In this document: positions 1 to 64,000 of the stretch, piece after piece
Layout of the letters: every line of letters begins with the position of its first letter
Position numbering within the stretch: the first letter of the stretch is position 1
NCBI GenBank assembly: GCA_043731355.1
Contig: JAYTJE010000028.1
Span: forward strand, 13,261 to 77,260
Source: Nitrospirota bacterium
GTDB lineage: Bacteria > Nitrospirota > UBA9217
Direction: 5' to 3'
DNA length: 64,000 bases
Position numbers and translations under genes: made by a program
The notes under the pieces: generated by a model
Database searches by the model: none
Told to the model about the DNA's origin: nothing
The model's input: the letters and a program-made list of their open reading frames with translations, nothing else

Positions 1-729
1 GGATCCGGGGGTGGCGGCAGGGTGGACACGGGAGGAGGAGGACTTGCCAAGGCATCGCTTGGCCTGAAGTTCACGGCAGGGGACGGTTTCTCAATTGATA
101 CCCGGACAGGTTATGTTGTCTCCGGAGGCGAATTCCGGGCGCGGACCTTTGAGTTCGGGTTAAGCTATGCAATTGACGCGGCGGTCTTCGGCAACCATGG
201 CGTGACCGGCGGCCCCGTTGCGGACAGCCTCCGGAGCTATTCCTGGCGCATCCGCTTTGCCGGTGCACAATACCCATCCCTGAACGCTTCAATGCGCAAC
301 GGACGTGAAGAGGGGGCTGTCTCGCTTCTCTGCGTGAAACTCGATGCGTTTCCGGGCGCCAGCGCCCTTTATCTGACCGGCCAGGCGCAGAGCGCATTCG
401 CCGGAGGGGCGGGCGGCTATTCAGTCGGTCTCATGGGCATCGGGTATCTGTCCGAGCCTGTGGCCGGGACCAGCGTCCACGTGTTCGCCGAAGTCCTCGG
501 CGGGGCAGCCGGGGGCGGCGGTATCGAGGTCCACGGGGGCGCCGTTGTCCAGCCCTCGGTCGGCGTACGCTATGATGTCAGCAGCACCACGGGCATCGAG
601 GCCTCGGTCGGCAGGGTCAGGGCTCTCCACGGCGGGCTTGACAGCACCGTCGCCGGCATCGGCGTCGTGTTCCGGTTCTCTATTGCCGGCAAAAGGATTG
701 TTCATCCTGACCCGGACAGGCCGGAATAA
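1..729 (+). CDS. Glycine-rich hypothetical protein, 5'-truncated at the window edge (reading frame is open back to nt 1)
   Basis: ORF 22..729, no in-frame stop upstream to nt 1; Gly/Ala/Val-rich, no recognisable family. Confidence 0.35.
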   Translation, partial: GSGGGGRVDTGGGGLAKASLGLKFTAGDGFSIDTRTGYVVSGGEFRARTFEFGLSYAIDAAVFGNHGVTGGPVADSLRSYSWRIRFAGAQYPSLNASMRNGREEGAVSLLCVKLDAFPGASALYLTGQAQSAFAGGAGGYSVGLMGIGYLSEPVAGTSVHVFAEVLGGAAGGGGIEVHGGAVVQPSVGVRYDVSSTTGIEASVGRVRALHGGLDSTVAGIGVVFRFSIAGKRIVHPDPDRPE

Positions 730-780
730 AATTTTCGACAGACGGGGTTGTCCGTTGTCAGAAATGGTCATTTCGAGCAG

Positions 781-822
781 ACAAAAAAAGGCCTTGCATG
801 GTTGCAAGGCCTTTTGATTCAT
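781..822. terminator. Bidirectional rho-independent terminator
   Basis: Hairpin AAGGCCTTGCA-tggt-TGCAAGGCCTT flanked by an A-run on the 5' side and a T-run on the 3' side. Lies between convergent ORF1 (+) and purN (-). Confidence 0.6.
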
Positions 823-1016
823 GAATGCACGGTGCGGCAAGGCTATGGATGCGGCAATCCCCTCGGGTGCGGGAGGTGACGTCCGGGGAGTCCGGGATGA
901 TGCGGAAAACATGCGGATGAGACAAACAGGACCGTTATCGCTATCAGTACTAATGCTTTCCATCGCTGTTTCATGTAAACCCCCTTCCTTGATTTCAGAG
1001 CACGACGCGCTGCCTC

Positions 1017-1667
1017 TTATGGATTTATCAAAAAATCGTTGGATTCGGTTACTGCGCCGATGACCGTGACCCTGCTCCCTTCGATCTTGAGTTTTCCCTC
1101 TGCATATAATTGAATTGCCCGCGAATAGATCTTATGCTCCTGCTGAAGAATGCGGTCTGACAGGCTGTCCTCGGTATCCTTGTCCAGGACCGGAACCACG
1201 GCCTGGATGATGATGGGGCCGGTGTCCATGCCTTCATCAACGAAATGCACGGTGCAGCCGGAGAACCTGGCGCCGCCTGCGATGGCTGCTTTCTGCACGT
1301 GCAGGCCGGGGAAGGCCGGCAGCAGGGCGGGGTGGATGTTGAGGACACGGTTCGGGAATGCTCGAAGCAGGGTCGGCGTGATGATGCGCATGAAGCCCGC
1401 GAGACAGACCAGGTCCACGCTTTGTTTCTGAAGCTCCTGCACGAGGAGGGCGTCGTACGCATCACGCTTTTCCTTATAGCCTTTGGCGCTTATGTGGATT
1501 GCCGGTATGTTGTGTTTGCGCGCTCGCTCGAGGGAGTAAGCGCCGGGCTGGTCGCTGATAACGACCGCGATCTCGGCTGCGAGCTGACCGAGTTCGATAT
1601 TGTCGATGATGGCCTGGAGGTTCGATCCCCGGCCCGAGACGAGGACCCCGATGCGGACCTTTTTCAT
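1017..1667 (-). CDS. purN: Phosphoribosylglycinamide formyltransferase
   Basis: 216 aa; GVLVSGRGSNLQAI and NIHPALLPAF..G motifs typical of PurN/formyl transferase. Confidence 0.9.
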   Translation of the reverse strand: MKKVRIGVLVSGRGSNLQAIIDNIELGQLAAEIAVVISDQPGAYSLERARKHNIPAIHISAKGYKEKRDAYDALLVQELQKQSVDLVCLAGFMRIITPTLLRAFPNRVLNIHPALLPAFPGLHVQKAAIAGGARFSGCTVHFVDEGMDTGPIIIQAVVPVLDKDTEDSLSDRILQQEHKIYSRAIQLYAEGKLKIEGSRVTVIGAVTESNDFLINP

Positions 1668-1754
1668 AGGAATTCCTTATAACAGGGTTCGGGGTCCAGG
1701 GCCAGGGTTCAGGTAAAAAAAGAGTGGACCCCGGCTGCCGGACCCTGGCTGCTA

Positions 1755-2780
1755 TCATTCTTTGTACTTCACGACCTGCTTCCCTTTTGCGATCTCACCG
1801 ATCAGGTAGGCCCGCTCGCCGAGCTTCTTTGCGCGTTTCATGATCGCATCGGCCTGTTTTGCCGGTACTGCCAGTATCATGCCGACGCCCATGTTGAAGT
1901 CCCGGTACATCTCATGATCGTCCACACCCGCTTTTTCCTGGATCAATGAAAATATTGGATGGATGTCCCAGGTCCCCTTGACGATCACTGCCTGGACGCC
2001 TTTCGGCAGCATGCGCGGCGTATTCTCGGTGATGCCTCCGCCGGTAATGTGCGCCATGCCGCGCAGATCGAATTCCCGCATCAGCGCAAGGATGGTTTTC
2101 GCGTAGATCCGCGTCGGAGCGAGCAGGACCTCTCCCAGCGGCCGGTCGAGCCCGGGAATCATCTTTTTGAGCGAGTAGCCGGTTTCTTCGAGCAGGACCT
2201 TGCGCGCCAGCGAGTAGCCGTTGCTGTGGAGGCCTGATGATGCAAGTCCGATGAGCTGGTCACCGGGTCTGATCCGGGAGCCGTCGATGATCTTCTTCTT
2301 TTCCACCACGCCTACGGCAAAACCCGCCAGGTCGTACTCATCGTTCCCGTAGAATGACGGCATTTCCGCGGTCTCTCCGCCGATCAAGGCGCAGCCGGAC
2401 TGCCGGCAGCCTTCGGCGATCCCTTTAATGATGCTGGCGTGCTCCCTGGGCTTCAGCTTGCCTGTGGCAAAATAGTCGAGGAAGAAGAGCGGCTCCGCGC
2501 CCTGAACGATAATGTCGTTCACGCACATGGCCACGAGGTCGATGCCCACGGTGTCGTGTTTTTTTGTAAGAAAGGCGATCTTGAGCTTGGTGCCCACGCC
2601 GTCCGTGCCGGAAACGAGGACCGGTTGTTTGTATTTTTTGAGGGCAAAGAGTCCGCCGAAGCCGCCGATGTCGGTGAGCACTTCCGGACGGAACGTCGAC
2701 TTGACGTAGGGTTTGATCTTTGAGACAAAGAGGTCTCCGGCATCGATGTCAACGCCGGCATCCTTATAGGTAATGGCCAT
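1755..2780 (-). CDS. purM: Phosphoribosylformylglycinamidine cyclo-ligase (AIR synthetase)
   Basis: 341 aa; N-terminus [15 protein letters not shown] and overall PurM architecture. Confidence 0.92.
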
Positions 2781-2907
2781 GGAGGTGTCCCTTCGTTAAA
2801 ATTTTGTCGATAGTACCTGTTACCGGCGCCGCTGTCAACAAGTTTCAGACGCATTCGCTATCTGACTTTTTGCTCGCTGTCCCGAACGGTGGAATTGTGA
2901 TGAACGC

Positions 2908-3912
2908 TCATTCCCACTGATACGTGATCGAACCTTTTTTAACGCCGGGGTTGGCGATGACCCGAAGCTCGCCGAGGTTAAACTCTTTTTTTAGCGCGAT
3001 GATATTTGAACGGTTTTGAGCAATGGCAGCGGCAAGCTCGGAGGGATGACTGAGCAAAAACGCGGCTCCCGATCCCTGCACATGCTGTTGCAAGGCGGCG
3101 CGCATCCGGTCCAGGAGGATCGACGAATCCACGAGCTGCCTGAAGGCCGGATGATAGGGGCCAGCCAGAATGGCGCCGGGTCTTTGAAGTTCCTCGGATG
3201 GCTGGAGCCCCATGCGAATCACTGAGATGCCGGCGGGCTTGAATTGCAGAAACGCATCTTTGCACCACTGTACCGCTTCGTCCAGAGACAACGGGGTATA
3301 GTGTCCCGACCGGTAGAGCGCTTCGAGCGGTGTTTCTTTGATCACGAGCGCAGGATAGATCCTGACGAAGTCAGGCTTCATTCCGATCACGCTGCGAACA
3401 GTCGCCATGAAGGCCCCGGCGGAATCTCCGGGCAAGCCGGGCATCAGCTGCAGCCCGACGGTGAATCCCTGTTCCTGAAGCAGGGTGACGGCATGGATGG
3501 CGTCGGCCGCGGTGTGGCCTCGTGCGGAACGCATGAGCACCGTGTCATCCATCGATTGGACGCCCAGTTCGATGGTCTCGACCCGATGGTTTCTGAGAAA
3601 GGAAAGGAGTTCCTTGGTGATGCAATCCGGACGCGTTGAAAGGCGGATCCCCCTGATAGCTCCCGAGGAGATGAAGGCTTGGCATGGTTCAAGGTAGCTT
3701 TTCTGGACATCGATCGGCAGGGCGGTAAAGCTGCCGCCGTAGAATGCCACCTGGGCGGGTTCCCGTTGTTCGACCAGGGCCAGATACGTGGTGATGGTCT
3801 GCGCGATAGTGGATGGATCAACGGCTGCACACTGTCCGGTGATATTCTTTTGGTTGCAGAACACGCACTGGTGTCGGCATCCGGCATGGGGAATGAAGAA
3901 GGGGATGATCAT
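2908..3912 (-). CDS. Radical SAM protein, ELP3/HemN-like (no GNAT domain)
   Basis: N-terminal CRHQCVFC radical-SAM cysteine motif right after the start; 334 aa. Confidence 0.6.
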   Translation of the reverse strand: MIIPFFIPHAGCRHQCVFCNQKNITGQCAAVDPSTIAQTITTYLALVEQREPAQVAFYGGSFTALPIDVQKSYLEPCQAFISSGAIRGIRLSTRPDCITKELLSFLRNHRVETIELGVQSMDDTVLMRSARGHTAADAIHAVTLLQEQGFTVGLQLMPGLPGDSAGAFMATVRSVIGMKPDFVRIYPALVIKETPLEALYRSGHYTPLSLDEAVQWCKDAFLQFKPAGISVIRMGLQPSEELQRPGAILAGPYHPAFRQLVDSSILLDRMRAALQQHVQGSGAAFLLSHPSELAAAIAQNRSNIIALKKEFNLGELRVIANPGVKKGSITYQWE

Positions 3913-3972
3913 GGAAATACAGAAGTCAGGAGACAGGTGTCAGAAGTCAGGAAAAATGAAACTGCTATTCCC

Positions 3973-4692
3973 TTACCCTTCTGTATTCTGTCTCCTGTTT
4001 TCTGGCTCCTGGCTTCTTAGTTTTTCAAGCGCTTCCTTTGCCGCTTTTTGCTCAGCTTCCTTCTTGCTTTTGCCTGTTCCACGGCCAGAGACCCGCCCCT
4101 TGACCAGCAGTTCCACGTTGAACTGCTTCTGGTGGTCCGGACCGGTCTCTGAGGCGACGCGGTATTCAGGCAACTGCTTCAGGCGCTCCTGGCAGAGTTC
4201 CTGGAGCGCTGTTTTGTAGTCGAGACTGGCGCGTGAAGCGCAGCTTCTTTTTATCACGTCCTCAAAAAAGCGAAGGATGAAAGCTTCAGCGGCCTCCTTG
4301 CCTGCATCGAGGTACAGTGAGGCAATGAGCGCTTCCAGCGCATCCGCCAGCAGCGAGTCCTTGTCGCGTCCGCCGGTCTGTTCTTCGCCCTTGCCAAGCA
4401 GCAGGTAGGAACCGAGTGCCAGGGCGCGGCCGATCGCGGCAAGCGCGGGTTCGCTCACGATCGCTGCCCGGAGTCTCGAAAGATCTCCTTCGGTCGAGTC
4501 CGGGCAGGTCCTCATGAGATGCTCGCTGACGACGAGCGAGAGGACGGCGTCGCCGAGGAACTCCATCCGTTCATTGTGGTAGGGGGTCTTGTTCTCGTTG
4601 GCAAAGGACTTGTGCGTCAAAGCGCGTTCAAGGAGCCGGGGGTCCTTGAACGGGTGGAAAATGCTTTGCTCAAGCTCTGCGAGTGTGCGCAT
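3973..4692 (-). CDS. rnc: Ribonuclease III
   Basis: RNase III signature ERMEFLGDAVL plus C-terminal dsRBD (GPDHQKQF..GRGTGKSKKEAEQ). The ORF track extends to 4872, but the conserved N-terminus starts at MRTLAELEQ (nt 4692), 1 nt after the fabF stop. Confidence 0.85.
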   Translation of the reverse strand: MRTLAELEQSIFHPFKDPRLLERALTHKSFANENKTPYHNERMEFLGDAVLSLVVSEHLMRTCPDSTEGDLSRLRAAIVSEPALAAIGRALALGSYLLLGKGEEQTGGRDKDSLLADALEALIASLYLDAGKEAAEAFILRFFEDVIKRSCASRASLDYKTALQELCQERLKQLPEYRVASETGPDHQKQFNVELLVKGRVSGRGTGKSKKEAEQKAAKEALEKLRSQEPENRRQNTEG

Positions 4693-4693
4693 C

Positions 4694-5935
4694 TTAGTCC
4701 CGGAAGCGCTTGAACACGAGGCACGCATTCGTGCCGCCAAAACCGAAGGAATTGGACATGACGACATCAACCTGCGCTTTTCGGGCGGTGTGCGGGATAT
4801 AGTCCAGGTCGCATTCCGGATCGGGATTTTCAAGATTGATGGTCGGCGGAAGCACCCCGCGGTCCATCGCAAGAATGGAGATAACGGCCTCCACGCCGCC
4901 GGCGGCCCCGAGCAGATGGCCGGTCATGGATTTCGTGGAGCTTACCGGGATCTTGTAGGCATGCTCGCCGAAGACGCTCTTGATGGCAATGGTCTCGAGC
5001 TCGTCGCCGTACTTGGTGGAGGTCCCGTGAGCATTGATGTAGCCCATCTCCGACGGCGCCACGCCCGCGTCCTTGATCGCCATGTTCATGCAGCGCGCGG
5101 CGCCTTCGCCGTTCGGGGCGGGTGAGGTGATATGGTAGGCGTCTCCCGAGGCGCCATAGCCGACTATCTCGGCATAGATGCGGGCCCCGCGCGCGCGCGC
5201 GGTTTCTAGCTCTTCAAGGACCACCACGCCGGAGCCTTCTCCCATGATGAACCCGTCGCGGCCGGCGTCAAAGGGGCGGCTTGCGCGCCGCGGCTCGTCG
5301 TTCCGGGTCGAGAGGGCCTTCATGGCGTTGAAACCGCCCACGGCGGTCACGCAGAGGCACGATTCGGCGCCGCCCGCGATCATGGCGTCGGCATCGCCGC
5401 GCTGGATCCATTTAAAGGCATCGCCGATTGAGTGGGTCCCTGTCGCGCAGGCGGTAACGATGCTGATATTGGGGCCTTTAGCGCCGAAGCGCATGGAAAT
5501 ATTACCCGCTGCCTCGTTGATGATGATCATGGGGATAAAAAAAGGGGTCACTTTGCGAATGCCGCGCTCGAGATATATTTTGTAATACTTCTCGATGGCC
5601 GGGAGCCCGCCCATGCCCGCGCTGACGATGACGCCGACGCGCTCGGCATTTTCCGGCGTGATTTTGAGGCCGGACATATCCATGGCCATCTGGCTGGCCG
5701 CGATCGCGAGATGGATAAAACGGTCCATCTTCTTGACCTCTTTGGGCTCGATGTACTTTTCCGGCTTGAAGCCGTGGATCTCCCCCGCGATTTGCGTCGG
5801 AATCGTTTTGTCATCGAACTGGGTAATGGGGCCGATGCCGGATTTTCCGCTGATCAGGCCTTCCCAGCTTGCTTCCGTATCGAGCCCGACGGGCGTTACC
5901 ATGCCGACGCCGGTTACAACAACTCTTCTCTTCAA
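4694..5935 (-). CDS. fabF: 3-oxoacyl-ACP synthase II
   Basis: 413 aa KAS II; active-site region [12 protein letters not shown] and C-terminal HGTSTKYGD / GHLLGAAG motifs. Confidence 0.92.
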
Positions 5936-6057
5936 CAGAGGATACCTCCCGCATAATAAATCCGAAAAGCCAAAAAACCTGTTCTCACGGCTGTGGGAGA
6001 GGTCTTCTGGCTTTTTGGATTTTTTGGGACTGATTGGCTCTCGATCTTTCCTGTGCG

Positions 6058-6291
6058 TTACTTCTTTGCCTTGACATAGTCGATCGCGTTCTGTACGGTC
6101 GCTATCTTTTCCGCATCTTCATCCGGGATCTCAACGCCGAATTCCTCCTCGAGCGCCATCACGAGTTCCACGGTATCGAGCGAATCTGCGCCGAGGTCGT
6201 TGACGAAGGATGCTTCAGGTTTCACATCCGCTTCCGGTACGCCGAGCTGCTCAGAAATGATCTTTTTTACCTTTGCTTCAATCTCTGCCAT
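6058..6291 (-). CDS. acpP: Acyl carrier protein
   Basis: 77 aa; phosphopantetheine attachment motif [11 protein letters not shown]. Confidence 0.92.
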
Positions 6292-6367
6292 TGTCTTCCT
6301 CCTGTGATTAGGTCCTTGATAGTATATCTGTCTCTACAATGCGGTGTATTTCCCGGAGCACACGGAA

Positions 6368-7108
6368 CTACATGTACATGCCGCCGTTTACATGAATGAC
6401 CTGACCGGAGATGTACGAGGCCCAGGGTGATGCAAGGAACCTGACCGCATTTGCGACGTCCGCGGGAGTGCCGAGCTTGCCCAGGGGAATCTGCTTCGCG
6501 AGCTCTGTCCTGACCGTCTCGGACAGGGCCTGCGTCATGGCAGTTTCAATGAAGCCGGGGGCGACAGCATTGGCGGTAATGCCGCGGTTCGCATATTCAC
6601 GGGCGATGGTCTTGGTCAGCCCGATAAGCCCTGCCTTGGACGCCACATAGTTCGCCTGGCCGGCGTTGCCCATGGCGCCCACGATCGAGGCGATATTGAT
6701 GATCGTGCCGCCGCGCTGCTTGGTCATGTACTTGAGCGCTGACTTCGTGCACAGGAATGCGCCTTTTAAATTGATGCTGAGCACCAGGTCCCAGTCCTCA
6801 TCCTTCATCCTGAGGATAAGCCCGTCGCGGGTGATGCCGGCATTGTTTACCAAAATGTCTATTCTGCCGAATTTTTCGACGACCTGGTCGACCATGGCAA
6901 TCACGTCGGCGGAAGCAGCCACGTTCGCTTTGAGGGCCAGTGATTTTTTCCCCAGCGCTTCGATGTCCGCTGCTGTCTTCTGTGCCGCTTCGAGGTTCAC
7001 GTCGCAGATGGCGACGTCAGCGCCGTCCGTTGCGAGCGCCAGTGCAATGTCCCTGCCGATGCCCTGTGCGGCGCCGGTGACTAATGCTATTTTTCCGTTC
7101 AAGCTCAT
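6368..7108 (-). CDS. fabG: 3-oxoacyl-ACP reductase
   Basis: 246 aa SDR; TGAAQGIGR Rossmann motif and YVASKAG catalytic tetrad region. Confidence 0.9.
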   Translation of the reverse strand: MSLNGKIALVTGAAQGIGRDIALALATDGADVAICDVNLEAAQKTAADIEALGKKSLALKANVAASADVIAMVDQVVEKFGRIDILVNNAGITRDGLILRMKDEDWDLVLSINLKGAFLCTKSALKYMTKQRGGTIINIASIVGAMGNAGQANYVASKAGLIGLTKTIAREYANRGITANAVAPGFIETAMTQALSETVRTELAKQIPLGKLGTPADVANAVRFLASPWASYISGQVIHVNGGMYM

Positions 7109-7149
7109 GCATTCGCTCCTGCGGGTTGTGGGGTGGCGCCCGGCCCGTG

Positions 7150-7566
7150 TTATTTTTTCGAGCAGCTGCCGTCGATGCCGATCCCGTTCAGGGTGAACAT
7201 ATTGTATTTGACGTATTCACCCTTGCAGGAGACCCGGTCTCCTTTGTGCATTGCGGCCGCGTCCTTGCCATGAACGTCGACGACAAAGTTTTTGGAGCGC
7301 CCGGGAACATCCACCGACACCACGATCTTGACGCCCGTTTTTCCGGTCAGGACATCATGAACTTTTCCTTCGGCGGAGACCTGCTGCCCCTTCAGCGCTT
7401 TAAGGTATTGCTTGATGTCCGCCGAGGAATATTTCGATTTGTCCATGTGGTTCGCTACGACTGCGGCGGCAACCGGTCCCGCGTGGGCCGCAACCGGGGA
7501 CAAAACGGCCATACCCGCTGCAATGAGCATTGAAAACACGATTGTAAAAACAACCTTCATAATCAT
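7150..7566 (-). CDS. Small secreted protein (signal peptide; possible OB-fold/YgiW-like), inserted between fabG and fabD
   Basis: 138 aa; hydrophobic N-terminus ending AHA, two Cys near the C-terminus; no enzymatic motif. Confidence 0.5.
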   Translation of the reverse strand: MIMKVVFTIVFSMLIAAGMAVLSPVAAHAGPVAAAVVANHMDKSKYSSADIKQYLKALKGQQVSAEGKVHDVLTGKTGVKIVVSVDVPGRSKNFVVDVHGKDAAAMHKGDRVSCKGEYVKYNMFTLNGIGIDGSCSKK

Positions 7567-7600
7567 GACGATCCTCCTTGGTTGGATGTCTGTCGGACTG

Positions 7601-8536
7601 CTACGAAACGCCGAGGGCGTTTAGTGTTTCGTTCAGGCTCTTCTGATCTTCAACGTTCTGGATCTTCGCTTCTTTGGCGATCCGCTTTACCAACCCGGAA
7701 AGTACTTTGCCGGGCCCCACTTCGATAAACGTATCGACGCCGTCGGCGGCCATTCGTTTAATCGAATCTTCCCAGAAGAGAGGAGCGCTTATCTGTTTGA
7801 TGAGCGAAGGCCTCAATTCAGACGCTTTCCGCACATACCTGGCTTCGGCGTTATTGACGATCGGCATCGTGAGATCTCTGATGCTGACGGACTCCAGCTC
7901 TTTTGCCAGCCGGTCGCCAGCCGCCTGCATCATGGCGCAATGTGAAGGCACACTTACCGCAAGCGGCACTACTTTTTTTGCCCCGCGGGATTTGGCGAGT
8001 TCCATGGCCGCTTCCACGGCTTTTTTCTCGCCTGCTATCACGATCTGGCCCGGGGTGTTATAATTTGCAGGGGCAACTATACCATTTTTAGAAGCGTCAA
8101 GGCAAGTTTTTTCTACGTCCCGCCGCTCCATGCCGAGAATGGCCGCCATGAGTCCGGCGCCTTCAGGAACGGCCTCCTGCATGTACCGTCCGCGCTTTCG
8201 CACCAGCGCCACGGCATCGGTGAGGGACAGTCCCCCGGCCGCGGTGATCGCGGTATACTCGCCGAGGCTATGGCCTGCGGCAACGACGGCAGTGACCCCC
8301 CGCTTCGTGAGCGGCTTCAACATGGCAATACTCGACGCAAGGATGGCTGGCTGGGTATTTTCAGTGAGATTCAGCTTCTCAACAGGGCCCTGTATGCACA
8401 GGTGCGCCAGGTCGAAGCCAAGCACCGTGCTCGCTGCTTCGAAAACCTCGCGGGATTCCGCGAAGGTCTCATGAAATTCTTTGGCCATGCCCACGTATTG
8501 CGAGCCCTGGCCGGGAAAGAGAAATGCTATTTTCAT
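7601..8536 (-). CDS. fabD: Malonyl-CoA:ACP transacylase
   Basis: 311 aa; FPGQGSQ and GHSLGEY active-site motifs. Confidence 0.9.
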   Translation of the reverse strand: MKIAFLFPGQGSQYVGMAKEFHETFAESREVFEAASTVLGFDLAHLCIQGPVEKLNLTENTQPAILASSIAMLKPLTKRGVTAVVAAGHSLGEYTAITAAGGLSLTDAVALVRKRGRYMQEAVPEGAGLMAAILGMERRDVEKTCLDASKNGIVAPANYNTPGQIVIAGEKKAVEAAMELAKSRGAKKVVPLAVSVPSHCAMMQAAGDRLAKELESVSIRDLTMPIVNNAEARYVRKASELRPSLIKQISAPLFWEDSIKRMAADGVDTFIEVGPGKVLSGLVKRIAKEAKIQNVEDQKSLNETLNALGVS

Positions 8537-8549
8537 AGGTATGCCAGTC

Positions 8550-9749
8550 TCACTTGTATCCCCGGAGTTCCTTGAACTGCCTGATCATGACCGGCAGGAC
8601 CTCCAGAACATCGCCCACAATGCCGTAGGTGGCGACGCTGAAGATGGGAGCGTCGGGGTCCTTGTTGATCGCCACGATGACGTCGGACGACTGCATGCCG
8701 GCCACGTGCTGGATGGCGCCGGATATGCCGCACGCGATATAGAGTTTGGGACAAACGGTCTTGCCGGTCTGGCCCACCTGGTGCGAGTAGGGTATCCAGC
8801 CTTCGTCCACTGCGCCGCGCGTTGCGGCAACTGCGCCGCCCAGGACCCTGGCAAGCTCCTCGAGCAGATGCAGGTTCTTGACGCCCCCCATGCCGCGGCC
8901 TCCGGCCACAATAATGTTCGCCTCGCAGATGTTCACGGTCTCGCCCAGCTCTTCCACGGTTTTAATGACCCTGGTGCGGACATCGCCTGCCTGCGTGAAC
9001 TTCACGTTGACGATCTCTCCGGTTCTGTCATCGTTGCGGGGCGCCGGCTTCATCACCTTGTGTCTGACCGTCGCCATCTGCGGCCGATGATTGGGAGAAA
9101 CGATGGTGGCCATGATGTTGCCGCCGAAGGCCGGCCGGGTCTGGTGAAGGTTGCCGGTCTCGGGATCGATATCGAGCATGGTGCAGTCCGCGGTAAGCCC
9201 CGTATACAGCTTGGCCGCGACCTTGGGAATGAACGAACGGCCGATCGCTGTTGCGCCAGCCAGGATGATCTCGGGTTTGTGGAGCGTTGCAAGGGTGGTG
9301 AGCACGGCGCTGTAGGAGTCGTCGTTAAAATCCTTCAGGGCCGGATCGTCGGCCAGGTAGACAATATCCGCCCCGTGAGCGATGAGGTCCTTTGCCTTGT
9401 CCTTGATGCCGTGGCCGATGAATACGGCGGAAAGTTTTGCCTGGCGCTTGTCCGCAAGCTTTCGTCCTTCGCCGAGGAGCTCAAGCGCAACGCTGGATAT
9501 GCCGCCCTTGTGCTGTTCCGCAAAGACCCAAACGCCCTTAAATGCGGAAAGGTCCTTTGCCGCCGCAACGGCTTCTTCTCCGGTACGTTCGATGGATTTG
9601 AATTCGCATGCCTCGAGGCACGCGCCGCACAGGGTGCAGCTTTCCGTGATGAAGGCCTTTCCGCCCCGCATCTCGATGGCGCCAAAGGGGCAGGCGGATA
9701 CACAGGTCTCGCAGCCGGTGCAGGTGGTGGAAATGACTTGAACGCTCAC
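8550..9749 (-). CDS. etfA: Electron transfer flavoprotein alpha subunit with N-terminal 2x[4Fe-4S] ferredoxin domain
   Basis: N-terminal [12 protein letters not shown] and [12 protein letters not shown] clusters, followed by a canonical EtfA FAD-binding domain; 399 aa. Confidence 0.85.
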
Positions 9750-9851
9750 TATGAACTCCTTTTGAATCAGAGCAGGTAAGAGGGTAAGAGGGAAAAAAGG
9801 TACGAAAAAAATGCCTACCTTCTTACCTTCATACCATCCTACCTTCCCGGT

Positions 9852-10637
9852 TTACACCAACGATTGTTCTTTCAACTTTTTCACGACCTGCTCCACCTGC
9901 TGTTCGATCGTGCCGGACAGGATTTCCCGCTGGCCGCGAGGGACAGGCGGAAATATTCTGACGACCTTCGTGGGAGAACCTTTGAGCCCGAGCAAGTTCT
10001 CGTCAGCGTTGATATCTTCGGCCGTCATGGTCGTGACCTTGAGGTTTTTGGCTTTCATCTTGCCCTTCAGCGAGGGCAGCCGCGGCTGATTGATCTCTTT
10101 GACCACGGTTATCAGCGCCGGGAGGGAGGACTCCACCACATCGTACCCATCGTCCATCATGCGCTCCACCGTCATTTTACCGCCGCCGATGGCGGTAATT
10201 TTCTTGATGTAGGCTATGAAGGGAATGCCGAGCATGTCAGCGGTCTCGGGGCCTACCTGGGCGGTGTCGCCGTCGATCGCCTGCTTTCCCGCGATCACGA
10301 GGTCGTAGGAACCGAGTTTTTTAATGCCCTGAGAAAGGGCGTAGGACGTGGCCCAGGTGTCGGCGCCGGCGAACGCCCGGTCGGAAAACAGCACGACTTC
10401 ATCAACGCCCATGGCCACAGCTTCTTTGAGCGCGTCAGCGGCCTGCGGCGGGCCCATGGTCACGGCGGTCACCTTGCCGCCATGCCGCTCGCGCAAACGG
10501 AGCGCTTCTTCAAGGGCGAACATATCAAAGGGGTTGATGATGCTCGGGACGCCGTCACGGATGAGCGTGTTTGTTTCCCGGTTGATCTTCACTTCCGATG
10601 TGTCAGGCACCTGTTTGACCAGAACAATGATATTCAT
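9852..10637 (-). CDS. etfB: Electron transfer flavoprotein beta subunit
   Basis: 261 aa; MNIIVLVKQVPD N-terminus and the DGDTAQVGP motif. Confidence 0.85.
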   Translation of the reverse strand: MNIIVLVKQVPDTSEVKINRETNTLIRDGVPSIINPFDMFALEEALRLRERHGGKVTAVTMGPPQAADALKEAVAMGVDEVVLFSDRAFAGADTWATSYALSQGIKKLGSYDLVIAGKQAIDGDTAQVGPETADMLGIPFIAYIKKITAIGGGKMTVERMMDDGYDVVESSLPALITVVKEINQPRLPSLKGKMKAKNLKVTTMTAEDINADENLLGLKGSPTKVVRIFPPVPRGQREILSGTIEQQVEQVVKKLKEQSLV

Positions 10638-10650
10638 GGACGGTCTCCGC

Positions 10651-11808
10651 TTATTTCTGTCTCGTGGCTTCCTTGATCATGTCGAGGGCGATGACATTGC
10701 GCTGGATCTGGTTCGTTCCCTCATAGATCTGGAGGATCTTTGCGTCGCGCATCATCTTCTCGACGGGGTATTCTTTCATATAGCCGGAACCGCCCATGAT
10801 CTGGACCGCGTCCGTGGTGACCCGCATGCCCGTGTCGGTGGCGAAGAGCTTTGCCATGGCGGAAGCGCGGGAGAAATCCCTGGCCCCGCTGTCCATCATG
10901 CGGGCGACAGAATAAACAAGGGCGCGGGCCGCCTCTGTCTGGGTCTGCATGTCCGCAAGCATGTGCTGAATGGCCTGGAAGGAGGTGATGGGCTGGCCGA
11001 ACTGGACCCTGCCTTTGGCGAACTTCATGCACTCGTCGATGGCGCCCTGGGCCACGCCCACGCCCTGGGCGCCCACGCCCGCGCGGGAGCAGTCGAGGGT
11101 CTTCATGGCAACGATAAAGCCCAAACCTTCCTTGGCGATCAGGTTTTCCCTGGGAATGCGACAGTTGTTAAAGATGAGCTCGGTCGTTGATGATGCGCGG
11201 ATGCCCATCTTGTTCTCTTTTTTACCGAAGGTAAATCCGGGAGTGCCTTTTTCCACGATAAAGCACGAGGCCCCGCGGGCGCCCTTGGACTTGTCCGTGA
11301 TGGCAATGACGGTGTATACATGGGCCTCGCCGCCGTTCGTGATCCATTGTTTCGTGCCGTTCAGGACGTATTCATTTCCTTCGAGCTTAGCCGTGGTCTG
11401 CACACCGCCGGCATCGCTGCCCGCGTTCGCTTCGGTCAGGCCGAAGGCCGCGAGGTTCTTTCCTGATGCGATGTCCGGAAGATATTTCTTTTTCTGGGCG
11501 TCGGAACCGTTGAGCAGAATGGGGTACGTGCCGAGAGCGTTGGCTGCGTAGCTGGTGGAGACGCCGAGGCAGGCCTTCGATATTTCCTCGATGGCGATGT
11601 AGAGCTCGAAGCTTTTTTTGCCGAGACCGCCGTATTCTTCAGGAATATAGATACCGAAGAGGTCCGCCTGGGCCATTGCCTTCATAATGTCCGTCGGGAA
11701 CTTGTTCTGCTCGTCCAGTTCCGCCCGCACCGGCACGATCTTCTCGACCGCGATCTGGCGTGCGAGATCGCGTATCATGATCTGGTCCTCTGTCAACAAA
11801 TAATCCAT
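10651..11808 (-). CDS. Acyl-CoA dehydrogenase (short-chain / butyryl-CoA dehydrogenase-like)
   Basis: 385 aa; ACAD fold motifs (GSDAGG, QIYEGTNQIQR, catalytic Glu region YEGT). Confidence 0.85.
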   Translation of the reverse strand: MDYLLTEDQIMIRDLARQIAVEKIVPVRAELDEQNKFPTDIMKAMAQADLFGIYIPEEYGGLGKKSFELYIAIEEISKACLGVSTSYAANALGTYPILLNGSDAQKKKYLPDIASGKNLAAFGLTEANAGSDAGGVQTTAKLEGNEYVLNGTKQWITNGGEAHVYTVIAITDKSKGARGASCFIVEKGTPGFTFGKKENKMGIRASSTTELIFNNCRIPRENLIAKEGLGFIVAMKTLDCSRAGVGAQGVGVAQGAIDECMKFAKGRVQFGQPITSFQAIQHMLADMQTQTEAARALVYSVARMMDSGARDFSRASAMAKLFATDTGMRVTTDAVQIMGGSGYMKEYPVEKMMRDAKILQIYEGTNQIQRNVIALDMIKEATRQK

Positions 11809-11882
11809 TACATCCTCCGGAAAGCATTAAATTTTTATAAAATAAATGAACCCAGATGAATTCTATAGTTGTGATACAATCT

Positions 11883-12863
11883 TTACCACCGGACGAGCGC
11901 CGAGGCCCAGGTCAGGCCGCCGCCGAAAGCCTCGAACAGGAGGAGGTGGTCCTCCTTGATCCTTCCGTCGCGGACCGCCTCGTCCAGCGCCATGGGGATC
12001 GAGGCCGCCGAGGTATTCCCATAGTGAGGAAGGGTGAGCACGACCTTTTCCATGGGCATGTTCAGACGCTGCGCCATGGCCTGGATGATCCGCAGGTTCG
12101 CCTGGTGCGGAATAAGAAAATCGATCTCTTCCGGTTTCACCTTGTTGTGCTCCAGCGCTTCCTGAACGACGCCTTCGAGCGCCCGCACCGCGGTTTTGAA
12201 GGTTTCATTGCCTTTCATGCGGATGAAGTGCATTTTTTCGCGGACGGTATCGTGGGACGCCGGGTGTGAGGCGCCGCCCGCCGGGACATGGAGCAGGTCT
12301 CCGAACGCACCGTCGGAATGAAGATGCGTTGAAAGGATCCCGCGCTTGCCCGCGTGCCGCTGGATCACGACCGCTCCGGCCCCGTCGCCGAAAAGGATGC
12401 AGGTGGCGCGGTCCTCCCAGTCGGTGAACCGTGACAGGACCTCGGCGCCCACGAGCAGGATGTTTTTGTAGGCGCCGGACTTGATGAACGCATCGGCAAC
12501 GGACATCCCGAAGAGGAACCCTGAACAGGCAGCTGCAATATCGAAGGCCGCGGCATTTTTCGCCCCGAGCTTGTTCTGCAGCACACAGCCCATGCTCGGC
12601 AGGATGGTGTCCGGCGTCATCGTCGCCACCAGAATGAGATCCAGGTCCCGGGCTTCGAGTCCCGCGGCGTTCAGCGCTTTTTTGCCGGCTTCACAGGCAA
12701 GATCGGACGTGGTCTGGCCCTTTTCCACGACCCGGCGTTCCTTGATGCCCGTACGCTCGGTGATCCAGGCATCGCTCGTATCGACGAGCTTTTCCAGGTC
12801 ATGGTTGGTGATTATCTTTTTCGGGGCGAACGAACCCGTTCCTGTTATCCGCGCGTGGATCAT
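11883..12863 (-). CDS. fabH: 3-oxoacyl-ACP synthase III
   Basis: 326 aa; active-site AACSGF, plus HQANLRI and GNTSAAS motifs. Confidence 0.9.
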   Translation of the reverse strand: MIHARITGTGSFAPKKIITNHDLEKLVDTSDAWITERTGIKERRVVEKGQTTSDLACEAGKKALNAAGLEARDLDLILVATMTPDTILPSMGCVLQNKLGAKNAAAFDIAAACSGFLFGMSVADAFIKSGAYKNILLVGAEVLSRFTDWEDRATCILFGDGAGAVVIQRHAGKRGILSTHLHSDGAFGDLLHVPAGGASHPASHDTVREKMHFIRMKGNETFKTAVRALEGVVQEALEHNKVKPEEIDFLIPHQANLRIIQAMAQRLNMPMEKVVLTLPHYGNTSAASIPMALDEAVRDGRIKEDHLLLFEAFGGGLTWASALVRW

Positions 12864-13873
12864 TTTACTTTTGTATACTCCATATTCTTTTCAATGCCCT
12901 CGCTGAGGCGTTTGTTGATCTCGCTTTTCGCAAGTTCCGCGGCAACACGGACCGCATTTTTGATCGCCCGGTCGGAGGAGCGTCCGTGGCTGATGATGCT
13001 GATGCCGTTGATGCCGATGAGGGGCGCGCCGCCGTATTCAGCGTAGTCAATGCGGCGTTTGAGCGATCGAAAAACCGGCCGCATCATGACATAGCCGAGT
13101 TTCCGGATCAGGTTGTCGCCGATATTCTCGCGGATCATGAGCCCGATGGTCTCGGCAACGGCTTCGGAGATCTTGAGCACTACATTGCCGATAAATCCGT
13201 CGCAGACCACGACATCGGCGTTGCCGCTCATAACGTCGCGGCCTTCCACATTGCCGACGAAGTTGAGCGACGTTTCGCTCAGGAGTTTGAACGCTTCTTT
13301 CGTCAGTTCATTCCCCTTGGTCGCTTCTTCACCGATGGAAAGCAGGCCCACCCGGGGGTTCTGGTTCTTCAGGAGGTATTTCGAGTAGACCTCGCCCATG
13401 ATCGCGAACTGCAGGAGATGGTTCGGTTTGCAGTCCACATTCGCGCCGACATCCAGAATGATGCACGTGCCTTTCATGGTCGGCATGATCGTGGCGATCG
13501 CCGGCCGCTCGATCCCCTCCAGCTTGCCCAGGACGAAGAGCGAGGTGGCCATGGCCGCGCCGGTATGTCCGGCGCTGATAACCGCGACCGCTTCACCGCT
13601 CTTGACCAGTTCGTTGGCAATACGGATCGAGGAGTCTTTTTTTCTGCGGAAGACCGTGGCGGGCGAATCGAGCATGTCCACCACTTCGGTGGCATTCCGA
13701 ATTTCCAGAGGAAGCGCTTTTGCGTTGTGGCGCTTGTCAAGCTCTTCCCGGATTACCTGTTCGATGCCCACCAGGATGATGCCGACGCCGAATTCCTTCG
13801 CCGCCTGAACGGCGCCGGCAATAACGGCCTGGGGCGCATTGTCCCCGCCCATGGCATCAACAGCGATCTTCAT
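12860..13873 (-). CDS. plsX: Phosphate acyltransferase
   Basis: 337 aa; MKIAVDAMGGD N-terminus typical of PlsX; 4-nt overlap with fabH. Confidence 0.9.
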   Translation of the reverse strand: MKIAVDAMGGDNAPQAVIAGAVQAAKEFGVGIILVGIEQVIREELDKRHNAKALPLEIRNATEVVDMLDSPATVFRRKKDSSIRIANELVKSGEAVAVISAGHTGAAMATSLFVLGKLEGIERPAIATIMPTMKGTCIILDVGANVDCKPNHLLQFAIMGEVYSKYLLKNQNPRVGLLSIGEEATKGNELTKEAFKLLSETSLNFVGNVEGRDVMSGNADVVVCDGFIGNVVLKISEAVAETIGLMIRENIGDNLIRKLGYVMMRPVFRSLKRRIDYAEYGGAPLIGINGISIISHGRSSDRAIKNAVRVAAELAKSEINKRLSEGIEKNMEYTKVK

Positions 13874-13952
13874 AGAAACTCCCTACAAAATAAAAGGCAA
13901 AGAGGTATACCATGAATACAGTATCATCTCTTTGCCTTTGAGCGCACGAGCG

Positions 13953-14135
13953 TTATATCTGCTGGACGGTGATGACTTCGCGGCCATTGTAGGTGCCGCA
14001 GGAAATGCAGGCATGGTGAGGTTTTTTGACCTCCTGGCACTGCGGGCAGATCGTGAGGCTTGGGGCGTCGAGGTGTTTATGCGTGCGCCTCTTGTCTCTG
14101 CGTGACTTGGATGTTTTGTGTTTTGGATTCGCCAT
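13953..14135 (-). CDS. rpmF: 50S ribosomal protein L32
   Basis: 60 aa, basic; CPQC...CISCG zinc-ribbon motif. Confidence 0.85.
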   Translation of the reverse strand: MANPKHKTSKSRRDKRRTHKHLDAPSLTICPQCQEVKKPHHACISCGTYNGREVITVQQI

Positions 14136-14153
14136 GGTTCTTTCGTGCTCCTT

Positions 14154-14669
14154 CTATTTTTTGAATAGGTCCTTTAGTGCGGAAAAGGCCCCGAATGTTC
14201 CTTGAGCAGCTCGATTGCAGTCACACCCTGCTTTATTGAGGTCCTTGCCGCAGACGGGGCAGAGCCCTTTGCAATTTGCATCATGAAGCGGGACCATGGG
14301 AACGGCGATGAGCAGCTGCTCCTTGATAATGGCGGCAGGCTCGAGCTCTTCGCCATGATAAAATTCCGTATCAAGCTCCGACTGGTTGAGCTCGTGTTCT
14401 GTCGAAGACTCCACGGCACTGGCCGGGGCCAGCTCAACGCTCACCTCGGCGTCGATCGTATAAGGAAAAGAACTCAGGCAACGGCTGCACTCGAGCAACG
14501 GTTCAGCCTGTATCCTTCCGGTGACATGAAACAGCCCGGCGCCCGACGGTTTGAAGTTCAGCACAGCCGTAAATGCCGTTGATGCCGCGCCTTTGTCGAA
14601 CAGATCAAGCGTATGGGCAAGTTCCAGGGTAAGCCCCTCTGGAGGTATGTCATTGATCTTGATAGTCAT
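14154..14669 (-). CDS. yceD: YceD/DUF177 family protein (large ribosomal RNA subunit accumulation protein)
   Basis: 171 aa; conserved position upstream of rpmF-plsX; C-terminal CxxC...CxxC. Confidence 0.75.
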   Translation of the reverse strand: MTIKINDIPPEGLTLELAHTLDLFDKGAASTAFTAVLNFKPSGAGLFHVTGRIQAEPLLECSRCLSSFPYTIDAEVSVELAPASAVESSTEHELNQSELDTEFYHGEELEPAAIIKEQLLIAVPMVPLHDANCKGLCPVCGKDLNKAGCDCNRAAQGTFGAFSALKDLFKK

Positions 14670-14754
14670 TTTAGCTGCTCCGGGGGCTGTAAGTCTCGAA
14701 TTATATAGAGAACACCCCGTCTTGTCAAGAAAAAAGACTTTTGCCGGAAGAAGC

Positions 14755-15987
14755 TCACGCGTTCGGTATCACGGCTGTATTGGGACCGCCGCCCTTGACC
14801 CTGCCGAGCAGAACCAGGCCGATGACAAAAAAAGCCGCAATGGACAGGATGGCCGGACGCTGGCTCTTGAAGGTTGACGAGATCACTCCAAATACCAGCG
14901 GTCCGGCGATGGCAGAGGTTTTTCCGACAAGGGCATAGACCCCGAAGTATTCCGCTTCCCTGCCGTTGGGAATGAACTGGGTGAAGAACGCCCGCGTGCC
15001 GGCCTGCACACTGCCGAGGCCAAGGCCGGCGGTGCAGGCGACCAGCCAGAACTGGGACTTGGTCCGGACGAGGAAGGCAGCAACGGCAACCGCGGTCCAG
15101 AGGAGCAGGGAAAGAGTGACCACTTTTTTCGGCCCCCAGGTATCGGTGGGCCGGGAAAGGGAAAATGCGCCTACCAGGGCCGTGACCTGGACCGCAAGAT
15201 AGAGCCCGATCAGTTCGCCCTGGTTGAACCCAAAGGTCGTGGCGGCAAGGCTGCTTGAAAAGATGATGACCGTATTGACCCCATCCTCATAAATAAGGTA
15301 GGCCAGCAGGAATTTTCGCGCTTCACGAAGATGCAGCAGTTCCTTCAGCGTGTCCACCGCGCTCTGAAAACCTCTGCGGCCCGCCTGAAAGGGGGAGACC
15401 GCGACCGGAGTATCGCGGGGCAGGAACAGGAATGCAGGCAGCGAGAAGACCGTAAAGAAAAGGGCGACCATGGGCCAGATAAGGGAAAGTCGGCCGCTCT
15501 GTGCCAGCGGCAGGGCAAGAAGAAGGGCAAGGATGGAGCCTGCATACCCGACGCCGAAGCCCCACCCGGAGACCCTGCCCTGATACTCTTTTGGAGCGAT
15601 CCGGGGAAGGAAGGAATTGTAGAATACGAGCCCGCCTTCCATTCCGATGTTGGCCAGGGCGATGAGAAAAAAACCGAGCACAACCTCGCCGGGCGTGATC
15701 AGCGAGAAACCCGCCACGGCAAGGATGCACGTGAAGGTGTACACGGCGAGGAGCCGCTTCCCGCGGCCGGCATAGTCGGCAATGCCGCCGAGAAAGGGCG
15801 AGGTGAGGGAGACGATCAGCATACTGAGGGAAATCGCCCGTCCCCACCAGAGGTCGCCCTGCCCGGCAGCGTTTCCGACAATGCCGTTGATATAGTAAAT
15901 CTGAAAGATGACCGCAACGATGACGGCGGAGTAGCTTGAGTTGGCAAAGTCGAAGAGACACCAGCTGATAATCTGTTTTTTGTTCAT
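14755..15987 (-). CDS. MFS transporter (UMF1/Atg22-like family)
   Basis: 410 aa; ~12 predicted TM helices; N-terminal WCLFDFANSSY motif. Confidence 0.7.
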   Translation of the reverse strand: MNKKQIISWCLFDFANSSYSAVIVAVIFQIYYINGIVGNAAGQGDLWWGRAISLSMLIVSLTSPFLGGIADYAGRGKRLLAVYTFTCILAVAGFSLITPGEVVLGFFLIALANIGMEGGLVFYNSFLPRIAPKEYQGRVSGWGFGVGYAGSILALLLALPLAQSGRLSLIWPMVALFFTVFSLPAFLFLPRDTPVAVSPFQAGRRGFQSAVDTLKELLHLREARKFLLAYLIYEDGVNTVIIFSSSLAATTFGFNQGELIGLYLAVQVTALVGAFSLSRPTDTWGPKKVVTLSLLLWTAVAVAAFLVRTKSQFWLVACTAGLGLGSVQAGTRAFFTQFIPNGREAEYFGVYALVGKTSAIAGPLVFGVISSTFKSQRPAILSIAAFFVIGLVLLGRVKGGGPNTAVIPNA

Positions 15988-16160
15988 GGTGGGGGGTATG
16001 GTATACTAATCAAACGAAGAGCGCAAGGGCCGGAGCCTGGAGCGCGAGAATGCCGCGAATCCTCCTTGACAAAGCCCCCCATGGTTTACTACAATGCCGC
16101 ACCGAAGAACAAAAATCACTGTATGTATATGGGGTATCCTGCCATGTGGACAACTCAATA

Positions 16161-17732
16161 ATGGGCCGGTGCTTACGGAACGATAAGGCGCTCCTTATTC
16201 TCGCGCTGACAAGCGCGTTGTTTACGTTCGCCGTGTATGCGCCGGGCCTGCGCAACGGTTATGTGTATTACGATGACAACCTCTATATAACGATGAATCA
16301 GTCCATCACGCATTTGGATTTTCCATTCGTGCGGTGGGCGTTCACCACGTTCCAGGTCCATAACTGGCAGCCGCTCACGTGGATATCCTACGCCTTTGAT
16401 TACGCGCTCTGGGGCATGGACCCGTTCGGGTATCATCTGACCAATGTTCTTCTTCATGCGGGCAATACCGCTCTTGTCGTGCTGCTGGTGGCACGGCTCT
16501 TCTCCACCGCGCGCCTCCGGGGGAGCATTGGAGCGTACCCGACTGAGCGAATGCTGATCACCGCGGGAATGACCGGCATTCTTTTCGGCATCCATCCGCT
16601 ACATGTTGAATCGGTGGCCTGGCTGGGCGAGCGGAAGGATGTGCTCTATGCGTTTTTCTACCTGCTCGCGCTTCTTTCCTATATATCCTATGCGGTCGCA
16701 CCGTCTCGCGGCCAGCGTTTTCGCCTCTACAGTGCCAGTCTCGTGTTTTTTGCCTGTTCCGCGATGAGCAAGGCCATGGCCGTAACGTTGCCCGTTCTGC
16801 TCCTTCTGCTCGATCTTTTTCCGCTGCGCAGGATAGCCGGCAGCAGAACTGAACTGCTGCGGGTCCTGGTGCTGGAAAAGGCGCCGTTTTTCCTGATCAG
16901 CGCACTTGTCTCGCTGCTTGCTTTTATTGCGCAGCGGACAGGCGGGGCCGTGCAGACCCTTGACGTGATCACCCTGGGGGAACGGGTCCTTGCAGCGGCC
17001 CGGGCCGCCTTTTTCTATCTTGAAAAAATGTTTGTCCCCAAGGGGCTCGCTCCTTTTTATCCGACCTTCCTCCCGATAACAATCGAGGCACATGATCTTC
17101 TGGTCCTTGCCGCATACCTGACCATCGTGTTGTCCTGTCTCTGGTCCGCGCGGCGAAGCTTCATAGTCACCGTGTGGTCATCGTATTTTGTCATGTTGCT
17201 CCCCGTGCTTGGGCTCGTCAAGGTCGGCGCCCAGGCTGCGGCTGACCGCTACGCCTATATGACGATCCTGGGGCCGCTCCTGCTGATCGGGCTCGGGACC
17301 GCTTTTGCCGCTGAGCGCATCAGTAATGGCTTCAGCCGGACCAGGGGGATCCTGTTTGTTCTCTGTCTTGGCACACTGCTGTCGGTCATTTTAACTTTGC
17401 TTACCATCAGGCAAATACCTGTGTGGAAGGACGATATTAGCTTGTGGACGAGAGAGATCGAGGTCTTTCCCTATTCGGCGCCGCTCGGCTATATCTGCAG
17501 GGCTGACGCTTATTCCCGCCGGGGGATGACCGAGCAGGCAATAGCGGATTATTCATTTGCGGTGCAGGTTGATTCGGAGAACAGCGAGGCTTACTATAAA
17601 CGCGGCAAATTATTTTATATCACGGGACGAATGCGCTTGGCGGCTGACGATTTTGCAAAGGCGCTCTTGTTCAAGCCTGATTTTGGCGAGGCGCGCTACT
17701 ATAAACAGGTGGCGGAGGAGGGGATGCGCTAG
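16161..17732 (+). CDS. TMTC/DUF1736-like membrane GT-C-type protein with C-terminal TPR repeats (putative polyprenyl-phosphate-sugar dependent protein glycosyltransferase), paralog 1
   Basis: Multi-TM N-terminal region with YYDDNLY...NWQPLTWISYAFDYALWG...YHLTNVLLHA motifs, shared with the two paralogs at 58772..62544; C-terminal TPRs. Start moved to the ATG at 16161 (MGRCLRND), immediately before the first TM helix. Confidence 0.7.
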   Translation: MGRCLRNDKALLILALTSALFTFAVYAPGLRNGYVYYDDNLYITMNQSITHLDFPFVRWAFTTFQVHNWQPLTWISYAFDYALWGMDPFGYHLTNVLLHAGNTALVVLLVARLFSTARLRGSIGAYPTERMLITAGMTGILFGIHPLHVESVAWLGERKDVLYAFFYLLALLSYISYAVAPSRGQRFRLYSASLVFFACSAMSKAMAVTLPVLLLLLDLFPLRRIAGSRTELLRVLVLEKAPFFLISALVSLLAFIAQRTGGAVQTLDVITLGERVLAAARAAFFYLEKMFVPKGLAPFYPTFLPITIEAHDLLVLAAYLTIVLSCLWSARRSFIVTVWSSYFVMLLPVLGLVKVGAQAAADRYAYMTILGPLLLIGLGTAFAAERISNGFSRTRGILFVLCLGTLLSVILTLLTIRQIPVWKDDISLWTREIEVFPYSAPLGYICRADAYSRRGMTEQAIADYSFAVQVDSENSEAYYKRGKLFYITGRMRLAADDFAKALLFKPDFGEARYYKQVAEEGMR

Positions 17733-17748
17733 CGCTATCCCTCCTCCG
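17710..17748 (+). terminator. GC-rich hairpin at the 3' end of the TMTC-like gene
   Basis: GCGGAGGAGGGGAT-gcgctagcgc-TATCCCTCCTCCGC near-perfect inverted repeat overlapping the stop codon; no T-run. It is immediately followed by the palindromic element. Confidence 0.4.
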
Positions 17749-17749
17749 C

Positions 17750-17812
17750 AATTCAAAATTCAACAAGAAATATTCAATACGTTGAATCTTGAATCTTGAA
17801 TCTTGAATCCGT
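17750..17812. repeat. Palindromic REP-like element, copy A (AATTCAAAATTCAA-loop-TTGAATC x4)
   Basis: Stem-loop with a tandem TTGAATC right arm, between convergent genes. Near-identical to copy B at ~25645..25690. It overlaps the last codons of bioA. Confidence 0.5.
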
Positions 17813-19198
17813 GTCGTGCCAGGCCGTGGTTTTCTTTATGGCGGCGTACACGAGCTCCACCATGCGCTTCAGGTCTTTCTTCGACATGGTGAGCGGCGGC
17901 ATGAGTACGATGACGTTGCCGAGCGGCCGGATGATGAGCCCCTGTTTCCTGCATTCCTGGACAACCCGGATCCCGGCCTTATCTTCGAGTGCGTAGGGCC
18001 GCTTCGTTTTTTTATCCATGACGAGTTCAATGCCGACCATAAAGCCTTTTTGCCGGACATCCCCCACATGCCGCAGTTCCCCTACCATCAGAAGTTGTTT
18101 TGAAAGGAAAGAGATCTTCGACTGGAGTTTTGCCAGGGTGCTTTCCGTCCTGAAAAGGTCTATGTTCGCGATCGCGGCCGCGCAGGCCAGCGGGTTTCCC
18201 GTGTAGGTGTGGCCGTGAAAGAAGGTCCTGAGGTCCCGGTATTCCCCCAGAAATCCCTCGTATATCTTGTTCGTCGTGAGCGTGGCCGCCAGCGGCAGGT
18301 ACCCGCCCGTAATGCCTTTGGCAGTGCAAAGGATATCGGGCGCTACACCCTCCTGTTCGCAGGCGAACATCGTTCCGGTCCTGCCGAACCCGGTCGCGAC
18401 CTCATCGGCGATCATCAGGATATTGTGTTGGGTGCAGAGCTGTCTGATTTTTTTCAGATACCCGGGAGGCTGCATGAGCATGCCTGCCGCGCCCTGGACC
18501 AGTGGCTCGATGATGAGGGCCGCTGTTTCATGGCGGTATTTCCGGACCACCCGGCCCGCCTGTTCCGCGCAGAACAGGCCGCAGTCAGGGTAGGTCTTGC
18601 CGAACGTGCAGCGGTAACAGTGCGGGGTCGGGAGCTTGCGGGTCTTGAACAGCAGTGGCCGGTAGAGCTTATGGAAAAGGTCTATGCCGCCGACGCTTAC
18701 GGAGCCGATGGTGTCGCCGTGATACGATTCGGCAAGGGAGATAAAGCCGGTCTTCCGGTGATAGGCGGGCTTCTGCTGCTGCCAGAACTGGAATGCGATC
18801 TTAAGCGCGATCTCGACGGACGTGGACCCGCTGTCGGAATAGAATACTTTTGCCAATCCCCGGGGGGCGAGGGCCACCAGTTTTTCGCCCAGCAGAATAG
18901 CAGGCACGTTTGACAGGCCGAGCAGGGTGGAGTGGGCGACCTTCTTCAGCTGGCGCGCGACGGCCGCATCGATTTCTTTCTTCCGATGGCCGTGGACCGT
19001 GACCCAGAGCGACGATACTCCATCAAGGTATTTTTTGCCGCGGATGTCGGTGAGCACACAGCCTTTGCCGCTTTCGACGACGAGCTGCGGACTTTTTTCC
19101 CAGTCCCGCATCTGGGTGAAGGGATGCCAGAGATACTGTTTGTCCAGCTTTTCGAGGTGATGGGCGAAGCGTTTTTTTCCGGCAGGTCTGTTGATCAC
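17774..19198 (-). CDS. bioA: Adenosylmethionine-8-amino-7-oxononanoate aminotransferase
   Basis: 474 aa class-III aminotransferase; WHPFTQM and EPLVQGAGGM motifs and the PLP-lysine region typical of BioA. Confidence 0.88.
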   Translation of the reverse strand: MINRPAGKKRFAHHLEKLDKQYLWHPFTQMRDWEKSPQLVVESGKGCVLTDIRGKKYLDGVSSLWVTVHGHRKKEIDAAVARQLKKVAHSTLLGLSNVPAILLGEKLVALAPRGLAKVFYSDSGSTSVEIALKIAFQFWQQQKPAYHRKTGFISLAESYHGDTIGSVSVGGIDLFHKLYRPLLFKTRKLPTPHCYRCTFGKTYPDCGLFCAEQAGRVVRKYRHETAALIIEPLVQGAAGMLMQPPGYLKKIRQLCTQHNILMIADEVATGFGRTGTMFACEQEGVAPDILCTAKGITGGYLPLAATLTTNKIYEGFLGEYRDLRTFFHGHTYTGNPLACAAAIANIDLFRTESTLAKLQSKISFLSKQLLMVGELRHVGDVRQKGFMVGIELVMDKKTKRPYALEDKAGIRVVQECRKQGLIIRPLGNVIVLMPPLTMSKKDLKRMVELVYAAIKKTTAWHDTDSRFKIQDSTY

Positions 19199-19262
19199 TG
19201 ACTGTTCTCCTTAAGGCGCTTATTATATTTCAACAGCCCTGTTTGTCAATCATAAAAAGTGC

Positions 19263-19292
19263 TTGAAAAGCCTGGCTTATTTCTGGTACAAT
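19263..19292 (+). promoter_or_regulatory. Sigma-70-like promoter (TTGAAA-N18-TACAAT) upstream of degP
   Basis: Hexamer match by eye; about 50 nt upstream of the AGGAGG RBS. Confidence 0.35.
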
Positions 19293-19342
19293 ACGTTTTA
19301 CTGTTGTGGCCCCTTGAGCCCACCAGGAGGATGCGCATCATT

Positions 19343-20839
19343 ATGGTAGCTAAAAAGAGATGGTATGTTGCGGCTTCTTTGCTGCTTCTTATCGGTATTT
19401 TCGTCGGTCTCCTCCTTGCATCGCGATTGAACCTCATGTCCCCGCTCACCGCCAAGAGTCAGGTGTCGTCCAAATCTGTTGACACCCTGACACAGTTGAG
19501 CGAGGCGCTGTCGGAAGTGGCTGCGGTATCGACCCCCTCGGTCGTGAATATCTCAACAACACGGGTCATCAAGTCATCGGATGAAGCGCCCTTCGATTTC
19601 TTCGACGATCCCTTTTTCAGGCGGTTCTTCGGCGACCAGTTGCCGCGCCAGGATGCGCCGAAAGAACACAAAGAACAGAGCCTCGGTTCCGGGGTCATCG
19701 TTTCAGCGGACGGGTACATTGTCACGAACAACCATGTGATAGAAAAGGCGCAGGAGATCAAGGTCCTGCTGGGCGATAAGCGGGATTTCAAGGCAAGGCT
19801 TATCGGCGCCGATCCGAAGACCGACATTGCGGTCATCAAGATCGAGGCGAAGGGTCTGCCCGCGCTTGCCTGGGGGGACGCGAGCAAGCTGAAGGTCGGC
19901 GAGCTCGTGTTCGCCATCGGGAACCCGTTCGGGCTGAACCAGACGGTGACCATGGGTGTCATCAGCGCCGTGGGACGGGCCAATGTCGGGATTGCCGACT
20001 ATGAGGATTTTATCCAGACCGATGCGGCGATAAACCCCGGCAATTCCGGGGGGGCGCTGCTTAATGCCCGGGGCGAACTGGTCGGCATCAATACCGCGAT
20101 CGTTTCACGGACGGGCGGCTACCAGGGGATCGGTTTTGCGGTGCCGAGCAGCATGGCCCGTCAGGTGATGGACAGCCTGGTCAAATACAAAAAAGTGGTC
20201 CGGGGCTGGCTCGGGGTGAGCATTCAGGAAGTGACGTCCGAGCTTGCCGAGGAATTCGGCGTTAAAAATCTTAAAGGAGCGCTGGTCAGCCGTGTCATGA
20301 AAGGCAGTCCCGCGGACAATGCGGGCATCAGGCAGGGTGACGTTATTCTCCAGGTTAACGGAAAAGACGTGGAGGACACGGGACACCTGCGGAACATGGT
20401 TTCCCAAGCTCCTATCGCCTCGAAAGTGAGGATCAGGCTGCTCCGGCAGAAAAAGGAGCTCGAGGTTGAGGTCGTGGTGTCTGAACTTCCCCGAAAGTTG
20501 GCGGAGGCAGCGCCCTCGCGGGACGAAGAATCGGGGAATCATGAGGCAAGCGGCGCCCTTGCGGGTCTCGTCGTGCGGGAGTTGACTCCCGAGCTTGCCG
20601 GGCATTTTGGCCTCGACGAGAGCGAGACGGGTGTCGTGATCGTCAAGACCGACCCGGACAGCAAGGCCTATGAGGCCGGGATCAGGCCCGGCGATATGGT
20701 CCTTCAGATAAACCAGAAGAACATCCCGGGCCTGGAAGCATACAAAAAAGTCGCGAAGACGCTCCGGTCCAAGGACAGGGTCCTGCTGCTGGTCCGGCGG
20801 AACGGCGAGGACCTGTTTGTTACGCTGAGACCTGAATAA
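19343..20839 (+). CDS. degP: Periplasmic serine endoprotease DegP/HtrA (trypsin domain + 2 PDZ)
   Basis: GNSGGAL catalytic-serine motif and two PDZ-like C-terminal segments. Start at the ATG 12 nt after AGGAGG (MVAKKRWY..., TM anchor). Confidence 0.88.
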   Translation: MVAKKRWYVAASLLLLIGIFVGLLLASRLNLMSPLTAKSQVSSKSVDTLTQLSEALSEVAAVSTPSVVNISTTRVIKSSDEAPFDFFDDPFFRRFFGDQLPRQDAPKEHKEQSLGSGVIVSADGYIVTNNHVIEKAQEIKVLLGDKRDFKARLIGADPKTDIAVIKIEAKGLPALAWGDASKLKVGELVFAIGNPFGLNQTVTMGVISAVGRANVGIADYEDFIQTDAAINPGNSGGALLNARGELVGINTAIVSRTGGYQGIGFAVPSSMARQVMDSLVKYKKVVRGWLGVSIQEVTSELAEEFGVKNLKGALVSRVMKGSPADNAGIRQGDVILQVNGKDVEDTGHLRNMVSQAPIASKVRIRLLRQKKELEVEVVVSELPRKLAEAAPSRDEESGNHEASGALAGLVVRELTPELAGHFGLDESETGVVIVKTDPDSKAYEAGIRPGDMVLQINQKNIPGLEAYKKVAKTLRSKDRVLLLVRRNGEDLFVTLRPE

Positions 20840-20902
20840 CGCATTCCGTTGGGTGAATTTCATAATTTGTTCGATCTTACTTAAGGAGGAGGTGAAATAA
20901 TC

Positions 20903-21904
20903 ATGGGACTTATTCTTATTCGAATGCTATTTGTATGCGTCGGCACGTTGCTCGGCTATTATCTTCCGACGACGCAAATAGAAGGACAAGTCGGTAAATT
21001 TGAAGGCATGGCGATAGGCTTCGGAATTGCCGTACTCATCGTTCTTACGGAATTTTTATTCAGACGGGTTTCCTTAAAGGTCATTGTCGGAGGAATTCTT
21101 GGTTTTGTCCTTGGCCTGACCTCGGCGGCGATCATTGCCTCTCCCCTGAAGGGGCTTTTTGAACGCCAATATTTTCAATTCATCCTGTTGCTGATGAACG
21201 GTTTTTTCGGGTATCTGGGCATCACCATCGGTGTTAGGGAGGGTGAACGGTTCAACCCCTCGAACATCAAGAAGCTGTTTAAGGGCGGGGCCGACGAAAA
21301 TATCAAGATCATGGACACCAGCGTGATCATCGACGGTCGCATCGCCGACGTCTGCGAGACGGAGTTTCTCGACGGCGCCATCATCATTCCCCAGTTTATT
21401 CTGCATGAACTCCAGCATATTGCCGATTCCTCGGACTCATTGAAGCGGGCGCGCGGCCGTCGCGGTCTCGATATCCTTCACCGGATCCAGAAAATGAGCC
21501 ACATGGAGGTCCGGATCGTGGAAGATGATTTCCCGAAGATCCGGGAGGTGGACAGCAAGCTCATTGCGCTGGCCAAAAAATTCAGCGCAAAGGTGATCAC
21601 CAACGATTTCAACCTGAACAAGGTGGCGGAGCTTCAGGGGGTCAAAGTGCTCAATATCAACGACCTGTCCAATGCCGTCAAGCCCGTGGCGCTTCCGGGA
21701 GAGAGTATGCGCGTTTTTGTGCTGAAAGAAGGCAAGGAGCCGGGCCAGGGAGTTGCCTACCTGGATGACGGCACGATGATCGTGGTGGAGAATGGCCGGA
21801 AGTACATCAACAAAAATATGGAAGTGTCTGTCACGAGCGTGCTCCAGACCGCGGCTGGCAGGATGATCTTTACCAAGCTCAGGGAAGATGGGGAGCATGA
21901 ATAG
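20903..21904 (+). CDS. PIN + TRAM domain membrane protein (YacL-like)
   Basis: Four N-terminal TM helices, PIN-like acidic core (IMDTSVIIDGR...D), C-terminal TRAM-like beta domain. AGGAGG RBS 8 nt upstream. Confidence 0.7.
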   Translation: MGLILIRMLFVCVGTLLGYYLPTTQIEGQVGKFEGMAIGFGIAVLIVLTEFLFRRVSLKVIVGGILGFVLGLTSAAIIASPLKGLFERQYFQFILLLMNGFFGYLGITIGVREGERFNPSNIKKLFKGGADENIKIMDTSVIIDGRIADVCETEFLDGAIIIPQFILHELQHIADSSDSLKRARGRRGLDILHRIQKMSHMEVRIVEDDFPKIREVDSKLIALAKKFSAKVITNDFNLNKVAELQGVKVLNINDLSNAVKPVALPGESMRVFVLKEGKEPGQGVAYLDDGTMIVVENGRKYINKNMEVSVTSVLQTAAGRMIFTKLREDGEHE

Positions 21905-22095
21905 CAGAAGTCGGACAGTAGACAGGAGACGGGAGACGGGAGACGGGAGACGGGAGACAGGAGACAGGAGACGGGAGACAGGGAGACGGGAGACGGGGAG
22001 ACAGGAGACAACGGCTTTTGACTCAGTCTGTTAGTCTGCCAGTCTGTTAGTCTGCCGGTCTGTTAGTCTATCGGTCTATCAGTTTATTTACAGGA
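21905..22095. repeat. Tandem heptanucleotide array (GGAGACR)n + conserved junction ACAACGGCTTTTGACTCAGTCT + (CAGTCTGTTAGTCTGC)n; empty IVS-like site (no ORF)
   Basis: About 14 GGAGACR heptads, then the 22-nt junction also found at 24100, then degenerate complementary AGTCTGY repeats. It lies between the PIN-TRAM gene and yebC. Confidence 0.6.
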
Positions 22096-22101
22096 GGTTT
22101 C

Positions 22102-22845
22102 ATGTCAGGTCATTCAAAGTGGGCGACAACGAAGCATAAAAAAGCTGCTACTGACGCAAAACGAGGAAAGATCTTCACGAAGATCGGCAAAGAGCTCACC
22201 GTTGCCGCCAGGCTGGGCGGCGGTGACCCTGACGGCAACCCGCGTCTCAGGACCGCGGTCGCCAAGGCAAAATCGGTCAGCCTGCCCGCCGAGAACATCA
22301 AACGGGCGATCCAGAAGGGCACGGGCGAACTGCCGGGTGTATCCTACGAGGAAATAGTCTACGAAGGATACGGGCCGGGCGGTGTTGCGGTCATTATCGA
22401 GTCCCTGACGGACAACCGGAACAGGACTGTTTCCGAGATCCGGAATATTTTCAGCAAGGCAGGCAGCAATATGGGTGAGGCGGGCTGCGTTTCCTGGATG
22501 TTCCATAAAAAAGGGTACCTGGTGGTAAACGGCGCCAAGGCCAACGAAGACCAGCTGATGGCGCTGGCGTTGGATGCCGGCGCCGAGGACATGCAGGTCG
22601 AGGACGGGAATTTCGTCATCACCACTGCTCTGAGCGACTTCGAAAAGGTGAAAAAAGCGCTCGAAGACGCGGCGGTGCCCCTGGAGCTCGCCGAGCTCAC
22701 CATGATCCCGCAGACCTACGTAAAGCTCGACGGCAAGGAGGCGCAGCAGATGCTGCGGCTTGTTGATACGCTCGAGGATAATGATGACGTCCAGAACGTG
22801 TATGCGAACTTCGATATCCCTGACGAGATTCTGAATGCGGAATAA
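22102..22845 (+). CDS. yebC: YebC/PmpR family DNA-binding transcriptional regulator
   Basis: 247 aa; [16 protein letters not shown]-terminus diagnostic of YebC. Confidence 0.9.
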
Positions 22846-22859
22846 GTGACGGAGAATGT

Positions 22860-23423
22860 ATGAGAGTTATGGGGATCGATCCGGGGACCTTGACGAGCGG
22901 CTATGGAATCGTTGCGGAAGAGGACCATCGGCTGTTCCATGTAGTGTCGGGAGGAATCAGTCCCTCGGCAAAGCAGCCGCTCCCGAAACGGCTTAAAAAA
23001 ATATATGAAGAGCTCGAGAAAATCATCGAAAAATACCGGCCGAACTGCGTTGTGGTGGAGGACCTTTTTGTTTCCAAAAATATGCAGTCGGCGCTCAAGC
23101 TCGGCCATGCCCGTGGCGTGGCCATCCTTGCGGCAATGAACGCCGGACTGCCGGTATTCGAGTATGCTCCGACGGAGGTAAAGCAGGCGGTTGTGGGCAC
23201 CGGGAAAGCGGAAAAAAAACAGGTGCAGCTGATGGTGAAAACACTGCTCTGTCTGCCGAAGGTCCCGCATCCGGTCGATGCCGCCGATGCCCTGGCCGCC
23301 GCTATCTGTCATATCCATTCTTCGCGTCTCAGGGAAATACTCAATAATCCTTCATCCCTCCGGCAAACCGGCAGGGGTGTTAGTCCGCGGGGCGCGATCG
23401 TTCGCAAGCCCCAGGACGACTGA
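22860..23423 (+). CDS. ruvC: Crossover junction endodeoxyribonuclease RuvC
   Basis: MRVMGIDPGTLTSGYG N-terminus with catalytic Asp; 187 aa. Confidence 0.88.
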   Translation: MRVMGIDPGTLTSGYGIVAEEDHRLFHVVSGGISPSAKQPLPKRLKKIYEELEKIIEKYRPNCVVVEDLFVSKNMQSALKLGHARGVAILAAMNAGLPVFEYAPTEVKQAVVGTGKAEKKQVQLMVKTLLCLPKVPHPVDAADALAAAICHIHSSRLREILNNPSSLRQTGRGVSPRGAIVRKPQDD

Positions 23424-23424
23424 G

Positions 23425-24024
23425 ATGATCGCGTCGCTCACCGGCAGGCTCACGCGCAAGGCCCCCGATTATCTCATCCTTGATGTCTCCGGTGTCGGGT
23501 ACCAGGTCTTTGTGCCGCTTTCCACCTTTTACCGCATGCCGGACGAGGGTGCTGAGGCGAGCCTCCATATTCATACCCATTTGCGTGAGGACATACTTGC
23601 ACTCTACGGGTTCTCGGAGCCGGCGGAAAAGGACCTTTTCCTTATCCTGCTCGGCGTGTCCGGCATCGGCCCCAAGCTCGCCCTTACGGTCCTTTCCAGT
23701 CTGACAACGGACGAGATCGCGGCCGCTATCCAGTCGTCGGATGACCAAAAGCTCTATGCCATACCGGGCATCGGCAAGAAGACGGCTGCCCGAATGATCC
23801 TGGAACTGAAGGACAAGGTCAAGCATCTGGTCACTGCTTCAGCACCGGCCGGACGTCCGCGGCAGGCAGACGTCGATGTGGACGATGCCGTGTCGGCGCT
23901 GATGAACCTGGGCTATAAACGAAACCTTGCTGAGGATGCGGTGCAGATGGTCTTGCGCACTCATCCGGAGCTTTCCGTGGAGGACCTCATTCGCCAGGGG
24001 CTGCAGGCGTTACGGAAGAGATAA
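23425..24024 (+). CDS. ruvA: Holliday junction DNA helicase RuvA
   Basis: MIASLTGRL..YLILDVSGVGYQV N-terminus, HhH motifs (GIGPKLA, IPGIGKKTAARM). Start moved to 23425; the ORF track begins further upstream in the same frame, inside the ruvC 3' end. Confidence 0.88.
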   Translation: MIASLTGRLTRKAPDYLILDVSGVGYQVFVPLSTFYRMPDEGAEASLHIHTHLREDILALYGFSEPAEKDLFLILLGVSGIGPKLALTVLSSLTTDEIAAAIQSSDDQKLYAIPGIGKKTAARMILELKDKVKHLVTASAPAGRPRQADVDVDDAVSALMNLGYKRNLAEDAVQMVLRTHPELSVEDLIRQGLQALRKR

Positions 24025-24027
24025 GAC

Positions 24028-24600
<573 letters not shown>

Positions 24601-24615
24601 CATCCGAGGTAACCA

Positions 24616-25632
24616 GTGACGACGCGAATTGTAGAGCCAGCGAAGGATGAAGGTGATGTTCAGCTCGACCGGAGCCTGCGGCCCGCGCGTTTCAGCGATT
24701 TTGTCGGGCAGGACCGGATCAAGGAAAACCTGAAAGTTTTCATTGACGCGGCCAAGGCCAGGGGCGAAGCGCTGGACCATGTGCTGTTCTGCGGCCCGCC
24801 GGGGCTCGGAAAGACCACCCTGGCGAACATCATTGCCCGGGAGCTCGGGGTCAACCTCAAATCCACCTCCGGCCCCGTGCTGGAACGCGCCGGCGATCTG
24901 GCGGCCATCCTGACCAACCTGCAGCAAGGCGATGTGCTTTTTATCGATGAGATCCACCGTCTCAACCGGGTTGTTGAGGAAGTGCTGTATCCGGCCATGG
25001 AGGACTTTCAACTCGACCTTATCATCGGCCAGGGGCCCGGCGCCCGTTCCATAAAGCTCGATCTCCCGTATTTTACGCTCGTGGGCGCGACCACCCGCAC
25101 CGGGCTGCTCACCTCTCCGCTTCGCGACCGGTTCGGCGTGATCGATCGGCTGAGCTTCTATACGCTCGATGAACTGCGGACCGTCGTGGAGCGCTCGGCG
25201 GCGCTGCTGCACGTTGCGATCGAGCAGGAGGCCGCCGCGATCATCGCCGACCGCTCGCGCGGGACCCCGCGCATAGCGAACCGGCTGCTGCGGAGGGTCC
25301 GGGACTTCGCGCAGGTGCAGGGCGACGGCGTCGTGACCATAGCGGTGGTGAAGAATGCCATGCAGCGGCTTGAGGTCGACGAACGGGGTTTTGACGAAAT
25401 GGACCGCCGACTGCTGCTGACGATCATCGATAAATTCGATGGCGGCCCGGTCGGGCTTGAGACGCTGGCAGCGGCGTTGAATGAAGAACGGGACACGCTG
25501 GAAGATGTCTATGAACCGTTCCTGATCCAGGAGGGGTTTCTCGACCGGACCCCGCGCGGCAGACAGGCGACGAGGCTGGCATACGAGTATTTCGGCAAAA
25601 AACGGCCCCCGGCGCAGGAGCGGCTGCTGTAA
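24616..25632 (+). CDS. ruvB: Holliday junction DNA helicase RuvB
   Basis: Walker [18 protein letters not shown] and the sensor region; GTG start. Confidence 0.92.
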
Positions 25633-25644
25633 CGGTTAGCCGCG

Positions 25645-25690
25645 ATTCAAAATTCAAAAGAAATATTCAATATCTTGAATTTTGAATCTT
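25645..25690. repeat. Palindromic REP-like element, copy B (GATTCAAAATTCAA-loop-TTGAATTTTGAATC)
   Basis: Near-perfect 14-bp inverted repeat with a 17-nt AT-rich loop immediately 3' of ruvB. Same arms and loop as copy A at 17750. Confidence 0.5.
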
Positions 25691-25719
25691 AAATCCGGAC
25701 GATGCACATGGAGTAATTA

Positions 25720-26124
25720 ATGATTGGCCAGGGAGTCAGAACAGCCGTGCTTGCGCTTGTTGTTATTCTGCTTACCGGCGTGGCCTATGAGCGGAACACT
25801 GCGTGGCACACGCTTTTGACCCTTTGGCTGGATGTGGCAGCCAAATCCCCCGGAAAGTCCCGGGTCTTTAACAACCTGGGGAATTGCTACATTCTTGAAG
25901 GCAAGTATTTTAAGGGAATCGAAGCATACCAGCGGGCAGTGGCTTTGGACCGCAATAACATCGAGGCGTACTACAACCTCGGCGTCAATTACGAAAATGT
26001 GGGCATCACCAATCGGGCTGTATATTATTATGATCTGTTCTGCAAGACCGCGCCGGCTTCATACCGGGAGCAGACGGAGCAGGCCTGTAAGCGCGTTGCC
26101 GACCTGACCCGCGGCGTGCGGTAA
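25720..26124 (+). CDS. Small TM + TPR protein, homologous to the C-terminal module of the TMTC-like proteins
   Basis: 134 aa; N-terminal TM helix, then the W..L.LW.D.A.KSPGK.R...NLGN motif shared with 27959, 28699 and the C-termini of 16161, 58772 and 60841. Confidence 0.6.
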   Translation: MIGQGVRTAVLALVVILLTGVAYERNTAWHTLLTLWLDVAAKSPGKSRVFNNLGNCYILEGKYFKGIEAYQRAVALDRNNIEAYYNLGVNYENVGITNRAVYYYDLFCKTAPASYREQTEQACKRVADLTRGVR

Positions 26125-26183
26125 GCACGGTCACACGAATCTTAAAATTGGTTGCGGCCTTAAGGCCGTTCCAGGAGTCCGCC

Positions 26184-26726
26184 ATGAAGATTTTTTTTCA
26201 TATATGCTGCGCTCCCTGCGCTCTGTACCCCTATTACCGCATGAAGGAGGAGGGCATCGAACCGGCCGGTTTTTTTTATAATCCTAATATCCATCCCTAT
26301 CTGGAATACAAAAAACGGCTCGATACGGTGAAGGAATTCTCCGGCAGGGTCGGCCTTGAGGTAGTCTACCGGGATGATTATGACCTTGATGAGTTTCTCG
26401 TCCGGGCTTCCGGCAAGGGGCCGGGGCGCTGCGAGCAGTGCTACCGCATGAGGCTCGAGGCCGCCGCAGCCGCGGCCCGGGAGCGAGGGTTTTCGGCGAT
26501 GACCACGTCGCTTCTCTACAGTAAATTTCAGAAACATGATCTGATCACGGGCATTGGAAGAGAAATGGCGGCGGAGCACGGGATCGAGTTCTATTACGAA
26601 GACTTTCGGCGCGGTTGGCGGGAGGGCATCGTGGAATCAAAGGCCATGGGGCTTTACCGGCAGCAGTATTGCGGCTGCATTTACAGCGAACGGGACCGCT
26701 ATAGAAAAACAGACGCGAACGAGTAA
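26184..26726 (+). CDS. queH: Epoxyqueuosine reductase QueH (DUF208)
   Basis: HICCAPC motif plus downstream CEQCY and CGC cysteines; start at MKIFFHICC, with an AGGAG RBS 6 nt upstream. Confidence 0.8.
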   Translation: MKIFFHICCAPCALYPYYRMKEEGIEPAGFFYNPNIHPYLEYKKRLDTVKEFSGRVGLEVVYRDDYDLDEFLVRASGKGPGRCEQCYRMRLEAAAAAARERGFSAMTTSLLYSKFQKHDLITGIGREMAAEHGIEFYYEDFRRGWREGIVESKAMGLYRQQYCGCIYSERDRYRKTDANE

Positions 26727-26779
26727 AGGCGGTTTTAGACCCGCCCCTGCCAACGTGCCTTGAAAATAAACGTATATCC

Positions 26780-27898
26780 GTGCATAACGAACGAGGCATG
26801 CTTAAAAACTATTTATTCCTCTCCATCATCACCGCCTCAGTCCTGTCTCTGATTCCGGCGCGGGCGCTCTGTTCGGAAACCATCCGCGTGGCCATTGCCG
26901 ACAACCAGAGGAGTATTGTGCTCACGTCCCCCTCCGGGTTCGTGGTGGAGGGGCGCGCCTCTTTGGAGCGGGAGCGGACGATGACGATTGGTGCGTCGTC
27001 AATCGGGCCCCGGCCGCTCCGGGTGCGGTCGGTGGGCGCTTTCATCCGCGTGAACAAAAAAAACTTCCGGGGCTGGGTGGAACTGCGAAAAAAAAAGAAT
27101 GGCCTTCTTCTGGTTGTCAATGAACTGGATATTGAGCTCTATCTGCTGGGGGTGGTTGCCTCCGAGATTCCCCAGGACTGGCATCGTGAGGCGCTGAAAG
27201 CCCAGGCCGTGGCCGCGCGGACCTATGCGTTGTATCAAAAGCGGATGGCGGAGGGCAGGTCCTACCATGTGCTTGCCACGGTGGACAGTCAAATGTATAA
27301 CGGCAGGAGCGGTGAACGGCCCGCCACCTCACAGGCGGTGCAAGAGACGGCGGGGCAGGTCATTGTGTACAACGGGGAGCTGGTCCCCGCTTTTTATCAT
27401 TCGAGCTGCGGCGGACATACGGAAGACGCATCAAAACTGTGGGACGTCAGGGAACCTTACCTTCAGGGTGTAGACTGCGATTGTCAGAATATATCAAAAT
27501 ACGGCCAGTGGGAGCGGCGGTTCAGTGTTGACACGGTCGCCCATGCGCTTCGCAAGCGCGGCTACCCTGTCAGGCATATCACCGCCGTGACCCTAGGCGC
27601 CATCACACCCGCCGGCAGGGTGAAGGACGTGGCCCTCCGATATGGCGGAGGCATCTCGGTGGTCCCCGCCGAAGCGCTCCGCGCTGCTGTCGGGAATGCG
27701 CTGCTCCCCAGTGTGTTCTTCGAACTGGAGCTGTCGCCGACGGGCGGAGAACTGGTGTTCTCCGGCAGGGGGATGGGGCATGGTGTTGGGTTGTGCCAGT
27801 GGGGCGCTGAAGAAATGGCGCGGCGGAAATTCGGTTACCAGGCGATCCTCGGTCACTACTACCCAGGAACAGGTCTCGCTGCCATGGAAGAGCTGTGA
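26780..27898 (+). CDS. SpoIID/LytB domain protein
   Basis: 372 aa; signal peptide, then AQAVAARTYALYQ and YHSSCGGHTED motifs typical of SpoIID/LytB. Confidence 0.8.
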   Translation: MHNERGMLKNYLFLSIITASVLSLIPARALCSETIRVAIADNQRSIVLTSPSGFVVEGRASLERERTMTIGASSIGPRPLRVRSVGAFIRVNKKNFRGWVELRKKKNGLLLVVNELDIELYLLGVVASEIPQDWHREALKAQAVAARTYALYQKRMAEGRSYHVLATVDSQMYNGRSGERPATSQAVQETAGQVIVYNGELVPAFYHSSCGGHTEDASKLWDVREPYLQGVDCDCQNISKYGQWERRFSVDTVAHALRKRGYPVRHITAVTLGAITPAGRVKDVALRYGGGISVVPAEALRAAVGNALLPSVFFELELSPTGGELVFSGRGMGHGVGLCQWGAEEMARRKFGYQAILGHYYPGTGLAAMEEL

Positions 27899-27958
27899 CC
27901 GCTGCCTGGCGCGTCACGGTCTTGACCTCATCTCACTCAGCGGTGCAAACAATTTCTC

Positions 27959-28690
27959 ATGATGAAAACCGCATTCAAGAATAGTCTCGTGGCGTTGACG
28001 GCCTGCTCGGTCATCATTGGTTACGCGGTGGTTTCGTACCGGCGAAACAGCCTCTACCAGACGCCGGTCAGGCTTTGGGTGGCAACGGCGGCGGCCTCAC
28101 CGCATAAACAGCGGCCCCACCTGAACCTCGGTCAGGCGCTCGAGGTAGCCGGGTTTCATGAACAGGCCATGCAGGAGTTCCGAACGGTCCTCTCGATCCC
28201 CAGTGATAACAGCATTGAAATGCAGAACGTATACAGGGAGATGGGCAATATTTATTTGGCGGCAGGACGCTATGGCGAGGCGTCTGCGGCGTATCGGATC
28301 GGTTTGCGCTACTCGCCGTCCAGCCCGACAATCCTGCATAACCTTGCAATCGTCCTGCTGAAACAGAAACGATTGGATGAAGCGGCTACACAGGCCGAAG
28401 CGGCACTTGCTGCCGACCCTTCGATGCCGGACGCCCTGAATACACTGGGCCAGATTTATGTATCTCAAGGCGCAATTGACAAGGGGATTGCCTGTTTGAA
28501 AGCAGCTATCGAGCAAGCGCCGGAATATGCCTCGCCCTATATGAACCTGGCACTTGCGTTTGAACGGAAAGGTGACTACGAAATAGCCTACCGGCATGCG
28601 AGGGCCTACGCAATGGCTGTTACGAGCCCTGACGGCCGCAAGAGGGCTGAAGTGCTCCTTGATCGGTTGCAAAACAAAATGCAGAAATAA
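27959..28690 (+). CDS. TM + TPR protein (detached TMTC-like C-terminal module)
   Basis: 243 aa; N-terminal TM helix, RLWVATAAASPHKQRPHLNLGQA motif, then TPRs. Confidence 0.6.
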   Translation: MMKTAFKNSLVALTACSVIIGYAVVSYRRNSLYQTPVRLWVATAAASPHKQRPHLNLGQALEVAGFHEQAMQEFRTVLSIPSDNSIEMQNVYREMGNIYLAAGRYGEASAAYRIGLRYSPSSPTILHNLAIVLLKQKRLDEAATQAEAALAADPSMPDALNTLGQIYVSQGAIDKGIACLKAAIEQAPEYASPYMNLALAFERKGDYEIAYRHARAYAMAVTSPDGRKRAEVLLDRLQNKMQK

Positions 28691-28698
28691 ACTTTCTG

Positions 28699-29382
28699 GT
28701 GGAGTTGTCTGATTTGTTAGGCCGATCATATGCGTTCCTCACGTTTTCCGCGTTACTTGTCCTGACCCTTACGGTTTCGACTGTGACGCGGAACCGCGTC
28801 TTCCGCGACAATGTCAGCCTCTGGGCGGATACTGCGGGAAAATCACCGGGGAAACAACGAACGCACCACAACTATGGCTGCGCCTTGTCCGGAGCGGACC
28901 AGTATGAGGCCGCGTTAGGTGAGTTCAGAAAAACGCTGGCCATGAAGCCTGACGGGAGCGTGCTGTTAGGATATCTCCTGACCGAGATGGGAATTTCTTA
29001 TTACAAACTTGAACAGTTTGATAAGGCCATAAGCGCCTGGCAGGAGGCGCTGCGCCGGGAACCCAACAACGCTGAACTGCTTAACGATCTGGCCATGGGG
29101 TTCCTCAAGAAAAAAAACTATGGCGAGGCCCGTCATTATGTAGAACGGGCGCTGACAAACGGTCCCTCGATGGCGGAAGCGTTTAATACGCTGGGGCAGG
29201 TCCAGCTTGCCCTGGGTGACACAGAGGCGGCAATCCGGTCCTTTCTCATTGCTCTGGAAAAAGAGCCCGAGGCGGCATCACGATACCGGGACGTTATTGA
29301 GGTATTTGAAAAAACAGGCCGCCATGCATTGGCTGCTGAGTATGCAGGCAGGGCAGCAAAGCTGGAGCAGGATGTCCGGTAG
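28699..29382 (+). CDS. TM + TPR protein (detached TMTC-like C-terminal module)
   Basis: 227 aa; GTG start; SLWADTAGKSPGKQRTHHNYGCA motif, then TPRs. Confidence 0.6.
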   Translation: MELSDLLGRSYAFLTFSALLVLTLTVSTVTRNRVFRDNVSLWADTAGKSPGKQRTHHNYGCALSGADQYEAALGEFRKTLAMKPDGSVLLGYLLTEMGISYYKLEQFDKAISAWQEALRREPNNAELLNDLAMGFLKKKNYGEARHYVERALTNGPSMAEAFNTLGQVQLALGDTEAAIRSFLIALEKEPEAASRYRDVIEVFEKTGRHALAAEYAGRAAKLEQDVR

Positions 29383-29529
29383 AAGCAGATAGAGGGAATG
29401 ACATAAAATTTGACGGGTTATTTGTATCTGTGCAAATATGAGCAAACGATGCGCGTTATCGCTCATTGTAAATGCTCTTTATAAACAGTAGATACGTAAT
29501 TATTATTGTTTATCAATTGTTTGTGGTAG

Positions 29530-29545
29530 TGGCACGGCTATTGCT
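29530..29545 (+). promoter_or_regulatory. Sigma-54 (-24/-12) promoter TGGCACggctaTTGCT upstream of the tetrahaem cytochrome operon
   Basis: Perfect TGGCAC-N5-TTGC match inside a 380-nt AT-rich noncoding leader. An IHF-like TATCAATTGTTTG sits just upstream (~29508). Coordinates approximate. Confidence 0.55.
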
Positions 29546-29763
29546 TATAAGATGAATGAAATATTGATGAATCAGGAAGGGAGGCAGCGCTGCCTGTGGC
29601 AGCAAAAATATCGTACGACCTGTTAATTCTGCATGGAGGTCGTAGCGATCTGCTTATTGTTATTTTTTAATAACGTCAGGCAGTAATAAGGTCGGGGGGA
29701 TTAAAATTTTTGTAGAGTTGTTAAATTAAAAAACGTTGTAAACTAAACCAAGGAGGAAGCAAA

Positions 29764-30420
29764 ATGAAGAGAATCATCGTAGTAACAGTAGCATTGGCAT
29801 TTGTGCTCCTGAGCGCGGGCGCGGCACTTGCCGGCATCGCGAACAGCAAGCACGACATGAGGACCTACCTGATCGGACAGACGCTCGGATACGACGAAGT
29901 CTGCGTCTATTGCCACACGCCGCACAGCTCATCGATGCAAGCTCAGCTCTGGAACCACTCAGTTTTGACCACGCCTACTTACACAGTCTACGGATCTGCG
30001 ACCATGAATGCCACGACAGGCCAGCCGGGAGCTGGATCGTTGATCTGCTTGGGCTGCCATGACGGCACCGTTGCTGTTGATGTCATGGTCAATACTCCGA
30101 ACTACGGCGTCGCAGGAACGGATAATGGCGTTCTTACTGCTACTCTCAAAATCGATCCCACAAGAGGCGCATATTTGGGCCTCGACCTCGGGAACGATCA
30201 CCCGGTCGGCTTTACCTATGATGCCACACTTGTAACCAATGACGGCTCGCTTGTTGATGCGGTGACCGTGGGCGGCAGCACCTATGTACGCATTATCGGT
30301 GGCGTCGGTGGTAAGGTGGAGTGCGCAAGCTGCCACGATGCTCACAATACTGTCACGATGCCTTTCCTGAGAAGCGCCAACGCGGGCTCGGCTCTCTGCC
30401 TGCGGTGCCATATCAAGTAA
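29764..30420 (+). CDS. Tetrahaem c-type cytochrome (secreted)
   Basis: Signal peptide; four CXXCH motifs (CVYCH, CLGCH, CASCH, CLRCH); strong AAGGAGGAAG RBS. Paralog of 46703. Confidence 0.8.
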   Translation: MKRIIVVTVALAFVLLSAGAALAGIANSKHDMRTYLIGQTLGYDEVCVYCHTPHSSSMQAQLWNHSVLTTPTYTVYGSATMNATTGQPGAGSLICLGCHDGTVAVDVMVNTPNYGVAGTDNGVLTATLKIDPTRGAYLGLDLGNDHPVGFTYDATLVTNDGSLVDAVTVGGSTYVRIIGGVGGKVECASCHDAHNTVTMPFLRSANAGSALCLRCHIK

Positions 30421-30448
30421 GCTGAGGATACGAACATAGCAGGTTCAA

Positions 30449-30477
30449 GAGGGGAGGAGACTCCCCTCTTTTTTTTT
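30449..30477 (+). terminator. Rho-independent terminator
   Basis: AGAGGGGAGgagaCTCCCCTCT hairpin followed by T9. Confidence 0.7.
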
Positions 30478-30752
30478 AAGTCTTGTCGGGTGTTTGGGTT
30501 GTTGCCGAACCAAAAAGGTTTGACTTTATAATGATGGCGTGATAACTTACCAAAACCTGCGTTGTAATAGTTATTAAATAATCACAAACCAGAGGGGCCG
30601 CTGAGATGCCGGTTGATGCGTTCGCAAAAAGTCATAATCCACCAGACGCGGAGACACTGAGAAATGCTTTTTAAATTACGAAGTTTTTCACCGCGTTCTC
30701 AGTGGTTCGATTCGACTTGTTACGAATCCATCAGATTTAAAGGGGAGTGGAA

Positions 30753-31829
30753 ATGCATAAACATAAACACGGTTTACTGATAATTCTGATACTGAGCTTG
30801 CTTTTTGGGTGCGCGACAAAAGCGCCGCAAAAACCGCTGCTCGCGTGGCCCTCATTGCCGGCTCCGCCGCGGATAGCCTATGTGGAGAGCTACCGCGGTT
30901 CGATAGATTTTTTCGTGCCCAGTTTCCTTGATGTTATCTTAGGCGCCAGCCAGTCAGTAAAAAACGACATTAACAAGCCTTTTGCCGCAGCCGCTTACGG
31001 CGACAAAATATATGTTTCCGACACAGGTTTTGGATACGTGGTCGTGATCGACACAAAAGCGCGGAAGGTGTCTTTCCTTGGGGCAAGCGGAAGGGCTGTT
31101 TTGAAAAAGCCCCTTGGTGTCGCCGCCGCCGCTGACGGAACGATCTATGTCTCCGACGGAAGCCTGAACAGTATTTACGCCTTTGACCGGAACGGCGAGC
31201 TTATGCTGGCATTTGGAAAGCCCGGTGAGTTTGCAAGGCCTGCGGGGCTTGCCGTCAACAGCGAGCTGGGACGGCTCTATGTGTGCGATGTCGCGGTAAA
31301 TGCGGTTTTTGCCTACTCTCTCAAGGGGGAACGTCTCTTTGAGTTCAAAAAAGGAGCAGAGCCTGGAGAAGGCTACTTCAATTCTCCGACCCATATTGCC
31401 ATTGACAGGAGAAATGGAAATGTCATCGTTGCTGATACGAATAATTTCAGGGTGCAGGTTTTTGACAAGGATGGCGCATACCTGAGAAAATTCGGGCAAT
31501 TGGGCGACAATCCCGGGGATTTCAGCAGGCCCAAAGGCATCGCTGTCGACTCCGAAGGCCATGTCTACGTGGCCGACGCCGCTTTTAATAATTTTCAGAT
31601 ATTCGACGACACGGGAAAACTGCTGCTGTCTATAGGAAGCATGGGACAGGGCGCCGGACAATTTATGCTGCCCGGCGGCATGTATATTGATGAACAAGAC
31701 CGGATCTATGTCGCTGATGCCCTCAACAGAAGGATCGAGGTTTTCCAGTATCTGAGCGAGGCTTGGAAGCAGTCTCATCCCGAGGAGTATAAAAAATACC
31801 TTCTACCGGAGGCGGCGGTTATTAAATGA
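30753..31829 (+). CDS. NHL-repeat lipoprotein
   Basis: Lipobox LLFGC; six repeated NHL-like units (YVSD/YVAD/YVCD ... G.F..P.GIA); AGGGGAG RBS. Confidence 0.7.
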   Translation: MHKHKHGLLIILILSLLFGCATKAPQKPLLAWPSLPAPPRIAYVESYRGSIDFFVPSFLDVILGASQSVKNDINKPFAAAAYGDKIYVSDTGFGYVVVIDTKARKVSFLGASGRAVLKKPLGVAAAADGTIYVSDGSLNSIYAFDRNGELMLAFGKPGEFARPAGLAVNSELGRLYVCDVAVNAVFAYSLKGERLFEFKKGAEPGEGYFNSPTHIAIDRRNGNVIVADTNNFRVQVFDKDGAYLRKFGQLGDNPGDFSRPKGIAVDSEGHVYVADAAFNNFQIFDDTGKLLLSIGSMGQGAGQFMLPGGMYIDEQDRIYVADALNRRIEVFQYLSEAWKQSHPEEYKKYLLPEAAVIK

Positions 31830-31873
31830 TATCCCTTAGTCCTTGTTTGTGTCTGGTCTCAAATGGGGGGCGT

Positions 31874-32812
31874 ATGATTAAATTATTGCTGTCACTCGTT
31901 ATCTTTTTTTATGCACTCCCGCTGCCTGCCGCTGAGCATGTGGTTGCCAGGGTCAACGGGGTCGTCATTTCCGCATCAGAGCTTGACGCGGCCGTAAGCC
32001 GACAGATCGCTACAGCCACCTATCACGGGTCTGTTCCTGAGGAAAGGCGCCCTGAATTTCAGGAACAAGCCCTTCAGAAACTTATTCTCCGCGAACTGCA
32101 ATATCAGGATGCCGTGTCCCAGGGAATAAAACCGGACAAAAAACTGACGAAAACGAGGATGGAGTCCATAAAAAACAAATTTAACTCTGGAAAAGAATAT
32201 AAAAAAGCATTGTCCGATGCGGGGCTTACTGAAGACGATATACGCGCGGGTGTGGAAAAGAACCTTGTTGTGGAAGAGGTGATCAATAAAACCGGTGTGG
32301 AACCGGCGCGCTGGAAGGACGCCGAACTGAAGACGTACTATGACTCGAATAGAGATAAATTCAAGCAACCGGAAAGTGTTAAACTGAGGATCATCTCGGT
32401 CGCGGCTGAAAAAAAAGCAACGGAGGCGCTGGCCCTGATAAAAGCGGGCGAGACGTTCGGAGCAATAGCGGGGAAAATGTCCGAAGACAATTACCGGACC
32501 ACGGGAGGCGACCTCGGATATATTCACCGGGGCAGGATTTATCCTGAGCTGGAGCGCGAAGCTTTTGCGATGAGACCCGGAGAAGTGAGCAATCCGGTAC
32601 GCGCTGAGGGCATGTGGTTCATCATTAAAGTAGAAGAGAAAAAACCAGAGCAGCTGATCACCTTTGAGGAAACAAAGGACAAGCTCAGAAAAGAGTTAGA
32701 GGCAAAGCGCTCCGCTGAGTTGCTCGAAAAATGGAACCAGGAGCTCAGGGTAAAGGCAAAAATAGAAATTTTACTTGATGGTAACGAAAAGAATCCGCAA
32801 GTGTCACCCTGA
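31874..32812 (+). CDS. PpiC-type peptidyl-prolyl cis-trans isomerase (SurA/PrsA-like periplasmic chaperone)
   Basis: Signal peptide, SurA-N-like region, parvulin domain (GGDLGYIHRG..). Confidence 0.7.
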   Translation: MIKLLLSLVIFFYALPLPAAEHVVARVNGVVISASELDAAVSRQIATATYHGSVPEERRPEFQEQALQKLILRELQYQDAVSQGIKPDKKLTKTRMESIKNKFNSGKEYKKALSDAGLTEDDIRAGVEKNLVVEEVINKTGVEPARWKDAELKTYYDSNRDKFKQPESVKLRIISVAAEKKATEALALIKAGETFGAIAGKMSEDNYRTTGGDLGYIHRGRIYPELEREAFAMRPGEVSNPVRAEGMWFIIKVEEKKPEQLITFEETKDKLRKELEAKRSAELLEKWNQELRVKAKIEILLDGNEKNPQVSP

Positions 32813-32879
32813 CAAAACTCTGGCAGTTACCACGGAAAAGGCCACGGAGTATCACGGATACAAGTAAGAGATGAGTTCG

Positions 32880-33005
32880 TAAAAAGTCTTAAAAGCCGTC
32901 TTTGCGAGCGAAGCGAAGCAATCTCGTAGTTCGTATCTGCCTGATAAATCGAGATTGCCGCGTCGCTCCGCTCCTCGCAATGACGGCCTAAAAGACTTCT
33001 TACGA
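32880..33005. repeat. Large imperfect palindrome in the intergenic region (~45-bp arms)
   Basis: AAAGTCTTAAAAGCCGTCTTTGCGAGCGAAGCGAAGCAATCTCG ... CGAGATTGCCGCGTCGCTCCGCTCCTCGCAATGACGGCCTAAAAGACTT. Candidate structured RNA or MITE-like element. Confidence 0.35.
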
Positions 33006-33194
33006 GACCATCATCAATAATAATGGACACACATCAGTACTCCCCTGCGGAAGTTTTCCCACCTTGATACCCCCCCGACTCAATGCTTCGTGCAGTAATA
33101 CTCAATAGTGAGCGATTACGCGCATTGAGCGACATTTCTTCAATAAAAACAATAATAACTGTTTGAAATAATTGATTAATTAAGTTGTGGTTAT

Positions 33195-33210
33195 GGGCAC
33201 GAAAATTGCT
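33195..33210 (+). promoter_or_regulatory. Sigma-54-like promoter gGGCACgaaaaTTGCT upstream of the beta-barrel gene
   Basis: GG-N10-GC spacing is correct and the -12 TTGC is intact; ~35 nt before the GTG start. Coordinates approximate. Confidence 0.45.
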
Positions 33211-33244
33211 TACATATTAATTGCAGAAATACTATGCCTGATGT

Positions 33245-35185
33245 GTGAAAGCTATTCACTTGCGCAAAATTTTATATAAAATATTTTACTTATCAATACT
33301 TACCGTGCTTATATCCTGCCCAGGGCGCGCTGAGGCTTATCGCGTTTCAGGCGTGGTTGCATTTACCTACAATGCCGATGAGCATCGTTCGGGGAATGTG
33401 CGCTCTTCTTCGCATTCATTCTCCCAGCAGTATAGCGCCAATTTGCAAAGCTTTTTCTGGGACCCGCGGTTTCTCCGGTATAATGCTGGTGTTACCTATA
33501 ACATTACCTCAGTCTCATCGTCCTCATCGTCGGAAAACATTGGATTAAATTATGATCTTAATATGCGGTTTTTTCCCGGCATGATGGTATCCTGGGACCT
33601 TTACGACAGGCAGTCCACCAGCAAGATTTCGTCCGATAACAATATCGCAGGTTATGATTTAAACACGAATTCATACGGTGGTTCTTTGCAGCTTAATCTC
33701 AGCCGCCGGGATGGTGGACGTAGAGGGAACAACAATAATGTCAACAACAACAATAGCAACAATAACAACAACAGTTATAACTATAATAATAATAATAACA
33801 AAAGCGGAAGTCTGATCAATTTCCGCCTTCCTGATATTGGACTTTCCTACGGGCATGTTGAGTCTGATTCAGCGGGTGCGCTCAATCCGATCAATGAATC
33901 GCGCGACAACGTCGGCCTGACGCTGGCATACCGCATTAATGCGAGGGCTGACCTGAATATGGGCCAGACCGATGAAACCTACAAAAACTTCATCACCGGC
34001 GGAAACTATGAAACGAAGTCCACGACGGTTGCATCGAAAATCCTTGTGTCCCCTGAGGCCGACCTGAATCTGAGCGGCAGCCTGACAGACCGGACAACCT
34101 CTGGCTTTGCCGGATTCGGCCGTAATGATACCGCATGGTATTCCACCGCGGCGCTTAATTTTAAAGAACGTGACGGAATACGGCACAGCTACACCTATAG
34201 CTACAACAAATCGCAGTCGGACTTTGCGGAAATGACGGGCCACAATGCCGCCGCCAATGTATCGTACCAGCTTAATCGCGACCTCTCCTTGCGTGGGGGC
34301 CTCCATTATACTCTTGCGGAGTATATTATCACGTCGCCAACGGCAACCGTTCCGCAGGAAAAACAGAGCATGGAGTCAGGCGGCGCGCAGACCGGGGTGG
34401 CTTACCGAAAGCTGTATACCCCCGAATTCCTCGGGCTCTTCGCAATGAATACGGATTATAACTTCAATACGGGCTTCGTGGATATTTCGTCAACCCAGAT
34501 AGATAAGGCCGCGGGGAGCGGTTGGTATTATGAGAATGCCGCGGCCCTCGGGTTGACGAGCATAGGATGGAAAAAAGACAGCGTGGCGACGAGTTATAAT
34601 GTTTCCAGCAGGAGAGACCACTCGCCTCTTACGAACAACGTCCGGTCTCAGGGGCTCAGACTCGATGCTTCCACGGTCCGTATTCCTCAGACGACCTTTA
34701 GAGCGAATGCTTCCTATACCGTTACCGAGAGCAGCGCGAGCAATTATAGCGTCTTCTTGAATAACGCTCAGAATAATTCGAGCATCGGCAATCGGGCGCT
34801 TTTCTACGGTGTATCAGCAGTGTATACGGCCACGCCTTCCCTTACCTTTGATGCAGGCGCTTCGCAAGGACGTTCCTCGAATTCAACGCCGTCACTCTCC
34901 ACTTTGCAGCCGAATGTGCAAGCGCCAATCGAGCAGGCGATGTATTTCGGGGCCCACTATGGAAAGGCCCTTACCCGGAACGTGATGTTCCGGGCCAATG
35001 CCCGTGATGAATACCGCAAATCCTTCCGTGCGAAAACGGAAACACGCGATATAGATGCGGGTCTTGACTATCGCATCAGGCAGGTCCTGATGAATTTTAC
35101 CTACCGCTGGAACGAGAGATTGCCTGAAGCGGGCCTGAATACGTACCAGCAGAGTTATATGGTGAAGCTGTCGAGGCCGTTTTAA
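33245..35185 (+). CDS. Large outer-membrane beta-barrel protein (porin-like) with internal poly-Asn low-complexity tract
   Basis: Signal peptide; S/T/N/Y/G-rich alternating amphipathic pattern; C-terminal ...KLSRPF (terminal Phe); 646 aa; N-rich tract at aa ~160-185. Confidence 0.5.
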   Translation: MKAIHLRKILYKIFYLSILTVLISCPGRAEAYRVSGVVAFTYNADEHRSGNVRSSSHSFSQQYSANLQSFFWDPRFLRYNAGVTYNITSVSSSSSSENIGLNYDLNMRFFPGMMVSWDLYDRQSTSKISSDNNIAGYDLNTNSYGGSLQLNLSRRDGGRRGNNNNVNNNNSNNNNNSYNYNNNNNKSGSLINFRLPDIGLSYGHVESDSAGALNPINESRDNVGLTLAYRINARADLNMGQTDETYKNFITGGNYETKSTTVASKILVSPEADLNLSGSLTDRTTSGFAGFGRNDTAWYSTAALNFKERDGIRHSYTYSYNKSQSDFAEMTGHNAAANVSYQLNRDLSLRGGLHYTLAEYIITSPTATVPQEKQSMESGGAQTGVAYRKLYTPEFLGLFAMNTDYNFNTGFVDISSTQIDKAAGSGWYYENAAALGLTSIGWKKDSVATSYNVSSRRDHSPLTNNVRSQGLRLDASTVRIPQTTFRANASYTVTESSASNYSVFLNNAQNNSSIGNRALFYGVSAVYTATPSLTFDAGASQGRSSNSTPSLSTLQPNVQAPIEQAMYFGAHYGKALTRNVMFRANARDEYRKSFRAKTETRDIDAGLDYRIRQVLMNFTYRWNERLPEAGLNTYQQSYMVKLSRPF

Positions 35186-35444
35186 TAAAAGTTTATCATT
35201 TCTCCGTCAGCCTTCCGCATAAGGTCCCCCTGAGCAGTCAAGGTGTCCTCCGGTCAACGCACAGAAGCCGCAGAAAAGAGCATGAATGCGCTCACCAATC
35301 TCAACATGCAAGAAAATTTACCACGAAGAACACGAAGCGCGCGAAGTTAAAATAAATACTTTGATTTTGTCTTTTTCAATTTTTTCGTGATCTTCGTGGT
35401 GAAAAGGCTTTTTGGTCCCGGCTTGTCCGGGTTAGGATAAACAG

Positions 35445-36203
35445 ATGATTCTCGGGAAAAGACTCATTGTGGTAATGCCCGCGTATAATGCGGAAAAAAC
35501 GCTCCGGCAGACCTATGCGGAGCTCCCTCATGAGTATGTTGATGAGGTCATCCTGGTGGATGACGCGTCCCGGGACCATACGGCCTCCGTTGCGCAGGAG
35601 CTCGGCATCACCACGATCGTGCATGCCGAGAACAGAGGCTACGGCGCAAACCAGAAGACCTGTTACCGGGAGGCGCTGAGGCTCGGCGCCGACATTGTGG
35701 TGATGGTCCACCCCGATTATCAGTATTCTCCGCGGCTCGTAACGGCCATGGCTTCCATGATCACGTCGGGGCATTATGACGTTGTGCTGGGGTCGAGGAT
35801 TCTTTGCGGAGGGACCTGGCGGGGGGGGATGCCCTTCTATAAATACATTGCCAATCGCTTTCTCACGTTGATAGAGAACCAGATGCTTGGAGTAAAATTA
35901 TCCGAGTTCCATACCGGCTACCGGGCATTCAACCGGGAGGCGCTTCTTGCGCTGCCTTTGGAGGAGAATTCAAACGATTTTGTTTTTGACAACGAGATGC
36001 TTGCACAGGCGGTATACCAGGGCTTCCGCATCGGCGAGATAAGCTGTCCCACAAAATATTTTGACGATGCCTCCTCGATCTCGTTCATGCGCAGCGTCCG
36101 CTATGGTTTCGGTGTTCTGGCGACGTCGCTGAAATTTGTTCTTCAGAAACTCGGCCTCGCACACTTTGCCCTGTTCAGCGGCCGCCGTAGGGGAGGGTGG
36201 TAA
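35445..36203 (+). CDS. GT2 glycosyltransferase, polyprenyl-phosphate mannose/glucose synthase (Dpm1-like)
   Basis: [12 protein letters not shown]...[12 protein letters not shown] and the DxD-like DADM region. Confidence 0.75.
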
Positions 36204-36267
36204 ACCCGCCTCTCCATTGTTATCTCCGTGATATTCAGTGGCTTTTTCCGTGGTAAATAACGTAAGT

Positions 36268-37392
36268 TCAGCTGAAAGTAACGCAATTTCTGCCGTTTTC
36301 TTTCGAGCGATAGAGGGCTTCATCCGCTTTTTTGATGAGAGCCTCGGGTGTGATAACGTCTTTGCCGCTGATGCAGGCGACGCCCAGGCTTACCGTTACC
36401 TTGATATCGGAGGACCGGCTTCTGATGCTGAACGGATGGCGCTCAACTGCGTCGCGGATGCGCTCGGCCGTCGCCGCGGCATTGAGCTGTGTCAGACCCG
36501 GCATAATGATCGTGAATTCCTCTCCGCCGTAGCGGCAGCAGATATCCGTGGCCACGCGGCGGCATTGCAGCGTAAGAAGCTGAGACAGCTCTTTCAGGAC
36601 CGTGTCTCCGGCCTGGTGACCGAAGTTGTCATTGAATTGCTTAAAGTGGTCTATATCGAGCATAATGAGGGTGAGTGGTTCGGGAGTGCGGTCGCGACGC
36701 GCCAGTTCCTGCCTGAGCCGCTCTTGAAAAACCCGGTGGTTGTAAAGGCCCGTGAGTCCGTCATGCTGGGAAAGATGTTCGATCGTTTCGAAGAGGTGGG
36801 CTTTTTCTATGCCTGCTGCGATCTGGTGGGACAAAATTGCCATGAAGTCCATGTCATCCACAGTGAGACCGTATTTTTTCGGGTGGTCGATGCCGATCAC
36901 GCCGATGGTCGTATCGCGGACTTTCAGCGCCGTGCCGATATAGGATCCGGCCCTTTTTTCTTCGCCCGGAACATGGATAAAATCATCCATGGTCTCGTAA
37001 AAAAGCCCCAGATCGTGGATTTGTATGTGCTCGCCGCTCTCAACGATTTTTCCCGGTGTGCCCTGCCCCGGTTGCAGGGAGAGCGGGCCTTCGACGCTTA
37101 GTCCGCGGGAGTAGGACAGCTCCAGGTTTTCTCGCGGGTCATCGAGCAGATAGACCGAGACGCGGTCAAAAAGAATTGCCCCTTTGATGCTGTCAAAGAT
37201 GCCGCGGAGCATCTCGCGCTTGTCCACCTGGGAGGAAATGGCGAGGGAAACATGGTACTGGACATACATCTCGTTCAGCTTCTTTTCGAGCAGGAGACCC
37301 AGGGCGTCGGTCTGCGCTTTCGCCTGCGCAAGCTCTTCTTCGAGCCTGGTGACCTTTTCCGGCAATTGCTCTACTCTTTGTTCATCAGGCAT
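36268..37392 (-). CDS. GAF domain-containing diguanylate cyclase (GGDEF)
   Basis: N-terminal coiled coil, GAF domain, GGDEF domain with RYGGEEF active-site motif. Confidence 0.85.
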   Translation of the reverse strand: MPDEQRVEQLPEKVTRLEEELAQAKAQTDALGLLLEKKLNEMYVQYHVSLAISSQVDKREMLRGIFDSIKGAILFDRVSVYLLDDPRENLELSYSRGLSVEGPLSLQPGQGTPGKIVESGEHIQIHDLGLFYETMDDFIHVPGEEKRAGSYIGTALKVRDTTIGVIGIDHPKKYGLTVDDMDFMAILSHQIAAGIEKAHLFETIEHLSQHDGLTGLYNHRVFQERLRQELARRDRTPEPLTLIMLDIDHFKQFNDNFGHQAGDTVLKELSQLLTLQCRRVATDICCRYGGEEFTIIMPGLTQLNAAATAERIRDAVERHPFSIRSRSSDIKVTVSLGVACISGKDVITPEALIKKADEALYRSKENGRNCVTFS

Positions 37393-37442
37393 GTTGTATC
37401 ACGGTGTGCGCTCGCGAAGAATCCGCCTATGGCCGACTGAAG

Positions 37443-38210
37443 CTAATTTGTTTTAGGCGCCAGTGGTTTGGCCGGCAGAGGCTGAGGCGCGGCGGTCCCG
37501 CTCGGGGCCGAGGCTGGTTTGAGCTGCTGGACCGCAACCGGTTTCTGGCCTGGTATGTTGATCGCCGCCGGGGCCTGGATAATGATGACTGTTTTCCGGT
37601 CTTTGATGGTGAACCCGCGATCGGGCATGGCCGCGGGGAAAGCTGCCGCAATGAGCGATTCCTGGCTGATGCCGCCTTTTTCAACCAGATATTTTACCAG
37701 GGCAGTTGACCGTTCCGAGGCGAGGGTACGCGCATCCTTTGCCGGGACCTTTTTTTTGCCCTTGCCGCGGGCTTCGACCGAAAGGGTCATATTGCCGACA
37801 AGGATTTCCCGGTCCTTCAGCGTGGGGTTTCTGAGCAGGTTGCCGATCTTCTGGAGCATGGGGACGCTGTCCTTGGGAAAAGTGATTGAACCGGGCAGAT
37901 AGAGCAGTTGTTCGGAGATGTTCACGATGACGCGGGTATCGACAGCCTGCACCTCCGCTTTGCCAGCGTTCAGTTCAACGGCGAACTCCCGCTTTGCGGT
38001 TTCCATGACAGGCGCAACCCAGGCTGTCGCTTTTTGCTCCGCTTCTTTGCACTTTTTCAGGTCGGTTTTTGCTTTATCAAGTTCCTGCACACCGGTTTTC
38101 AGCTTCTGATTTTCCACGGTCATGGGTTGTGCGGTGGTAAAATAATAAAACGCCGCGGCGCCGAGAACGGCTGCGAGCAATGCTCCCAGAATGTAGGTTA
38201 CGAGCTTCAT
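37443..38210 (-). CDS. Membrane-anchored coiled-coil protein with OmpA/MotB-like C-terminal domain and Pro/Ala-rich tail
   Basis: N-terminal TM helix, coiled coil, OmpA-like segment (RTLASERSTALVKYLVEKGG). Domain call is weak. Confidence 0.45.
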   Translation of the reverse strand: MKLVTYILGALLAAVLGAAAFYYFTTAQPMTVENQKLKTGVQELDKAKTDLKKCKEAEQKATAWVAPVMETAKREFAVELNAGKAEVQAVDTRVIVNISEQLLYLPGSITFPKDSVPMLQKIGNLLRNPTLKDREILVGNMTLSVEARGKGKKKVPAKDARTLASERSTALVKYLVEKGGISQESLIAAAFPAAMPDRGFTIKDRKTVIIIQAPAAINIPGQKPVAVQQLKPASAPSGTAAPQPLPAKPLAPKTN

Positions 38211-38267
38211 GACTGCCTCCTTCGTGAGTGGGATGATGTGCGGTTACCGGAGCTTTCTCCCGGGCGC

Positions 38268-39485
38268 TTACTGCAAACGGCCAAACGCTTTTTCGATCCG
38301 GTCAAGCCCCTTCTGGATATTTTCCATTGATGTTGCGTACGACAGTCTGATATAAGCCTCAGCGCCGAAAGCATCTCCCGACACCAGCGCCACTTGCGCG
38401 TCTTCAAGTAAATACGTGGCGAGGCCGGCGGAACCTTTGATGGTCTTCCCGTTCACACTCTTCCCGAACAGCTGCGAAACATCGGGGAATGCATAGAATG
38501 CGCCGACCGGCATGAGACAGGAGACTCCCTTCATGGTGTTCAAGCGCTCCACCATGGAGCGCCGTCGTTTGTCGAATTCGACGTTCATGGTCGCAATGAA
38601 ATCCTGGGGTCCCCTGAGCGCCTCGACAGCTGCTTTTTGCGATATGGAGCACGGGTTCGAGGTGCTCTGGCTCTGAATGTTCGCCATGGCGGACAGGACA
38701 TCTTTCGGACCGGCCGCATAACCGATGCGCCAGCCGGTCATGGCATGGGACTTGGAAACGCCGTTCACCACGATGGTGAGGTCCTTTATCTCTTTGCCCA
38801 GCGAAGCAATGCTAACGTGTTTAAACCCGTCGTAGAGGAGCTTTTCGTAAATTTCATCGGAGATCACATAGAAGTGATGCCGAACGGCAACTGCCGCGAT
38901 CTCTTCGAGCGTTTTTCTGTCGTATGCCAGGCCGGTCGGGTTCGAAGGGCTGTTGAGCACCAGCGCTTTGGTCTTTTTGGTCACCGCAGCTTCGAGTTTT
39001 TTTGCCGTAAGCGTGAAGCCTTCCCCGGCGGTTGTCTCCACGATGACCGGCACGGCATCGTTCAACAGCACCTGGTCTGGATAGGAAACCCAGTAGGGGG
39101 CGGGGATGATGACCTCGTCGCCCGGATCGAACAGCGCTTCCGCAATATTGTACAGGCTGTGTTTTGCGCCGCAGGAAATGAGGACCTGAGATCGCTCGTA
39201 GGCCAGATTGTTGTCAGTTTTAAACTTGTCGATGACCGCGTCTTTTAGTTCGTCGGTGCCGCCTGCCGGCGTATATTTGGTAAAGCCAGACTGGATCGCC
39301 TTTATCCCGGCTTGTTTCACGTTCTCAGGCGTGTCGAAATCCGGTTCGCCCACGCCGAAATCAACCACATCGATCCCCTGTGCTTTCATGGCCTTGGCCT
39401 TGGCCGCTGTTGCCAGGGTGGGGGACGGCTTAATTGCCGTAGCTCGCTTTGCAATGCCCATGCGTATGATGCCCTTTCTATCCAA
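38268..39485 (-). CDS. Aspartate/aromatic aminotransferase (class I PLP aminotransferase)
   Basis: 405 aa; SKSHAMTGWRIGY PLP-lysine motif, GEPDF, NSPSNPTG motifs. Confidence 0.85.
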   Translation of the reverse strand: MDRKGIIRMGIAKRATAIKPSPTLATAAKAKAMKAQGIDVVDFGVGEPDFDTPENVKQAGIKAIQSGFTKYTPAGGTDELKDAVIDKFKTDNNLAYERSQVLISCGAKHSLYNIAEALFDPGDEVIIPAPYWVSYPDQVLLNDAVPVIVETTAGEGFTLTAKKLEAAVTKKTKALVLNSPSNPTGLAYDRKTLEEIAAVAVRHHFYVISDEIYEKLLYDGFKHVSIASLGKEIKDLTIVVNGVSKSHAMTGWRIGYAAGPKDVLSAMANIQSQSTSNPCSISQKAAVEALRGPQDFIATMNVEFDKRRRSMVERLNTMKGVSCLMPVGAFYAFPDVSQLFGKSVNGKTIKGSAGLATYLLEDAQVALVSGDAFGAEAYIRLSYATSMENIQKGLDRIEKAFGRLQ

Positions 39486-39606
39486 AACAATAAAGAAAAA
39501 AATAGTATGAGAAGCTGTCTAAGTGCTTGAATTTTTATCATACGGCACCGCCAAAGTCAAATGGTTTCTTGGAAACTACCGGATCTGATTCATGATGCGA
39601 ACGGGG

Positions 39607-39635
39607 TTGACTAATACCTCGCACTTCAGTACTAT
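39607..39635 (+). promoter_or_regulatory. Sigma-70 promoter TTGACT-N17-TACTAT
   Basis: Good hexamers ~35 nt upstream of the 39671 start. Confidence 0.4.
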
Positions 39636-39670
39636 GTGGCCTCATCATACCAAATTAAAGGAGAGTTTTT

Positions 39671-40210
39671 ATGGCAGAAGAAAAGAAAGAAGCTTGGCTT
39701 AGTTATCTTGCGCTCACGACAGTGATCTTTGCCGTCTGCGCCACGCTCTCGACGCTCAAGGGGGGCGGTTTTTCCACCCGGTCGGTCATATCCCAGTCGC
39801 AGGCATCGGACCAGTGGGCTTATTTTCAGTCGAAGAGCATCAAGGGATACCTCTATGATCTGCAGCGCGAGAAGCTGGAGCTGGAATTGAAAACCTTAAA
39901 AGGCGGCGCGTCCCGCCCGGTCGTTGCCGAGTATCAGGCGAAGATCGACGCGTACAAGGAAAAGACAAAAAAGTATGACGAGGAAAAGGAAGAGGTAAAG
40001 AAAAAAGCGGAGGAGCTTGAAAAACAGCGCGATGATGCAAAGGGCCATGCCGGAGCGTTCGGCCTGGCGGCCATGTTCCTGCAGATCGCGATCCTGCTCT
40101 CATCCATCGCTGCGTTGATGAAAAAGAAGCTCTTCTGGGTCCTTGGTGTGGCAGGAGGGAGTCTTGGAATGGTGTATTTTTTTAACGGGTTTTTTCTCTT
40201 TATGAAGTAG
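39671..40210 (+). CDS. DUF4337-like membrane protein with central coiled coil
   Basis: N- and C-terminal TM helices flanking a K/E-rich coiled coil. Confidence 0.45.
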   Translation: MAEEKKEAWLSYLALTTVIFAVCATLSTLKGGGFSTRSVISQSQASDQWAYFQSKSIKGYLYDLQREKLELELKTLKGGASRPVVAEYQAKIDAYKEKTKKYDEEKEEVKKKAEELEKQRDDAKGHAGAFGLAAMFLQIAILLSSIAALMKKKLFWVLGVAGGSLGMVYFFNGFFLFMK

Positions 40211-40297
40211 GGTTCTCTCGATACGTGTCTTTTTCCTGAACAAGCCGGGGCAGAAAATGCGCGGCCTTTTCCTTGGTCGCGCTCTGCCGGGCGCACC

Positions 40298-40337
40298 AAA
40301 AAAAATCCCCGCTCTGTCCGGAGACGAAGCGGGGATT
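40298..40337 (-). terminator. Rho-independent terminator for the LysM gene (minus strand)
   Basis: AATCCCCGC ... GCGGGGATT stem followed on the minus strand by T8. Confidence 0.5.
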
Positions 40338-40364
40338 GACCTGCGGATATGGGAAGCCGATACG

Positions 40365-41534
40365 TTATTTGATGAGCTCGACCCGGTCGCCTTTGACGAT
40401 GGCTTCAGTGCTGTTCTTCACCAGGGCGGTAGCCGTGGTGTCCTTGACCAGGACCACCAGGGCATCACCAACGATCTTTCTCGGGTAGCCTTTTTTGAGC
40501 GCGTCAAGGAAGACGATGAACCGGTCGCCCGGCTTTACTCCGTCATTGCCGCCTTTGTCTATGTAGAGTATGTCGAAACTTCCATTGAGCGAGCGGCTGT
40601 CCACGACATCAATGATGAGCCCATCGATCGCCCGGCCGTCGTTTTTGGGGACGGAGTAGATGAGCGTCGGTTCCTGATAGGGCGCTAACAGGCTGCCTTT
40701 GGCGATGCTGTCAAAGGAAAGGGATATCCGTGCGGTGAGGTAGGCGGCGCCAGGAATTTTTTCGCCCACCTGGAGGATGCCGAGGACCTTGATAAGGCTG
40801 CCCAGTTTTTTGCCGGTTTGGGGGTGCTTCACTTTTTTTACCGGAGCAAAGACAAGGTATTTGTCCCCGGGCTTCACGGTCTCCGGGTTGGCGACCTTAA
40901 TAAAGACGATATCGTCAAAACCGAACATGGCTTTCGGTTCCAAGGCCCCCGTAATTGATTCCGCCGAGGTGTCCGTGCCCACATAGCCCGCGCTCACCAT
41001 GGTGTACTTGTCAATGAGCGGACGCGCGAGCTGCTGGTCCTGGATGATTTCATGTTTTACCGGCGCCTCTTCCTGAACGGGCGCCGCGGTCGTTTGAGGT
41101 TTCTGAACGGTTTCTGCCGGTTCGGCAATTGTTTCATCCGTCGGCGCCGCCTGGGCCGGCACGGTCGGCGTAACCGCTGTATCAACTTTTTCTACCCGTT
41201 CCTCAGCGGCCGGCGCGGTCACCGCAGGCGCTTGCATGGCGCGCTCGATCGGGGCAAGACTCGGGATGATAAGTTTGTTCCCGGGATAGATCAAGTCGGG
41301 GTTCGTGATGGAGGGATTTTCCTTCCAGATGAGCGGCCACAGGAACGGGTCCTTGAGCGCGCTGTTCGCGATGTCCCAGAGCGTATCGCCCTGAGTTACG
41401 GTATAGGCGCTGTTTTCCGGCGCCACTGATGCGGCCGGTGCTGTTTGTTCCTGGGGCCGGGCGGTGGAAGGGAAAAGTATGAGCGTGGTTGCTAGCGCCA
41501 GACTGAAAACGAGGGTATGCGACCTTTTGGTCAT
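40365..41534 (-). CDS. LysM domain-containing secreted protein
   Basis: Signal peptide, LysM motif (YTVTQGDTLWDIA...YPGNKLIIP), Pro/Ala/Thr-rich linker, C-terminal beta domain. Confidence 0.7.
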   Translation of the reverse strand: MTKRSHTLVFSLALATTLILFPSTARPQEQTAPAASVAPENSAYTVTQGDTLWDIANSALKDPFLWPLIWKENPSITNPDLIYPGNKLIIPSLAPIERAMQAPAVTAPAAEERVEKVDTAVTPTVPAQAAPTDETIAEPAETVQKPQTTAAPVQEEAPVKHEIIQDQQLARPLIDKYTMVSAGYVGTDTSAESITGALEPKAMFGFDDIVFIKVANPETVKPGDKYLVFAPVKKVKHPQTGKKLGSLIKVLGILQVGEKIPGAAYLTARISLSFDSIAKGSLLAPYQEPTLIYSVPKNDGRAIDGLIIDVVDSRSLNGSFDILYIDKGGNDGVKPGDRFIVFLDALKKGYPRKIVGDALVVLVKDTTATALVKNSTEAIVKGDRVELIK

Positions 41535-41875
41535 TCCTGCCTCCTGAGCTTCCTTGTCTTTTTGCCGGCCCGTTTTTTCACCGGTTTCTTTTTTATGGCG
41601 GGTTTGTCCTGTTCGTTGGGGGTTGCCACTCTGTTCTGCCGGTTTTCCAGTGCATTCACCGTAATCGAAAGCGTATTAATAGTTGTGGTTGCTTCGGCTA
41701 ATTTAGTTTTGGTTTCCAACTGGAGTTTCTGAAGTTCAAGGAGCTGTTTTTGCAGGATGATGACCTCGTCCTTGAGAGGATCCGGTTGCGGCAGCTGAGC
41801 TGGTGTGCATGCTGTCAGGAACAGGCTGGTAAGCAGCGCCTTAACCGGCAGGGCTGACCCTTGGTGTCCTTTCAT
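41531..41875 (-). CDS. Small lipoprotein with coiled coil and basic C-terminal tail
   Basis: Lipobox LTAC, heptad-repeat segment, K/R-rich tail. Overlaps the LysM gene start by 4 nt (operon). Confidence 0.45.
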   Translation of the reverse strand: MKGHQGSALPVKALLTSLFLTACTPAQLPQPDPLKDEVIILQKQLLELQKLQLETKTKLAEATTTINTLSITVNALENRQNRVATPNEQDKPAIKKKPVKKRAGKKTRKLRRQE

Positions 41876-42051
41876 GAACCGAGCATTCCCCCTGTCCGTG
41901 TCACCAAAGAGGCGATCAAATTCCCCTCAAGCCGTCTGCGCAAATCAAAAAACACTGGCTGTAAGATAGCCGAGAAACCTCTTGTTTGTCAAGAGAATTA
42001 ATCATAGCCGGAACTTGCTTTTGCTGCGTCTTTTTGGTATTCTGCCGTACG

Positions 42052-44238
42052 ATGAACAGCGGACAAAACCATCAGCAGACCGGGTTCAAGGGCGTGCTTT
42101 ACCTTCTGGCGTTCATGCTCCTGACCGCAGGCGCCATCGCTTTACAACTCAAATACCGTGGGTTTGAAGGCCCCCTCTCGGACAGCCTTCTCATTATCGT
42201 TCTGATCAATGCCAATTTCCTGCTCCTGGCGGCGGTCATCGTCATGATCGCCCGCAGTCTCTGGAAACTGTCCATCGAGAGGAAACAGCGGGTGTTGGGG
42301 GCGCGGTTCAGGACCAAACTGGTGACCGCTTTTGTCAGCCTGTCCTTCATTCCGCCTGTTTTGCTGTTCATCATCGGAAGCGGCATGTTTACCAGCAGCA
42401 TTGAGCGTCTTTTTAACCTCCGGGTAGAGAACTCGCTCAAAGCCTCCCGTTCCGTGGCCCAGGCATATTACGAGCTCCTCGGAAACAAGGCGCTTGTCTT
42501 CGGCAGGGAGCTCAGCAGGCAGATGACCGAGGAGCAGCTGTTGAACCGCTTTGAACAGCCGGTGCTCAAGGAGTATCTGGCCCGAAAAGCGGTCGAGTAT
42601 GACCTTGACGGCTTAGAACTTATTACCGTCCCCCGTGAACGTGCGGTTACGATCGTTACGGCGCACTTTCCGGATAAAACCTTCAGGGCTACCTCATCCG
42701 AGTTTGCTGAACGGGCAGTATCCGGCGGGGTGGTGTCCGGCATTATTGAACTGGGGAAACGGGGACAGATCGTACGCGCCGTGGTCCCGCTCCATGCTTC
42801 CGCCGCGGACCGGAAGGTGACAGCGCTGATCAGCATCAGCTACTATGTCCCCCAGAACCTGGCGTCAAAAGCGGCCGAGATCAACACCGGGTATGCGCAA
42901 TACCGGGCTTCGCAGGCAGAAAAGGAACCGATCAAGCTGGCCTACCGGCTTGGGTTTCTCGCGGTAACCCTGTCGCTGCTGCTCGCCGCCATCTGGGTGG
43001 CGCTCCGCGTGGCAGCGGGTATTACCGTGCCTATCCAGAAGCTTGCCGAAGGGACGGCTGCTGTAGCAGCCGGCAGGTTCGATTATCGCATTGACGAAGC
43101 GCCGGGTGACGAGATCGGGGTGCTGATCGCTTCTTTCAATAACATGACGAACGATCTGAAGCATTCTCGTGAGCGTCTGGAACAGGAGGTCGCTTACAAG
43201 GAAACGATCCTTTCAAACATTGATACGGGTGTTGTTTCCCTGGACCGTGCCGGCAGGATCACCACCATCAATCGGGCGGCCACGGACATTCTGAGCGTTC
43301 GAGCCCAGGACGTGCTTTTCAAACGCTACGATGAGGCGTTCGTCTTTATTGAACTCGGCCCGGTACGCACGTTGTTCCGCAAACTTGAGGAAGGGACGGG
43401 CCAGGCGGAGGAAGAACTGTCGCTGACCGTGCGCGGCAGGGTCCTGACGCTCCGGATGCGGGTCACGACGCTGCGGGACAGCGGAGGGGCGCTGTCCGGA
43501 TCGGTCATCACGTTTGACGATCTGACGGAGCTGCTCAAGGCGAAAAAAGCGGAGACCTGGCAGGATGTGGCGCGCAGGATCGCCCACGAATTCAAGAATC
43601 CGCTTACTCCCATCAAACTCTCGGCCGAACGTCTGAGAAAAAAACACGCTGAGGGCGCCGCGGATTTTGATGCGGTCTTCGATGAATGCAGCCGCACCAT
43701 CGTGCAGGAAGCGGACGGCCTGCGAAAGCTGGTCGATGAGTTCGCGAACTTTGCCCGGATGCCGAGTTCAAATCCCGTACCGCAGCCGCTCCACCTGGTC
43801 CTGGAGAGCGTCATACCTCTTTATGCGGGAGCGCATAAGGACATTTTGTTCGTGCGTCAGTATCAGGCCGGCCTGCCCGAGGTGCTGCTGGACCGGGAGC
43901 AGGTGAAGCGGGTGTTCATCAACCTGTTCGAGAATGCTGTTGAGGCCATGGGCGGCAAGGGCACGATCTGGGTCACCACGGCCATGAACGCAGCCGGCAG
44001 GGTGCGCGTGGAGGTGGCGGACAGCGGGCCCGGCATAGCGCCCGGCGATGTCCCGCGTGTGTTCGAACCGGATTTCTCCCGCAAGAAAAAAAACGGGGGC
44101 CTGGGGCTGGCCATCGTGCACAAGATCATCGCCGACCACGGCGGCTCGATCCGCTTTGAGAAAAACGCGCCAACGGGTGCGCGCTTTATTATAGAGTTCG
44201 CGGCGGTGGCCGGGAACACGGAAGTTCAGAGTTCATAG
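42052..44238 (+). CDS. NtrY-like sensor histidine kinase (TM-HAMP-PAS-HisKA-HATPase)
   Basis: NtrY-type N-terminal 4-TM region, HAMP, PAS, H-box HEFKNPLTPI, and N/G1/G2 boxes. No cognate response regulator adjacent. Confidence 0.8.
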   Translation: MNSGQNHQQTGFKGVLYLLAFMLLTAGAIALQLKYRGFEGPLSDSLLIIVLINANFLLLAAVIVMIARSLWKLSIERKQRVLGARFRTKLVTAFVSLSFIPPVLLFIIGSGMFTSSIERLFNLRVENSLKASRSVAQAYYELLGNKALVFGRELSRQMTEEQLLNRFEQPVLKEYLARKAVEYDLDGLELITVPRERAVTIVTAHFPDKTFRATSSEFAERAVSGGVVSGIIELGKRGQIVRAVVPLHASAADRKVTALISISYYVPQNLASKAAEINTGYAQYRASQAEKEPIKLAYRLGFLAVTLSLLLAAIWVALRVAAGITVPIQKLAEGTAAVAAGRFDYRIDEAPGDEIGVLIASFNNMTNDLKHSRERLEQEVAYKETILSNIDTGVVSLDRAGRITTINRAATDILSVRAQDVLFKRYDEAFVFIELGPVRTLFRKLEEGTGQAEEELSLTVRGRVLTLRMRVTTLRDSGGALSGSVITFDDLTELLKAKKAETWQDVARRIAHEFKNPLTPIKLSAERLRKKHAEGAADFDAVFDECSRTIVQEADGLRKLVDEFANFARMPSSNPVPQPLHLVLESVIPLYAGAHKDILFVRQYQAGLPEVLLDREQVKRVFINLFENAVEAMGGKGTIWVTTAMNAAGRVRVEVADSGPGIAPGDVPRVFEPDFSRKKKNGGLGLAIVHKIIADHGGSIRFEKNAPTGARFIIEFAAVAGNTEVQSS

Positions 44239-44323
44239 TTTGGTGTTCGGAGCAAACCCAGAGCGCCGATTGCGCATTTCAACTCCGAACCCCGAACGCC
44301 GAACATATTTAAAGGGGGGTCAC

Positions 44324-44692
44324 TTGGATACAGCATCAACAATATTAGTAAGCATCATCGTCCTCTATGCGCTCGTGAAACTGATCGGGCGCCTCAGCCG
44401 TCTCGGCATCAGGCAGATAAGCCCCCGGGAGCTTGATCAGAAAAAAGGCATCATGCTCATCGATGTCCGCACGGACAGAGAGTTCAGCCAGGGGCACATC
44501 CCCGGCGCGGCCCATGTGCCTCTCTCCGACGTCGGGACCCGGGTCAAAAAAGTGAAAAAGGACAAGGAAATCGTGGTGTACTGCCGGAGCGGCAACCAGA
44601 GCATCTGGGCGATCAAGCGCTTGATGGGAATGGGCTACACGCATCTCTCCAACCTGAAGGGCGGCTATAGTGCCTGGAAGCGAATTCATTGA
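44324..44692 (+). CDS. Membrane-anchored rhodanese-domain protein
   Basis: TM helix then rhodanese fold with active-site CRSGNQS; probable TTG start after a GGGGGG RBS (the ORF track starts at 44240). Confidence 0.6.
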   Translation: MDTASTILVSIIVLYALVKLIGRLSRLGIRQISPRELDQKKGIMLIDVRTDREFSQGHIPGAAHVPLSDVGTRVKKVKKDKEIVVYCRSGNQSIWAIKRLMGMGYTHLSNLKGGYSAWKRIH

Positions 44693-45326
44693 AGAGCTGA
44701 AGCGCGACTATCGTGCCAGGCGGCCGCGGATCGTTAAAAGGCTTGCGGAGTTCAAGCAGGTGTACCGCAAGGGCGATGCCGTAATCTTCGAGGAGCTCTG
44801 CTACTGTATTCTGACCGCGGGCAGCAGCGCCAGGATGGGGATGCGCACGGTCGATGCTCTTCGTGACCTTCTGCCGCGAGGGACCTTGCAGGAGCTGCAA
44901 CAGCGCGCCCGGACAAGCCACGCCCGGTTCTGGCGGGTACGGCCGTCCTACATCGTGCATACGCGGGAACGTCTCAGGGAGCGTTGCGGTCTCAGGATGC
45001 GGTCCTTTATCGGTTCTTTTGAAAGCCCCGAAGCCCGGCGGGATTTTTTTGCATCGGACAAGGGGATCAAGGGGCTGGGATATAAGGAAGCGAGCCACTT
45101 TCTCAGGAACATCGGATTCGGCGGCTACGCGATCATAGACAAGCATATCCTGAACAGCCTGCGCGAGCTGGGGGTCATTGGAAAGCGCACACGGTCGCCA
45201 ACGACGCGCGCACAATATCTTGCAATAGAAAAAAAACTGGCCCATTTCTCCCGCGAGCTCGGAATCGATATGGACCATTTGGACCTGCTGCTGTGGTCGC
45301 GGAAGACCGGGGAGATTTTGAAATGA
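44670..45326 (+). CDS. ogg: N-glycosylase/DNA lyase, archaeal-type 8-oxoguanine DNA glycosylase (Ogg2 family)
   Basis: HhH-GPD: GIKGLGYKEASHFLRNIGF...AIIDKHI; 218 aa; overlaps the rhodanese gene 3' end by 23 nt. Confidence 0.7.
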   Translation: MPGSEFIEELKRDYRARRPRIVKRLAEFKQVYRKGDAVIFEELCYCILTAGSSARMGMRTVDALRDLLPRGTLQELQQRARTSHARFWRVRPSYIVHTRERLRERCGLRMRSFIGSFESPEARRDFFASDKGIKGLGYKEASHFLRNIGFGGYAIIDKHILNSLRELGVIGKRTRSPTTRAQYLAIEKKLAHFSRELGIDMDHLDLLLWSRKTGEILK

Positions 45327-46130
<804 letters not shown>

Positions 46131-46133
46131 CAC

Positions 46134-46430
46134 ATGCCGGATAGCGGTCTTAAAAAAGCGGTCATCATCGGAGCGGTGCTTGGCGCTGCGGCGACCTTGG
46201 GGGCCGCATTCGCCATGGATTATGTCCTGTCGGACTCGCTCCAGGGGACCTGGCGGGACGCCGCGGCCAAGGACGTGACCAAAATCTTCGGGACCTCCTG
46301 CGGGCAAAACTATTGGGCTGTTTCGCTGGCGCTGGTGTTCGTCATGTCGTTCCTGGCCGCTTTCGGCGCGGTGCTGGGTGTTGTGGCCGGGGTGATCATG
46401 AACCGATTCTTTAAATTAGTGCTCAAGTAA
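46134..46430 (+). CDS. Small two-TM membrane protein
   Basis: 98 aa; two hydrophobic helices; no family assignment. Confidence 0.4.
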   Translation: MPDSGLKKAVIIGAVLGAAATLGAAFAMDYVLSDSLQGTWRDAAAKDVTKIFGTSCGQNYWAVSLALVFVMSFLAAFGAVLGVVAGVIMNRFFKLVLK

Positions 46431-46599
46431 GGCGCTTAACCTGAATATTTGGTTATTTATTAAAATAAATGCTCAATAGACAGAAAACCAACAGCGTTTT
46501 GAGCATAATCACTCATAAAATCAGGCGTTATCAGGTGTTTATATGTTGTATTTGTCGGCAACTTAAATAACTTATTGATATAAAAGGCTAATGAATTCA

Positions 46600-46615
46600 T
46601 GGTATGCGTATTGCA
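46600..46615 (+). promoter_or_regulatory. Sigma-54-like promoter TGGTATgcgtaTTGCA upstream of the second tetrahaem cytochrome operon
   Basis: GG-N10-GC spacing and the TTGCA -12 element, in a 270-nt AT-rich leader; paralogous position to the 29530 promoter. Coordinates approximate. Confidence 0.45.
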
Positions 46616-46702
46616 TTATACGCTGCGATAGATATGCTATAAGAAATAGTTGTTAGTTGGGTAATGCTGATTAACTAATTGAATTCATTGAGGATATGCT
46701 AA

Positions 46703-47470
46703 ATGCTAAAGAAGCGAGCGTGGATAGTTCTGATGACGGCCTGCATGATCCTGGGCGTTTATGGAATGGCTGTCGGCCTTCCTATTATGGGCAGCAAGCA
46801 TGACTTTTCGATTTCCGGTGGGGGTAATTTTGGCGGGGCCAATTTTCAGCTGGCGAATGGTGCTCCCGTTGAGGAAATATGTGTGTTCTGCCACACTCCG
46901 CATAATGCCGCTGCGCCGGGGGCGTTTCTCTGGAACCGGACCGGCACAGTCGCGACCGGTTACACCATGTATTCAAGCTCCACACTCACCTCGGCGATAA
47001 ATATGGGCACGGCTCCTACCGGCTTGACGCTCCTGTGTATGAGCTGTCACGACGGTATAACCTCCATAGCGGTTGGAACGCTTATCAATGCTCCCTATTA
47101 TGTAAATGGCCGCCAGCAGGTTGTGCTTTCCGACCCAGTCAACGGATACAGTAAAATAGGCGATCTTTATAATGGTACCATTATAGGCTGGGGCGCAAAT
47201 ATCGGCAACAAAGTTCCAGGTGTGGGCGACACCATAGCAGATCTTTCAAATGACCACCCGGTATCCTTTACGTGGGTTTCCGGCATCACCGGCATTAAAG
47301 AGCCAACCAGCACTTCGACAGGAGCCTGGGCAACAGGGCCGGAGCTTAAGCTCTTCGGCGGCAGGATGGAATGCTCTACCTGCCACAACGTGCATGATTC
47401 AGCGACCCAGCCTTTTTTAAGGATGTCTAATGTCAGCAGTAATATGTGCTTGGCATGTCACAATAAGTAA
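46703..47470 (+). CDS. Tetrahaem c-type cytochrome (paralog of 29764)
   Basis: Signal peptide; SKHD...CVFCHTPH...LWN N-terminal motif shared with 29764; four CXXCH. Confidence 0.8.
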   Translation: MLKKRAWIVLMTACMILGVYGMAVGLPIMGSKHDFSISGGGNFGGANFQLANGAPVEEICVFCHTPHNAAAPGAFLWNRTGTVATGYTMYSSSTLTSAINMGTAPTGLTLLCMSCHDGITSIAVGTLINAPYYVNGRQQVVLSDPVNGYSKIGDLYNGTIIGWGANIGNKVPGVGDTIADLSNDHPVSFTWVSGITGIKEPTSTSTGAWATGPELKLFGGRMECSTCHNVHDSATQPFLRMSNVSSNMCLACHNK

Positions 47471-47512
47471 TTAATGATATAATTGATTTTTATGGCTATC
47501 TCGGAGGTGAGT

Positions 47513-50251
47513 ATGAATAGGAAATTATACCTGATGGGCGCGGTTATTCTGGCAACACTGCTGCTTCTGTTGCCTGGCGCCGGCTATGCGGCCCCTTCGC
47601 TGATCGGCGCTGTTACGGATGCCGTGGATAGACCTGCCTCTGTTGCTCTGGACTCGCAAGGAAATATCTATGTCTCCGAGACGGCAAACGACCTGCTGAA
47701 GGTATACAGCCGAAAAGGCAAGCTGCTGAAACAGCTAAGTATTCAACGCCCGCTTGGTGTGGCGGTTGATGCCTCGGGTTCTCTCTATGTAGGTTCCGGA
47801 GGGAGGCGCGCTGTAGATGTGTACGCTCCCGATTATACCTATGTCCGCAGTCTTGGCGCAGGGAAGGGTGAAGTCTCCCGGCCGGGATCAATAGCAGTGG
47901 ATGGGGCTGGAAGGGTGTATGTGCTTGACGCTGCGACGAGTATGGTCCGCGTGTATGATGCTTCAACCGCGCTGATGCTCTTCGCGTTCGGCGGCAGCGG
48001 CGCCACAGACGGTCTTTTCAACAGACCGATGGCGCTCGCCGTAAGCGACACTCTTGGCGAGATATATGTTGCCGAGCTCCGGAAGACGGTAATCTCCAGC
48101 GGCGCTACCATAGATGGGGCAAAAATTCAGGTGTTCGACAAAGCGGGCGCCTTTAAGAGGTCGTTCGGTGACTATGGCCTCGAAGCGGGGAAAATCGGCA
48201 AACCGGTCGGTATGGCTTTAGACGGCTCCGGTAATATTTTTATCCTTGATCTCATTCAGGGCGCTGCGCTTTCTTTTGATGCAACGGCGGGGACCTTCAA
48301 CAATACCGCGCTGTATAAGACGGTAAGCTCGATGCCTCTCGGAATCGCGATTGGTAAAAACAAGATCGCTTATGTATCGCAGGCAAACGCCCGGATCATA
48401 GATATCTATGGACTTGACGGCTACACGACCATGGATGAGACGCCAACTGCCCTGACCTTCGAAAGTAAACAGCTGAGCGCAAACGCTCAGGCGCAAACTG
48501 TTACGATCACTAACGCTGGAAATGGTTCTTTAGGATGGACAGCAGCGGCTGATAGTGACTGGATAACCCTGGGTGCAATGAGCGGGATCGCGGGTCCGAG
48601 CAGTTCAAGCAGCCTTGTTGTTGGTACGAACAATGCGAACCTGAAAGCGGGCACGTATCAGGGTGTGGTAACGGTAACTGCTGATTTCGGCCAAATAGAT
48701 AAGATTCCCGTAACCCTTACGGTGACTCCCGCGGCGACGATTGGCTTCAGCAATGGATCGATTGCTGTTGTAGCCAAAACTGGCAAAACGCCGGCTGCGC
48801 AGCCGATAACGATCAATGTGCAGAATGCCGCCTCGCTTCCCTGGACGGCTTCTTCTGATGCTTCCTGGCTTGGCCTTTCCACGGCCAGCGGCACCGCGAC
48901 CACGGTATCGGCCCTCTTTATTAATATGACGAATATCGCGCCCGGAACGTATACCGGGCATATCACGCTTTCTGCGCCGGGCGCAATCGGAAACGGGGGC
49001 AAGCTGACCGTCAGTCTCACGGTGACGCAGGGTACCAGGATCAGCGTGACCTCGAATATCCCGGATGCCCGGTTTACGGTTGCTGGTGCTACCACCTCCT
49101 ATACGGGTTCCGGCACGACATGGAGCGTCGAGGGGGCCCCTCTGGGTGATTACACCATTACCTTTGATGCGGTAAACGGATATCGCAGACCTCTTTCTCA
49201 GACGATAAGCCTGAACGATGCGGAGGTTACCGCCACGGGAAACTATCGTTCTTTGGCTGATATCGCTGACCGCACGAATATCATTGCAGGCAGGGAAGAT
49301 CATGAGAATAACAGCTCGAAAATAAAAATTTACAAGAACGACGGGACCCCGGTTGCCGCTCAGGTGTCTTTTGGCGCGGATGGCAAATCCGGCGCGCTCG
49401 CGGCGTCGGCGGATGTTGATGGAGACGGCACGGCGGAGCTTATCGTGGTAAGCCGCGTTGGCGCGAACAAACCCTCCGTTGTGCGGGTGCTTAAATCCGA
49501 TGGGACCATGCTGGCTGAGTTTGCGCCCTATGCGATGCCCGGCGGTATTAACGTGGCAGCGGGCGATCTGAACGGCGATGGCAGAGCGGAGCTTGTGGTC
49601 GCCCCCGCGGGGAACGAGAGAAGCGCCCCGGTCAAAGTATATGCCTACCAGGCGGATGCAAAAGCACTGGTGGCGACAGGAATTGAACTTACCACGTTTG
49701 GATACGATCAGGCCGTTGTAGTCGCTGTTGCGGATACGACGGGCAATGCGGCGCCGAAGCTTATTGCCGCGTCGCAGCAGGTTATGAGCGTCTGGACGAT
49801 TGATTCAACAAAGGGCGCGGGAAACTGGACAGCCTCGCTGCTGAACGACTTCAAGTTCATTGCCAGGGGAGAGGCTTCACTCTCGGCCGGAGATGTTGAC
49901 GGCGACGGCACGGATGAAATCATTGTCGGTGAAGGCCCGGGCGTCGTCAAAGCCTCCTCGTATAATTCCGCATCAAGAGTTATGCTATTTAAAACCGACG
50001 GTACTTCGGTCGGTGGGTTTGCCCCCTTCGCAAACTTTCCTTACGGCGTGAGCGTGGCGGCGGCCGATCTGACCGGCGACGGCATTGCTGAAGTGGTTGT
50101 CGGGTCCGGCGAGGCTCAACGCTCGTCAAAAAACAATAAAACGTCAAAAGTCAGCATCTTTAACGCGGCGGGAAAACTGTTGAAAACCATAACGCCCTAC
50201 GCAAATTCGCACAGCGGTGTTAATGTCACGGTTGGAGAGATGGGATTATGA
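47513..50251 (+). CDS. Large secreted NHL-repeat / beta-propeller protein with C-terminal FG-GAP-like repeats
   Basis: Signal peptide; N-terminal NHL units (YVSE/YVGS/YVLD/YVAE); central Ig-like segment; C-terminal repeated D.DGDG..E..V motifs (VDGDGTAELIVV, LNGDGRAELVVA, VDGDGTDEIIVG, LTGDGIAEVVVG). GGAGGTG RBS. Confidence 0.75.
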   Translation: MNRKLYLMGAVILATLLLLLPGAGYAAPSLIGAVTDAVDRPASVALDSQGNIYVSETANDLLKVYSRKGKLLKQLSIQRPLGVAVDASGSLYVGSGGRRAVDVYAPDYTYVRSLGAGKGEVSRPGSIAVDGAGRVYVLDAATSMVRVYDASTALMLFAFGGSGATDGLFNRPMALAVSDTLGEIYVAELRKTVISSGATIDGAKIQVFDKAGAFKRSFGDYGLEAGKIGKPVGMALDGSGNIFILDLIQGAALSFDATAGTFNNTALYKTVSSMPLGIAIGKNKIAYVSQANARIIDIYGLDGYTTMDETPTALTFESKQLSANAQAQTVTITNAGNGSLGWTAAADSDWITLGAMSGIAGPSSSSSLVVGTNNANLKAGTYQGVVTVTADFGQIDKIPVTLTVTPAATIGFSNGSIAVVAKTGKTPAAQPITINVQNAASLPWTASSDASWLGLSTASGTATTVSALFINMTNIAPGTYTGHITLSAPGAIGNGGKLTVSLTVTQGTRISVTSNIPDARFTVAGATTSYTGSGTTWSVEGAPLGDYTITFDAVNGYRRPLSQTISLNDAEVTATGNYRSLADIADRTNIIAGREDHENNSSKIKIYKNDGTPVAAQVSFGADGKSGALAASADVDGDGTAELIVVSRVGANKPSVVRVLKSDGTMLAEFAPYAMPGGINVAAGDLNGDGRAELVVAPAGNERSAPVKVYAYQADAKALVATGIELTTFGYDQAVVVAVADTTGNAAPKLIAASQQVMSVWTIDSTKGAGNWTASLLNDFKFIARGEASLSAGDVDGDGTDEIIVGEGPGVVKASSYNSASRVMLFKTDGTSVGGFAPFANFPYGVSVAAADLTGDGIAEVVVGSGEAQRSSKNNKTSKVSIFNAAGKLLKTITPYANSHSGVNVTVGEMGL

Positions 50252-50280
50252 TGCGCATAATGCACGAAGGAGCGGCGACT

Positions 50281-52494
50281 ATGAAGAAATCGAATTACAT
50301 ACTGATTTCACTCTTACTACTCATTGGCATATTCTGTGCCGCGAGCGTGTCTTATGCGCTTGATGCGCCGCATACTCCTGTCGGCGTCGCCGGTTACGAC
50401 GTCAACTGTGCCTATTGTCACTACCCATTGACTGCCGCCACTCCAGCGTGGGCCACGGCTGCTCCTCCCGCGGGGAGCACTAAGCTGAACCAGCTTTGTC
50501 TGACTTGTCATAATCCCAGTAATGGCATACCGGTCGCGAAGTTTGCGGATGTACAAACCCATTCCAGCTACGTGACCAATCCCACGGATACTTTACGCAT
50601 CGGCGTCTATCTCATGGAATGCCGCACCTGTCACAACCCGCACCTTCAGAATCAGATGAGGGCGCTTCCCGCGGACGGCAATTTGGATTTCGGCACGACG
50701 ACTAATGTAACCGCTACCTTGCTGTCAGACAGCACCAAGAGCTGGGGTGTTGACCAGTTTAAGGATGCTTTGCTGATACCGAATACCGCTTACATCGCGT
50801 ATACATACCGGATTCTCAGCAATACCAAGGACACCCTGACCATTCTTGGCGCGATGAAAACCATGTCACCCTATACCGGCGTGGGCAAGCCCTATCGTAT
50901 CAAATACGGCAAGTTGATCAAGACGTCAATTCCAACTCCGAACAGCGGCGCAAAGCCCGTCACCTTCCTGACCAATTCCGGAGGTTTGACTTCTTTCGCA
51001 TCAACCACCGCCACGGTCAAAGGTGTTTGTCAGGTCTGCCATACCAAGACCAAATATTTCCTTGGCAGCGGAGCCGTGCTCGACGGCGGCCATCCAGCGA
51101 CCTATGACGCGAACTGCACCGTTTTCTGCCATCAGCACAAATATGGATTCAAGGCGGGCTGCAACGGTTGTCACGGTCAGAGCGGCGCGACCGGGGCCCC
51201 GCTTATCGGCACGGACCTTGTCAGCCCCGCGACCGGTCATACTGTCGGCGCGCATCAGAAGCATGCTGTAACGCTTACCATCGGCTGCGATGTGTGCCAT
51301 AGCGGAAACGGCATGCCGACTACGGATAATATAATAACGGTAGCCTTTAGCGGCATAGGTACCGGTGGGGCCTATCAAGGCAAAACATTGTCTGTTCCCT
51401 ATGTTTACAGCGCGGGTGTCCCGACCGGCGCAACCGAGAGCTGCTCCACCGTATATTGTCACAGCTCGGGCCAGAGTGCTGACGGCGCATCGGCAACTCC
51501 TGTCTATACAACACCGGACTGGGAAGCCCCGGCCAGCGGCGCTTGCGGCACCTGCCATGCGACAACGGCGCCGGATATTTCAACAGGCAGTCATACGACG
51601 CACCTGACGACCGATACCAACTGCGGTAACTGCCATACCGGCGCAAGCGCATCAGCATATGTTTCCGCGAGTCATGTTAACAAGTCCATCGACGTAGCGA
51701 ACGCTTATACAGCGGGTGGCGCTCCCGGCAATGGATACGGCACCTGCTCGACAGCTTCCTGCCATGCCAACGTATATGCCGTAGGCACGTCGCCGACCCC
51801 GACCTGGGGCACGACTGGCAACGGCTGCTCGGCCTGCCATACTGCTCCGAATACGATTGCGGCAAGCGGACCGCCGACCGGGAGTCACTCGAAACACTAC
51901 ACTAATAATAATGTGTCCGTGGTGTGTACGGCTTGCCACAACGCAGGCACAACGATGTCAACGAAGCCGACCACGAGTCATACCGATGGTGATATTGACA
52001 TCGTCAACGTCGGATATCCCGCTAACAAAACAAAAGGCAGCGCCTTCTCCACGTGTGCCACTGCTTGTCACGGAGCTACCACCCGAACGTGGGGGCAGAC
52101 ATCAACCGGATGCAACTACTGCCATCCGTACACGGCAAATGACTGGGCGACCAGCAATCCGACCGGTACGGCGCTCGCGGTGGAAGGGTTCGGCGCGCAT
52201 GCCAAACACATCGCCCATCTGGTGTCGCTTGGGGGCGTCCTCACTCCCGCGACAGACTCATTCGGCAGCGGTGCCTCATGGACCAACGTATGCGGCGTAT
52301 GTCACAACGGGGCCTCGCACACGCTGGATGGAACCGTTGGAAGCAGGCAGATATCGGTCCAAGCAGGCTACCAGTTCGGAGCGAGCGCTCCGCTGTACAC
52401 CGGAATTATCGGCAACAGTTCAAGCGTCAACCCGAAGAGCTGCTCGAACGTAAGCTGTCATTTCCAGACCACGCCGGTTTGGTCGACCTACTAA
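50281..52494 (+). CDS. Multihaem c-type cytochrome (~17 haem motifs) with signal anchor
   Basis: 12 CXXCH plus 5 atypical motifs (CTVFCH, CSTVYCH, CSTASCH, CATACH, CSNVSCH) in Geobacter-type paired CX4CH...CXXCH arrangement; AAGGAG RBS; overlaps the upstream gene. Confidence 0.85.
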   Translation: MKKSNYILISLLLLIGIFCAASVSYALDAPHTPVGVAGYDVNCAYCHYPLTAATPAWATAAPPAGSTKLNQLCLTCHNPSNGIPVAKFADVQTHSSYVTNPTDTLRIGVYLMECRTCHNPHLQNQMRALPADGNLDFGTTTNVTATLLSDSTKSWGVDQFKDALLIPNTAYIAYTYRILSNTKDTLTILGAMKTMSPYTGVGKPYRIKYGKLIKTSIPTPNSGAKPVTFLTNSGGLTSFASTTATVKGVCQVCHTKTKYFLGSGAVLDGGHPATYDANCTVFCHQHKYGFKAGCNGCHGQSGATGAPLIGTDLVSPATGHTVGAHQKHAVTLTIGCDVCHSGNGMPTTDNIITVAFSGIGTGGAYQGKTLSVPYVYSAGVPTGATESCSTVYCHSSGQSADGASATPVYTTPDWEAPASGACGTCHATTAPDISTGSHTTHLTTDTNCGNCHTGASASAYVSASHVNKSIDVANAYTAGGAPGNGYGTCSTASCHANVYAVGTSPTPTWGTTGNGCSACHTAPNTIAASGPPTGSHSKHYTNNNVSVVCTACHNAGTTMSTKPTTSHTDGDIDIVNVGYPANKTKGSAFSTCATACHGATTRTWGQTSTGCNYCHPYTANDWATSNPTGTALAVEGFGAHAKHIAHLVSLGGVLTPATDSFGSGASWTNVCGVCHNGASHTLDGTVGSRQISVQAGYQFGASAPLYTGIIGNSSSVNPKSCSNVSCHFQTTPVWSTY

Positions 52495-52505
52495 GGAGGA
52501 TGACA

Positions 52506-55500
52506 ATGACCAGGCTTGGTGATATAATGGCGAAGATTAAAAATTCAAATGGTGAGGTCAGTATGACAATTAAAACGATGAAGACTCCAAAATCCTCTGG
52601 ATGGCTGGCAAAGGTCAGTCGGGTACTGATCTTCACCATGGTGAGTGTTCTCTCATATCAGGTCTACTATGCTTATGCATCCATAGGCAGCGGGCAGATG
52701 GTTTATAACAACAACACAACTACCCCGCAGGCGAGAACTTATACTGTTTCATCAAATACATTTGCAGCAGGTATTGCAACTGCAGCCGGGGGAACGCCCT
52801 CATGGATTAAGGTTGTTGCAGGAACAGTAAGGTACGAATCTGTTGTTGCTTATGTTGACACTGGAAACACCCTTCGAATCCTCTACTGGAACGGCTCAGC
52901 ATGGTCAGCTGCTGCGCCCCATAACTGGACCGCGGCGCTTGGGGCCTCAGGCGCAAGCGGAAGGGGATTTGATATTGCTGTGGAGAAGCTCTCAGGTGAT
53001 ATCATTGTCGCATACACAACAAATGCTGCCGGCACGGAGATAAACTCCTACCGCTGGGATGGCAGCACATGGACAGGCCCAACAGCGTATGATTCTGCCA
53101 GACTTACCGGAACTGTCCGCTTCATCAAGATGGAATCAAAACCTAACTCAGATGATATCGGCCTCATAATGGCTGATACAAACAATGACCTGAGCGCAGC
53201 GATCTGGACCGGAACAACAAATACATTCGGCAATCCTCCTTCTGCTGCCTTAAGCACTTCAGCGTCATTTATCGTTGCCGGTGCAGTTGACGCAGAAAGT
53301 TTCGATCTTGCGTATGAGAGTCAGACCGGAGATCTTCTGGTCGTTTGGGCCAATGATGCTATTGCTACCGGAGTATATTACAATACATTTTCTGGCGGTG
53401 CATGGGGAACAACAGCACAGAATACCAATATTACGGAGGCGATCGAGCATCTTGACTGTGCAGCTGATCCATTGACCAATAATATCCTCTGTGCTTTTGT
53501 TGGAACGGCAACACAGGATATGCGGGTTGGCGTATGGTCCGGTACAGCATGGCAGGGAACTACCACAGACGTGGATACTACAGCAGCGCCCGGAACATTT
53601 GTTGCCGGCAGAAGATACCTTGCAACAGGATGGTTGAATGCCGGCTCCGCGAAACAGGGCATAGTCGTATATAACGACAATAATGCAAATGCAATAAACT
53701 GGGTTACAGTTGCTGCAGATGGCACCTTTGCCGTGCAGACGGATAACACAGCGGCAACACCGATGCCTGTAGGCGGAGTTGCATACCATGACATAATCAT
53801 GGATCCATATAACCCTGACATATTGCTCTATATATTTCAGGATACGACCAACTTTGATATCTTTGCAAAGAGACTTATAATGGATTCTGCCGGTGCATTT
53901 ACATGGAGTGACGCCAACGCAGGCGTTGTAATTGACGCTGCTCCTACTACTGCAGCAAGCGAGGCATTTCATTTTGCCTATGACCTGTATTTGCTCGCAA
54001 TAGACAACGGCACAAACCCGTCAGACCTCTCCGTAGGGGAGAGCTCGACAGATAACGCATTGGACAGTTTTACCATGCAGATGAAGTCAGGGAGCGGCAC
54101 TGTAACAAGCCTGGTGGTGACCGGCAGTACGAATTTTACATCTACGAACATCCCGACTAACGGCGTGAAGGTATGGCGCGACCTCGGAACACTCGGGGTC
54201 TATGACCCTGGAGTTGATGTTCAGATATCGTCAGCTTCCACTGCGATCGCGAGCAACGCAACAACGGTCACCATAAGCAGTGAGGCTGTTACGACAACAC
54301 TTCAGAACTATCTTGTTACCGTAGACATTACAGCCGCACCAACATATGGTCAGACGTTTACCGGAACTGTCACGACCGCAACGGCAAGCGGCATCCCCGT
54401 GTACAACGACACGTCTTCAGCGACCCTGACTGTAACTGAAAGGAACCTGACCGTCAGCAACGGCACAAACCCGGTCAATAAGAACGCTCAGCCAAGCTCG
54501 GTCAACAATGCGCTGGACGGTTTCAGCATGGTTATGCCGCTGGTGACAGGCCCAACAACCACAGTGACGAGCCTGACTGTTACAGGCAGCGCCAACTTTA
54601 CATCTACGAACATCCCGACCAACGGTGTGAAGGTATGGCGTGACACCGGAACAACTGTTGGCTGGTGGGATGCTGGCGATGTGCTGGTATCGAGCGCATC
54701 CACTGCGATCGCGAGCAACGCAACAACGGTCACCATAAACAGTGAGGCGGTCACAACAACTGCCCAGAACTATCTTGTGACAGTTGACATCACTGCCGGT
54801 GCAACTCTTGCTCAGACTTTCACAGGCACAGTGACTGCGGCAGCGGGAACCGGCCTCGGCACGCCGGTCTACGCGGATTCATCGTCAGCGACCCTGACGG
54901 TCAACAAACTGCTTTCGGCAAATGCTTCCTGCGGAAGCTGCCACGCCTATCCGCCCTATGACGGAACAACGCGGGATGGTGTGAGCGGCGCGTTCGTGGG
55001 CGATCATCAGAAGCATAACGTCGTGTGCTTGACCTGCCATGTGGCGCCTGCCACCGAGACGAGCGCAGACTTTAAACATCGCGACGGGAACATCACCATG
55101 CAGGCGGCCATTAAGGGCGGCTCGTACAGCAAAGCGAGCCCTTTTGCCCAAGTGAATAATCCGGTGACCGGCACGTGCTCGAATATATCCTGCCATGGCG
55201 GCAATAATCCAACACCCCAGTGGGGCGTCGGAACGGCAACCTGTATCAGCTGCCATAGCGGAATAGTTACCGCGGCGAACGCGTCAATTGCTTCCGGCGG
55301 CACGGTGACGCAGCGCGACGCGGTGAAGAATGAATTTGGTTTGGCGTGGGGGCATAAGAATTTAAATCGTTTAGCGGTTACCGATGCTGACTGCATTGTC
55401 TGTCACCTGGAAGGCAATTGGACGACGCAAAAAACATCAGCCGTGCATGCCGACGGATATATAAACTTGCGTGCCCCGGATGGAGCCGGTGAAGTAGCTA

Positions 55501-56480
55501 TTACGGATATGAGCGCGGCGACATATAGCTTCGTACAATTTTCAACTACCTATGCCGCCGGTTCAAGAACTCAGACCGGCAACACATCAAACAATGTAGA
55601 CAATGTCCTGACTCAGAAGTTCTGTCTCGCCTGCCATGACAGCAACGGGGCTACCAATACGACGGCGCGCTCTAACAATGGGGGCACAGGCACCGCGACA
55701 ATGCCTTTCGGCGGTGTGGCGTTAGGGCTTACTTACACCGCGGTCAATGACGCAATCGGCACTCAAGGTTTAATCGACGTTAAGTCTCAGGTTGCAACAT
55801 CGAATTCATCGTTCCACCCGGTTGTGGGACCGCTGAACAGGGATTTCCCGGCACAGTCAATGCTGAATGTGCCCTACAATAATAACGGCTCGAGACCTGG
55901 GACGTCGGGAACGAAAACATTCAGCGTAGTTTTGAACTGCTTTGACTGTCATAATCAGCCTTCCGGCAGCGAACTTACTAAAAGAACCGTCATATCGCAC
56001 GGCTCTACAGCCCCGAACCACTTACGCGGCAATATATATAGTTCAACTACTCCGATCTGTACCGTATGCCATTCGGCCACGTACGCAACCGGCACCAGCT
56101 CGCATCCGGCAGGATCGGCTTGGGGTGTTGCGACCTCTCGCGACCATTCGTCATACTTTCCCTTGTGCAATAACTGCCATTTGAGCACAACCTCAACGAC
56201 GGCGCCGACCCGACCGATCCCGGCGCAGGACATACACGGGTTTAACAGGCTGTCAAACGCTGGCAGCACGGATTTACTCTGGCCGGTCGGCGCCACTGAA
56301 TCCTGGAGGCCTTATGGGTTCTTGAGGAATACCGTGCAGTACACCAGTACCGTAGCCGGGCCGAGGCCGTACAGAGGCACGGAGGCCGCGCTTACGACGG
56401 GTACTTCCAACTGCGGTAATGATGCGGTATCTTGCGACGCCACCCTCATGACCGATTACGCGCCTGGCGGCTCGTATTAA
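52506..56480 (+). CDS. Mega-cytochrome (1324 aa): N-terminal TM anchor, beta-propeller-like W-G-x-x-W repeats, two tandem ~120-aa T/S-rich repeats, C-terminal ~9-haem domain
   Basis: AAGGAGG RBS 6 nt before ATG 52506; eight CXXCH plus CSNISCH in the last 450 aa; the ~120-aa unit TVTSLVVTGS.NFTSTNIPTNGVKVWRD...TLTV occurs twice. Confidence 0.8.
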   Translation: MTRLGDIMAKIKNSNGEVSMTIKTMKTPKSSGWLAKVSRVLIFTMVSVLSYQVYYAYASIGSGQMVYNNNTTTPQARTYTVSSNTFAAGIATAAGGTPSWIKVVAGTVRYESVVAYVDTGNTLRILYWNGSAWSAAAPHNWTAALGASGASGRGFDIAVEKLSGDIIVAYTTNAAGTEINSYRWDGSTWTGPTAYDSARLTGTVRFIKMESKPNSDDIGLIMADTNNDLSAAIWTGTTNTFGNPPSAALSTSASFIVAGAVDAESFDLAYESQTGDLLVVWANDAIATGVYYNTFSGGAWGTTAQNTNITEAIEHLDCAADPLTNNILCAFVGTATQDMRVGVWSGTAWQGTTTDVDTTAAPGTFVAGRRYLATGWLNAGSAKQGIVVYNDNNANAINWVTVAADGTFAVQTDNTAATPMPVGGVAYHDIIMDPYNPDILLYIFQDTTNFDIFAKRLIMDSAGAFTWSDANAGVVIDAAPTTAASEAFHFAYDLYLLAIDNGTNPSDLSVGESSTDNALDSFTMQMKSGSGTVTSLVVTGSTNFTSTNIPTNGVKVWRDLGTLGVYDPGVDVQISSASTAIASNATTVTISSEAVTTTLQNYLVTVDITAAPTYGQTFTGTVTTATASGIPVYNDTSSATLTVTERNLTVSNGTNPVNKNAQPSSVNNALDGFSMVMPLVTGPTTTVTSLTVTGSANFTSTNIPTNGVKVWRDTGTTVGWWDAGDVLVSSASTAIASNATTVTINSEAVTTTAQNYLVTVDITAGATLAQTFTGTVTAAAGTGLGTPVYADSSSATLTVNKLLSANASCGSCHAYPPYDGTTRDGVSGAFVGDHQKHNVVCLTCHVAPATETSADFKHRDGNITMQAAIKGGSYSKASPFAQVNNPVTGTCSNISCHGGNNPTPQWGVGTATCISCHSGIVTAANASIASGGTVTQRDAVKNEFGLAWGHKNLNRLAVTDADCIVCHLEGNWTTQKTSAVHADGYINLRAPDGAGEVAITDMSAATYSFVQFSTTYAAGSRTQTGNTSNNVDNVLTQKFCLACHDSNGATNTTARSNNGGTGTATMPFGGVALGLTYTAVNDAIGTQGLIDVKSQVATSNSSFHPVVGPLNRDFPAQSMLNVPYNNNGSRPGTSGTKTFSVVLNCFDCHNQPSGSELTKRTVISHGSTAPNHLRGNIYSSTTPICTVCHSATYATGTSSHPAGSAWGVATSRDHSSYFPLCNNCHLSTTSTTAPTRPIPAQDIHGFNRLSNAGSTDLLWPVGATESWRPYGFLRNTVQYTSTVAGPRPYRGTEAALTTGTSNCGNDAVSCDATLMTDYAPGGSY

Positions 56481-56508
56481 ACGATACCCGCATCACACCT
56501 GTTGAGTT

Positions 56509-56538
56509 AGCCCCGCCCTTTCGGGCGGGGTTTTTGTT
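56509..56538 (+). terminator. Rho-independent terminator after the mega-cytochrome gene
   Basis: GCCCCGCCC-tttc-GGGCGGGG hairpin followed by TTTTTGTTT. Confidence 0.7.
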
Positions 56539-56561
56539 TGGCATTGTAAACAAGGAGTGAA

Positions 56562-58034
56562 ATGAGCATGAAAAGATTTTCTACCGTATTCGTTCTGGCA
56601 ATCCTCTGTCTTATGCCCCTTGTATTTTCCGCGGGGTGCAAAAAGAAGCAGGTAAAGACCCCGGCGATGCCCGCAGCCCCCGCCAGGCACGAGGTTGTAG
56701 CGAAGACAACGCTTCTGGCAACGATCCCGGAACTGGATAAACCAATCCAGTCAGAGGGGTTGCCGCCTCGTCACGCCGGCATCCCCTCCGGTTCGGGAGG
56801 CCCGCCGCCCGGCCATGCCAATATCCCTTCAGGACAAAGCCCTGAGCTCCTGGTTTATTTCAGTAAACTGGGTGGGGGAGCGGCCTATATTTCGGAAAGG
56901 GCCGGCAAAAAGCATGTGGTGTACAACGGCAAACCGGGCAAACCGTACGATGAGATCGACACTCTTACCGTGCTCTTAAGTGAGGACGGTCGGCGAATCG
57001 CCTATGGCGCCAGGACCGGGGCCAAGTGGATGATGGTGATAGACGGCGCGGAAGAAGGTCCGTACGACAGTGTTGGGTCCGCGGCCTTCAGCCCCGACGG
57101 CTTGCATGTCGCCTACCAGGCGCGGCAGGGCGGCAAATGGCACGTTGTATCCGGCACCAAGATGAGTGCGGGATGCGATACGTATCAGAATCAACCGATG
57201 TTCAGCGGCGATTCGACAAGAATATACACGATAGAAAAGACAAAAGTTGAAGGCATGCAGCGGCTGATTGTCAGCGACCTTGCATTCGAGAAGCAGCGTG
57301 TCAAGGTGCTGCGCGGGAAGTATTTATTTACGAACGAAAACAAAACCCGGATAGGCGCGATCGAGGAGGTCAATGGCAGGGAGCGGGTGATCGAATTGGA
57401 TTTCAACACGCTTGACGTCGTCAAACAGGGTGACTTCTATGATTCCATCAGATTTCCCACATTCGGGCCTGACGGCGTTACGGTTTCGTATGCCGCGGCG
57501 CAGCGCCAAAGACCCGGCGTTGTTTTTCGTTTTCTTATATTGGGCGACAGAAAGGAACGTCTTCCGGATGACGCTCCGATGGCGCTTCCCGTGGTCCGCC
57601 CGGACAAGAAAGGCGTCGGCATGATTATGTCGACTAAGACCAGTTACTACCTGCACCAGGCCTTTTATAACGACGGCACGAAGAAGCGGTATTATGATGA
57701 GGCCGGTGACCTGGCCTATAACAAGGACGGAAGTCTTCATGCGTTCGCGGCAAGAAAAGGCAATAAAGTCTTTATCGCGGTGAACGAAAAGGCCGGGCCC
57801 GCATTCGATCATGTGACTATGCCGGTATTCAGTCCCGACGGCAGGAAGGTCGTCTACCGGGCGAGAGAGAAAGAAAAACGGTTCCTTGTTGTTGCCGACG
57901 CCAACGGCAGGGTTTTGCGCAAGCATCCGGCCTATGAGAGGATTTTTGATCCCGTGTTTACCCCTGACGGGAAGTCGGTTGCCTATGGGGTCAAGGACGG
58001 GGACAAGCTTGTCTGGAAGGTGGAGAAGCTGTAG
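56562..58034 (+). CDS. Lipoprotein with PD40/TolB-like beta-propeller repeats
   Basis: Lipobox FSAGC; repeated FSPDG..VAY / SEDGRRIAY units. Confidence 0.6.
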   Translation: MSMKRFSTVFVLAILCLMPLVFSAGCKKKQVKTPAMPAAPARHEVVAKTTLLATIPELDKPIQSEGLPPRHAGIPSGSGGPPPGHANIPSGQSPELLVYFSKLGGGAAYISERAGKKHVVYNGKPGKPYDEIDTLTVLLSEDGRRIAYGARTGAKWMMVIDGAEEGPYDSVGSAAFSPDGLHVAYQARQGGKWHVVSGTKMSAGCDTYQNQPMFSGDSTRIYTIEKTKVEGMQRLIVSDLAFEKQRVKVLRGKYLFTNENKTRIGAIEEVNGRERVIELDFNTLDVVKQGDFYDSIRFPTFGPDGVTVSYAAAQRQRPGVVFRFLILGDRKERLPDDAPMALPVVRPDKKGVGMIMSTKTSYYLHQAFYNDGTKKRYYDEAGDLAYNKDGSLHAFAARKGNKVFIAVNEKAGPAFDHVTMPVFSPDGRKVVYRAREKEKRFLVVADANGRVLRKHPAYERIFDPVFTPDGKSVAYGVKDGDKLVWKVEKL

Positions 58035-58058
58035 AATGCCGAAGGTTTCATCCGCACA

Positions 58059-58775
58059 ATGATCAGCGCCGTTATCCCCGCCTATAACGAGGAGGACACA
58101 CTGGAAGCCGCCGCGCGCGCGCTCGCCGGGGTCCTGTCGCGGCTTTCCCCGCTTGAGTGGGAAATCATTATCGTAAACGATGGAAGCCTGGACCGCTCCG
58201 CCGAGATAGCCGACAGGCTGGCAGATGATGCTCACATTCGCATCGTCCGGCACGAGCGAAACCGGGGCAAGGGCGCGGCCGTGCGGACCGGGGTGCTTCT
58301 TACCCGAGGGGATGTGGTGCTGATTTGCGACGCGGACATGTCCACCCCTCCGGACACGCTGGGGCCGTTTCTCGCGGAACTTTCCCGCGGGGCCGATCTC
58401 GTGACAGGCGACCGCAGGAGCCGTCATTCCCGCATCGAGCGTCCACAATCACTCCTTCGGCGGTTTATGGGCGGCGTATACGCGGCCCTTGCCCGATGGA
58501 TTACCGGAATATCCCTGCGTGATTTCAACTGCGGATTCAAGCTGATCCGAGGTGACGCGGCCCGCTCTCTGCTGCAAAGATGCCGGTCCGACGGATGGAC
58601 CTGGGATGTGGAAGTCATCGCCCTGGCCGCGCGCTCCGGGTTGACCGTACGAGCTCTTCCGGTAACGTGGCGACAGGGGGACCGCACGTCGGTCCGCCCC
58701 TTTTGCGGCGCGGTAAAAAGCCTTGTTGATTTAACAGCTCTCTGGTTTCGTCTGCGCGGGGCAAAAAACCTTTAA
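58059..58775 (+). CDS. GT2 glycosyltransferase, Dpm1-like polyprenyl-phosphate sugar synthase
   Basis: VIPAYNEEDTL...IIIVNDGSLD..., RNRGKGAAVRTG, CDADMS (DxD). Confidence 0.75.
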   Translation: MISAVIPAYNEEDTLEAAARALAGVLSRLSPLEWEIIIVNDGSLDRSAEIADRLADDAHIRIVRHERNRGKGAAVRTGVLLTRGDVVLICDADMSTPPDTLGPFLAELSRGADLVTGDRRSRHSRIERPQSLLRRFMGGVYAALARWITGISLRDFNCGFKLIRGDAARSLLQRCRSDGWTWDVEVIALAARSGLTVRALPVTWRQGDRTSVRPFCGAVKSLVDLTALWFRLRGAKNL

Positions 58776-60844
58776 TTGCCCCTCGGAATAAGCTCCCTGG
58801 CTATTTCGCTCTCCCTTGCCGCCTCGCTCAACCGGTTCTGCTTCAAATAAACATCGCTCAGCTGTTTATGGGCATCCGGCTCATCAGGACGCAGTGCTAT
58901 TGACGCACGGTATTCAACAATTGCCTGGTCCATAGAACCCAGGGAAGCATACGCATTGCCAAGGTTGTAATGGGCATCGGGTTCATCGGAATCCAGCGCA
59001 ATTACCGCGCGGTATTCGGCAATCGCCTGGTTCAATAAACCGATGGCGGCATACACATTCCCGAGATTGAAATGCGCCTCAAGGAAATCCGCTCGAAATG
59101 CCAGTGCGGCTTTAAATTCATTAACCGCTTCGGGGTAACGCTGCCGGAGCATGTATGCGCTGCCAAGATCGTTGCGCGCGGCGGCATCGGCGCGTTCCAG
59201 CTGTGAAGCGGAGGTATATTCGCCTGTCGCAACTCCATTAAGATCCCGCTGAGCATGGGCCATCCTCAAGCCATTAAATATTTTACTATTATCCGGTTCG
59301 ATCGCCAGCGCGGTTTTAAATTCGGTAATCGCATCGTCGTAGCTCCCCTGTCTCATAAACTCAGCGCCGATATTATAATAGGCATCGGCATAGCCCGCAT
59401 CGATTTGCAGAGCAGCCTTAAATTCGTTTATTGCTTCGTCGTAACGATGCTGCTCCGCATACGCAACTCCAAGATTATTATGGGCCAGGGGAAGTCTGCC
59501 GGGAAACTCGTCAATAACATAGGTCCAGAAAGTGACACTGTCTTTCCATATGCCGATCTGGCGTATTGTGGCATAGGAGAGGAATGCGATAATGGTTACC
59601 GCAATGACATAGCTTGACAGCCGCACGGCCCCGCCCCATTGGTTTACCGACGAGATCTTTTCATGGACTTTTACCGCCGATAAACCCGCAATAAGAAAAA
59701 AACCAAGACCCGGCAAATAGGTATACCGGTCCGCCATCGCTGCGTCACCGACCTTGACAATACCCAGAACGGGCGCCAGTGTTATGACATAATACGCCCA
59801 CACTGCCATCCATAATTTTTGTCTTCGCATTGCGACTATGCACGCCGCCGTGATCAGGACGACAAGGAGAAGCGCTGAAAGGTACTGGAATGAAAAAATA
59901 GATACCTCCTGGGGAATAGGGTACAGCGGGACCAAGTGTGCGGGCGCCACTGTTTTTATCAGGTAAAATGCCAAAGCTCCGGCAGCCAGCGTAAATCTTG
60001 ATGCCAAGGGCACTTGCTCTAAAGAGCTGACGGTGTTAACGGACGCTTGGGCGAAGAGGGTCAGGAGCGCTACACTAAAACTCAGGATTATAAAAGGCAT
60101 TTTTTCAAGGAATACCGTCCGGAAGGTTTCGAGAGACCGTATTCTTTTATAAAGATACCAGTCCAGGATCAACAGAACCAAGGGAAGTGAAACCGCCATT
60201 GGCTTGCTCATTAACGCAAGTATAAATAGAGCTATTGTCAGGAAATACTTCCGGGAAAATATGCGTGCTGATACGCGCGTGGAAGTATTTGCGCTCATGT
60301 CGCCCACATACCGCGTATATGCCGCGATCGTGAGCAGGTAAAAGAATGAACAAAGAAGGTCCTTTCTTTCAGAAACCCAGGCGACCGATTCGACACGGAG
60401 AGGGTGAATGCCGAACAACAATCCCGCGGTTACGCCGGCTAGTATCACGGCAGTATCATTCAATACCGGCTGCGACCCCGCGTTGTTTTTCCCGGTCTGC
60501 CGGTAAACCTCCAGGAGCCTCATGATAAGCAATGCGAGGATGAACGTGTTGAGCGCATGGATAAGGTTATTTGTGAGATGAGGCCCCAGGGGATTCAGAC
60601 CCCACAGGGCATAGTCGAAGGCATGCGAGAGCCAGGTGACGGGATGCCAATTACCCAGATGAAACTCCATAAAAGCCGATTTCAACAACCGCATATCGAA
60701 AGAACGGATAAAGGAATTATCGTAAAAATAACCACCGTCATCCCATAAGATAAAATCGTTTTGCAGCGTTGGCAAGAAAACGATAAAGGTTATAACCGCG
60801 CATGCAATTGCAAGGCTGATTTTTGTTTTTGAAGTAGTATTCAT
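58772..60844 (-). CDS. TMTC/DUF1736-like GT-C membrane protein with extended C-terminal TPR array, paralog 2
   Basis: NDFILWDDGGYFYDN...NWHPVTWLSHAFDYALWGLNPLGPHLTNNLIHA motif block; ~11 TM helices; >8 TPRs. Confidence 0.7.
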   Translation of the reverse strand: MNTTSKTKISLAIACAVITFIVFLPTLQNDFILWDDGGYFYDNSFIRSFDMRLLKSAFMEFHLGNWHPVTWLSHAFDYALWGLNPLGPHLTNNLIHALNTFILALLIMRLLEVYRQTGKNNAGSQPVLNDTAVILAGVTAGLLFGIHPLRVESVAWVSERKDLLCSFFYLLTIAAYTRYVGDMSANTSTRVSARIFSRKYFLTIALFILALMSKPMAVSLPLVLLILDWYLYKRIRSLETFRTVFLEKMPFIILSFSVALLTLFAQASVNTVSSLEQVPLASRFTLAAGALAFYLIKTVAPAHLVPLYPIPQEVSIFSFQYLSALLLVVLITAACIVAMRRQKLWMAVWAYYVITLAPVLGIVKVGDAAMADRYTYLPGLGFFLIAGLSAVKVHEKISSVNQWGGAVRLSSYVIAVTIIAFLSYATIRQIGIWKDSVTFWTYVIDEFPGRLPLAHNNLGVAYAEQHRYDEAINEFKAALQIDAGYADAYYNIGAEFMRQGSYDDAITEFKTALAIEPDNSKIFNGLRMAHAQRDLNGVATGEYTSASQLERADAAARNDLGSAYMLRQRYPEAVNEFKAALAFRADFLEAHFNLGNVYAAIGLLNQAIAEYRAVIALDSDEPDAHYNLGNAYASLGSMDQAIVEYRASIALRPDEPDAHKQLSDVYLKQNRLSEAARESEIARELIPRGN

Positions 60845-62544
60845 TGTTTGGTCAAATTATTTCGATCAATGCTTGCAGCCGATCGAAAGTCATCATTCGC
60901 GCGAGACAGCATCCCTTGCTCCTTATACAACTGACCTCTTTCCCGATAATACACCGAACGCTTCGGAGAGGAATCAGACTGCAGGGCTTTGGTATAGTCA
61001 GCTATTGCGCTGTTATACTTCCCCAAGCGCGCAAGAAGGCGCGCCCGTTCTGAATACAGATCGTCCATCGGGAAACGCTTTTTCCGTTCGGCAATAGCGA
61101 TCGCTTCATCCATGTCGGCCAACGCCTTTTCATATTCCCCCTTCAGCACATAGCTTGTCGCGCGCATAAAGTAGGTCCTGCCTGAGAAGTGGGGGTTGAC
61201 GTCGATCGCTCTGCTCCAGAGCGCCACATCATTTTTCCAAAAAGACAGTTGTCGTACCGTAAGGTAAGCGCTTGCAAGCAACAGGAACGCAGTCCCTGAA
61301 AGGATGGCGGCAACTTTCACGCGTGAACCGGACGGTCCCGCGGCGAGGCGGGTTATGGAAAGCGCGGCCAGTATCGATATCGGCAGACTCGGGATATAGG
61401 TGAAGCGGTCCGACATAATGGTGTTGGAAACCTGAGCAAATCCGAGAAGAGGCATGAGGGTAATCAGATAAATCAACCATACGGTTAGAAGAACGGGTTT
61501 GCGTTTAACGAGCAGCGCCGAATAAAGCGTCACAATCAGGGAAAAAAGGACCGGAACCGTATATTCGAGGCTGAAGAAATTGATGCTCCCCGGATGCAGA
61601 TAGAACGGGCTGAGATGGAACGGCCAGATCATGAACCAAAGATAATGCATTACGGATTTGAATGCAATGAGCAGACGGGACAGGATATCCGATTCGGCAA
61701 GCGGCATGGAGACTGATTGGTGGGTGGAAAGAATGATCGCCGCTACCGCACCCGCAACAAGCAGGAATACGGTCTTTTCAAGAAGAAGGACTATCAGGGA
61801 GGTCCTCCGCACTCTGCCGAGCGGAAACCAGTCAAGGACCAGCAGCACCAGCGGCAAGGTAACCAGAGTAGATTTGCTGAGCAGAGAAAAGCAAAACAGA
61901 GCGGCCGCGAACCAATAATGCCGGGAGAATGCAAAAGACAGCGCGCCTGGATGTTTTTCATCGGATTCGGTATATTGGAGATAGGCCATAACAGCAGGGA
62001 TGCCGAAAAACAGGCTGAGCACATCTTTTCGCTCGGTCGCCCAGGCAACGGATTCCACTCTGAGGGGGTGAATGGCAAAAAAAAGCGCCGCCAGCAAGGA
62101 ACAATAGAACGCCTGATTGAATCCGTAGGGGAAGGTCCTCTTGTCTTCAGTTGTGGTAACGGCCGCATATCGCTGAAGCAATTGCAGTACAAGAAGAAAG
62201 AACAGCCCCGCATTGAGCGCATGAAAAATGTTGTTGGTGAGATGATAGCCCAGAGGATTCAGGCCCCAAAAAGCATGGTCCAGCGCCAGTGAAAGCCATG
62301 TCAGCGGGGCCCAGTAATTGGCATACACCCCGAAAAATGCCCAGGAGAGCGTCTCAAGGGAGAGCCTTTTAATGTGGTCGTTATCTACAATATATCCGGC
62401 GTCATCCCAGGTATAAACGAAGTCATTGCGGAGATCCGGGGCAAAACATGCAAAGACAACAAGGACAATAAGAATAAAGGCAGCGAGCTTTACGGTCCTT
62501 ATAGTGCCGTCGTTTTCAGTTTTACCGCGCGTCGAGTTCGACAT
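60841..62544 (-). CDS. TMTC/DUF1736-like GT-C membrane protein with C-terminal TPRs, paralog 3
   Basis: NDFVYTWDDAGYIVDN...YWAPLTWLSLALDHAFWGLNPLGYHLTNNIFHA; 4-nt overlap with the downstream paralog. Confidence 0.7.
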   Translation of the reverse strand: MSNSTRGKTENDGTIRTVKLAAFILIVLVVFACFAPDLRNDFVYTWDDAGYIVDNDHIKRLSLETLSWAFFGVYANYWAPLTWLSLALDHAFWGLNPLGYHLTNNIFHALNAGLFFLLVLQLLQRYAAVTTTEDKRTFPYGFNQAFYCSLLAALFFAIHPLRVESVAWATERKDVLSLFFGIPAVMAYLQYTESDEKHPGALSFAFSRHYWFAAALFCFSLLSKSTLVTLPLVLLVLDWFPLGRVRRTSLIVLLLEKTVFLLVAGAVAAIILSTHQSVSMPLAESDILSRLLIAFKSVMHYLWFMIWPFHLSPFYLHPGSINFFSLEYTVPVLFSLIVTLYSALLVKRKPVLLTVWLIYLITLMPLLGFAQVSNTIMSDRFTYIPSLPISILAALSITRLAAGPSGSRVKVAAILSGTAFLLLASAYLTVRQLSFWKNDVALWSRAIDVNPHFSGRTYFMRATSYVLKGEYEKALADMDEAIAIAERKKRFPMDDLYSERARLLARLGKYNSAIADYTKALQSDSSPKRSVYYRERGQLYKEQGMLSRANDDFRSAASIDRNNLTKQ

Positions 62545-62546
62545 TT

Positions 62547-63275
62547 TTACCTTCGCAAAAGATTATAAAAAATGATGCAGCGGATGGCGGAAAGGCCGTC
62601 CCTCCAGGTGATCTTCTTGCCTTCGGCATAGGTCCTGCCGGTATAAGAAATACCGACCTCGAATATACGGGCCCGCATCCGCGCCACCCGTGCGGTAAAT
62701 TCGGGCTCGAACCCGAAGCGATTTTCTCTGAGCACCAGCCGCGTTGCAATGTCTTTGGTAAAGGCCTTGAGCCCGGACTCCATATCGGTAAGAGTGAGGT
62801 TCGTCAATAGGTTCGAAAGCAGCGTCAGGAATTTGTTTCCCAGCAGGTGCCAGAAGAAAAGGACCCGGTGAGCGCCCTCTCCGCCGAAGCGGGCGCCGTA
62901 GACAACGTCCGCCTTCCCTTCAGCGATCGGAGCGAGCAGCTTCGGATAATCACGAGGGTCATATTCAAGGTCCGCGTCCTGAATAATAATAACGTCCCCG
63001 GACACGTGAGCAAGCGCCGTGCGTACGGCGGCGCCTTTGCCCCTGTTCCGCTCGTGTTCGATAAGCTTTATGCCCTCGATCCCGCGCAGTATCACCCGTG
63101 TATCATCAGTGGACCCGTCATCCACCACAACGAGCTCACAGGGCAGCCCGGTCTGTTTTATGCGCTTCAGCGTCGCGGCAATAAAACTCTGTTCGTTGTA
63201 AACCGGCACGATTACCGACAAAGTTTTCCCGGACAAGAGCGGCAAGACTTCGTTGAGAGCAATATCGGTGCGCAT
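62547..63275 (-). CDS. GT2 glycosyltransferase, Dpm1-like polyprenyl-phosphate sugar synthase
   Basis: VIVPVYNEQSFI...LVVVDDGSTDDT, RNRGKGAAVRTA, QDADLE (DxD). Confidence 0.75.
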   Translation of the reverse strand: MRTDIALNEVLPLLSGKTLSVIVPVYNEQSFIAATLKRIKQTGLPCELVVVDDGSTDDTRVILRGIEGIKLIEHERNRGKGAAVRTALAHVSGDVIIIQDADLEYDPRDYPKLLAPIAEGKADVVYGARFGGEGAHRVLFFWHLLGNKFLTLLSNLLTNLTLTDMESGLKAFTKDIATRLVLRENRFGFEPEFTARVARMRARIFEVGISYTGRTYAEGKKITWRDGLSAIRCIIFYNLLRR

Positions 63276-63276
63276 A

Positions 63277-64000
63277 TCAGTAAGAGTGTAAAGACCTATT
63301 CAAATTTTGATAAAAGCCTCCGATGAAGGCCCCGTCGGGAGCCGTAATTTCAATAAGCGGCATAAATTGCCCCAGAGCCCCGCGATCATCCCGTGATAAA
63401 AACCGGTTGTAAACCAATATATACTTATAATCCTCATTGGCCTCCACACTATGCAGCTTTGTCGGTGAGAGTCCGTACGCCTGATTGGTTTCGAACGAGT
63501 ATTTAAACGGATACGAATAAACAGCAGCCTCTTCATTCCCGACGAGCTCGGCAACACGACGGAAAAAGTCCTTATTGAACGCGTCATACCAGTAGGAAAC
63601 GGTAAAACCTTTGTCTTGAGCGCCCCTGGCGCCTCCGATAAATTGATTGTAATAACTTAATTCATAGGGATGATTTGCGTACAGTTGAAAGACGGTCAGC
63701 GCCAGGCTGAGAATGCCTATGGTCATCCCGATCCTGTATTTCCGCAGTACTAATTCCTGGAGCCAGTAGCATCCTGAAATGCTCAGCAGGACGATGAATG
63801 GCCAGGCGCTGCTGAACAGCCTGATGCCGTCGTGCTTCGGCGTTGACGGCAGCATATATACAGCCATGCATACAAGAAATGGCGCCAGAGCTACATACGA
63901 GAATTTGTCCCTGTTCCTTATGAACCGGACGATTCCGCCGACAATCCCCACGATCGCGGTGACGACCATGATCGGGGGAAGGGTAATCCCCAGCATGACC
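63277..64000 (-). CDS. Polytopic membrane protein, probable GT-C glycosyltransferase (C-terminal part only; N-terminus beyond the window)
   Basis: Several TM helices followed by a soluble C-terminal domain; translationally coupled to the GT2 gene at 62547. Confidence 0.4.
   Translation of the reverse strand, partial: VMLGITLPPIMVVTAIVGIVGGIVRFIRNRDKFSYVALAPFLVCMAVYMLPSTPKHDGIRLFSSAWPFIVLLSISGCYWLQELVLRKYRIGMTIGILSLALTVFQLYANHPYELSYYNQFIGGARGAQDKGFTVSYWYDAFNKDFFRRVAELVGNEEAAVYSYPFKYSFETNQAYGLSPTKLHSVEANEDYKYILVYNRFLSRDDRGALGQFMPLIEITAPDGAFIGGFYQNLNRSLHSY

Follow-up and report, generated by a model that had tools for sequence, protein, structure and literature searches.

An OmcE-family cytochrome operon encoding a 17-haem cytochrome and a propeller-nonahaem protein in a Nitrospirota bacterium: a candidate extracellular electron-transfer module

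Cytochrome nanowires have been solved from few cultured organisms, and how such wires are fed with electrons, how they are anchored and how they start and end is the question touched by the locus described here. In a 64-kb window of Nitrospirota DNA (the whole stretch analysed, 64,000 nucleotides), four genes that we call locus 2 had been predicted to form a translationally coupled, extracellular electron-transfer or nanowire-type set ending in two giant multihaem proteins. We asked which of these proteins could form a filament and what the others might do beside it. Our reading, to which we assign a probability of roughly 0.6, is that locus 2 encodes an extracellular electron-transfer module with an OmcE-family tetrahaem cytochrome at its centre. 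It probably moves electrons between the cell and outside solids.

Locus 2 is a compact, co-directional unit, g1-g4, that runs from a sigma-54-type promoter (46600-46615) to a strong terminator (56509-56532). As predicted, all four open reading frames are on the + strand, at 46703-47470 (g1, 255 aa), 47513-50251 (g2, 912 aa), 50281-52494 (g3, 737 aa) and 52506-56480 (g4, 1324 aa). Their junctions had been described as overlapping or no longer than 12 nt, but the same coordinates give gaps of 42, 29 and 11 nt; gaps of 12, -4 and 11 nt are obtained only with the longest-ORF starts at 47483 (TTG) and 50248. A ribosome binding site, GGAGG, lies 5 nt ahead of the g2 ATG at 47513, the N-termini of homologues favour 50281 over the alternative start at 50248 for g3, and the start of g4 is ambiguous between 52506 and 52563 on the basis of ORF start candidates and a homologue alignment. 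Given these gaps and the homologue-supported starts, the compact operon stands, and translational coupling is therefore not established. The intrinsic terminator (56509-56542, + strand) consists of a hairpin at 56509-56532 with a 10-bp stem containing 8 G-C pairs, followed by TTTTGTTT. With its T tract it is the sole strong terminator, as originally proposed, and the remaining terminator-like matches are at chance level (17 found versus 13.3 expected). Just beyond it, outside the coordinates first given for the locus, lies a conserved fifth gene, g5 (56562-58034).

The g1 ATG lies 103 nt downstream of the -24/-12 element of the sigma-54 type promoter (TGGTATGCGTATTGCA, 46600-46615, + strand). 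Within the 64-kb window, TGGYAY-N5-TTGCW matches twice (0.24 expected), in each case ahead of one of the two OmcE paralogues encoded there. Among fetched loci, TGGTAT-N5-TTGCA precedes 8 of the 9 closest g1 homologues, and the strict sigma-54 motif was found at 25 of 157 OmcE-like genes (0.005 expected per 420-nt stretch). Farther upstream, GAAAACCAAC-A...TGAGCATAATCACTCA (46483-46515, + strand) is a candidate sigma-54 activator site (UAS); the element is kept in register before g1 homologues in 9 loci aligned with MAFFT, and its exact pattern, TGAGC-N5-CACTCA, has one occurrence in the window. A putative IHF-like site is located on the - strand at 46568-46580, where the reverse complement, TATCAATAAGTTA, fits the consensus WATCAANNNNTTR as read from the sequence. 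Among the aligned loci, the TTGAT core (TTGATA in 8 of 9) is conserved in the interval that separates the -24 box from the upstream element. This layout of palindrome, IHF-like site and sigma-54 box is common to locus 2 and to a second gene cluster in the window, locus 1.

The protein that best indicates the function of the locus is g1 (46703-47470, + strand), which is predicted to be a secreted tetrahaem c-type cytochrome of the OmcE family and is our candidate filament subunit. An N-terminal hydrophobic leader can be read from its sequence, and its size and its 4 CxxCH motifs (at residues 60, 112, 224 and 249) fit an OmcE-family subunit (~220-260 aa). A phmmer search of the PDB matched g1 to the Geobacter sulfurreducens OmcE filament (7tfs_A, E 1.9e-28, query residues 16-129 and 169-255) and to the Desulfuromonas soudanensis OmcE bundle (9yuq_N, E 2.6e-21, query residues 9-132 and 178-255); judged from these alignments, g1 is a full-length homologue of both OmcE proteins that have been solved as filaments. 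It contains exactly eight histidines (H33, H64, H67, H116, H185, H228, H231 and H253), all invariant in a 20-sequence alignment, and the motifs KHD, CHTPH, CHDG, NDHP, CHxVHD and CHxK align with those of OmcE. By sequence, then, g1 keeps all four haem sites together with all eight of the predicted axial histidines, two for each haem. Eight histidines suit a monomeric bis-His tetrahaem cytochrome equally well.

This clear OmcE homologue bears out the prediction of an extracellular electron-transfer or nanowire-type gene set, and it moves the candidate nanowire component from the giant proteins to the small tetrahaem g1. The search for nanowire families that had been proposed had a divided outcome: g1 matches OmcE (7tfs, 9yuq), whereas g3 and g4 match no solved nanowire or reductase, and neither single-sequence nor profile searches of all PDB chains returned an OmcS or OmcZ entry for either protein, so that we rejected an assignment of g3 and g4 as OmcS/OmcZ-type nanowire cytochromes.

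The family to which g1 belongs is large, with 1069 relatives at E <= 1e-5 and OmcE-like tetrahaems at 588 or more loci in species-representative genomes, including many Gammaproteobacteria and Gallionellaceae-type lithotroph MAGs. That abundance is one of the points in favour of an alternative that we consider rather unlikely, namely that g1 forms no filament and is a monomeric outer-surface or periplasmic shuttle, with the operon encoding a cell-bound, propeller-scaffolded multi-cytochrome complex; the at least 588 such proteins may not all polymerise. In addition, locus 2 has no secretion pore. According to Petersen et al. (bioRxiv 10.1101/2025.10.22.684050), an OmcE homologue counts as a nanowire candidate only when it has a large beta-barrel as well as a propeller lipoprotein next to it, and locus 2 offers half of this neighbourhood: propellers are adjacent (g2 and g5), and the barrel candidate is in locus 1. 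The match of g1 to both filament subunits argues the other way, since it is full-length and includes the N-terminal KHD histidine near the predicted mature N-terminus. So do the position of the barrel candidate, 11.5 kb upstream, beside the g1 paralogue and behind a similar sigma-54 promoter layout, and the contiguity of locus-1-type and g1/g2/g3 gene sets in two other genomes. NHL-stabilised outer-membrane cytochrome complexes, as proposed for Desulfovibrio ferrophilus IS5, provide a model for a filament-free arrangement.

Locus 1 (29764-35185) encodes a beta-barrel candidate, a SurA-like prolyl isomerase, an NHL lipoprotein and a tetrahaem cytochrome. The last of these (29764-30420) is paralogous to g1, as originally noted (30.6% identity, E 2e-28). 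The barrel candidate is a 646-aa protein (33245-35185) whose C-terminus, ...YMVKLSRPF, is outer-membrane beta-barrel-like; no similarity was seen when the sequences of the putative barrels were compared. Pfam and NCBIfam models detected no beta-barrel and no prolyl isomerase in locus 2. In loci L017 and L032, locus-1-type genes (for a 632-685 aa protein, a PPIase, an NHL protein and a cytochrome) lie directly upstream of g1/g2/g3 homologues, and a dependence of locus 2 on locus 1 is suggested by adjacency in these two other genomes only. If g1 is a filament subunit, which its likeness to OmcE suggests, it would be exported by Sec, receive its haems and then polymerise head to tail into an insulated extracellular haem wire, as OmcE does. 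Export and assembly of g1 may proceed through the locus-1 barrel, SurA-like isomerase and NHL lipoprotein, given that neither a barrel nor an isomerase is encoded in locus 2 itself.

The second gene, g2 (47513-50251, + strand), encodes a predicted secreted protein with no Cys, in which an NHL propeller is followed by two BACON-like Ig domains and an FG-GAP propeller. Matches to Pfam NHL (2.7e-14), BACON_2 (3e-13), FG-GAP (5.8e-21) and FG-GAP_3 (1.7e-19) agree with its earlier description as a 912-aa NHL/FG-GAP protein; signal peptides of g2, g3 and g4, on which their localisation is based, were read by eye. A tetrahaem-NHL partnership has been described for omcE and uet clusters (bioRxiv 10.1101/2025.10.22.684050; bioRxiv 10.1101/2022.05.06.490989). 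Likewise, we found an NHL propeller within 3 kb in 53 of 59 OmcE-like loci from many phyla, the propeller being small outside Nitrospirota-type loci. In 12 of the 14 closest metagenome loci, the gene immediately upstream of the g3-like gene resembles g2. The product of g5 (56562-58034, + strand, 490 aa) is a PD40 (WD40-like) beta-propeller lipoprotein, with a Pfam PD40 match of 6.6e-13, a lipobox, FSAGC, read from the sequence, and a partial match to NCBIfam TmcD_fam that at 90.5 bits is far under the cut-off of 440. A g5 homologue is present downstream of every strong g4 homologue with enough sequence (L001, L084, L093, L100 and L101). The order g1-g2-g3(-g4-g5) is found in L001, L004, L017, L032, L069, L084, L085, L088, L090, L099-L101, L103 and L124, and the g1-g2-g3 order recurs only in Nitrospirota-type contigs. 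Both g2 and g5 may act as propeller scaffolds that keep the cytochromes together.

The third gene, g3 (50281-52494, + strand), encodes a predicted secreted cytochrome with 12 CxxCH, 2 CxxxCH and 3 CxxxxCH motifs, which gives 17 haems and matches the earlier estimate. An N-terminal c7-like trihaem domain (Pfam Cytochrome_C7, 1e-15) is followed by a beta-sandwich insert and then by haem modules of roughly 100 aa. At E <= 1e-10 there are 159 homologues, CxxxxCH/CxxCH cytochromes by name, from Nitrospirota and Desulfuromonadaceae MAGs, and their haem motifs number from 12 to 40 per protein. The view that the giant proteins belong to no characterised family holds in one respect and fails in another: g3 (73.1 bits) and the haem domain of g4 (33.8 bits) both exceed the cut-off of 27 for the named CxxxxCH/CxxCH family (NCBIfam TIGR01904 / PF09698), with which they share a modular build and a variable haem count, yet we know of no member of TIGR01904 with a known function. 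An AlphaFold2 model of g3 had a pLDDT of 47.6 and was unusable for haem geometry.

We consider it most improbable that g3 and g4 are periplasmic enzymes, namely multihaem reductases acting on nitrite, hydroxylamine, tetrathionate or polysulfide. This idea draws on weak matches of the g3-family profile to PDB chains, the best being NrfA (6v0a, E 2.9e-4, 21.9 bits), with the octahaem cytochrome 1sp3 at E 2e-3. However, these scores are at the level of haem-motif noise and cover short stretches, a g4-family profile search of the PDB gave nothing at E <= 1, and none of the NCBIfam reductase models gave a match. The motif CxxCK is absent from g1, g2, g3 and g4, and the histidines (35 for the 17 haems of g3, 20 for the nine haems of the g4 domain) are numerous enough to ligate every haem in bis-His fashion, so that no open site is obvious. 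With no match to a solved reductase and no CxxCK, the orthology to Nrf/Hao-type reductases that the original prediction had named as evidence against itself was therefore not found, and we rejected NrfA, HAO and octahaem tetrathionate reductase as identities for g3 and g4.

As part of an electron-transfer module, g3 would instead be a bis-His haem rod of adjustable length, with 17 haems here and 12 to 40 in homologues, that relays electrons between periplasmic carriers and the filament. Relatives of g3 in Desulfuromonadaceae (L163 and L164) occur in arrays of giant cytochromes, runs of up to 7 large cytochrome genes without an OmcE-like or g2-like neighbour, and the g3 family is therefore not nanowire-specific. 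The link of CxxxxCH/CxxCH cytochromes to OmcE-like genes is specific to Nitrospirota-type loci.

The product of g4 (52506-56480, alternative start 52563, + strand) had been called a mega-cytochrome. Its nine haem motifs, however, all lie within residues 809-1225, in the last 40% of the protein, and residues 60-805 are haem-free; it is better described as a modular secreted or anchored protein. Residues 55-495 (52668-53990) form a predicted beta-propeller with the blade motif W-x-G-x-x-W, a member of a widespread domain family that has no Pfam model. Residues 496-805 (53991-54920) consist of two tandem repeats of ~154 aa, rich in Thr/Ser/Asn, predicted to be all-beta and possibly Ig-like; in the DNA they are direct repeats with 462-nt spacing and 78-82% identity, and the proteins are identical at 105 of 161 columns. 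Residues 806-1324 (54921-56477) comprise a nine-haem domain (8 CxxCH and 1 CxxxxCH) with the conserved end motif Y-x-P-G-G-x-Y. The T/S/N/A/G content of g4 is 50-57%. Its 32 homologues are mostly from Nitrospirota and Thermodesulfovibrionales MAGs. We aligned g4 with homologues P0002, P0003, P0007 and P0008, of which P0007 and P0008 have ~5 to 6 repeat copies; the haem domain is 57-74% identical among homologues whose N-terminal parts differ.

This distribution of conservation bears on an explanation that we judge improbable, in which g2 and g4 function chiefly as adhesins or matrix proteins, in attachment or biofilm structure rather than in respiration, and the haem domains are secondary. In g4 the strongest conservation is in the haem domain and not in the propeller, and its co-transcription with two other multihaem cytochromes argues that electron transfer is primary. 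Residues 1131-1230 give a partial match to the Pfam MtrC-MtrF_II-IV_dom model (PF22113, 39.9 bits versus a cut-off of 30). Like the MtrC/OmcA decahaems, which are presumed to be surface-exposed terminal cytochromes, g4 presumably acts at the surface; only about 100 of 176 profile positions of the MtrC/MtrF pentahaem domain II/IV match, however, and we found no TIGR03507 (OmcA/MtrC) match, no decahaem four-domain build and, in locus 2, no MtrAB-type partners. We rejected g4 as an MtrC/OmcA decahaem on the basis of its nine motifs, the partial PF22113 match and the missing TIGR03507 match. Within an electron-transfer module, g4 would sit at the cell surface, where its conserved nine-haem domain would exchange electrons while a swappable propeller and Ig-like stalk would bind a surface, be it mineral, matrix or partner cell.

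A bolder version of this role, which we regard as a long shot, is that g4, possibly with g3, is the missing end-piece of OmcE-type filaments, a co-transcribed cytochrome capping or anchoring the polymer and coupling it to a specific external surface through the exchangeable propeller and stalk. Such a role would explain why the haem domain is conserved and the binding domain is swapped between lineages. According to Petersen et al. (bioRxiv 10.1101/2025.10.22.684050), the omcE operons of Desulfuromonadia contain no gene for such a tip or terminator candidate; if the end-piece reading is true, the Nitrospirota operon supplies one. In uncultured Nitrospirota-type bacteria, common members of groundwater and sediment communities, an OmcE-family subunit appears to be accompanied by an accessory set that is different and much larger, apparently under sigma-54 control. 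That set provides concrete candidates for an electron-input rod (g3, 12 to 40 haems) and, in g4, for a terminal cytochrome that binds a surface. Should these roles be true, they bear on nanowire assembly and termination and on iron, manganese or interspecies electron cycling by such bacteria.

We conclude that locus 2 is a lineage-specific variant of the known OmcE/Uet-type system with an accessory protein set not previously known. The omcE cluster of Desulfuromonadia (G. sulfurreducens GSU0615-0618 region, D. soudanensis DSOUD_2954) has a tetrahaem subunit homologous to g1. As in locus 2, an NHL propeller is encoded next to it, and the cluster also includes a second propeller lipoprotein and two more multihaem cytochromes. 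The two clusters differ in that the NHL protein is a 912-aa secreted FG-GAP fusion in locus 2 and a lipoprotein of roughly 365 aa in the omcE cluster, the omcE operon includes a beta-barrel whereas the locus 2 operon has none, and the omcE cluster is placed between resB/ccsB and ffh whereas locus 2 lies beside, on its upstream side, genes for a histidine kinase, a rhodanese and Ogg. The omcE locus of Geotalea toluenoxydans (L046) has two octahaems of 244 and 328 aa in place of the 17-haem and propeller-Ig-nonahaem proteins, and tblastn found no match of g3, g4 or g5 to it at E <= 1e-5. We rejected a Desulfuromonadia-type minimal omcE cluster as a description of the whole of locus 2, as orthologous accessory genes and the resB/ccsB context are absent. 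GT2 and TPR/membrane genes lie downstream of locus 2, which in this respect resembles the omcE clusters followed by GT2 and TPR genes that Petersen et al. (bioRxiv 10.1101/2025.10.22.684050) class as "glycosylated".

The uet set of Candidatus Tenderia electrophaga (tetrahaem UetA, prolyl isomerase UetB, beta-barrel UetC, NHL UetH/I and large extracellular multihaem UetJ; bioRxiv 10.1101/2022.05.06.490989), whose cluster is also found in some Gallionella (bioRxiv 10.1101/2022.05.06.490989; PMC10734462), raises the question of direction. Electron uptake by aerobic lithoautotrophs was proposed for uetA-J, which encode a 28-strand barrel, three trihaem c7 proteins, a cupredoxin and an undecahaem cytochrome (bioRxiv 10.1101/2022.05.06.490989). 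The same proteins in our window could likewise take up electrons from Fe(II) minerals, metallic iron, a cathode or a syntrophic partner, a possibility we take seriously while holding it to be the lesser one. By domain content, nearly every item of the uet parts list (bioRxiv 10.1101/2022.05.06.490989) has a counterpart in locus 1 (tetrahaem, NHL, PPIase, candidate barrel) plus locus 2 (tetrahaem, NHL fusion, g3 with 17 haems where uet has 11). In addition, many MAGs of Gammaproteobacteria and of Gallionellaceae-type lithotrophs carry OmcE-like genes (PMC10734462), and bis-His haem chains are reversible. Conversely, the cupredoxin and the separate trihaem c7 genes of uet are absent from loci 1 and 2; the nearest relatives with a name are MAGs of Thermodesulfovibrionales and Nitrospirota; and the window contains anaerobic-type genes (e.g. 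ETF with a ferredoxin domain and acyl-CoA dehydrogenase) and no oxidase or carbon-fixation genes. Given that the haems would work either way, outward transfer to metal oxides or partner cells is only slightly favoured over uptake.

Two further systems resemble locus 2 by description. In the osc (omcS-companion) operon of G. sulfurreducens (Shen et al. 2025, summarised in PMC13194489), a filament cytochrome is grouped with folding and secretion factors and with the large multihaems OscI (GSU2495) and OscJ (GSU2494), a grouping that locus 2 resembles; the osc filament subunit, however, is the hexahaem OmcS, whose sequence is unrelated to that of g1. The PCC3 porin-cytochrome clusters of Gallionellaceae encode pairs of very large linear multihaems with 10 to 35 haems, for which a longer conduction range was proposed (PMC10734462), and so share with locus 2 the pairing of very large cytochromes of variable haem number. 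PCC3 clusters include a porin of their own but lack a tetrahaem OmcE-like gene, whereas in locus 2 the reverse is the case.

We read locus 2, a four-gene operon on the forward strand at 46703-56480, as an OmcE/Uet-type extracellular electron-transfer module, and we put the probability of this reading at roughly 0.6. It is the best-supported interpretation of the observed homologies, operon structure, synteny and promoter, and it agrees with the original prediction of an extracellular electron-transfer or nanowire-type gene set. In the model that we propose, the g1 protein would form the wire, g3 would act as a relay rod of adjustable length, g4 would sit at the surface as a cytochrome whose binding head can be exchanged, g2 and the product of the neighbouring gene g5 would serve as propeller scaffolds, and export would be provided by locus 1, the OmcE-paralogue gene set that lies 11.5 kb upstream. 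For this model we infer polymerisation, localisation, and the order and direction of electron flow. Systems of this kind are already known (OmcE, Uet and osc), and the presence of OmcE homologues in Nitrospirota has been remarked on before (Petersen et al., bioRxiv 10.1101/2025.10.22.684050).

The operon consists of g1 (46703-47470, 255 aa), g2 (47513-50251, 912 aa), g3 (50281-52494, 737 aa, with a longer alternative start at 50248) and g4 (52506-56480, 1324 aa, with a second plausible start at 52563), whose products contain 4, 0, 17 and 9 haem motifs, respectively. The four genes had been described as translationally coupled, with junctions that overlap or span at most 12 nt. Such junctions are obtained only with the starts of the longest open reading frames; the likeliest starts leave intergenic gaps of 42, 29 and 11 nt. 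Thus, the genes do form a compact operon, but coupling is not demonstrated. The single terminator was borne out: a hairpin at 56509-56532 is the sole strong one, and the remaining terminator-like matches occur at chance level, as do the promoter-like matches found elsewhere by the same scan. Ahead of the operon, a 106-aa open reading frame at 45958-46278 encodes a low-complexity repeat and overlaps a 98-aa membrane-protein frame at 46134-46430; the latter is the more plausible, and the former is probably not a gene.

When all PDB chains were searched with g1, only two significant matches were obtained, and both are cytochrome filaments: Geobacter sulfurreducens OmcE (7TFS, E 1.9e-28) and the OmcE of the D. 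soudanensis bundled nanowire (9YUQ, E 2.6e-21). Both halves of the protein align with these filament subunits, including the motifs KHD, CVFCHTPH, LWNR, CMSCHDG, NDHP and CHxVHD. The g1 protein has exactly eight histidines, all of which are invariant in a 20-member alignment. The large family of g1 numbers 1069 relatives at E <= 1e-5, and at least 588 OmcE-like loci occur in species-representative genomes of many phyla. Therefore, judged from its sequence, g1 is an OmcE-family tetrahaem cytochrome, and it may polymerise into a filament. A cell-bound complex lacking any filament is a rival reading that we consider unlikely. As predicted, g1 is paralogous to a gene of locus 1 (29764-30420; 30.6% identity, E 2e-28). 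That paralogue has nine histidines, the additional one lying in LWNHS, as compared to eight in g1; the filament "stopper" has been speculated to be an OmcE-like tetrahaem protein that has nine histidines (Petersen et al., bioRxiv 10.1101/2025.10.22.684050). We also looked for an OmcE-like module within g3 and g4 as a possible hint of a tip or stopper. The hhalign probability was only 3.6% for g4, and for g3 the alignment recovered no more than the paired-CxxCH motif, at 73% probability over 50 columns; neither result was accepted as evidence for such a role.

Locus 1 as a whole (27959-36203) comprises the OmcE paralogue, two TPR proteins, a GT2 glycosyltransferase (35445-36203) and three further components. 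These are an NHL lipoprotein (30747-31829), a prolyl isomerase of the SurA type (31826-32812) and a protein of 646 aa (33245-35185) that contains an Asn-rich loop and ends in YMVKLSRPF, which resembles an outer-membrane-protein beta-signal. By domain content, the parts list of locus 1 corresponds to that of the uet cluster of Candidatus Tenderia electrophaga (bioRxiv 10.1101/2022.05.06.490989) and of minimal omcE clusters. Inward electron uptake has been proposed for uet, and the same direction is a rival reading for locus 2, for which we lean slightly towards outward transfer. No barrel or prolyl isomerase gene is present in locus 2, and gene sets of the locus-1 and locus-2 types are contiguous in two of the comparison loci, L017 and L032; for these reasons, locus 2 may depend on the export and folding proteins of locus 1. 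The 646-aa protein showed no similarity to the large proteins found at the equivalent place in L017, L032 and the Geotalea toluenoxydans locus L046.

The two loci also resemble one another in their promoters. Two copies of the sigma-54 pattern TGGYAY-N5-TTGCW are present in the window, where 0.24 are expected; one lies 103 nt ahead of g1 and the other 234 nt ahead of the locus-1 paralogue. TGGTAT-N5-TTGCA is found upstream of eight of the nine closest g1 homologues, and the strict motif precedes 25 of 157 OmcE-like genes, compared to an expected 0.005 for each 420-nt stretch. When nine upstream regions were aligned, two further conserved blocks emerged, GAAAACCAAC-A...TGAGC-N5-CACTCA at 46483-46515 and an IHF-like TTGATA box at 46568-46580. 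The locus-1 promoter region (29441-29545) has the same layout, with a palindrome TGAGC-N17-GCTCA, an IHF-like site TATCAATTGTTTG and a sigma-54 box TGGCACGGCTATTGCT at 29530. This shared layout suggests that one activator could govern both loci. No sigma-54 activator gene was found among the scanned open reading frames of the window, and an NtrY-like histidine kinase (41986-44238) is the sole regulator in the vicinity. The division into two sigma-54-driven loci appears to be undescribed in the literature searched.

In g2, a secreted protein that contains no cysteines, an NHL propeller is fused to two BACON-like Ig domains followed by an FG-GAP propeller. The third gene does encode the expected 17-haem cytochrome (12 CxxCH, 2 CxxxCH and 3 CxxxxCH motifs); g3 scores above the cut-off of TIGR01904, a CxxxxCH/CxxCH family, has a c7-like trihaem domain at its N-terminus, and possesses 35 histidines, enough for bis-His ligation of 17 haems. 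Among its relatives, the haem-motif count ranges from 12 to 40, apparently growing by added modules of approximately 100 aa. Homologues that follow g1 and g2 homologues include a 1737-aa protein with 40 motifs, 30 CxxCH and 10 CxxxxCH (L017, 13696-18909), and a 1714-aa protein with 37 (L069, 10943-16087). An AF2 model of g3 from a 32-sequence alignment (mean pLDDT 47.6, pTM 0.35) is confident only for a beta-sandwich at residues ~125-225 and is too poor for haem-stacking geometry.

The predicted "mega-cytochrome" proved to be a smaller cytochrome in a large protein, since the nine motifs of g4 all lie inside residues 809-1225 of 1324. Its N-terminal propeller domain (52668-53990) has no Pfam model and has 920 relatives at E <= 1e-3 among 1.84 billion representative proteins, mostly haem-free giants; this domain family, too, appears to be undescribed in the literature searched. 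Members can be as long as 7926 aa and can match over as many as 14 stretches, and many of ~600 aa share the C-terminal motif PFSFAYWRNP. Residues 496-805 comprise two ~154-aa units that arose by recent duplication and share 78-82% DNA identity. The nine-haem domain (residues 806-1324) retains 57-74% identity in homologues with different N-terminal parts, which carry Calx-beta or fn3 domains instead. A mainly adhesive role for g2 and g4 is a further rival, which we judge improbable. Conserved C-terminal tails, CHF[QK]xTPxWSxY in the g3 family (52453-52491) and Y-x-P-G-G-x-Y in the g4 family (56456-56477), seen also among the homologues in L001 and L069, could be sorting or docking signals.

Single-sequence and profile searches of all PDB chains matched neither g3 nor g4 to a solved nanowire or reductase, in partial agreement with the original view that the giant components are not obvious members of characterised families. 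Neither protein has a CxxCK motif. On the profile search and this absence, an Nrf/Hao-type enzyme was rejected, and a catalytic reductase is effectively excluded. A paper on a polysulfide-reducing multihaem selenoprotein (PMC13510729) proved unrelated.

An NHL propeller is encoded no more than 3 kb from the OmcE-like gene in 53 of the 59 loci with adequate flanks, and it is usually a ~360-aa lipoprotein such as that in locus 1. Only five loci among those anchored on g1 or g4 show g1, large g2 and g3 in this order (L001, L004, L017, L032 and L069), all Nitrospirota-type. The names given to relatives suggest that the window, too, comes from Nitrospirota, probably Thermodesulfovibrionales. For the 14 closest g3-anchored metagenome loci with upstream sequence, g2 lies upstream in 12 and g1 in 9. 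The more remote g3 relatives, from Desulfuromonadaceae MAGs, belong to series of giant cytochrome genes that include neither g1 nor g2. One such MAG (GCA_028687585.1; L163, 2958-23267) has seven consecutive large multihaem cytochrome genes of 466 to 1285 aa, including one g3 relative, and no OmcE-like gene nearby. The Geotalea omcE cluster (L046) instead encodes two octahaems of 244 and 328 aa, for which no similarity to g3 or g4 was detected. The accessory set, comprising the 900-aa NHL/FG-GAP fusion, the 12-40-haem TIGR01904 cytochrome and the propeller-Ig-nonahaem protein, appears to be undescribed in the literature searched.

Beyond the terminator, g5 (56562-58034) encodes a PD40 propeller lipoprotein, a homologue of which follows every strong g4 homologue that has sufficient downstream sequence. 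In L001, from a related MAG, toxin-antitoxin-like small genes (DUF433/DUF5615, and DUF4160/DUF2442 twice) lie between the g4 and g5 homologues (13548-15772), so this junction tolerates inserted genes. Downstream of g5, a GT2 (58059-58775), two reverse-strand membrane/TPR proteins (58772-60844 and 60841-62544) and a second GT2 (62547-63275) resemble the glycosylation block behind many omcE clusters. NCBIfam nanowire-assembly models gave only generic matches to these TPR genes and the locus-1 proteins. Upstream of g1, the NtrY-like kinase, a rhodanese-domain protein and an Ogg-type glycosylase (41986-45326) recur in two named Nitrospirota MAGs (L004, 218-3563; L069, 1333-4632), which probably reflects genome relatedness rather than function. 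A layout analogous to locus 2 is found in Geothrix fermentans DSM 14018 (L021, 1379-10639), a cultured, experimentally accessible Fe(III) reducer, where an OmcE-like gene is accompanied by an NHL gene (365 aa), next to two cytochromes of 13 haems each (995 and 859 aa) and a divergent propeller gene (486 aa).

What the first reader, a model, noticed from the sequence alone, without database searches (positions are those of the whole stretch)
52506..56480. Mega-cytochrome with a novel domain order: TM anchor – W-G-x-x-W beta-propeller-like repeats – duplicated 120-aa T/S-rich module – C-terminal 9-haem domain
The N-terminal single TM helix implies inner-membrane or surface anchoring. About 500 aa of repeats follow (…RWDGSTWTGP…, …WNGSAWSAA…, …GGAWGTT…, …WSGTAWQGT…). 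Then come two nearly identical ~120-aa units rich in Thr/Ser/Asn; their internal N.T/N.S tripeptides are N-glycosylation-type sequons and their T/S runs are O-glycosylation candidates. The final ~450 aa carry 8 CXXCH plus one CX4CH motif. I do not recognise this combination.
Basis: seen in the sequence. Interest (0 to 1): 0.7.

Follow-up and report, generated by a model that had tools for sequence, protein, structure and literature searches.

The report
Secreted propeller–stalk–nine-haem modular cytochrome
This gene encodes a large exported protein made of an unnamed eight-bladed beta-propeller, two spacer domains and a nine-haem electron-transfer module. It most likely acts as a binding head wired to an electron conduit in a metal- or partner-respiring Nitrospirota bacterium, and the design recurs in metagenomes but has not been described.

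Summary
The ORF is real: 52506–56480, 1324 aa. A second plausible start lies at 52563. All nine haem motifs (8 CXXCH and 1 CX4CH) are present and 98–100% conserved in 58–64 homologs.

The "TM anchor" is more likely a cleavable Sec signal peptide, with an 11-residue hydrophobic core and AYA|S.

The W-G-x-x-W region (aa 59–497) folds confidently (pLDDT 90.5) as a beta-propeller, probably eight-bladed. It has no Pfam or NCBIfam name. It belongs to a large family of at least 1039 clusters. That family also forms the head of ~600-aa type IV pilins of Patescibacteria and occurs in giant surface-type proteins.

The "duplicated 120-aa module" is two ~150-aa beta-sandwich units, 69% identical. Relatives carry 1–5 copies.

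The C-terminal 524 aa is a CxxxxCH/CxxCH-type nonahaem domain (TIGR01904) with relatives in Geobacteraceae. It has nine conserved candidate distal histidines.

Sequons are not enriched.

The protein is a mosaic of shuffled modules. It is the last gene of a conserved cytochrome/beta-propeller operon.

Best reading: an exported binding-head–stalk–haem-wire protein for extracellular electron transfer. I rate it a new variant of a known kind, of moderate interest.

The parts
52500..52528 (+). Promoter-like site (ATGACA–17 nt–TATAAT with TG extension). It overlaps the first codons of the 52506 reading.
   Evidence: 11 of 12 matches; sequence. This is a consensus match only. It may explain why 'MTRLGDIMAKIKNSNGEVS' is conserved in paralogs as DNA rather than as protein.
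52506..56480 (+). Target gene (1324 aa from ATG 52506). The alternative start, ATG 52563, gives 1305 aa.
   Evidence: AAGGAGG sits at 52493–52499, 6 nt before ATG 52506. GGTGAGGT sits at 52551–52558, 4 nt before ATG 52563. 'GEVSM' is conserved in paralogs whose upstream residues differ, which fits a Shine-Dalgarno sequence plus ATG. An identical protein, P0001, is on record from NCBI.
52563..52679 (+). Probable Sec signal peptide: M20–A58, K/R-rich n-region, h-core VLIFTMVSVLS, and AYA|S cleavage motif.
   Evidence: hydrophobic core of 11 aa; no TM-grade 19-aa window. In homologs the propeller begins directly after A-x-A. There is no lipobox and no pilin-type G|F…E5 motif. No dedicated predictor was available, so this is inferred.
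52680..53996 (+). Beta-propeller domain (aa 59–497), probably eight-bladed, with [WF]-x-G-x-x-[WF] at the end of the third strand of most blades. It has no family name.
53994..54440 (+). Beta-sandwich spacer unit 1 (aa 497–645), T/S-rich.
54441..54905 (+). Beta-sandwich spacer unit 2 (aa 646–800).
54906..56477 (+). Nonahaem c-type cytochrome domain (aa 801–1324): 8 CXXCH and 1 CX4CH, CxxxxCH/CxxCH type.
   Evidence: TIGR01904 scores 33.8 bits against a cut-off of 27. PF22113 scores 39.9–44.3 against 30. PF14522 scores 33.5–40.7 against 24.8. There are 94 homologs, including Geobacter, Geomonas and Geotalea proteins named 'CxxxxCH/CxxCH domain c-type cytochrome'. All nine motifs are 98–100% conserved, and nine conserved non-motif His are present. 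There is no close solved relative.
56509..56542 (+). Intrinsic-terminator-like hairpin (10-bp stem, 8 G-C pairs) followed by a T-run, 29 nt after the stop codon.
46703..47470 (+). First gene of the same-strand cluster: 255-aa tetrahaem cytochrome (doubled CXXCH).
   Evidence: The same gene order is seen in locus L001.
47483..50251 (+). NHL / BACON / FG-GAP beta-propeller protein with a signal peptide. The true start is probably the M of MNRKLY, at 47513.
   Evidence: Conserved in L001.
50248..52494 (+). 748-aa cytochrome with ~17 haem motifs (12 CXXCH, 2 CX3CH, 3 CX4CH), TIGR01904 type. Its stop codon lies 12 nt upstream of the target.
   Evidence: The counterpart in L001 is 1055 aa.
56562..58034 (+). 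PD40-type beta-propeller protein with a lipoprotein-like signal (…SAGC). It is the conserved downstream neighbour of homologs.
   Evidence: It lies downstream of homologs in L001, L002, L007, L008 and L009. In the window a terminator-like hairpin separates it from the target.

Best explanation
The gene encodes an exported, modular, non-catalytic electron-transfer protein of a Thermodesulfovibrionales-like (Nitrospirota) bacterium.

A Sec signal peptide is removed. The mature protein has three parts:
1. An N-terminal beta-propeller, probably eight-bladed, that serves as a binding head. The same unnamed domain forms the head of Patescibacteria type IV pilin-like proteins and occurs in giant surface-type proteins.
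2. Two beta-sandwich domains that act as a stalk. Stalk length varies among relatives from 1 to 5 units.
3. A C-terminal CxxxxCH/CxxCH-type domain carrying nine covalently bound, probably all bis-His, haems that relay electrons.

The protein is the last product of a conserved operon: tetrahaem cytochrome, NHL/FG-GAP propeller protein, ~17-haem cytochrome, then this protein. I infer that it is the distal element of an extracellular electron-transfer chain. The propeller would hold the haem module against an external target (mineral surface, matrix polysaccharide or partner cell), and the haems would pass respiratory electrons to or from it.

Shown here: the ORF, the motifs and their conservation, the propeller fold, module homologies, the mosaic structure and the synteny.
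Inferred: signal-peptide cleavage, cell-surface location, bis-His ligation, and the binding and electron-transfer roles.
For: - The haem motifs are present and 98–100% conserved in 58–64 homologs, with nine conserved candidate distal His. This fits nine low-spin relay haems with no obviously open catalytic haem.
- TIGR01904, PF22113 and PF14522 all score above their cut-offs. Geobacteraceae relatives share 44–51% identity.
- The propeller family has at least 1039 clusters. It usually sits directly after a signal peptide in large proteins. It is also found as the C-terminal head of bona fide pilin-like proteins (PF07963, G|FSLVEI).
- The propeller is fused to at least two unrelated cytochrome types: the 9-haem CX4CH type and a 13-haem paired-CXXCH type.
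- The stalk unit is present in 1–5 copies in relatives.
- Domains are shuffled. The propeller and stalk are 75–85% identical to P0002/P0003, whose cytochrome domain is only 38–39% identical. The closest cytochrome domains (56–58%) sit in proteins with a 31–35% identical propeller or none.
- The leader has signal-peptide features.
- The operon order is conserved in L001, and a PD40 neighbour is conserved in five loci. A terminator-like hairpin follows the gene.
- A second cluster in the window encodes a tetrahaem cytochrome, an NHL propeller, a PPIase and a putative outer-membrane barrel.
- Gene clusters combining multihaem cytochromes, beta-propeller proteins and a PPIase are reported for extracellular electron transfer in Desulfovibrio ferrophilus, Ca. 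Desulfofervidus and Ca. Tenderia (PMC8322314; bioRxiv 10.1101/2022.05.06.490989).
- A pilin-borne propeller acts in host binding in Saccharibacteria TM7x (PMC11623550). This is an analogy only.
Against: - No localisation predictor or experiment was available. Nothing shows that the protein crosses the outer membrane, and the immediate operon has no porin or secretion gene.
- The ligand of the propeller is unknown, and no binding site was identified.
- The cytochrome and stalk model is low confidence (pLDDT 62) and matched no solved cytochrome fold.
- There is no hematite-binding-type motif near the haems; the only T-P-S is at aa 97.
- Similarity to MtrC and OmcZ is weak and generic.
- The organism is uncultured. 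Its identity rests only on names attached to homologs (P0006 Thermodesulfovibrionales, P0018 Nitrospirae).
Confidence: 0.55

Rival explanations
1. The protein is a periplasmic, not surface-exposed, electron-transfer scaffold. It stays in the periplasm. The propeller docks onto partner proteins, such as the NHL/FG-GAP or PD40 propeller proteins or an outer-membrane conduit. The stalk spans the periplasmic gap, and the nine haems bridge inner-membrane donors to the outer membrane.
For: - The protein has a Sec-type leader without a lipobox or a recognisable secretion signal.
- There is no outer-membrane barrel in the immediate operon.
- Beta-propellers often mediate protein–protein contacts, as the NHL discussion notes.
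- The conserved neighbour is a PD40 lipoprotein with a weak TolB/TmcD-like match.
Against: - The same propeller family sits on type IV pilin-like proteins and in 2000–8000-aa multi-copy proteins typical of cell surfaces.
- The T/S-rich sandwich stalk with variable copy number, and the rapid module shuffling, are typical of surface-exposed proteins.
- In Desulfuromonadia, predicted extracellular multihaem cytochromes are the least conserved and most diverse class (PMC11492766).
Confidence: 0.25
2. The protein is a redox enzyme. The propeller forms a substrate or cofactor pocket, as in cytochrome cd1 nitrite reductase, NirN, hydrazine synthase or quinohaemoprotein amine dehydrogenase. The nine haems feed or drain electrons for catalysis.
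For: - Fusions of c-haem domains with 8-bladed propellers are an established enzyme design (established knowledge: NirS).
- MccSep shows that multihaem cytochromes with beta-sandwich add-ons can be catalytic (PMC13510729).
Against: - Identity to those enzymes is only 6–9%, and WD40 and lectin propellers score equally well.
- Most members of the propeller family have no redox domain at all, including pilins and haem-free giant proteins.
- The domain order is the reverse of NirS, and ~300 aa of stalk separate the propeller from the haems.
- Nine conserved distal His for nine haems leave no obvious open coordination site.
Confidence: 0.1
3. One reading: the N-terminal hydrophobic segment is an uncleaved signal anchor. 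It tethers the protein to the cytoplasmic membrane, and the protein is heavily glycosylated on the T/S/N-rich modules.
For: - If translation starts at 52506, the n-region is unusually long (38 aa), which can disfavour cleavage.
- Small polyprenyl-phosphate-sugar-synthase-like GT2 genes, each next to a protein with 8 TM-like segments plus TPR repeats, lie just downstream (58059–63275).
- A PMT/PMT_2 glycosyltransferase lies near the homolog in L009.
Against: - The hydrophobic core is only 11 residues, and an AYA|S motif follows directly.
- In relatives the propeller starts right after A-x-A.
- Sequon frequency equals chance: 22 against 21.4 ± 4.0 overall, and 8 against 7.1 ± 2.1 in the duplicated units. 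Only 3 D/E-x-N-x-S/T motifs are present.
- T/S richness is common in beta-sandwich surface domains.
Confidence: 0.12
4. The protein is a subunit of a polymerising cytochrome 'nanowire' similar to OmcS, OmcE or OmcZ.
For: - A profile of the cytochrome domain gives a weak match to OmcZ (8d9m, E 7e-5; 7lq5, E 0.009).
- TIGR01904-type Geobacter cytochromes (GSU2884, OmcH, OmcG) are predicted to be wire-like (PMC11492766).
Against: - NrfA, reaction-centre cytochromes and MtrC match equally weakly, and the similarity is confined to the haem-motif region.
- An 800-aa non-haem N-terminal part is unlike known filament subunits.
- There is no evidence for an inter-subunit ligand.
Confidence: 0.05

Closest known systems
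CxxxxCH/CxxCH domain c-type cytochromes (TIGR01904 / PF09698) of Geobacteraceae, e.g. the Geotalea toluenoxydans, Geomonas paludis and Geobacter argillaceus proteins
   Same: The C-terminal 524 aa are homologous at 44–51% identity over 56–83% of the domain. They share the CX4CH…CXXCH signature, the motif order and conserved distal histidines. The HMM score is above the cut-off.
   Different: Those proteins are 650–900 aa and lack the propeller. None has been characterised biochemically or structurally. Here the domain is only the C-terminal 40% of the protein.
Metagenomic homologs P0002 and P0003 (unnamed; 1342 and 1297 aa)
   Same: They have the same architecture from end to end: leader, propeller (74–75% identical), two stalk units (78–85%), and 8 CXXCH plus 1 CX4CH.
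   Different: Their cytochrome domain is only 38–39% identical, so a different allele or paralog of the haem module is attached. They carry no annotation.
Patescibacteria type IV pilin-like proteins of ~600 aa (e.g. P0034, P0039, P0045; source names 'PilV' and 'PulG')
   Same: Their C-terminal ~435 aa are homologous to the propeller, at 30–37% identity over 97–99% of the domain.
   Different: They have a class III (prepilin) signal and a pilin helix (PF07963) and no haem motifs. The target has a Sec-type leader and a cytochrome.
Outer-surface decahaem cytochromes MtrC/OmcA of Shewanella
   Same: A ~100-aa stretch (aa 1131–1230) scores above the PF22113 cut-off for the haem domains II/IV. A role as a distal electron-transfer protein is plausible.
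   Different: The target has nine haems, not ten, and no lipoprotein signal. There is no hit to TIGR03507 on this protein and only weak profile matches to MtrC structures (E 1e-4 to 2e-3). The non-haem domains are entirely different.
Multihaem-cytochrome / beta-propeller / PPIase gene clusters for extracellular electron transfer (D. ferrophilus DFE_0448–0465, Ca. Tenderia Uet cluster)
   Same: Large secreted multihaem cytochromes are co-encoded with NHL-type and other beta-propeller proteins. The window also holds a cluster with a tetrahaem cytochrome, an NHL propeller, a PPIase and a putative barrel.
   Different: In those systems the propellers are separate polypeptides of named repeat families. 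Here an unnamed propeller is fused to the cytochrome itself. Orthology of the components was not tested.
Cytochrome cd1 nitrite reductase (NirS) and NirN/NirF
   Different: Identity is 6–9% and the domain order is reversed. A 300-aa stalk lies between the parts. The propeller family is mostly found without any redox partner.

Membership tests
CxxxxCH/CxxCH domain c-type cytochrome (TIGR01904 / PF09698) | HMM score above the curated cut-off | tested here: met
   TIGR01904 scores 33.8 bits against a cut-off of 27, at aa 877–927. PF09698 on its own is below its cut-off: 15.8 against 21.7.
CxxxxCH/CxxCH domain c-type cytochrome (TIGR01904 / PF09698) | CX4CH motif followed closely by CXXCH, conserved in relatives | tested here: met
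   C891-x4-C896-H897, then C913-x2-C916-H917. Both are 100% conserved in 63–64 aligned homologs.
CxxxxCH/CxxCH domain c-type cytochrome (TIGR01904 / PF09698) | Covalent haem attachment at all nine motifs | not testable with these tools
   This needs haem staining or mass spectrometry. Only motif conservation is shown.
MtrC/OmcA family outer-surface decahaem cytochromes | Ten haems in two pentahaem domains flanked by beta-barrel domains; family HMM TIGR03507 | tested here: not met
   The target has nine motifs. TIGR03507 is not among its hits. Only a 100-aa PF22113 segment matches.
MtrC/OmcA family outer-surface decahaem cytochromes | Lipoprotein signal peptide (lipobox Cys) | tested here: not met
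   There is no Cys in the first 317 residues.
Type IV pilin / pseudopilin | Class III signal: short basic leader ending in G, then a hydrophobic helix with E at +5 (PF07963) | tested here: not met
   The leader reads …KSSG-WLAKVSRVLIF…, with K and R after the G and no E5. There is no PF07963 hit. The Patescibacteria relatives of the propeller do have this signal.
Beta-propeller fold (8 blades) | Radially arranged four-stranded sheets with closure by N- and C-terminal strands | tested here: met
Named propeller repeat families (WD40, NHL, PQQ, FG-GAP, PD40, Kelch, BNR, RCC1) | Significant match to the family's repeat HMM | tested here: not met
   The domain gives no Pfam hit at E ≤ 10 and no NCBIfam hit at E ≤ 0.1.
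Cytochrome cd1 nitrite reductase-like haem–propeller enzymes | Sequence homology and a cofactor (haem d1) pocket in the propeller | tested here: inconclusive
Cytochrome nanowire subunits (OmcS/OmcE/OmcZ) | Sequence or structural homology to a filament-forming cytochrome, and polymerisation | tested here: inconclusive
   The single sequence gives no PDB hit. The profile gives a weak OmcZ hit at E 7e-5, no better than NrfA. Polymerisation is not testable here.
N-glycoprotein (sequon-rich) | Enrichment of N-x-S/T, or of bacterial D/E-x-N-x-S/T, above composition | tested here: not met
   There are 22 sequons against 21.4 ± 4.0 in shuffles, and 3 extended sequons against 1.4 ± 1.2. Actual glycosylation is not testable here.

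The most novel reading that the evidence does not exclude
The protein is an adhesin–cytochrome fusion. A lectin-like propeller of the kind that Patescibacteria mount on pilin subunits recognises a specific external target, such as a partner cell's surface glycan, matrix polysaccharide or a mineral face. It thereby plugs a nine-haem wire directly onto that target.

The head, the stalk length and the haem module are exchanged by recombination among paralogs. They share a conserved promoter/leader cassette, which retunes target specificity and reach.

This would amount to a programmable 'electrical grappling hook' for direct interspecies or mineral electron transfer in Nitrospirota.
Probability: 0.2. 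Interest if true: 0.75.

Novelty: new variant of a known kind. Interest (0 to 1): 0.5.

Why it matters
Extracellular electron transfer is understood mainly from Geobacter and Shewanella. How Nitrospirota (Thermodesulfovibrionia), abundant in subsurface and ferruginous settings, connect to external electron acceptors or partners is largely unknown.

This locus offers a concrete, testable design in which target recognition (propeller), reach (variable stalk) and conduction (nonahaem module) are separate, exchangeable modules.

It also exposes a large, unnamed beta-propeller family of at least 1000 clusters. That family links multihaem cytochromes, Patescibacteria pilin heads and giant surface-type proteins, and it merits a family definition.

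If the propeller's ligand were found, it could explain how electron-transfer proteins are positioned on their substrates. It could also supply parts for engineered bioelectronic interfaces.

Tried and rejected
- **PDB sequence search with the whole protein:** only a chance ribosomal L18 hit at E 0.28.
- **Profile searches of the PDB:** the cytochrome part gave only weak, generic multihaem matches. The profile that included the propeller (A1, which contained full-length sequences) matched nothing in its propeller part; its only matches fell at profile positions ≥700, the cytochrome portion.
- **afdb50 fold library:** not available.
- **The look-up of encoding contigs for the identical protein P0001:** not on record.
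- **The listing of cluster members:** gave no names.
- **Genome-contig scan:** did not recover the window's own genome, only Geobacteraceae and Ignavibacteriales cytochrome relatives. The organism is therefore inferred from homolog names only.
- **Rfam:** no family in the whole window at gathering threshold. No relevant match ahead of the operon start at 46300–46750 at E ≤ 1 (one chance IRES_mnt hit, E 0.37). The target's own 5' leader (52440–52700) was covered only by the whole-window scan.
- **Hematite-binding motif scan:** negative.
- **Considered and rejected:**
  - Pilin identity of the target: it has no class III signal.
  - MtrC/OmcA membership.
  - MccSep/ExtKL relationship: different haem count, and only an insignificant NCBIfam hit at E 0.014.
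  - Sequon enrichment.

Full report
**The observation**

The window holds one long + strand ORF ending at 56480. ATG 52506 lies 6 nt after a perfect AAGGAGG and 12 nt after the stop of the upstream gene. This gives a 1324-aa product. An identical protein (P0001) is on record from an NCBI contig of 78.7 kb.

The last ~520 aa contain 8 CXXCH motifs (aa 809, 841, 913, 963, 1040, 1145, 1185, 1221) and one CX4CH (aa 891).

A second start is plausible. A promoter-like site (ATGACA–17–TATAAT with TG, 11 of 12 matches) covers 52500–52528. GGTGAGGT at 52551–52558 precedes ATG 52563. In many paralogs the translated string 'GEVSM' is invariant while the residues upstream of it differ. This is what a conserved Shine-Dalgarno sequence plus start codon would look like. 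I cannot decide between the two starts. Nothing else in the analysis depends on it.

**The leader**

The hydrophobic core is 11 residues (VLIFTMVSVLS). No 19-residue window in the whole protein reaches a Kyte-Doolittle mean of 1.6. AYA|S follows at aa 56–59. In relatives the next domain begins directly after an A-x-A motif.

This is the anatomy of a cleavable Sec signal peptide, not of a TM anchor. There is no lipobox Cys and no prepilin-type G|F…E5 signal. No dedicated predictor was available, so cleavage is an inference.

**The repeat region is a beta-propeller of an unnamed family**

Residues 59–497 gave no Pfam or NCBIfam hit, even at E ≤ 10.

An AlphaFold2 model built on a 49-sequence alignment is confident (pLDDT 90.5, pTM 0.92) and all-beta, with 30 strands. 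These group into seven complete four-stranded blades plus one blade closed by N- and C-terminal strands.

- 8-bladed propellers: Notchless/Rsa4, cytochrome cd1 nitrite reductase, NirF, and the designed Bagel8 and Ika8.
- The 7-bladed tryptophan-rich PLL lectin.

So the fold is clear, but it shows no specific kinship to any solved family.

An exhaustive phmmer search found 1039 cluster representatives at E ≤ 1e-3 and 190 at E ≤ 1e-30. Three patterns stand out:
- The domain typically lies directly behind a signal peptide in proteins of 600–3000 aa.
- It occurs many times in two giants of 6719 and 7926 aa.
- It forms the C-terminal head of ~600-aa Patescibacteria proteins with bona fide prepilin N-termini (G|FSLVEI…, PF07963; source names PilV/PulG).

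Of 140 newly retrieved representatives, 22 carry at least 3 CXXCH and 12 have pilin-like N-termini. The propeller is attached to at least two unrelated cytochrome modules: the 9-haem CX4CH type here and a 13-haem paired-CXXCH type.

**The duplicated module**

The two units span aa 497–645 and 646–800. They are ~150 aa each, 69% identical in protein and 74% in DNA.

The same unit occurs once, twice or five times in tandem in related cytochromes, always between the N-terminal domain and the haem domain. This fits a spacer or stalk of adjustable length.

Sequons are not enriched: 22 N-x-S/T against 21.4 ± 4.0 in shuffles, and 8 against 7.1 ± 2.1 within the units. The sequence itself therefore gives no evidence for glycosylation.

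**The cytochrome domain**

Residues 801–1324 score above the cut-offs of three models:
- TIGR01904, CxxxxCH/CxxCH domain: 33.8 against 27.
- PF22113: up to 44.3 against 30.
- PF14522: up to 40.7 against 24.8.

Ninety-four homologs were found. They include proteins of Geobacter argillaceus, Geomonas paludis and Geotalea toluenoxydans that NCBI names 'CxxxxCH/CxxCH domain c-type cytochrome'.

In a 64-sequence alignment all nine haem motifs are 98–100% conserved. Nine further histidines are also conserved. H950, H981, H1104 and H1165 are invariant; H858, H1200 and H1244 are at ≥97%; H837 is at 86% and H834 at 66%. Nine candidate distal ligands for nine haems argue for low-spin relay haems rather than an open catalytic haem. 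This is an inference.

No solved structure is a close relative. The single sequence finds nothing. A profile finds only weak, motif-driven matches: NrfA at 1e-6, OmcZ at 7e-5, MtrC at 1e-4, GSU1996 at 3e-4.

**Mosaic structure**

Identity differs sharply from domain to domain. P0002 and P0003 share the propeller at 74–75% and the stalk units at 78–85%, but their cytochrome domain is only 38–39% identical. The closest cytochrome domains (56–58%; P0010–P0013) belong to proteins whose propeller is 31–35% identical or absent. P0004–P0006 and P0009 share the propeller at 72–76% but have a different middle region.

Many paralogs with unrelated mature parts share the leader and 5' region at 55–82% identity. 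The modules have evidently been recombined.

**Genomic context**

The gene is the last of four closely spaced same-strand genes:
- A tetrahaem cytochrome (46703–47470).
- A secreted NHL/BACON/FG-GAP propeller protein (47483–50251).
- A ~17-haem TIGR01904-type cytochrome (50248–52494).
- The target.

A strong terminator-like hairpin follows at 56509–56532. The same order is found around the homolog P0006, which carries the name Thermodesulfovibrionales, in locus L001. A PD40-type propeller protein, with a lipoprotein-like signal in the window, follows the homologs in five loci. System II cytochrome-maturation genes (ResB, CcsA) often lie nearby.

Seventeen kilobases upstream, the window has a second cluster. 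It encodes a tetrahaem cytochrome, a six-bladed NHL propeller, a SurA-like PPIase and a 646-aa protein with a signal peptide and a C-terminal Phe that looks like an outer-membrane barrel.

Clusters combining multihaem cytochromes, beta-propeller proteins and a PPIase are reported in organisms that exchange electrons with solids or partners (PMC8322314; 10.1101/2022.05.06.490989).

**Interpretation**

The best-supported reading is an exported, non-catalytic head–stalk–wire protein that forms the distal part of an extracellular electron-transfer chain (confidence about 0.55).

The surface location is an inference, drawn from three things:
- The company the propeller keeps (pilin heads, giant surface-type proteins).
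- The variable T/S-rich stalk and the module shuffling.
- The survey finding that predicted extracellular cytochromes are the most diverse class in Desulfuromonadia (PMC11492766).

The rivals, in order of weight:
- A periplasmic scaffold (0.25).
- A redox enzyme of the cd1 type (0.10).
- A nanowire subunit (0.05).

**Novelty and score**

No named family covers the protein, and I found no paper describing this architecture or this propeller family. However, every element belongs to a known kind: a multihaem cytochrome of a named though uncharacterised family, a generic propeller, a sandwich spacer and a cytochrome/propeller operon. The architecture also recurs in public metagenomes.

I rate it a new variant of a known kind, with interest 0.5. 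The most useful products are three:
- The definition of a large unnamed propeller family linking cytochromes and Patescibacteria pilins.
- Clear evidence of modular recombination.
- A testable head–stalk–wire model.

Noticed in passing
window 29764–35185 (+): A second cytochrome cluster. It encodes a 218-aa tetrahaem cytochrome (doubled CXXCH), a 360-aa six-bladed NHL propeller, a SurA-like PPIase and a 646-aa protein with no family hit. That last protein has a signal peptide, an N-rich low-complexity insert and a C-terminal …SRPF, so it is possibly an outer-membrane barrel. The set resembles the cytochrome/PPIase/barrel/NHL sets described for Ca. Tenderia and D. ferrophilus.
   Followed up: partly
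window 52440–52565, and N-termini of P0004, P0010, P0012, P0014, P0016, P0018, P0019, P0024, P0028, P0031, P0032: A leader/5' cassette ('…IKNSNGEVSM..MKT.KTPKSSGWLAKVSRVLIFTM…') is shared at 55–82% identity by paralogous cytochromes with quite different mature domains. The part upstream of the second ATG coincides with a promoter-like site and a Shine-Dalgarno sequence. It may therefore be conserved DNA (a regulatory or recombination cassette) rather than protein.
   Followed up: partly
window 58059–63275: Two pairs of genes, each made of a small GT2 and a polytopic membrane protein. The GT2s (58059–58775 on +, 62547–63275 on −) resemble polyprenyl-phosphate sugar synthases (AglJ/PpgS/ArnC-like). 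The membrane proteins (58772–60844 and 60841–62544, both on −) have ~8 TM-like segments and C-terminal TPR repeats, and their membrane parts match no Pfam family. This could be an extracytoplasmic glycosylation system. A PMT/PMT_2 gene lies near the homolog in L009 (8471–9697).
   Followed up: partly
window 45336–46110: Three arrays of 7-nt tandem repeats (CAGTAGA/CAGTAGG, and the complementary TCTCCTG/TCTACTG). They run for 83–170 bp each and flank a 23S_rRNA_IVP (four-helix-bundle, bAvd-like) gene at 45442–45804. The arrays on the two sides are reverse complements of each other. They sit just upstream of the cytochrome operon.
   Followed up: no
window 47483–47515 and 52548–52565: The ORF finder's TTG start for the NHL/FG-GAP gene is probably wrong. 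The translated 'EVSM' again marks a GAGGT Shine-Dalgarno sequence followed by ATG (MNRKLY…) at 47513. The same signature precedes the target's second ATG.
   Followed up: no
P0064 (6719 aa) and P0065 (7926 aa): Two giant haem-free proteins match the propeller query in 13 and 17 separate stretches. The domain can therefore be arrayed many times in one polypeptide. Their organism and function are unknown.
   Followed up: no
window 56562–58034 (+): The PD40 propeller protein with a lipoprotein-like signal gives a partial match to NCBIfam TmcD (E 1e-25, far below the cut-off). TmcD is a subunit of the Tmc transmembrane electron-transfer complex of sulfate reducers. The gene is conserved next to the target's homologs in five loci.
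   Followed up: partly

Follow-up and report, generated by a model that had tools for sequence, protein, structure and literature searches.

A probable lipid-linked-sugar glycosylation module with TMTC-like GT-C proteins beside OmcE-type cytochrome clusters in an uncultured Nitrospirota bacterium

The window, i.e., the whole stretch of 64,000 nucleotides of Nitrospirota DNA analysed here, very likely carries a real and coherent glycosylation module in which sugars linked to polyprenyl phosphate by family-2 glycosyltransferases (GT2) would be passed on by membrane sugar-transferases of the GT-C type. The components are individually of known kinds, and the membrane sugar-transferases probably glycosylate exported proteins. 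The full explanation that we somewhat favor is that of a lipid-linked-monosaccharide module acting in the periplasm, with the exported products of the neighbouring OmcE-type cytochrome clusters as its likeliest clients. Glycosyltransferase tracts behind the omcE clusters of Geobacter are already known from a 2025 preprint (bioRxiv 10.1101/2025.10.22.684050).

Gene content and the GT2 enzymes

The genes listed in the first-pass annotation, including a paralog of the TMTC-like proteins at 16161 and a GT2 at 35445, were all recovered by the open reading frame calls, and since the frames are long and the family matches strong, chance is of no concern for this gene set:

16161..17732, plus strand: third TMTC-like GT-C protein with tetratricopeptide repeats (TPR); the frame opens at 16050, with M38 at 16161 as the likely start
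35445..36203, plus strand: GT2c, 252 aa, DPM1/AglJ-like GT2 in which HPD replaces DXD (PF00535 E=5.8e-24)
58059..58775, plus strand: GT2a, 238 aa, soluble ArnC/GtrB/PgfS-like GT2 with a DAD motif (PF00535 E=7.5e-32)
58772..60844, minus strand: TMTC-like B, 690 aa, GT-C membrane domain (1 to ~448) and a TPR domain of ~7 repeats
60841..62544, minus strand: TMTC-like A, 567 aa, GT-C membrane domain (~450 aa) and a short C-terminal TPR domain
62547..63275, minus strand: GT2b, 242 aa, soluble DPM1/ArnC-like GT2 with a DAD motif (PF00535 E=1e-35)
63277..64000, minus strand: 3′ part (last 240 codons) of a 529-aa GT39/PMT_2-like GT-C

The tightly packed minus-strand operon begins with the 529-aa GT-C, whose gene is cut by the window end, and continues with GT2b, TMTC-like A and TMTC-like B; GT2a converges on it, the 3′ ends of GT2a and TMTC-like B overlapping by 4 nt (58772-58775). 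Overlaps of 2 to 4 nt had been described between the operon genes, which is true of the TMTC-like A/TMTC-like B junction (ATGA, 60841-60844), the sole overlap within the operon, whereas at the two remaining junctions the genes are spaced 2 nt (62545-62546) and 1 nt (63276) apart. The third TMTC-like paralog is distant from the cluster.

The cut gene was found complete on Logan contig L001:454-2043, a contig identical to the window (100%) over 9,292 nt. The PMT_2 match of its product is borderline (E=1.7e-5, 25.6 bits), just short of the cut-off of 26.1 bits; the PMT model was matched at E=5e-4, an acidic LDEGFY motif follows TM1, and homologs of 52-53% identity in MAGs of Geobacteraceae and Desulfuromonadaceae carry the NCBI name “glycosyltransferase family 39 protein”.

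The description of the GT2s as Dpm1-like was upheld, with PF00535 present in all three. The closest NCBIfam matches are PgfS and ArnC for GT2a, and AglJ, PpgS and Dol-P-hexose transferase, all under the equivalog cut-offs, for GT2b. Among solved structures, GT2a is nearest to ArnC (1.9e-19), GtrB (1e-17) and DPMS, the Pyrococcus enzyme (1.8e-16), and GT2b to ArnC (8e-17) and DPMS (2.5e-16). By sequence the three are nearest to polyprenyl-phosphate glycosyltransferases, and GT2b is a predicted polyprenyl-phosphate-sugar synthase. GT2c orthologs (370-423 bits) directly adjoin a TMTC-like gene in ~12 of 79 GTDB loci, and HPDYQY is kept in every one of the orthologs so placed.

In the pathway proposed here, GT2a, GT2b and GT2c would, by homology, move a sugar from a nucleotide sugar to polyprenyl phosphate on the cytoplasmic side of the inner membrane, and the lipid-linked sugar would then be flipped across the membrane; among the genes of the minus-strand operon, no flippase candidate was recognized. 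The 529-aa GT-C and the two TMTC-type proteins would use this sugar as their periplasmic donor. For this step the fold, the homology and the catalytic motif are established, and from them we infer GT-C activity. Mannose as the transferred sugar would be a guess by analogy. The earlier view of a coherent pathway gained weight from other phyla, as a GT2, an ortholog of the 529-aa protein and 1 to 5 TMTC-like genes co-occur in MAGs of Geobacteraceae and Desulfuromonadaceae.

Kinship of the TPR proteins with TMTC1-4

Eukaryotic TMTC1-4 are O-mannosyltransferases of cadherins in the ER, of GT-C type, combining Pfam TMTC_DUF1736 with TPRs. Matches to DUF1736 or PMT_2 had been anticipated for the TPR proteins of the window and did not materialize: their membrane domains had no Pfam match (no DUF1736, no PMT) even with the threshold relaxed to E<=10, nor any PDB match by sequence, and demonstrating the kinship therefore needed profile-profile comparison and the fold. 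Against the animal TMTC profile they scored E=2.5e-18 (TMTC-like A, residues 18-431, its Pfam TPR matches being confined to residues 440-565) to 1.2e-24 (third paralog), and 1e-13 to 7e-28 in the reverse search, and hhalign matched the TMTC-like B family to TMTC1-4 at 99.7% (E=2.5e-26) over 382 columns, i.e., ~380 homologous columns in common. AlphaFold models of TMTC-like B reached a pLDDT of 80-83 and a pTM of 0.81-0.86, and when the TM-only model (pTM 0.86) was compared with the PDB using Foldseek, the first 17 matches were all GT-C enzymes (STT3, PglB, AglB, ArnT). The profile comparison is decisive in marking the TPR proteins as true homologs of TMTC1-4 across the whole GT-C domain.

The conserved acidic loop expected of a GT-C catalyst is present in the relatives, the DD motif (D35 and D36 in TMTC-like B) being invariant, and so no loss of the loop was seen. 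Across 46 sequences of 32-84% identity, ~40 further positions are invariant as well, among them K214 and R373, the equivalents of the phosphate-binding Lys and Arg; the invariant motifs include DD (loop 1), HPxxxE, ERKD, K214 and DRxxY. The DD and other family-invariant residues are retained in TMTC-like A and in the third paralog, the latter 38-40% identical to TMTC-like B. Shared with TMTC1-4 are DD (loop 1), (Y/W)xP, HPxHxE, RxD, the K and T of KExxT and (E/D)RxxY, together with the layout of a multi-pass GT-C domain at the N-terminus followed by C-terminal TPRs that face the non-cytoplasmic side; the topology cues in the TMTC-like proteins are a K/R-rich N-terminus, an acidic loop 1 and an odd count of hydrophobic segments. 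Unlike TMTC1-4, the window proteins are bacterial and inner-membrane/periplasmic, have neither a Pfam DUF1736 match nor the DW motif nor the Glu in KE(T/Q)xxT, and would draw on a bacterial polyprenyl-phosphate sugar as donor, and their family is massively expanded (>7,600 clusters), with as many as 9 copies in tandem at one locus.

That expansion, the missing DUF1736 signature and the lack of conservation at two positions assigned as metal ligands in models of human TMTCs (the Glu in KE(T/Q)xxT and, within the DUF1736 loop, the Asp of DW) would suit non-catalytic membrane scaffolds or chaperones, serving for example nanowire or envelope secretion and assembly, that have retained the GT-C fold. 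We consider this very improbable given the invariance of DD, K214, R373 and the other positions, and the genomic coupling to GT2s resembling polyprenyl-phosphate-sugar synthases.

Protein or glycan as the acceptor

Acceptor proteins would be chosen by the TPR domains that the TMTC-type proteins expose to the periplasm, a role already proposed for TMTC1-4 and for TfpW, the pilin glycosyltransferase of Pseudomonas, and that the acceptors of the module are proteins is reasonably likely. TfpW of P. aeruginosa, compared here by its description, is likewise a bacterial GT-C with TPRs (11 TM and a periplasmic TPR domain) that O-arabinofuranosylates the group IV pilin. One of its periplasmic loops contains a DDx motif, and its TPR domain is preceded by a Tyr/Pro-rich motif, the counterpart of which in the TMTC-like protein is Y294-x6-P301-x4-P306. 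It differs in its client, a type IV pilin, and in its sugar, D-Araf from a dedicated pathway whose genes are absent here. An identical two-step logic is seen in the actinobacterial Ppm1/Pmt and streptococcal PgfS/PgfM systems: a GT2 first attaches the monosaccharide to the lipid, and a PMT-like GT-C then moves it onto extracytoplasmic regions rich in Ser and Thr. Among NCBIfam families, PgfS is the closest to GT2a, and the 529-aa protein is itself GT39/PMT_2-like. These systems are, however, monoderm, their GT-Cs have no TPRs, and the GT2s here score far under the equivalog cut-offs.

Alternatively, the GT-Cs might decorate a lipid or glycan in the manner of ArnC/ArnT or GtrABC, i.e., lipid A, the LPS core or O-antigen, or exopolysaccharide, with the TPRs docking export machinery. 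Of the solved relatives, ArnC ranks first for both GT2a and GT2b, GtrB is among the nearest too, ArnT is among the fold matches, and homologs of the 529-aa protein are called “Ara4N transferase-like” by JGI and, in one case, “ArnT family” by NCBI. Both systems pair a GT2 polyprenyl-phosphate-sugar synthase with a periplasm-facing GT-C, three-component glycan systems are common (PMC11127046), and related loci contain the kind of genes usually seen in glycan tailoring, namely those for a GT9 heptosyltransferase, acyltransferase_3, GDSL, a carbamoyltransferase and a sulfotransferase. Against this stand the failure to find arnA/B/D, arnE/F or gtrA in the window, where a flippase gene and an Ara4N pathway are likewise absent, and the TPR domains on two of the three GT-Cs, which ArnT and GtrC enzymes do not have; the characterized GT-C relatives with TPRs (TMTC1-4, TMEM260, TfpW) all glycosylate proteins. 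The window GT2s are also shorter than ArnC and GtrB (238-252 aa vs ~320-340) and end without the TM helices that those enzymes have at their C-termini. A lipid or glycan acceptor is therefore improbable, and protein acceptors remain the preferred reading.

The OmcE-type clusters and the likely clients

The glycosylation genes had been noted to lie close to a cytochrome operon, and this link was strengthened when phmmer identified two OmcE homologs in the window (E ~1e-28 to 1e-33 against solved filaments): judged by homology, the adjoining operon is an OmcE-type nanowire cluster. Two OmcE-led runs on the plus strand, ~17 kb apart, both terminate in a GT2:

29764..30420, plus strand: OmcE1, 218 aa (9YUQ E=1.1e-32 over full length; 7TFS E=1.6e-29)
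30447-30470: terminator-like hairpin of the OmcE1 run
30747..31829, plus strand: NHL beta-propeller lipoprotein (Pfam; lipobox LFGC)
31826..32812, plus strand: SurA-like PPIase (Pfam)
33245..35185, plus strand: Asn-rich beta-barrel-like OMP (poly-N tract, C-terminal F)
46703..47470, plus strand: OmcE2, 255 aa, tetrahaem OmcE-family cytochrome, candidate nanowire subunit and candidate glycosylation client
47483..50251, plus strand: secreted NHL/BACON/FG-GAP beta-propeller protein, 922 aa (Pfam)
50248..56480, plus strand: two large Ser/Thr-rich multihaem cytochromes (from CXXCH counts)
56562..58034, plus strand: PD40/TolB-like beta-propeller lipoprotein, 490 aa (Pfam PD40; lipobox SAGC)

GT2c is the final gene of the OmcE1 run, starting 259 nt downstream of the OMP gene, and GT2a starts 24 nt downstream of the PD40 lipoprotein gene, with which it forms a two-gene unit. 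OmcE2 matches the G. sulfurreducens OmcE filament 7TFS at E=1.9e-28 and 9YUQ at E=2.6e-21, has four CXXCH motifs and four additional invariant His, and contains 17% S+T. The large cytochromes (Pfam matches Cytochrome_C7, GSu_C4xC__C2xCH and MtrC-like) contain 23% S+T vs ~11% in cytoplasmic proteins; the first has 748 aa and 12 CXXCH, the second <=1400 aa, its true start being probably after 52494, and 8 CXXCH, all within the last third. Of 80 metagenome loci with OmcE homologs, 54 also contain an NHL homolog.

The likeliest clients, on circumstantial grounds, would be the exported Ser/Thr-rich products of these clusters, OmcE subunits and/or the large multihaem cytochromes, to which O-linked sugars would be added before or during export; that the acceptors include the cytochromes of the OmcE clusters we regard as possible, though tentatively. 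For the Asn-rich OMP, suggested earlier as another target, the analysis gave no support. “Extensive glycosylations of OmcE” have been reported in G. sulfurreducens (PMC9473688), on the basis of cryo-EM densities as cited in secondary sources. In Geobacter and Geomonas, GT2, GT4, GT39 and TPR genes follow the omcE clusters, and glycosylation of OmcE was considered likely (bioRxiv 10.1101/2025.10.22.684050). OmcE is accompanied there by two multihaem cytochromes, a pair of beta-propeller lipoproteins and one large beta-barrel, and behind these genes come those for GT2, GT39 and “tetratricopeptide domain” proteins; every part of such a tract is also found in the window. In contrast to those tracts, the host here belongs to the Nitrospirota, the parts are divided between two OmcE-led runs, and the glycosylation tract is minimal, with 5-6 genes vs 15-70. 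The preprint neither names its TPR proteins as GT-C or TMTC-type nor assigns OmcE glycosylation to any enzyme.

The same enzymology might instead serve other envelope clients (pilins, lipoproteins, OMPs, S-layer-like proteins or general periplasmic O-glycosylation), the proximity to OmcE being incidental or inherited. A lone TMTC-like gene is present in 54 of 81 sources, and in most cases the vicinity is free of cytochrome genes, so the majority of paralogs must serve other clients; the third paralog of the window itself lies between an MFS transporter gene and bioA (Pfam context). Among 80 OmcE-seeded loci, just 3 contain a TMTC-like gene and 77 do not, and a DPM1-like GT2 was within reach in none, in a survey in which many contigs were short and a 10-kb flank would miss the module even in this window. 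As most TMTC-like loci and most OmcE loci are thus unpaired, the cytochrome link is facultative rather than a rule. A strong terminator-like hairpin (56509-56532) also separates the cytochrome genes from the PD40-GT2a unit. The arrangement of two multihaem cytochrome genes and a PD40 gene convergent on TMTC-like genes is kept in relatives whose TMTC-like B is 84% and 63% identical; PD40 lipoprotein orthologs adjoin TMTC-like genes in L082 and L084, and L082 has a GT2a ortholog (434 bits) at the equivalent position. This synteny is confined to close relatives and could reflect shared ancestry.

This reading is nevertheless rather unlikely, as each of the two OmcE runs of the window closes with a GT2, the pattern published for Geobacter agrees, and a TMTC-like gene directly abuts an OmcE homolog in four independent loci (L051, L109, L117 and L142). 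These four span different TMTC-like subfamilies and different phyla: L051 is a Xanthomonadales MAG whose TMTC-like protein is 45% identical to TMTC-like B, and the TMTC-like protein of L142 passes Pfam TMTC_DUF1736. The gene for TfpW directly adjoins that of its filament-subunit client, which parallels the adjacency of OmcE and TMTC-like genes in these loci.

Gene map and operon of the probable glycosylation locus

The open reading frame (ORF) map agrees with the coordinates that the first-pass annotation had assigned to the glycosylation genes, and the third TMTC-like paralog and third family-2 glycosyltransferase (GT2) that it had placed elsewhere in the window, at 16161 and 35445, are both genuine ORFs.

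Genes for predicted glycosylation enzymes in the window, with strand and basis of assignment
16050/16161..17732, plus strand: third TMTC-like paralog (ORF confirmed)
35445..36203, plus strand: GT2c (ORF confirmed, PF00535)
58059..58775, plus strand: GT2a, 238 aa (ORF map, PF00535)
58772..60844, minus strand: TMTC-like B, 690 aa (ORF map, C-terminal TPR)
60841..62544, minus strand: TMTC-like A, 567 aa (ORF map, C-terminal TPR)
62547..63275, minus strand: GT2b, 242 aa (ORF map, PF00535)
63277..64000, minus strand: membrane protein, 3′ part, at the window end, of the 529-aa protein (ORF, first operon gene)

Overlaps of 2 to 4 nt had been described throughout the minus-strand operon; this holds only for the junction of TMTC-like A and B (ATGA, 60841-60844), and at the other two junctions the genes stand 2 nt and 1 nt apart. 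The stop codons of the convergent GT2a and TMTC-like B genes overlap as well (TTAA, 58772-58775). The first operon gene is complete, with 529 aa, on a Logan contig (L001) that is 100% identical to window positions 54709-64000 and extends 1.3 kb beyond. With plsX, fabH, ruvAB, queH and bioA among its genes, the window is chromosomal. Its source is placed among the uncultured Nitrospirota by BioA, which shares 86% identity with the Nitrospirae bacterium GWC2_56_14 protein and whose named matches are all from that phylum. An ORF that follows GT2c (36238..37101, plus strand) is probably spurious, having no family match and lying opposite a GAF-GGDEF diguanylate cyclase gene (36268..37392, minus strand).

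Kinship of the TPR proteins with TMTC enzymes

The TMTC family, defined by the Pfam domain TMTC_DUF1736 together with TPR repeats, is what we take to be CAZy family GT105. The kinship with it that had been proposed for the TPR proteins was to be confirmed with DUF1736 or PMT_2 profiles, and that confirmation failed: the Pfam and NCBIfam matches in these proteins are TPR repeats only, all C-terminal of residue ~440, and the membrane domains (~450 residues) of the three window paralogs matched no NCBIfam model and no Pfam model even at E ≤ 10, PF08409 included. In the PDB, neither a single membrane domain nor the family profile matched any sequence. The kinship itself stands, since profile comparison, fold and motifs agree on it.

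For the profile comparison, an animal profile was rebuilt from eleven TMTC1-4 N-terminal domains that Eisenhaber et al. 2021 (PMC7801869) give in a supplementary alignment. In hmmsearch this profile found the three window paralogs with E = 2.9e-19, 2.5e-18 and 1.2e-24, and the bacterial profile conversely found the animal TMTCs with E-values from 1e-13 to 7e-28. When the bacterial family was aligned with the eleven animal TMTCs in hhalign, the match (99.7%, E = 2.5e-26) covered 382 columns, i.e., nearly the whole domain, with the DUF1736 loop region that carries the DW motif left unaligned. Another bacterial member, encoded beside OmcE genes in the metagenome locus L142, does pass TMTC_DUF1736 (28.8 bits, cut-off 27).

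The fold was approached with AlphaFold, which gave a pLDDT of 82.8 and a pTM of 0.81 for the full-length protein. A Foldseek search with this model returned TPR proteins only, so the membrane domain was re-modelled alone (pLDDT 79.9, pTM 0.86) and compared with the PDB, whereupon ranks 1-17 were all STT3, PglB, AglB or ArnT (probability 0.96-1.0, TM-score 0.34-0.49), and beyond rank 17 the probability was below 0.3. The TMTC-like proteins are thus modelled with a GT-C membrane fold.

Eisenhaber et al. (PMC7801869) describe seven TMTC motifs, with which the bacterial sequences were compared. M1 (DD), M3 (RxD) and M7 ((E/D)RxxY) are retained. M4 keeps its Lys and Thr and loses its Glu, and M5 loses its DW, which lies in the DUF1736 loop; it is because this Glu and this DW are not kept that the Pfam DUF1736 match is missing. 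Loop 1 has the DD (D35 and D36) in every one of 46 full-length sequences and 23 TM-only sequences, the three window paralogs included, and across the 46 sequences (32-84% identity) HP..VE.VAW, (E)RKD, K214, R283, R373 and Y376 are invariant together with it. KE(T/Q)xxT keeps its K and its T/S, with P, S or A where the Glu would stand; (D/E)RxxY is conserved through the invariant R373 and Y376. In published TMTC models, KE(T/Q)xxT and ERxxY are the phosphate- and metal-binding motifs. The N-terminus is rich in K/R, the first loop is acidic and the hydrophobic segments are odd in number, which fits an N-in topology that would place the DD motif and the TPR domain in the periplasm. Sequence and model together identify the window TPR proteins as TMTC-type GT-C enzymes, homologous to the human TMTC O-mannosyltransferases, with a predicted activity. 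A literature search on bacterial TMTC/DUF1736 proteins found only the remark of Eisenhaber et al. 2021 (PMC7801869) that prokaryotic homologs exist.

The bacterial family is large, with more than 7,600 clusters at 90% identity among the 8,000 candidates scored, and occurs as 2-9 tandem copies in 27 of 81 sources. Neither Pfam nor NCBIfam models its catalytic domain, and members go by the names "TPR repeat protein" and, at JGI, "protein O-mannosyl-transferase", the routine label being only "tetratricopeptide repeat protein"; for this reason the capacity for periplasmic protein glycosylation is probably under-annotated in Nitrospirota, Desulfobacterota and other phyla. Nine TMTC-like genes stand in tandem in two Nitrospirota MAGs (L006 and L020), with a GT2c ortholog within the L006 array; this is an extreme expansion of paralogs.

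A three-enzyme module

All three GT2s match PF00535 (E = 6e-24 to 1e-35). Their closest solved relatives are ArnC, the Pyrococcus dolichol-phosphate mannose synthase and GtrB, and their closest NCBIfam relatives are PgfS, ArnC, AglJ, PpgS and the Dol-P-hexose transferase, although equivalog-level identity in NCBIfam was not reached (40-119 bits versus curated cut-offs of 213-529 bits). Because their best relatives in both collections are of that type, the GT2s are classed as polyprenyl-phosphate glycosyltransferase-like (DPM1/GtrB/ArnC/PpgS type). ArnC and GtrB have C-terminal transmembrane helices, whereas the window GT2s (238-252 aa) are without them. GT2a and GT2b carry a DAD (DXD) motif, and GT2c has HPDYQY at that position. 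This variant is kept in the GT2c orthologs of 12 loci (L002, L006, L012, L015, L033, L038-L040, L044-L046 and L078), with HADYQY in L039, and the HPDYQY type, in which the canonical DAD metal-binding motif is replaced, is the GT2 subfamily that most often adjoins TMTC-like genes: in about 12 of the 79 GTDB loci retrieved with a TMTC-like seed, a GT2c ortholog (370-423 bits) is the direct neighbor.

The 529-aa protein falls formally just below the Pfam thresholds (25.6 bits for PMT_2, cut-off 26.1, E = 1.7e-5; 20.0 bits for PMT, cut-off 22.7), and by its sequence would be a GT39/GT83-like GT-C enzyme. It has a Leu-Asp-Glu motif (DE) after TM1 and about 110 homologs, many with precomputed PMT/PMT_2 matches (PF13231 or PF02366), which bear the names GT39 family, ArnT family and "Ara4N transferase-like". 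Orthologs with 52-53% identity were found in one Geobacteraceae MAG and two Desulfuromonadaceae MAGs, where the neighbors are a GT2 and between one and five TMTC-like genes (330-360 bits). In the Geobacteraceae MAG (GCA_032469775.1, L165/L166), the GT2 and the 529-aa ortholog of L165 lie beside five tandem TMTC-like genes and a carbamoyltransferase gene; for the Desulfuromonadaceae MAGs (L167/L168), the module of L167 lies beside genes for B12-radical-SAM enzymes, a methyltransferase, GT9 and YfhO. The triad of GT2, GT39-like and TMTC-like enzymes thus recurs in several phyla with varying gene order, which is good evidence that the three act jointly. A flippase gene (GtrA, ArnE/F or similar) was not found among the operon genes and the window ORFs scanned, a set that did not include every small ORF; an analogous locus in a Xanthomonadales MAG (L051) has an LPG_synthase_TM gene.

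With these parts the locus is likely to encode a periplasmic glycosylation module that depends on polyprenyl-phosphate sugars and has three GT-C transferases, two of which are best read as TMTC-type with TPR acceptor-binding domains. The module probably glycosylates proteins, since all characterised enzymes that combine GT-C and TPR (TMTC1-4, TMEM260 and TfpW) act on proteins. A reading in which the transferases are of the ArnT type and modify lipid A is a minority rival to protein acceptors because the Ara4N genes are absent. LPS or EPS may alternatively be the substrate. The "mannosylation" label of the first-pass annotation is unsupported.

The neighboring OmcE cluster and possible clients

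Two plus-strand gene runs in the window, each headed by a gene for an OmcE-like tetrahaem cytochrome, end in a GT2 gene.

Gene order in the two runs
Run I, plus strand: OmcE1 (29764..30420), terminator-like hairpin (30447-30470), NHL propeller lipoprotein, SurA-like PPIase, Asn-rich beta-barrel-like OMP (33245..35185), GT2c
Run II, plus strand: OmcE2 (46703..47470), NHL/BACON/FG-GAP protein, 12-haem cytochrome, 8-haem cytochrome, terminator-like hairpin (56509-56532), PD40 propeller lipoprotein, GT2a

OmcE1 and OmcE2 match the solved filaments 7TFS (the G. sulfurreducens OmcE subunit) and 9YUQ with E = 1e-21 to 1e-33; the match of OmcE1 to 9YUQ is full-length (E = 1.1e-32), and OmcE2 (255 aa, tetrahaem) matches 7TFS with E = 1.9e-28 as well as 9YUQ. 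The two are 31% identical, with four CXXCH motifs and four further haem-ligand His invariant, so that all eight haem-ligand His are conserved. Both the NHL and the PD40 proteins carry lipoboxes. The hairpins are strong, with 10-bp stems followed by T-runs; one stands directly after OmcE1, and the other separates the PD40-GT2a pair from the 8-haem cytochrome gene. Highly expressed genes for filament subunits usually have such a terminator hairpin behind them.

The OMP at 33245..35185 (646 aa) is beta-barrel-like, contains a serine run and a poly-Asn tract (NNNNVNNNNSNNNNNSYNYNNNNN), and ends in Phe. No Pfam model matches it, and homologs were found in only 2 of 80 OmcE-seeded loci. In Desulfuromonadia, omcE clusters consist of two multihaem cytochromes, two beta-propeller lipoproteins, OmcE and a large beta-barrel (10.1101/2025.10.22.684050), a list that runs I and II match exactly, the OMP being a candidate for the large beta-barrel. 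Judged from its genes, this would be the OmcE nanowire system of a Nitrospirota bacterium, split into two runs; OmcE homologs are recorded from five phyla, Nitrospirota included, and behind most Geobacter/Geomonas omcE clusters lie 15-70 genes for GT2, GT4, GT39, TPR proteins and others (10.1101/2025.10.22.684050). A passage of the same preprint takes extra densities on G. sulfurreducens OmcE as glycosylation (10.1101/2025.10.22.684050), and a passage of an eLife paper mentions "the extensive glycosylations of OmcE" (PMC9473688).

The first-pass annotation had suggested the cytochromes and the OMP as clients, and the gene neighborhoods bear on this in both directions. The arrangement in which two multihaem cytochrome genes and the PD40 gene converge on TMTC-like genes is kept in relatives that share 84% and 63% identity with the window in TMTC-like B. 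In the Xanthomonadales locus L051, a TMTC-like gene 45% identical to B lies directly 3′ of an OmcE homolog, with PMT_2, DUF2142 and LPG_synthase_TM genes as neighbors. Among the 80 OmcE-seeded metagenome loci (L085-L164), three (L109, L117 and L142) have a TMTC-like gene adjoining or among the OmcE genes, and the three TMTC-like genes are of different subfamilies; by a rough, informal estimate, these three direct adjacencies exceed chance, for which 0.2-0.8 would be expected at 5-20 family copies per genome. The other 77 OmcE loci, and most TMTC loci, have no such pairing, and a DPM1-like GT2 is within reach in none of the 80. This set had a 10-kb flank and many short contigs, and such a flank misses the module even in this window; the reciprocal result is weak support at best for the cytochrome link. 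The same loci hold 123 OmcE matches, many having two or three tandem OmcE paralogs, and an NHL beta-propeller homolog is present in 54 of the 80. Homologs of the N-rich OMP, the 748-aa cytochrome and the PD40 protein were found in none of the unrelated TMTC loci. Within the window, terminator-like hairpins and a 259-nt gap set the GT2s apart from the cytochrome genes, which counts against the link, as does the lack of a flippase gene among the ORFs scanned. Ser and Thr make up 17-23% of the exported cluster proteins versus ~11% in cytoplasmic proteins, a richness compatible with glycosylation and not diagnostic of it.

In the relative with an 84% identical TMTC-like B (L081-L083), the larger island from PD40 to TMTC-like B includes a sulfotransferase gene, an APS kinase gene, a GT2a ortholog and two further PMT-like genes, and the sulfotransferase and APS kinase hint at sulfated glycans. 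The operon there has radical-SAM/SPASM gene fragments between both TMTC-like genes, and a HicAB and AAA_14/DUF4143 insertion after the GT39-like gene.

The OmcS and OmcE cytochrome nanowires have been reported with surface glycans, which may insulate the wire or stop bundling, and to our knowledge no enzyme has been assigned to these glycans. That the clients of the module include OmcE subunits or the large neighboring cytochromes is a tentative proposal, somewhat less probable than its opposite, and agrees with recent Geobacter observations. A wider, joint reading, which as a whole we consider rather unlikely, would make the bacterial TMTC-type GT-C+TPR proteins the missing O-glycosyltransferases that coat OmcE-type nanowires and their partner cytochromes, with soluble DPM1-like GT2s, the HPD variant included, as their suppliers. 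The proteins would then amount to a very large family of glycosyltransferases that act on proteins in the periplasm, its catalytic domain outside Pfam and NCBIfam and the family ancestral to the eukaryotic TMTCs, and the coating system would be present in the window in a minimal and genetically tractable form. The kinds of parts were already known, and their association with omcE clusters is noted in the preprint (10.1101/2025.10.22.684050); added here are the assignment of the "TPR proteins" as putative TMTC-type GT-C enzymes, the conservation of the three-enzyme module across phyla, and a minimal module attached to an OmcE cluster in Nitrospirota. The TMTC-like, GT39-like and DPM1-like set makes a short, concrete list of genes for deletion in Geobacter.

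Two further observations concern run II. The ORF at 52278..56480 (1400 codons) shares 217 nt with the gene before it, and for this reason its true start is probably near 52560; its eight CXXCH motifs all lie within residues 885-1297, and the N-terminal region of ~800 residues is Ser/Thr-rich and non-haem. About 600 nt upstream of OmcE2, a 120-aa ORF (45442..45804) is flanked by heptanucleotide tandem arrays at 45336-45425, 45785-45933 and 45941-46110, in which CAGTAGA/CAGTAGG occurs in 11-21 copies and the reverse complement TCTACTG/TCTCCTG in ~23 copies.
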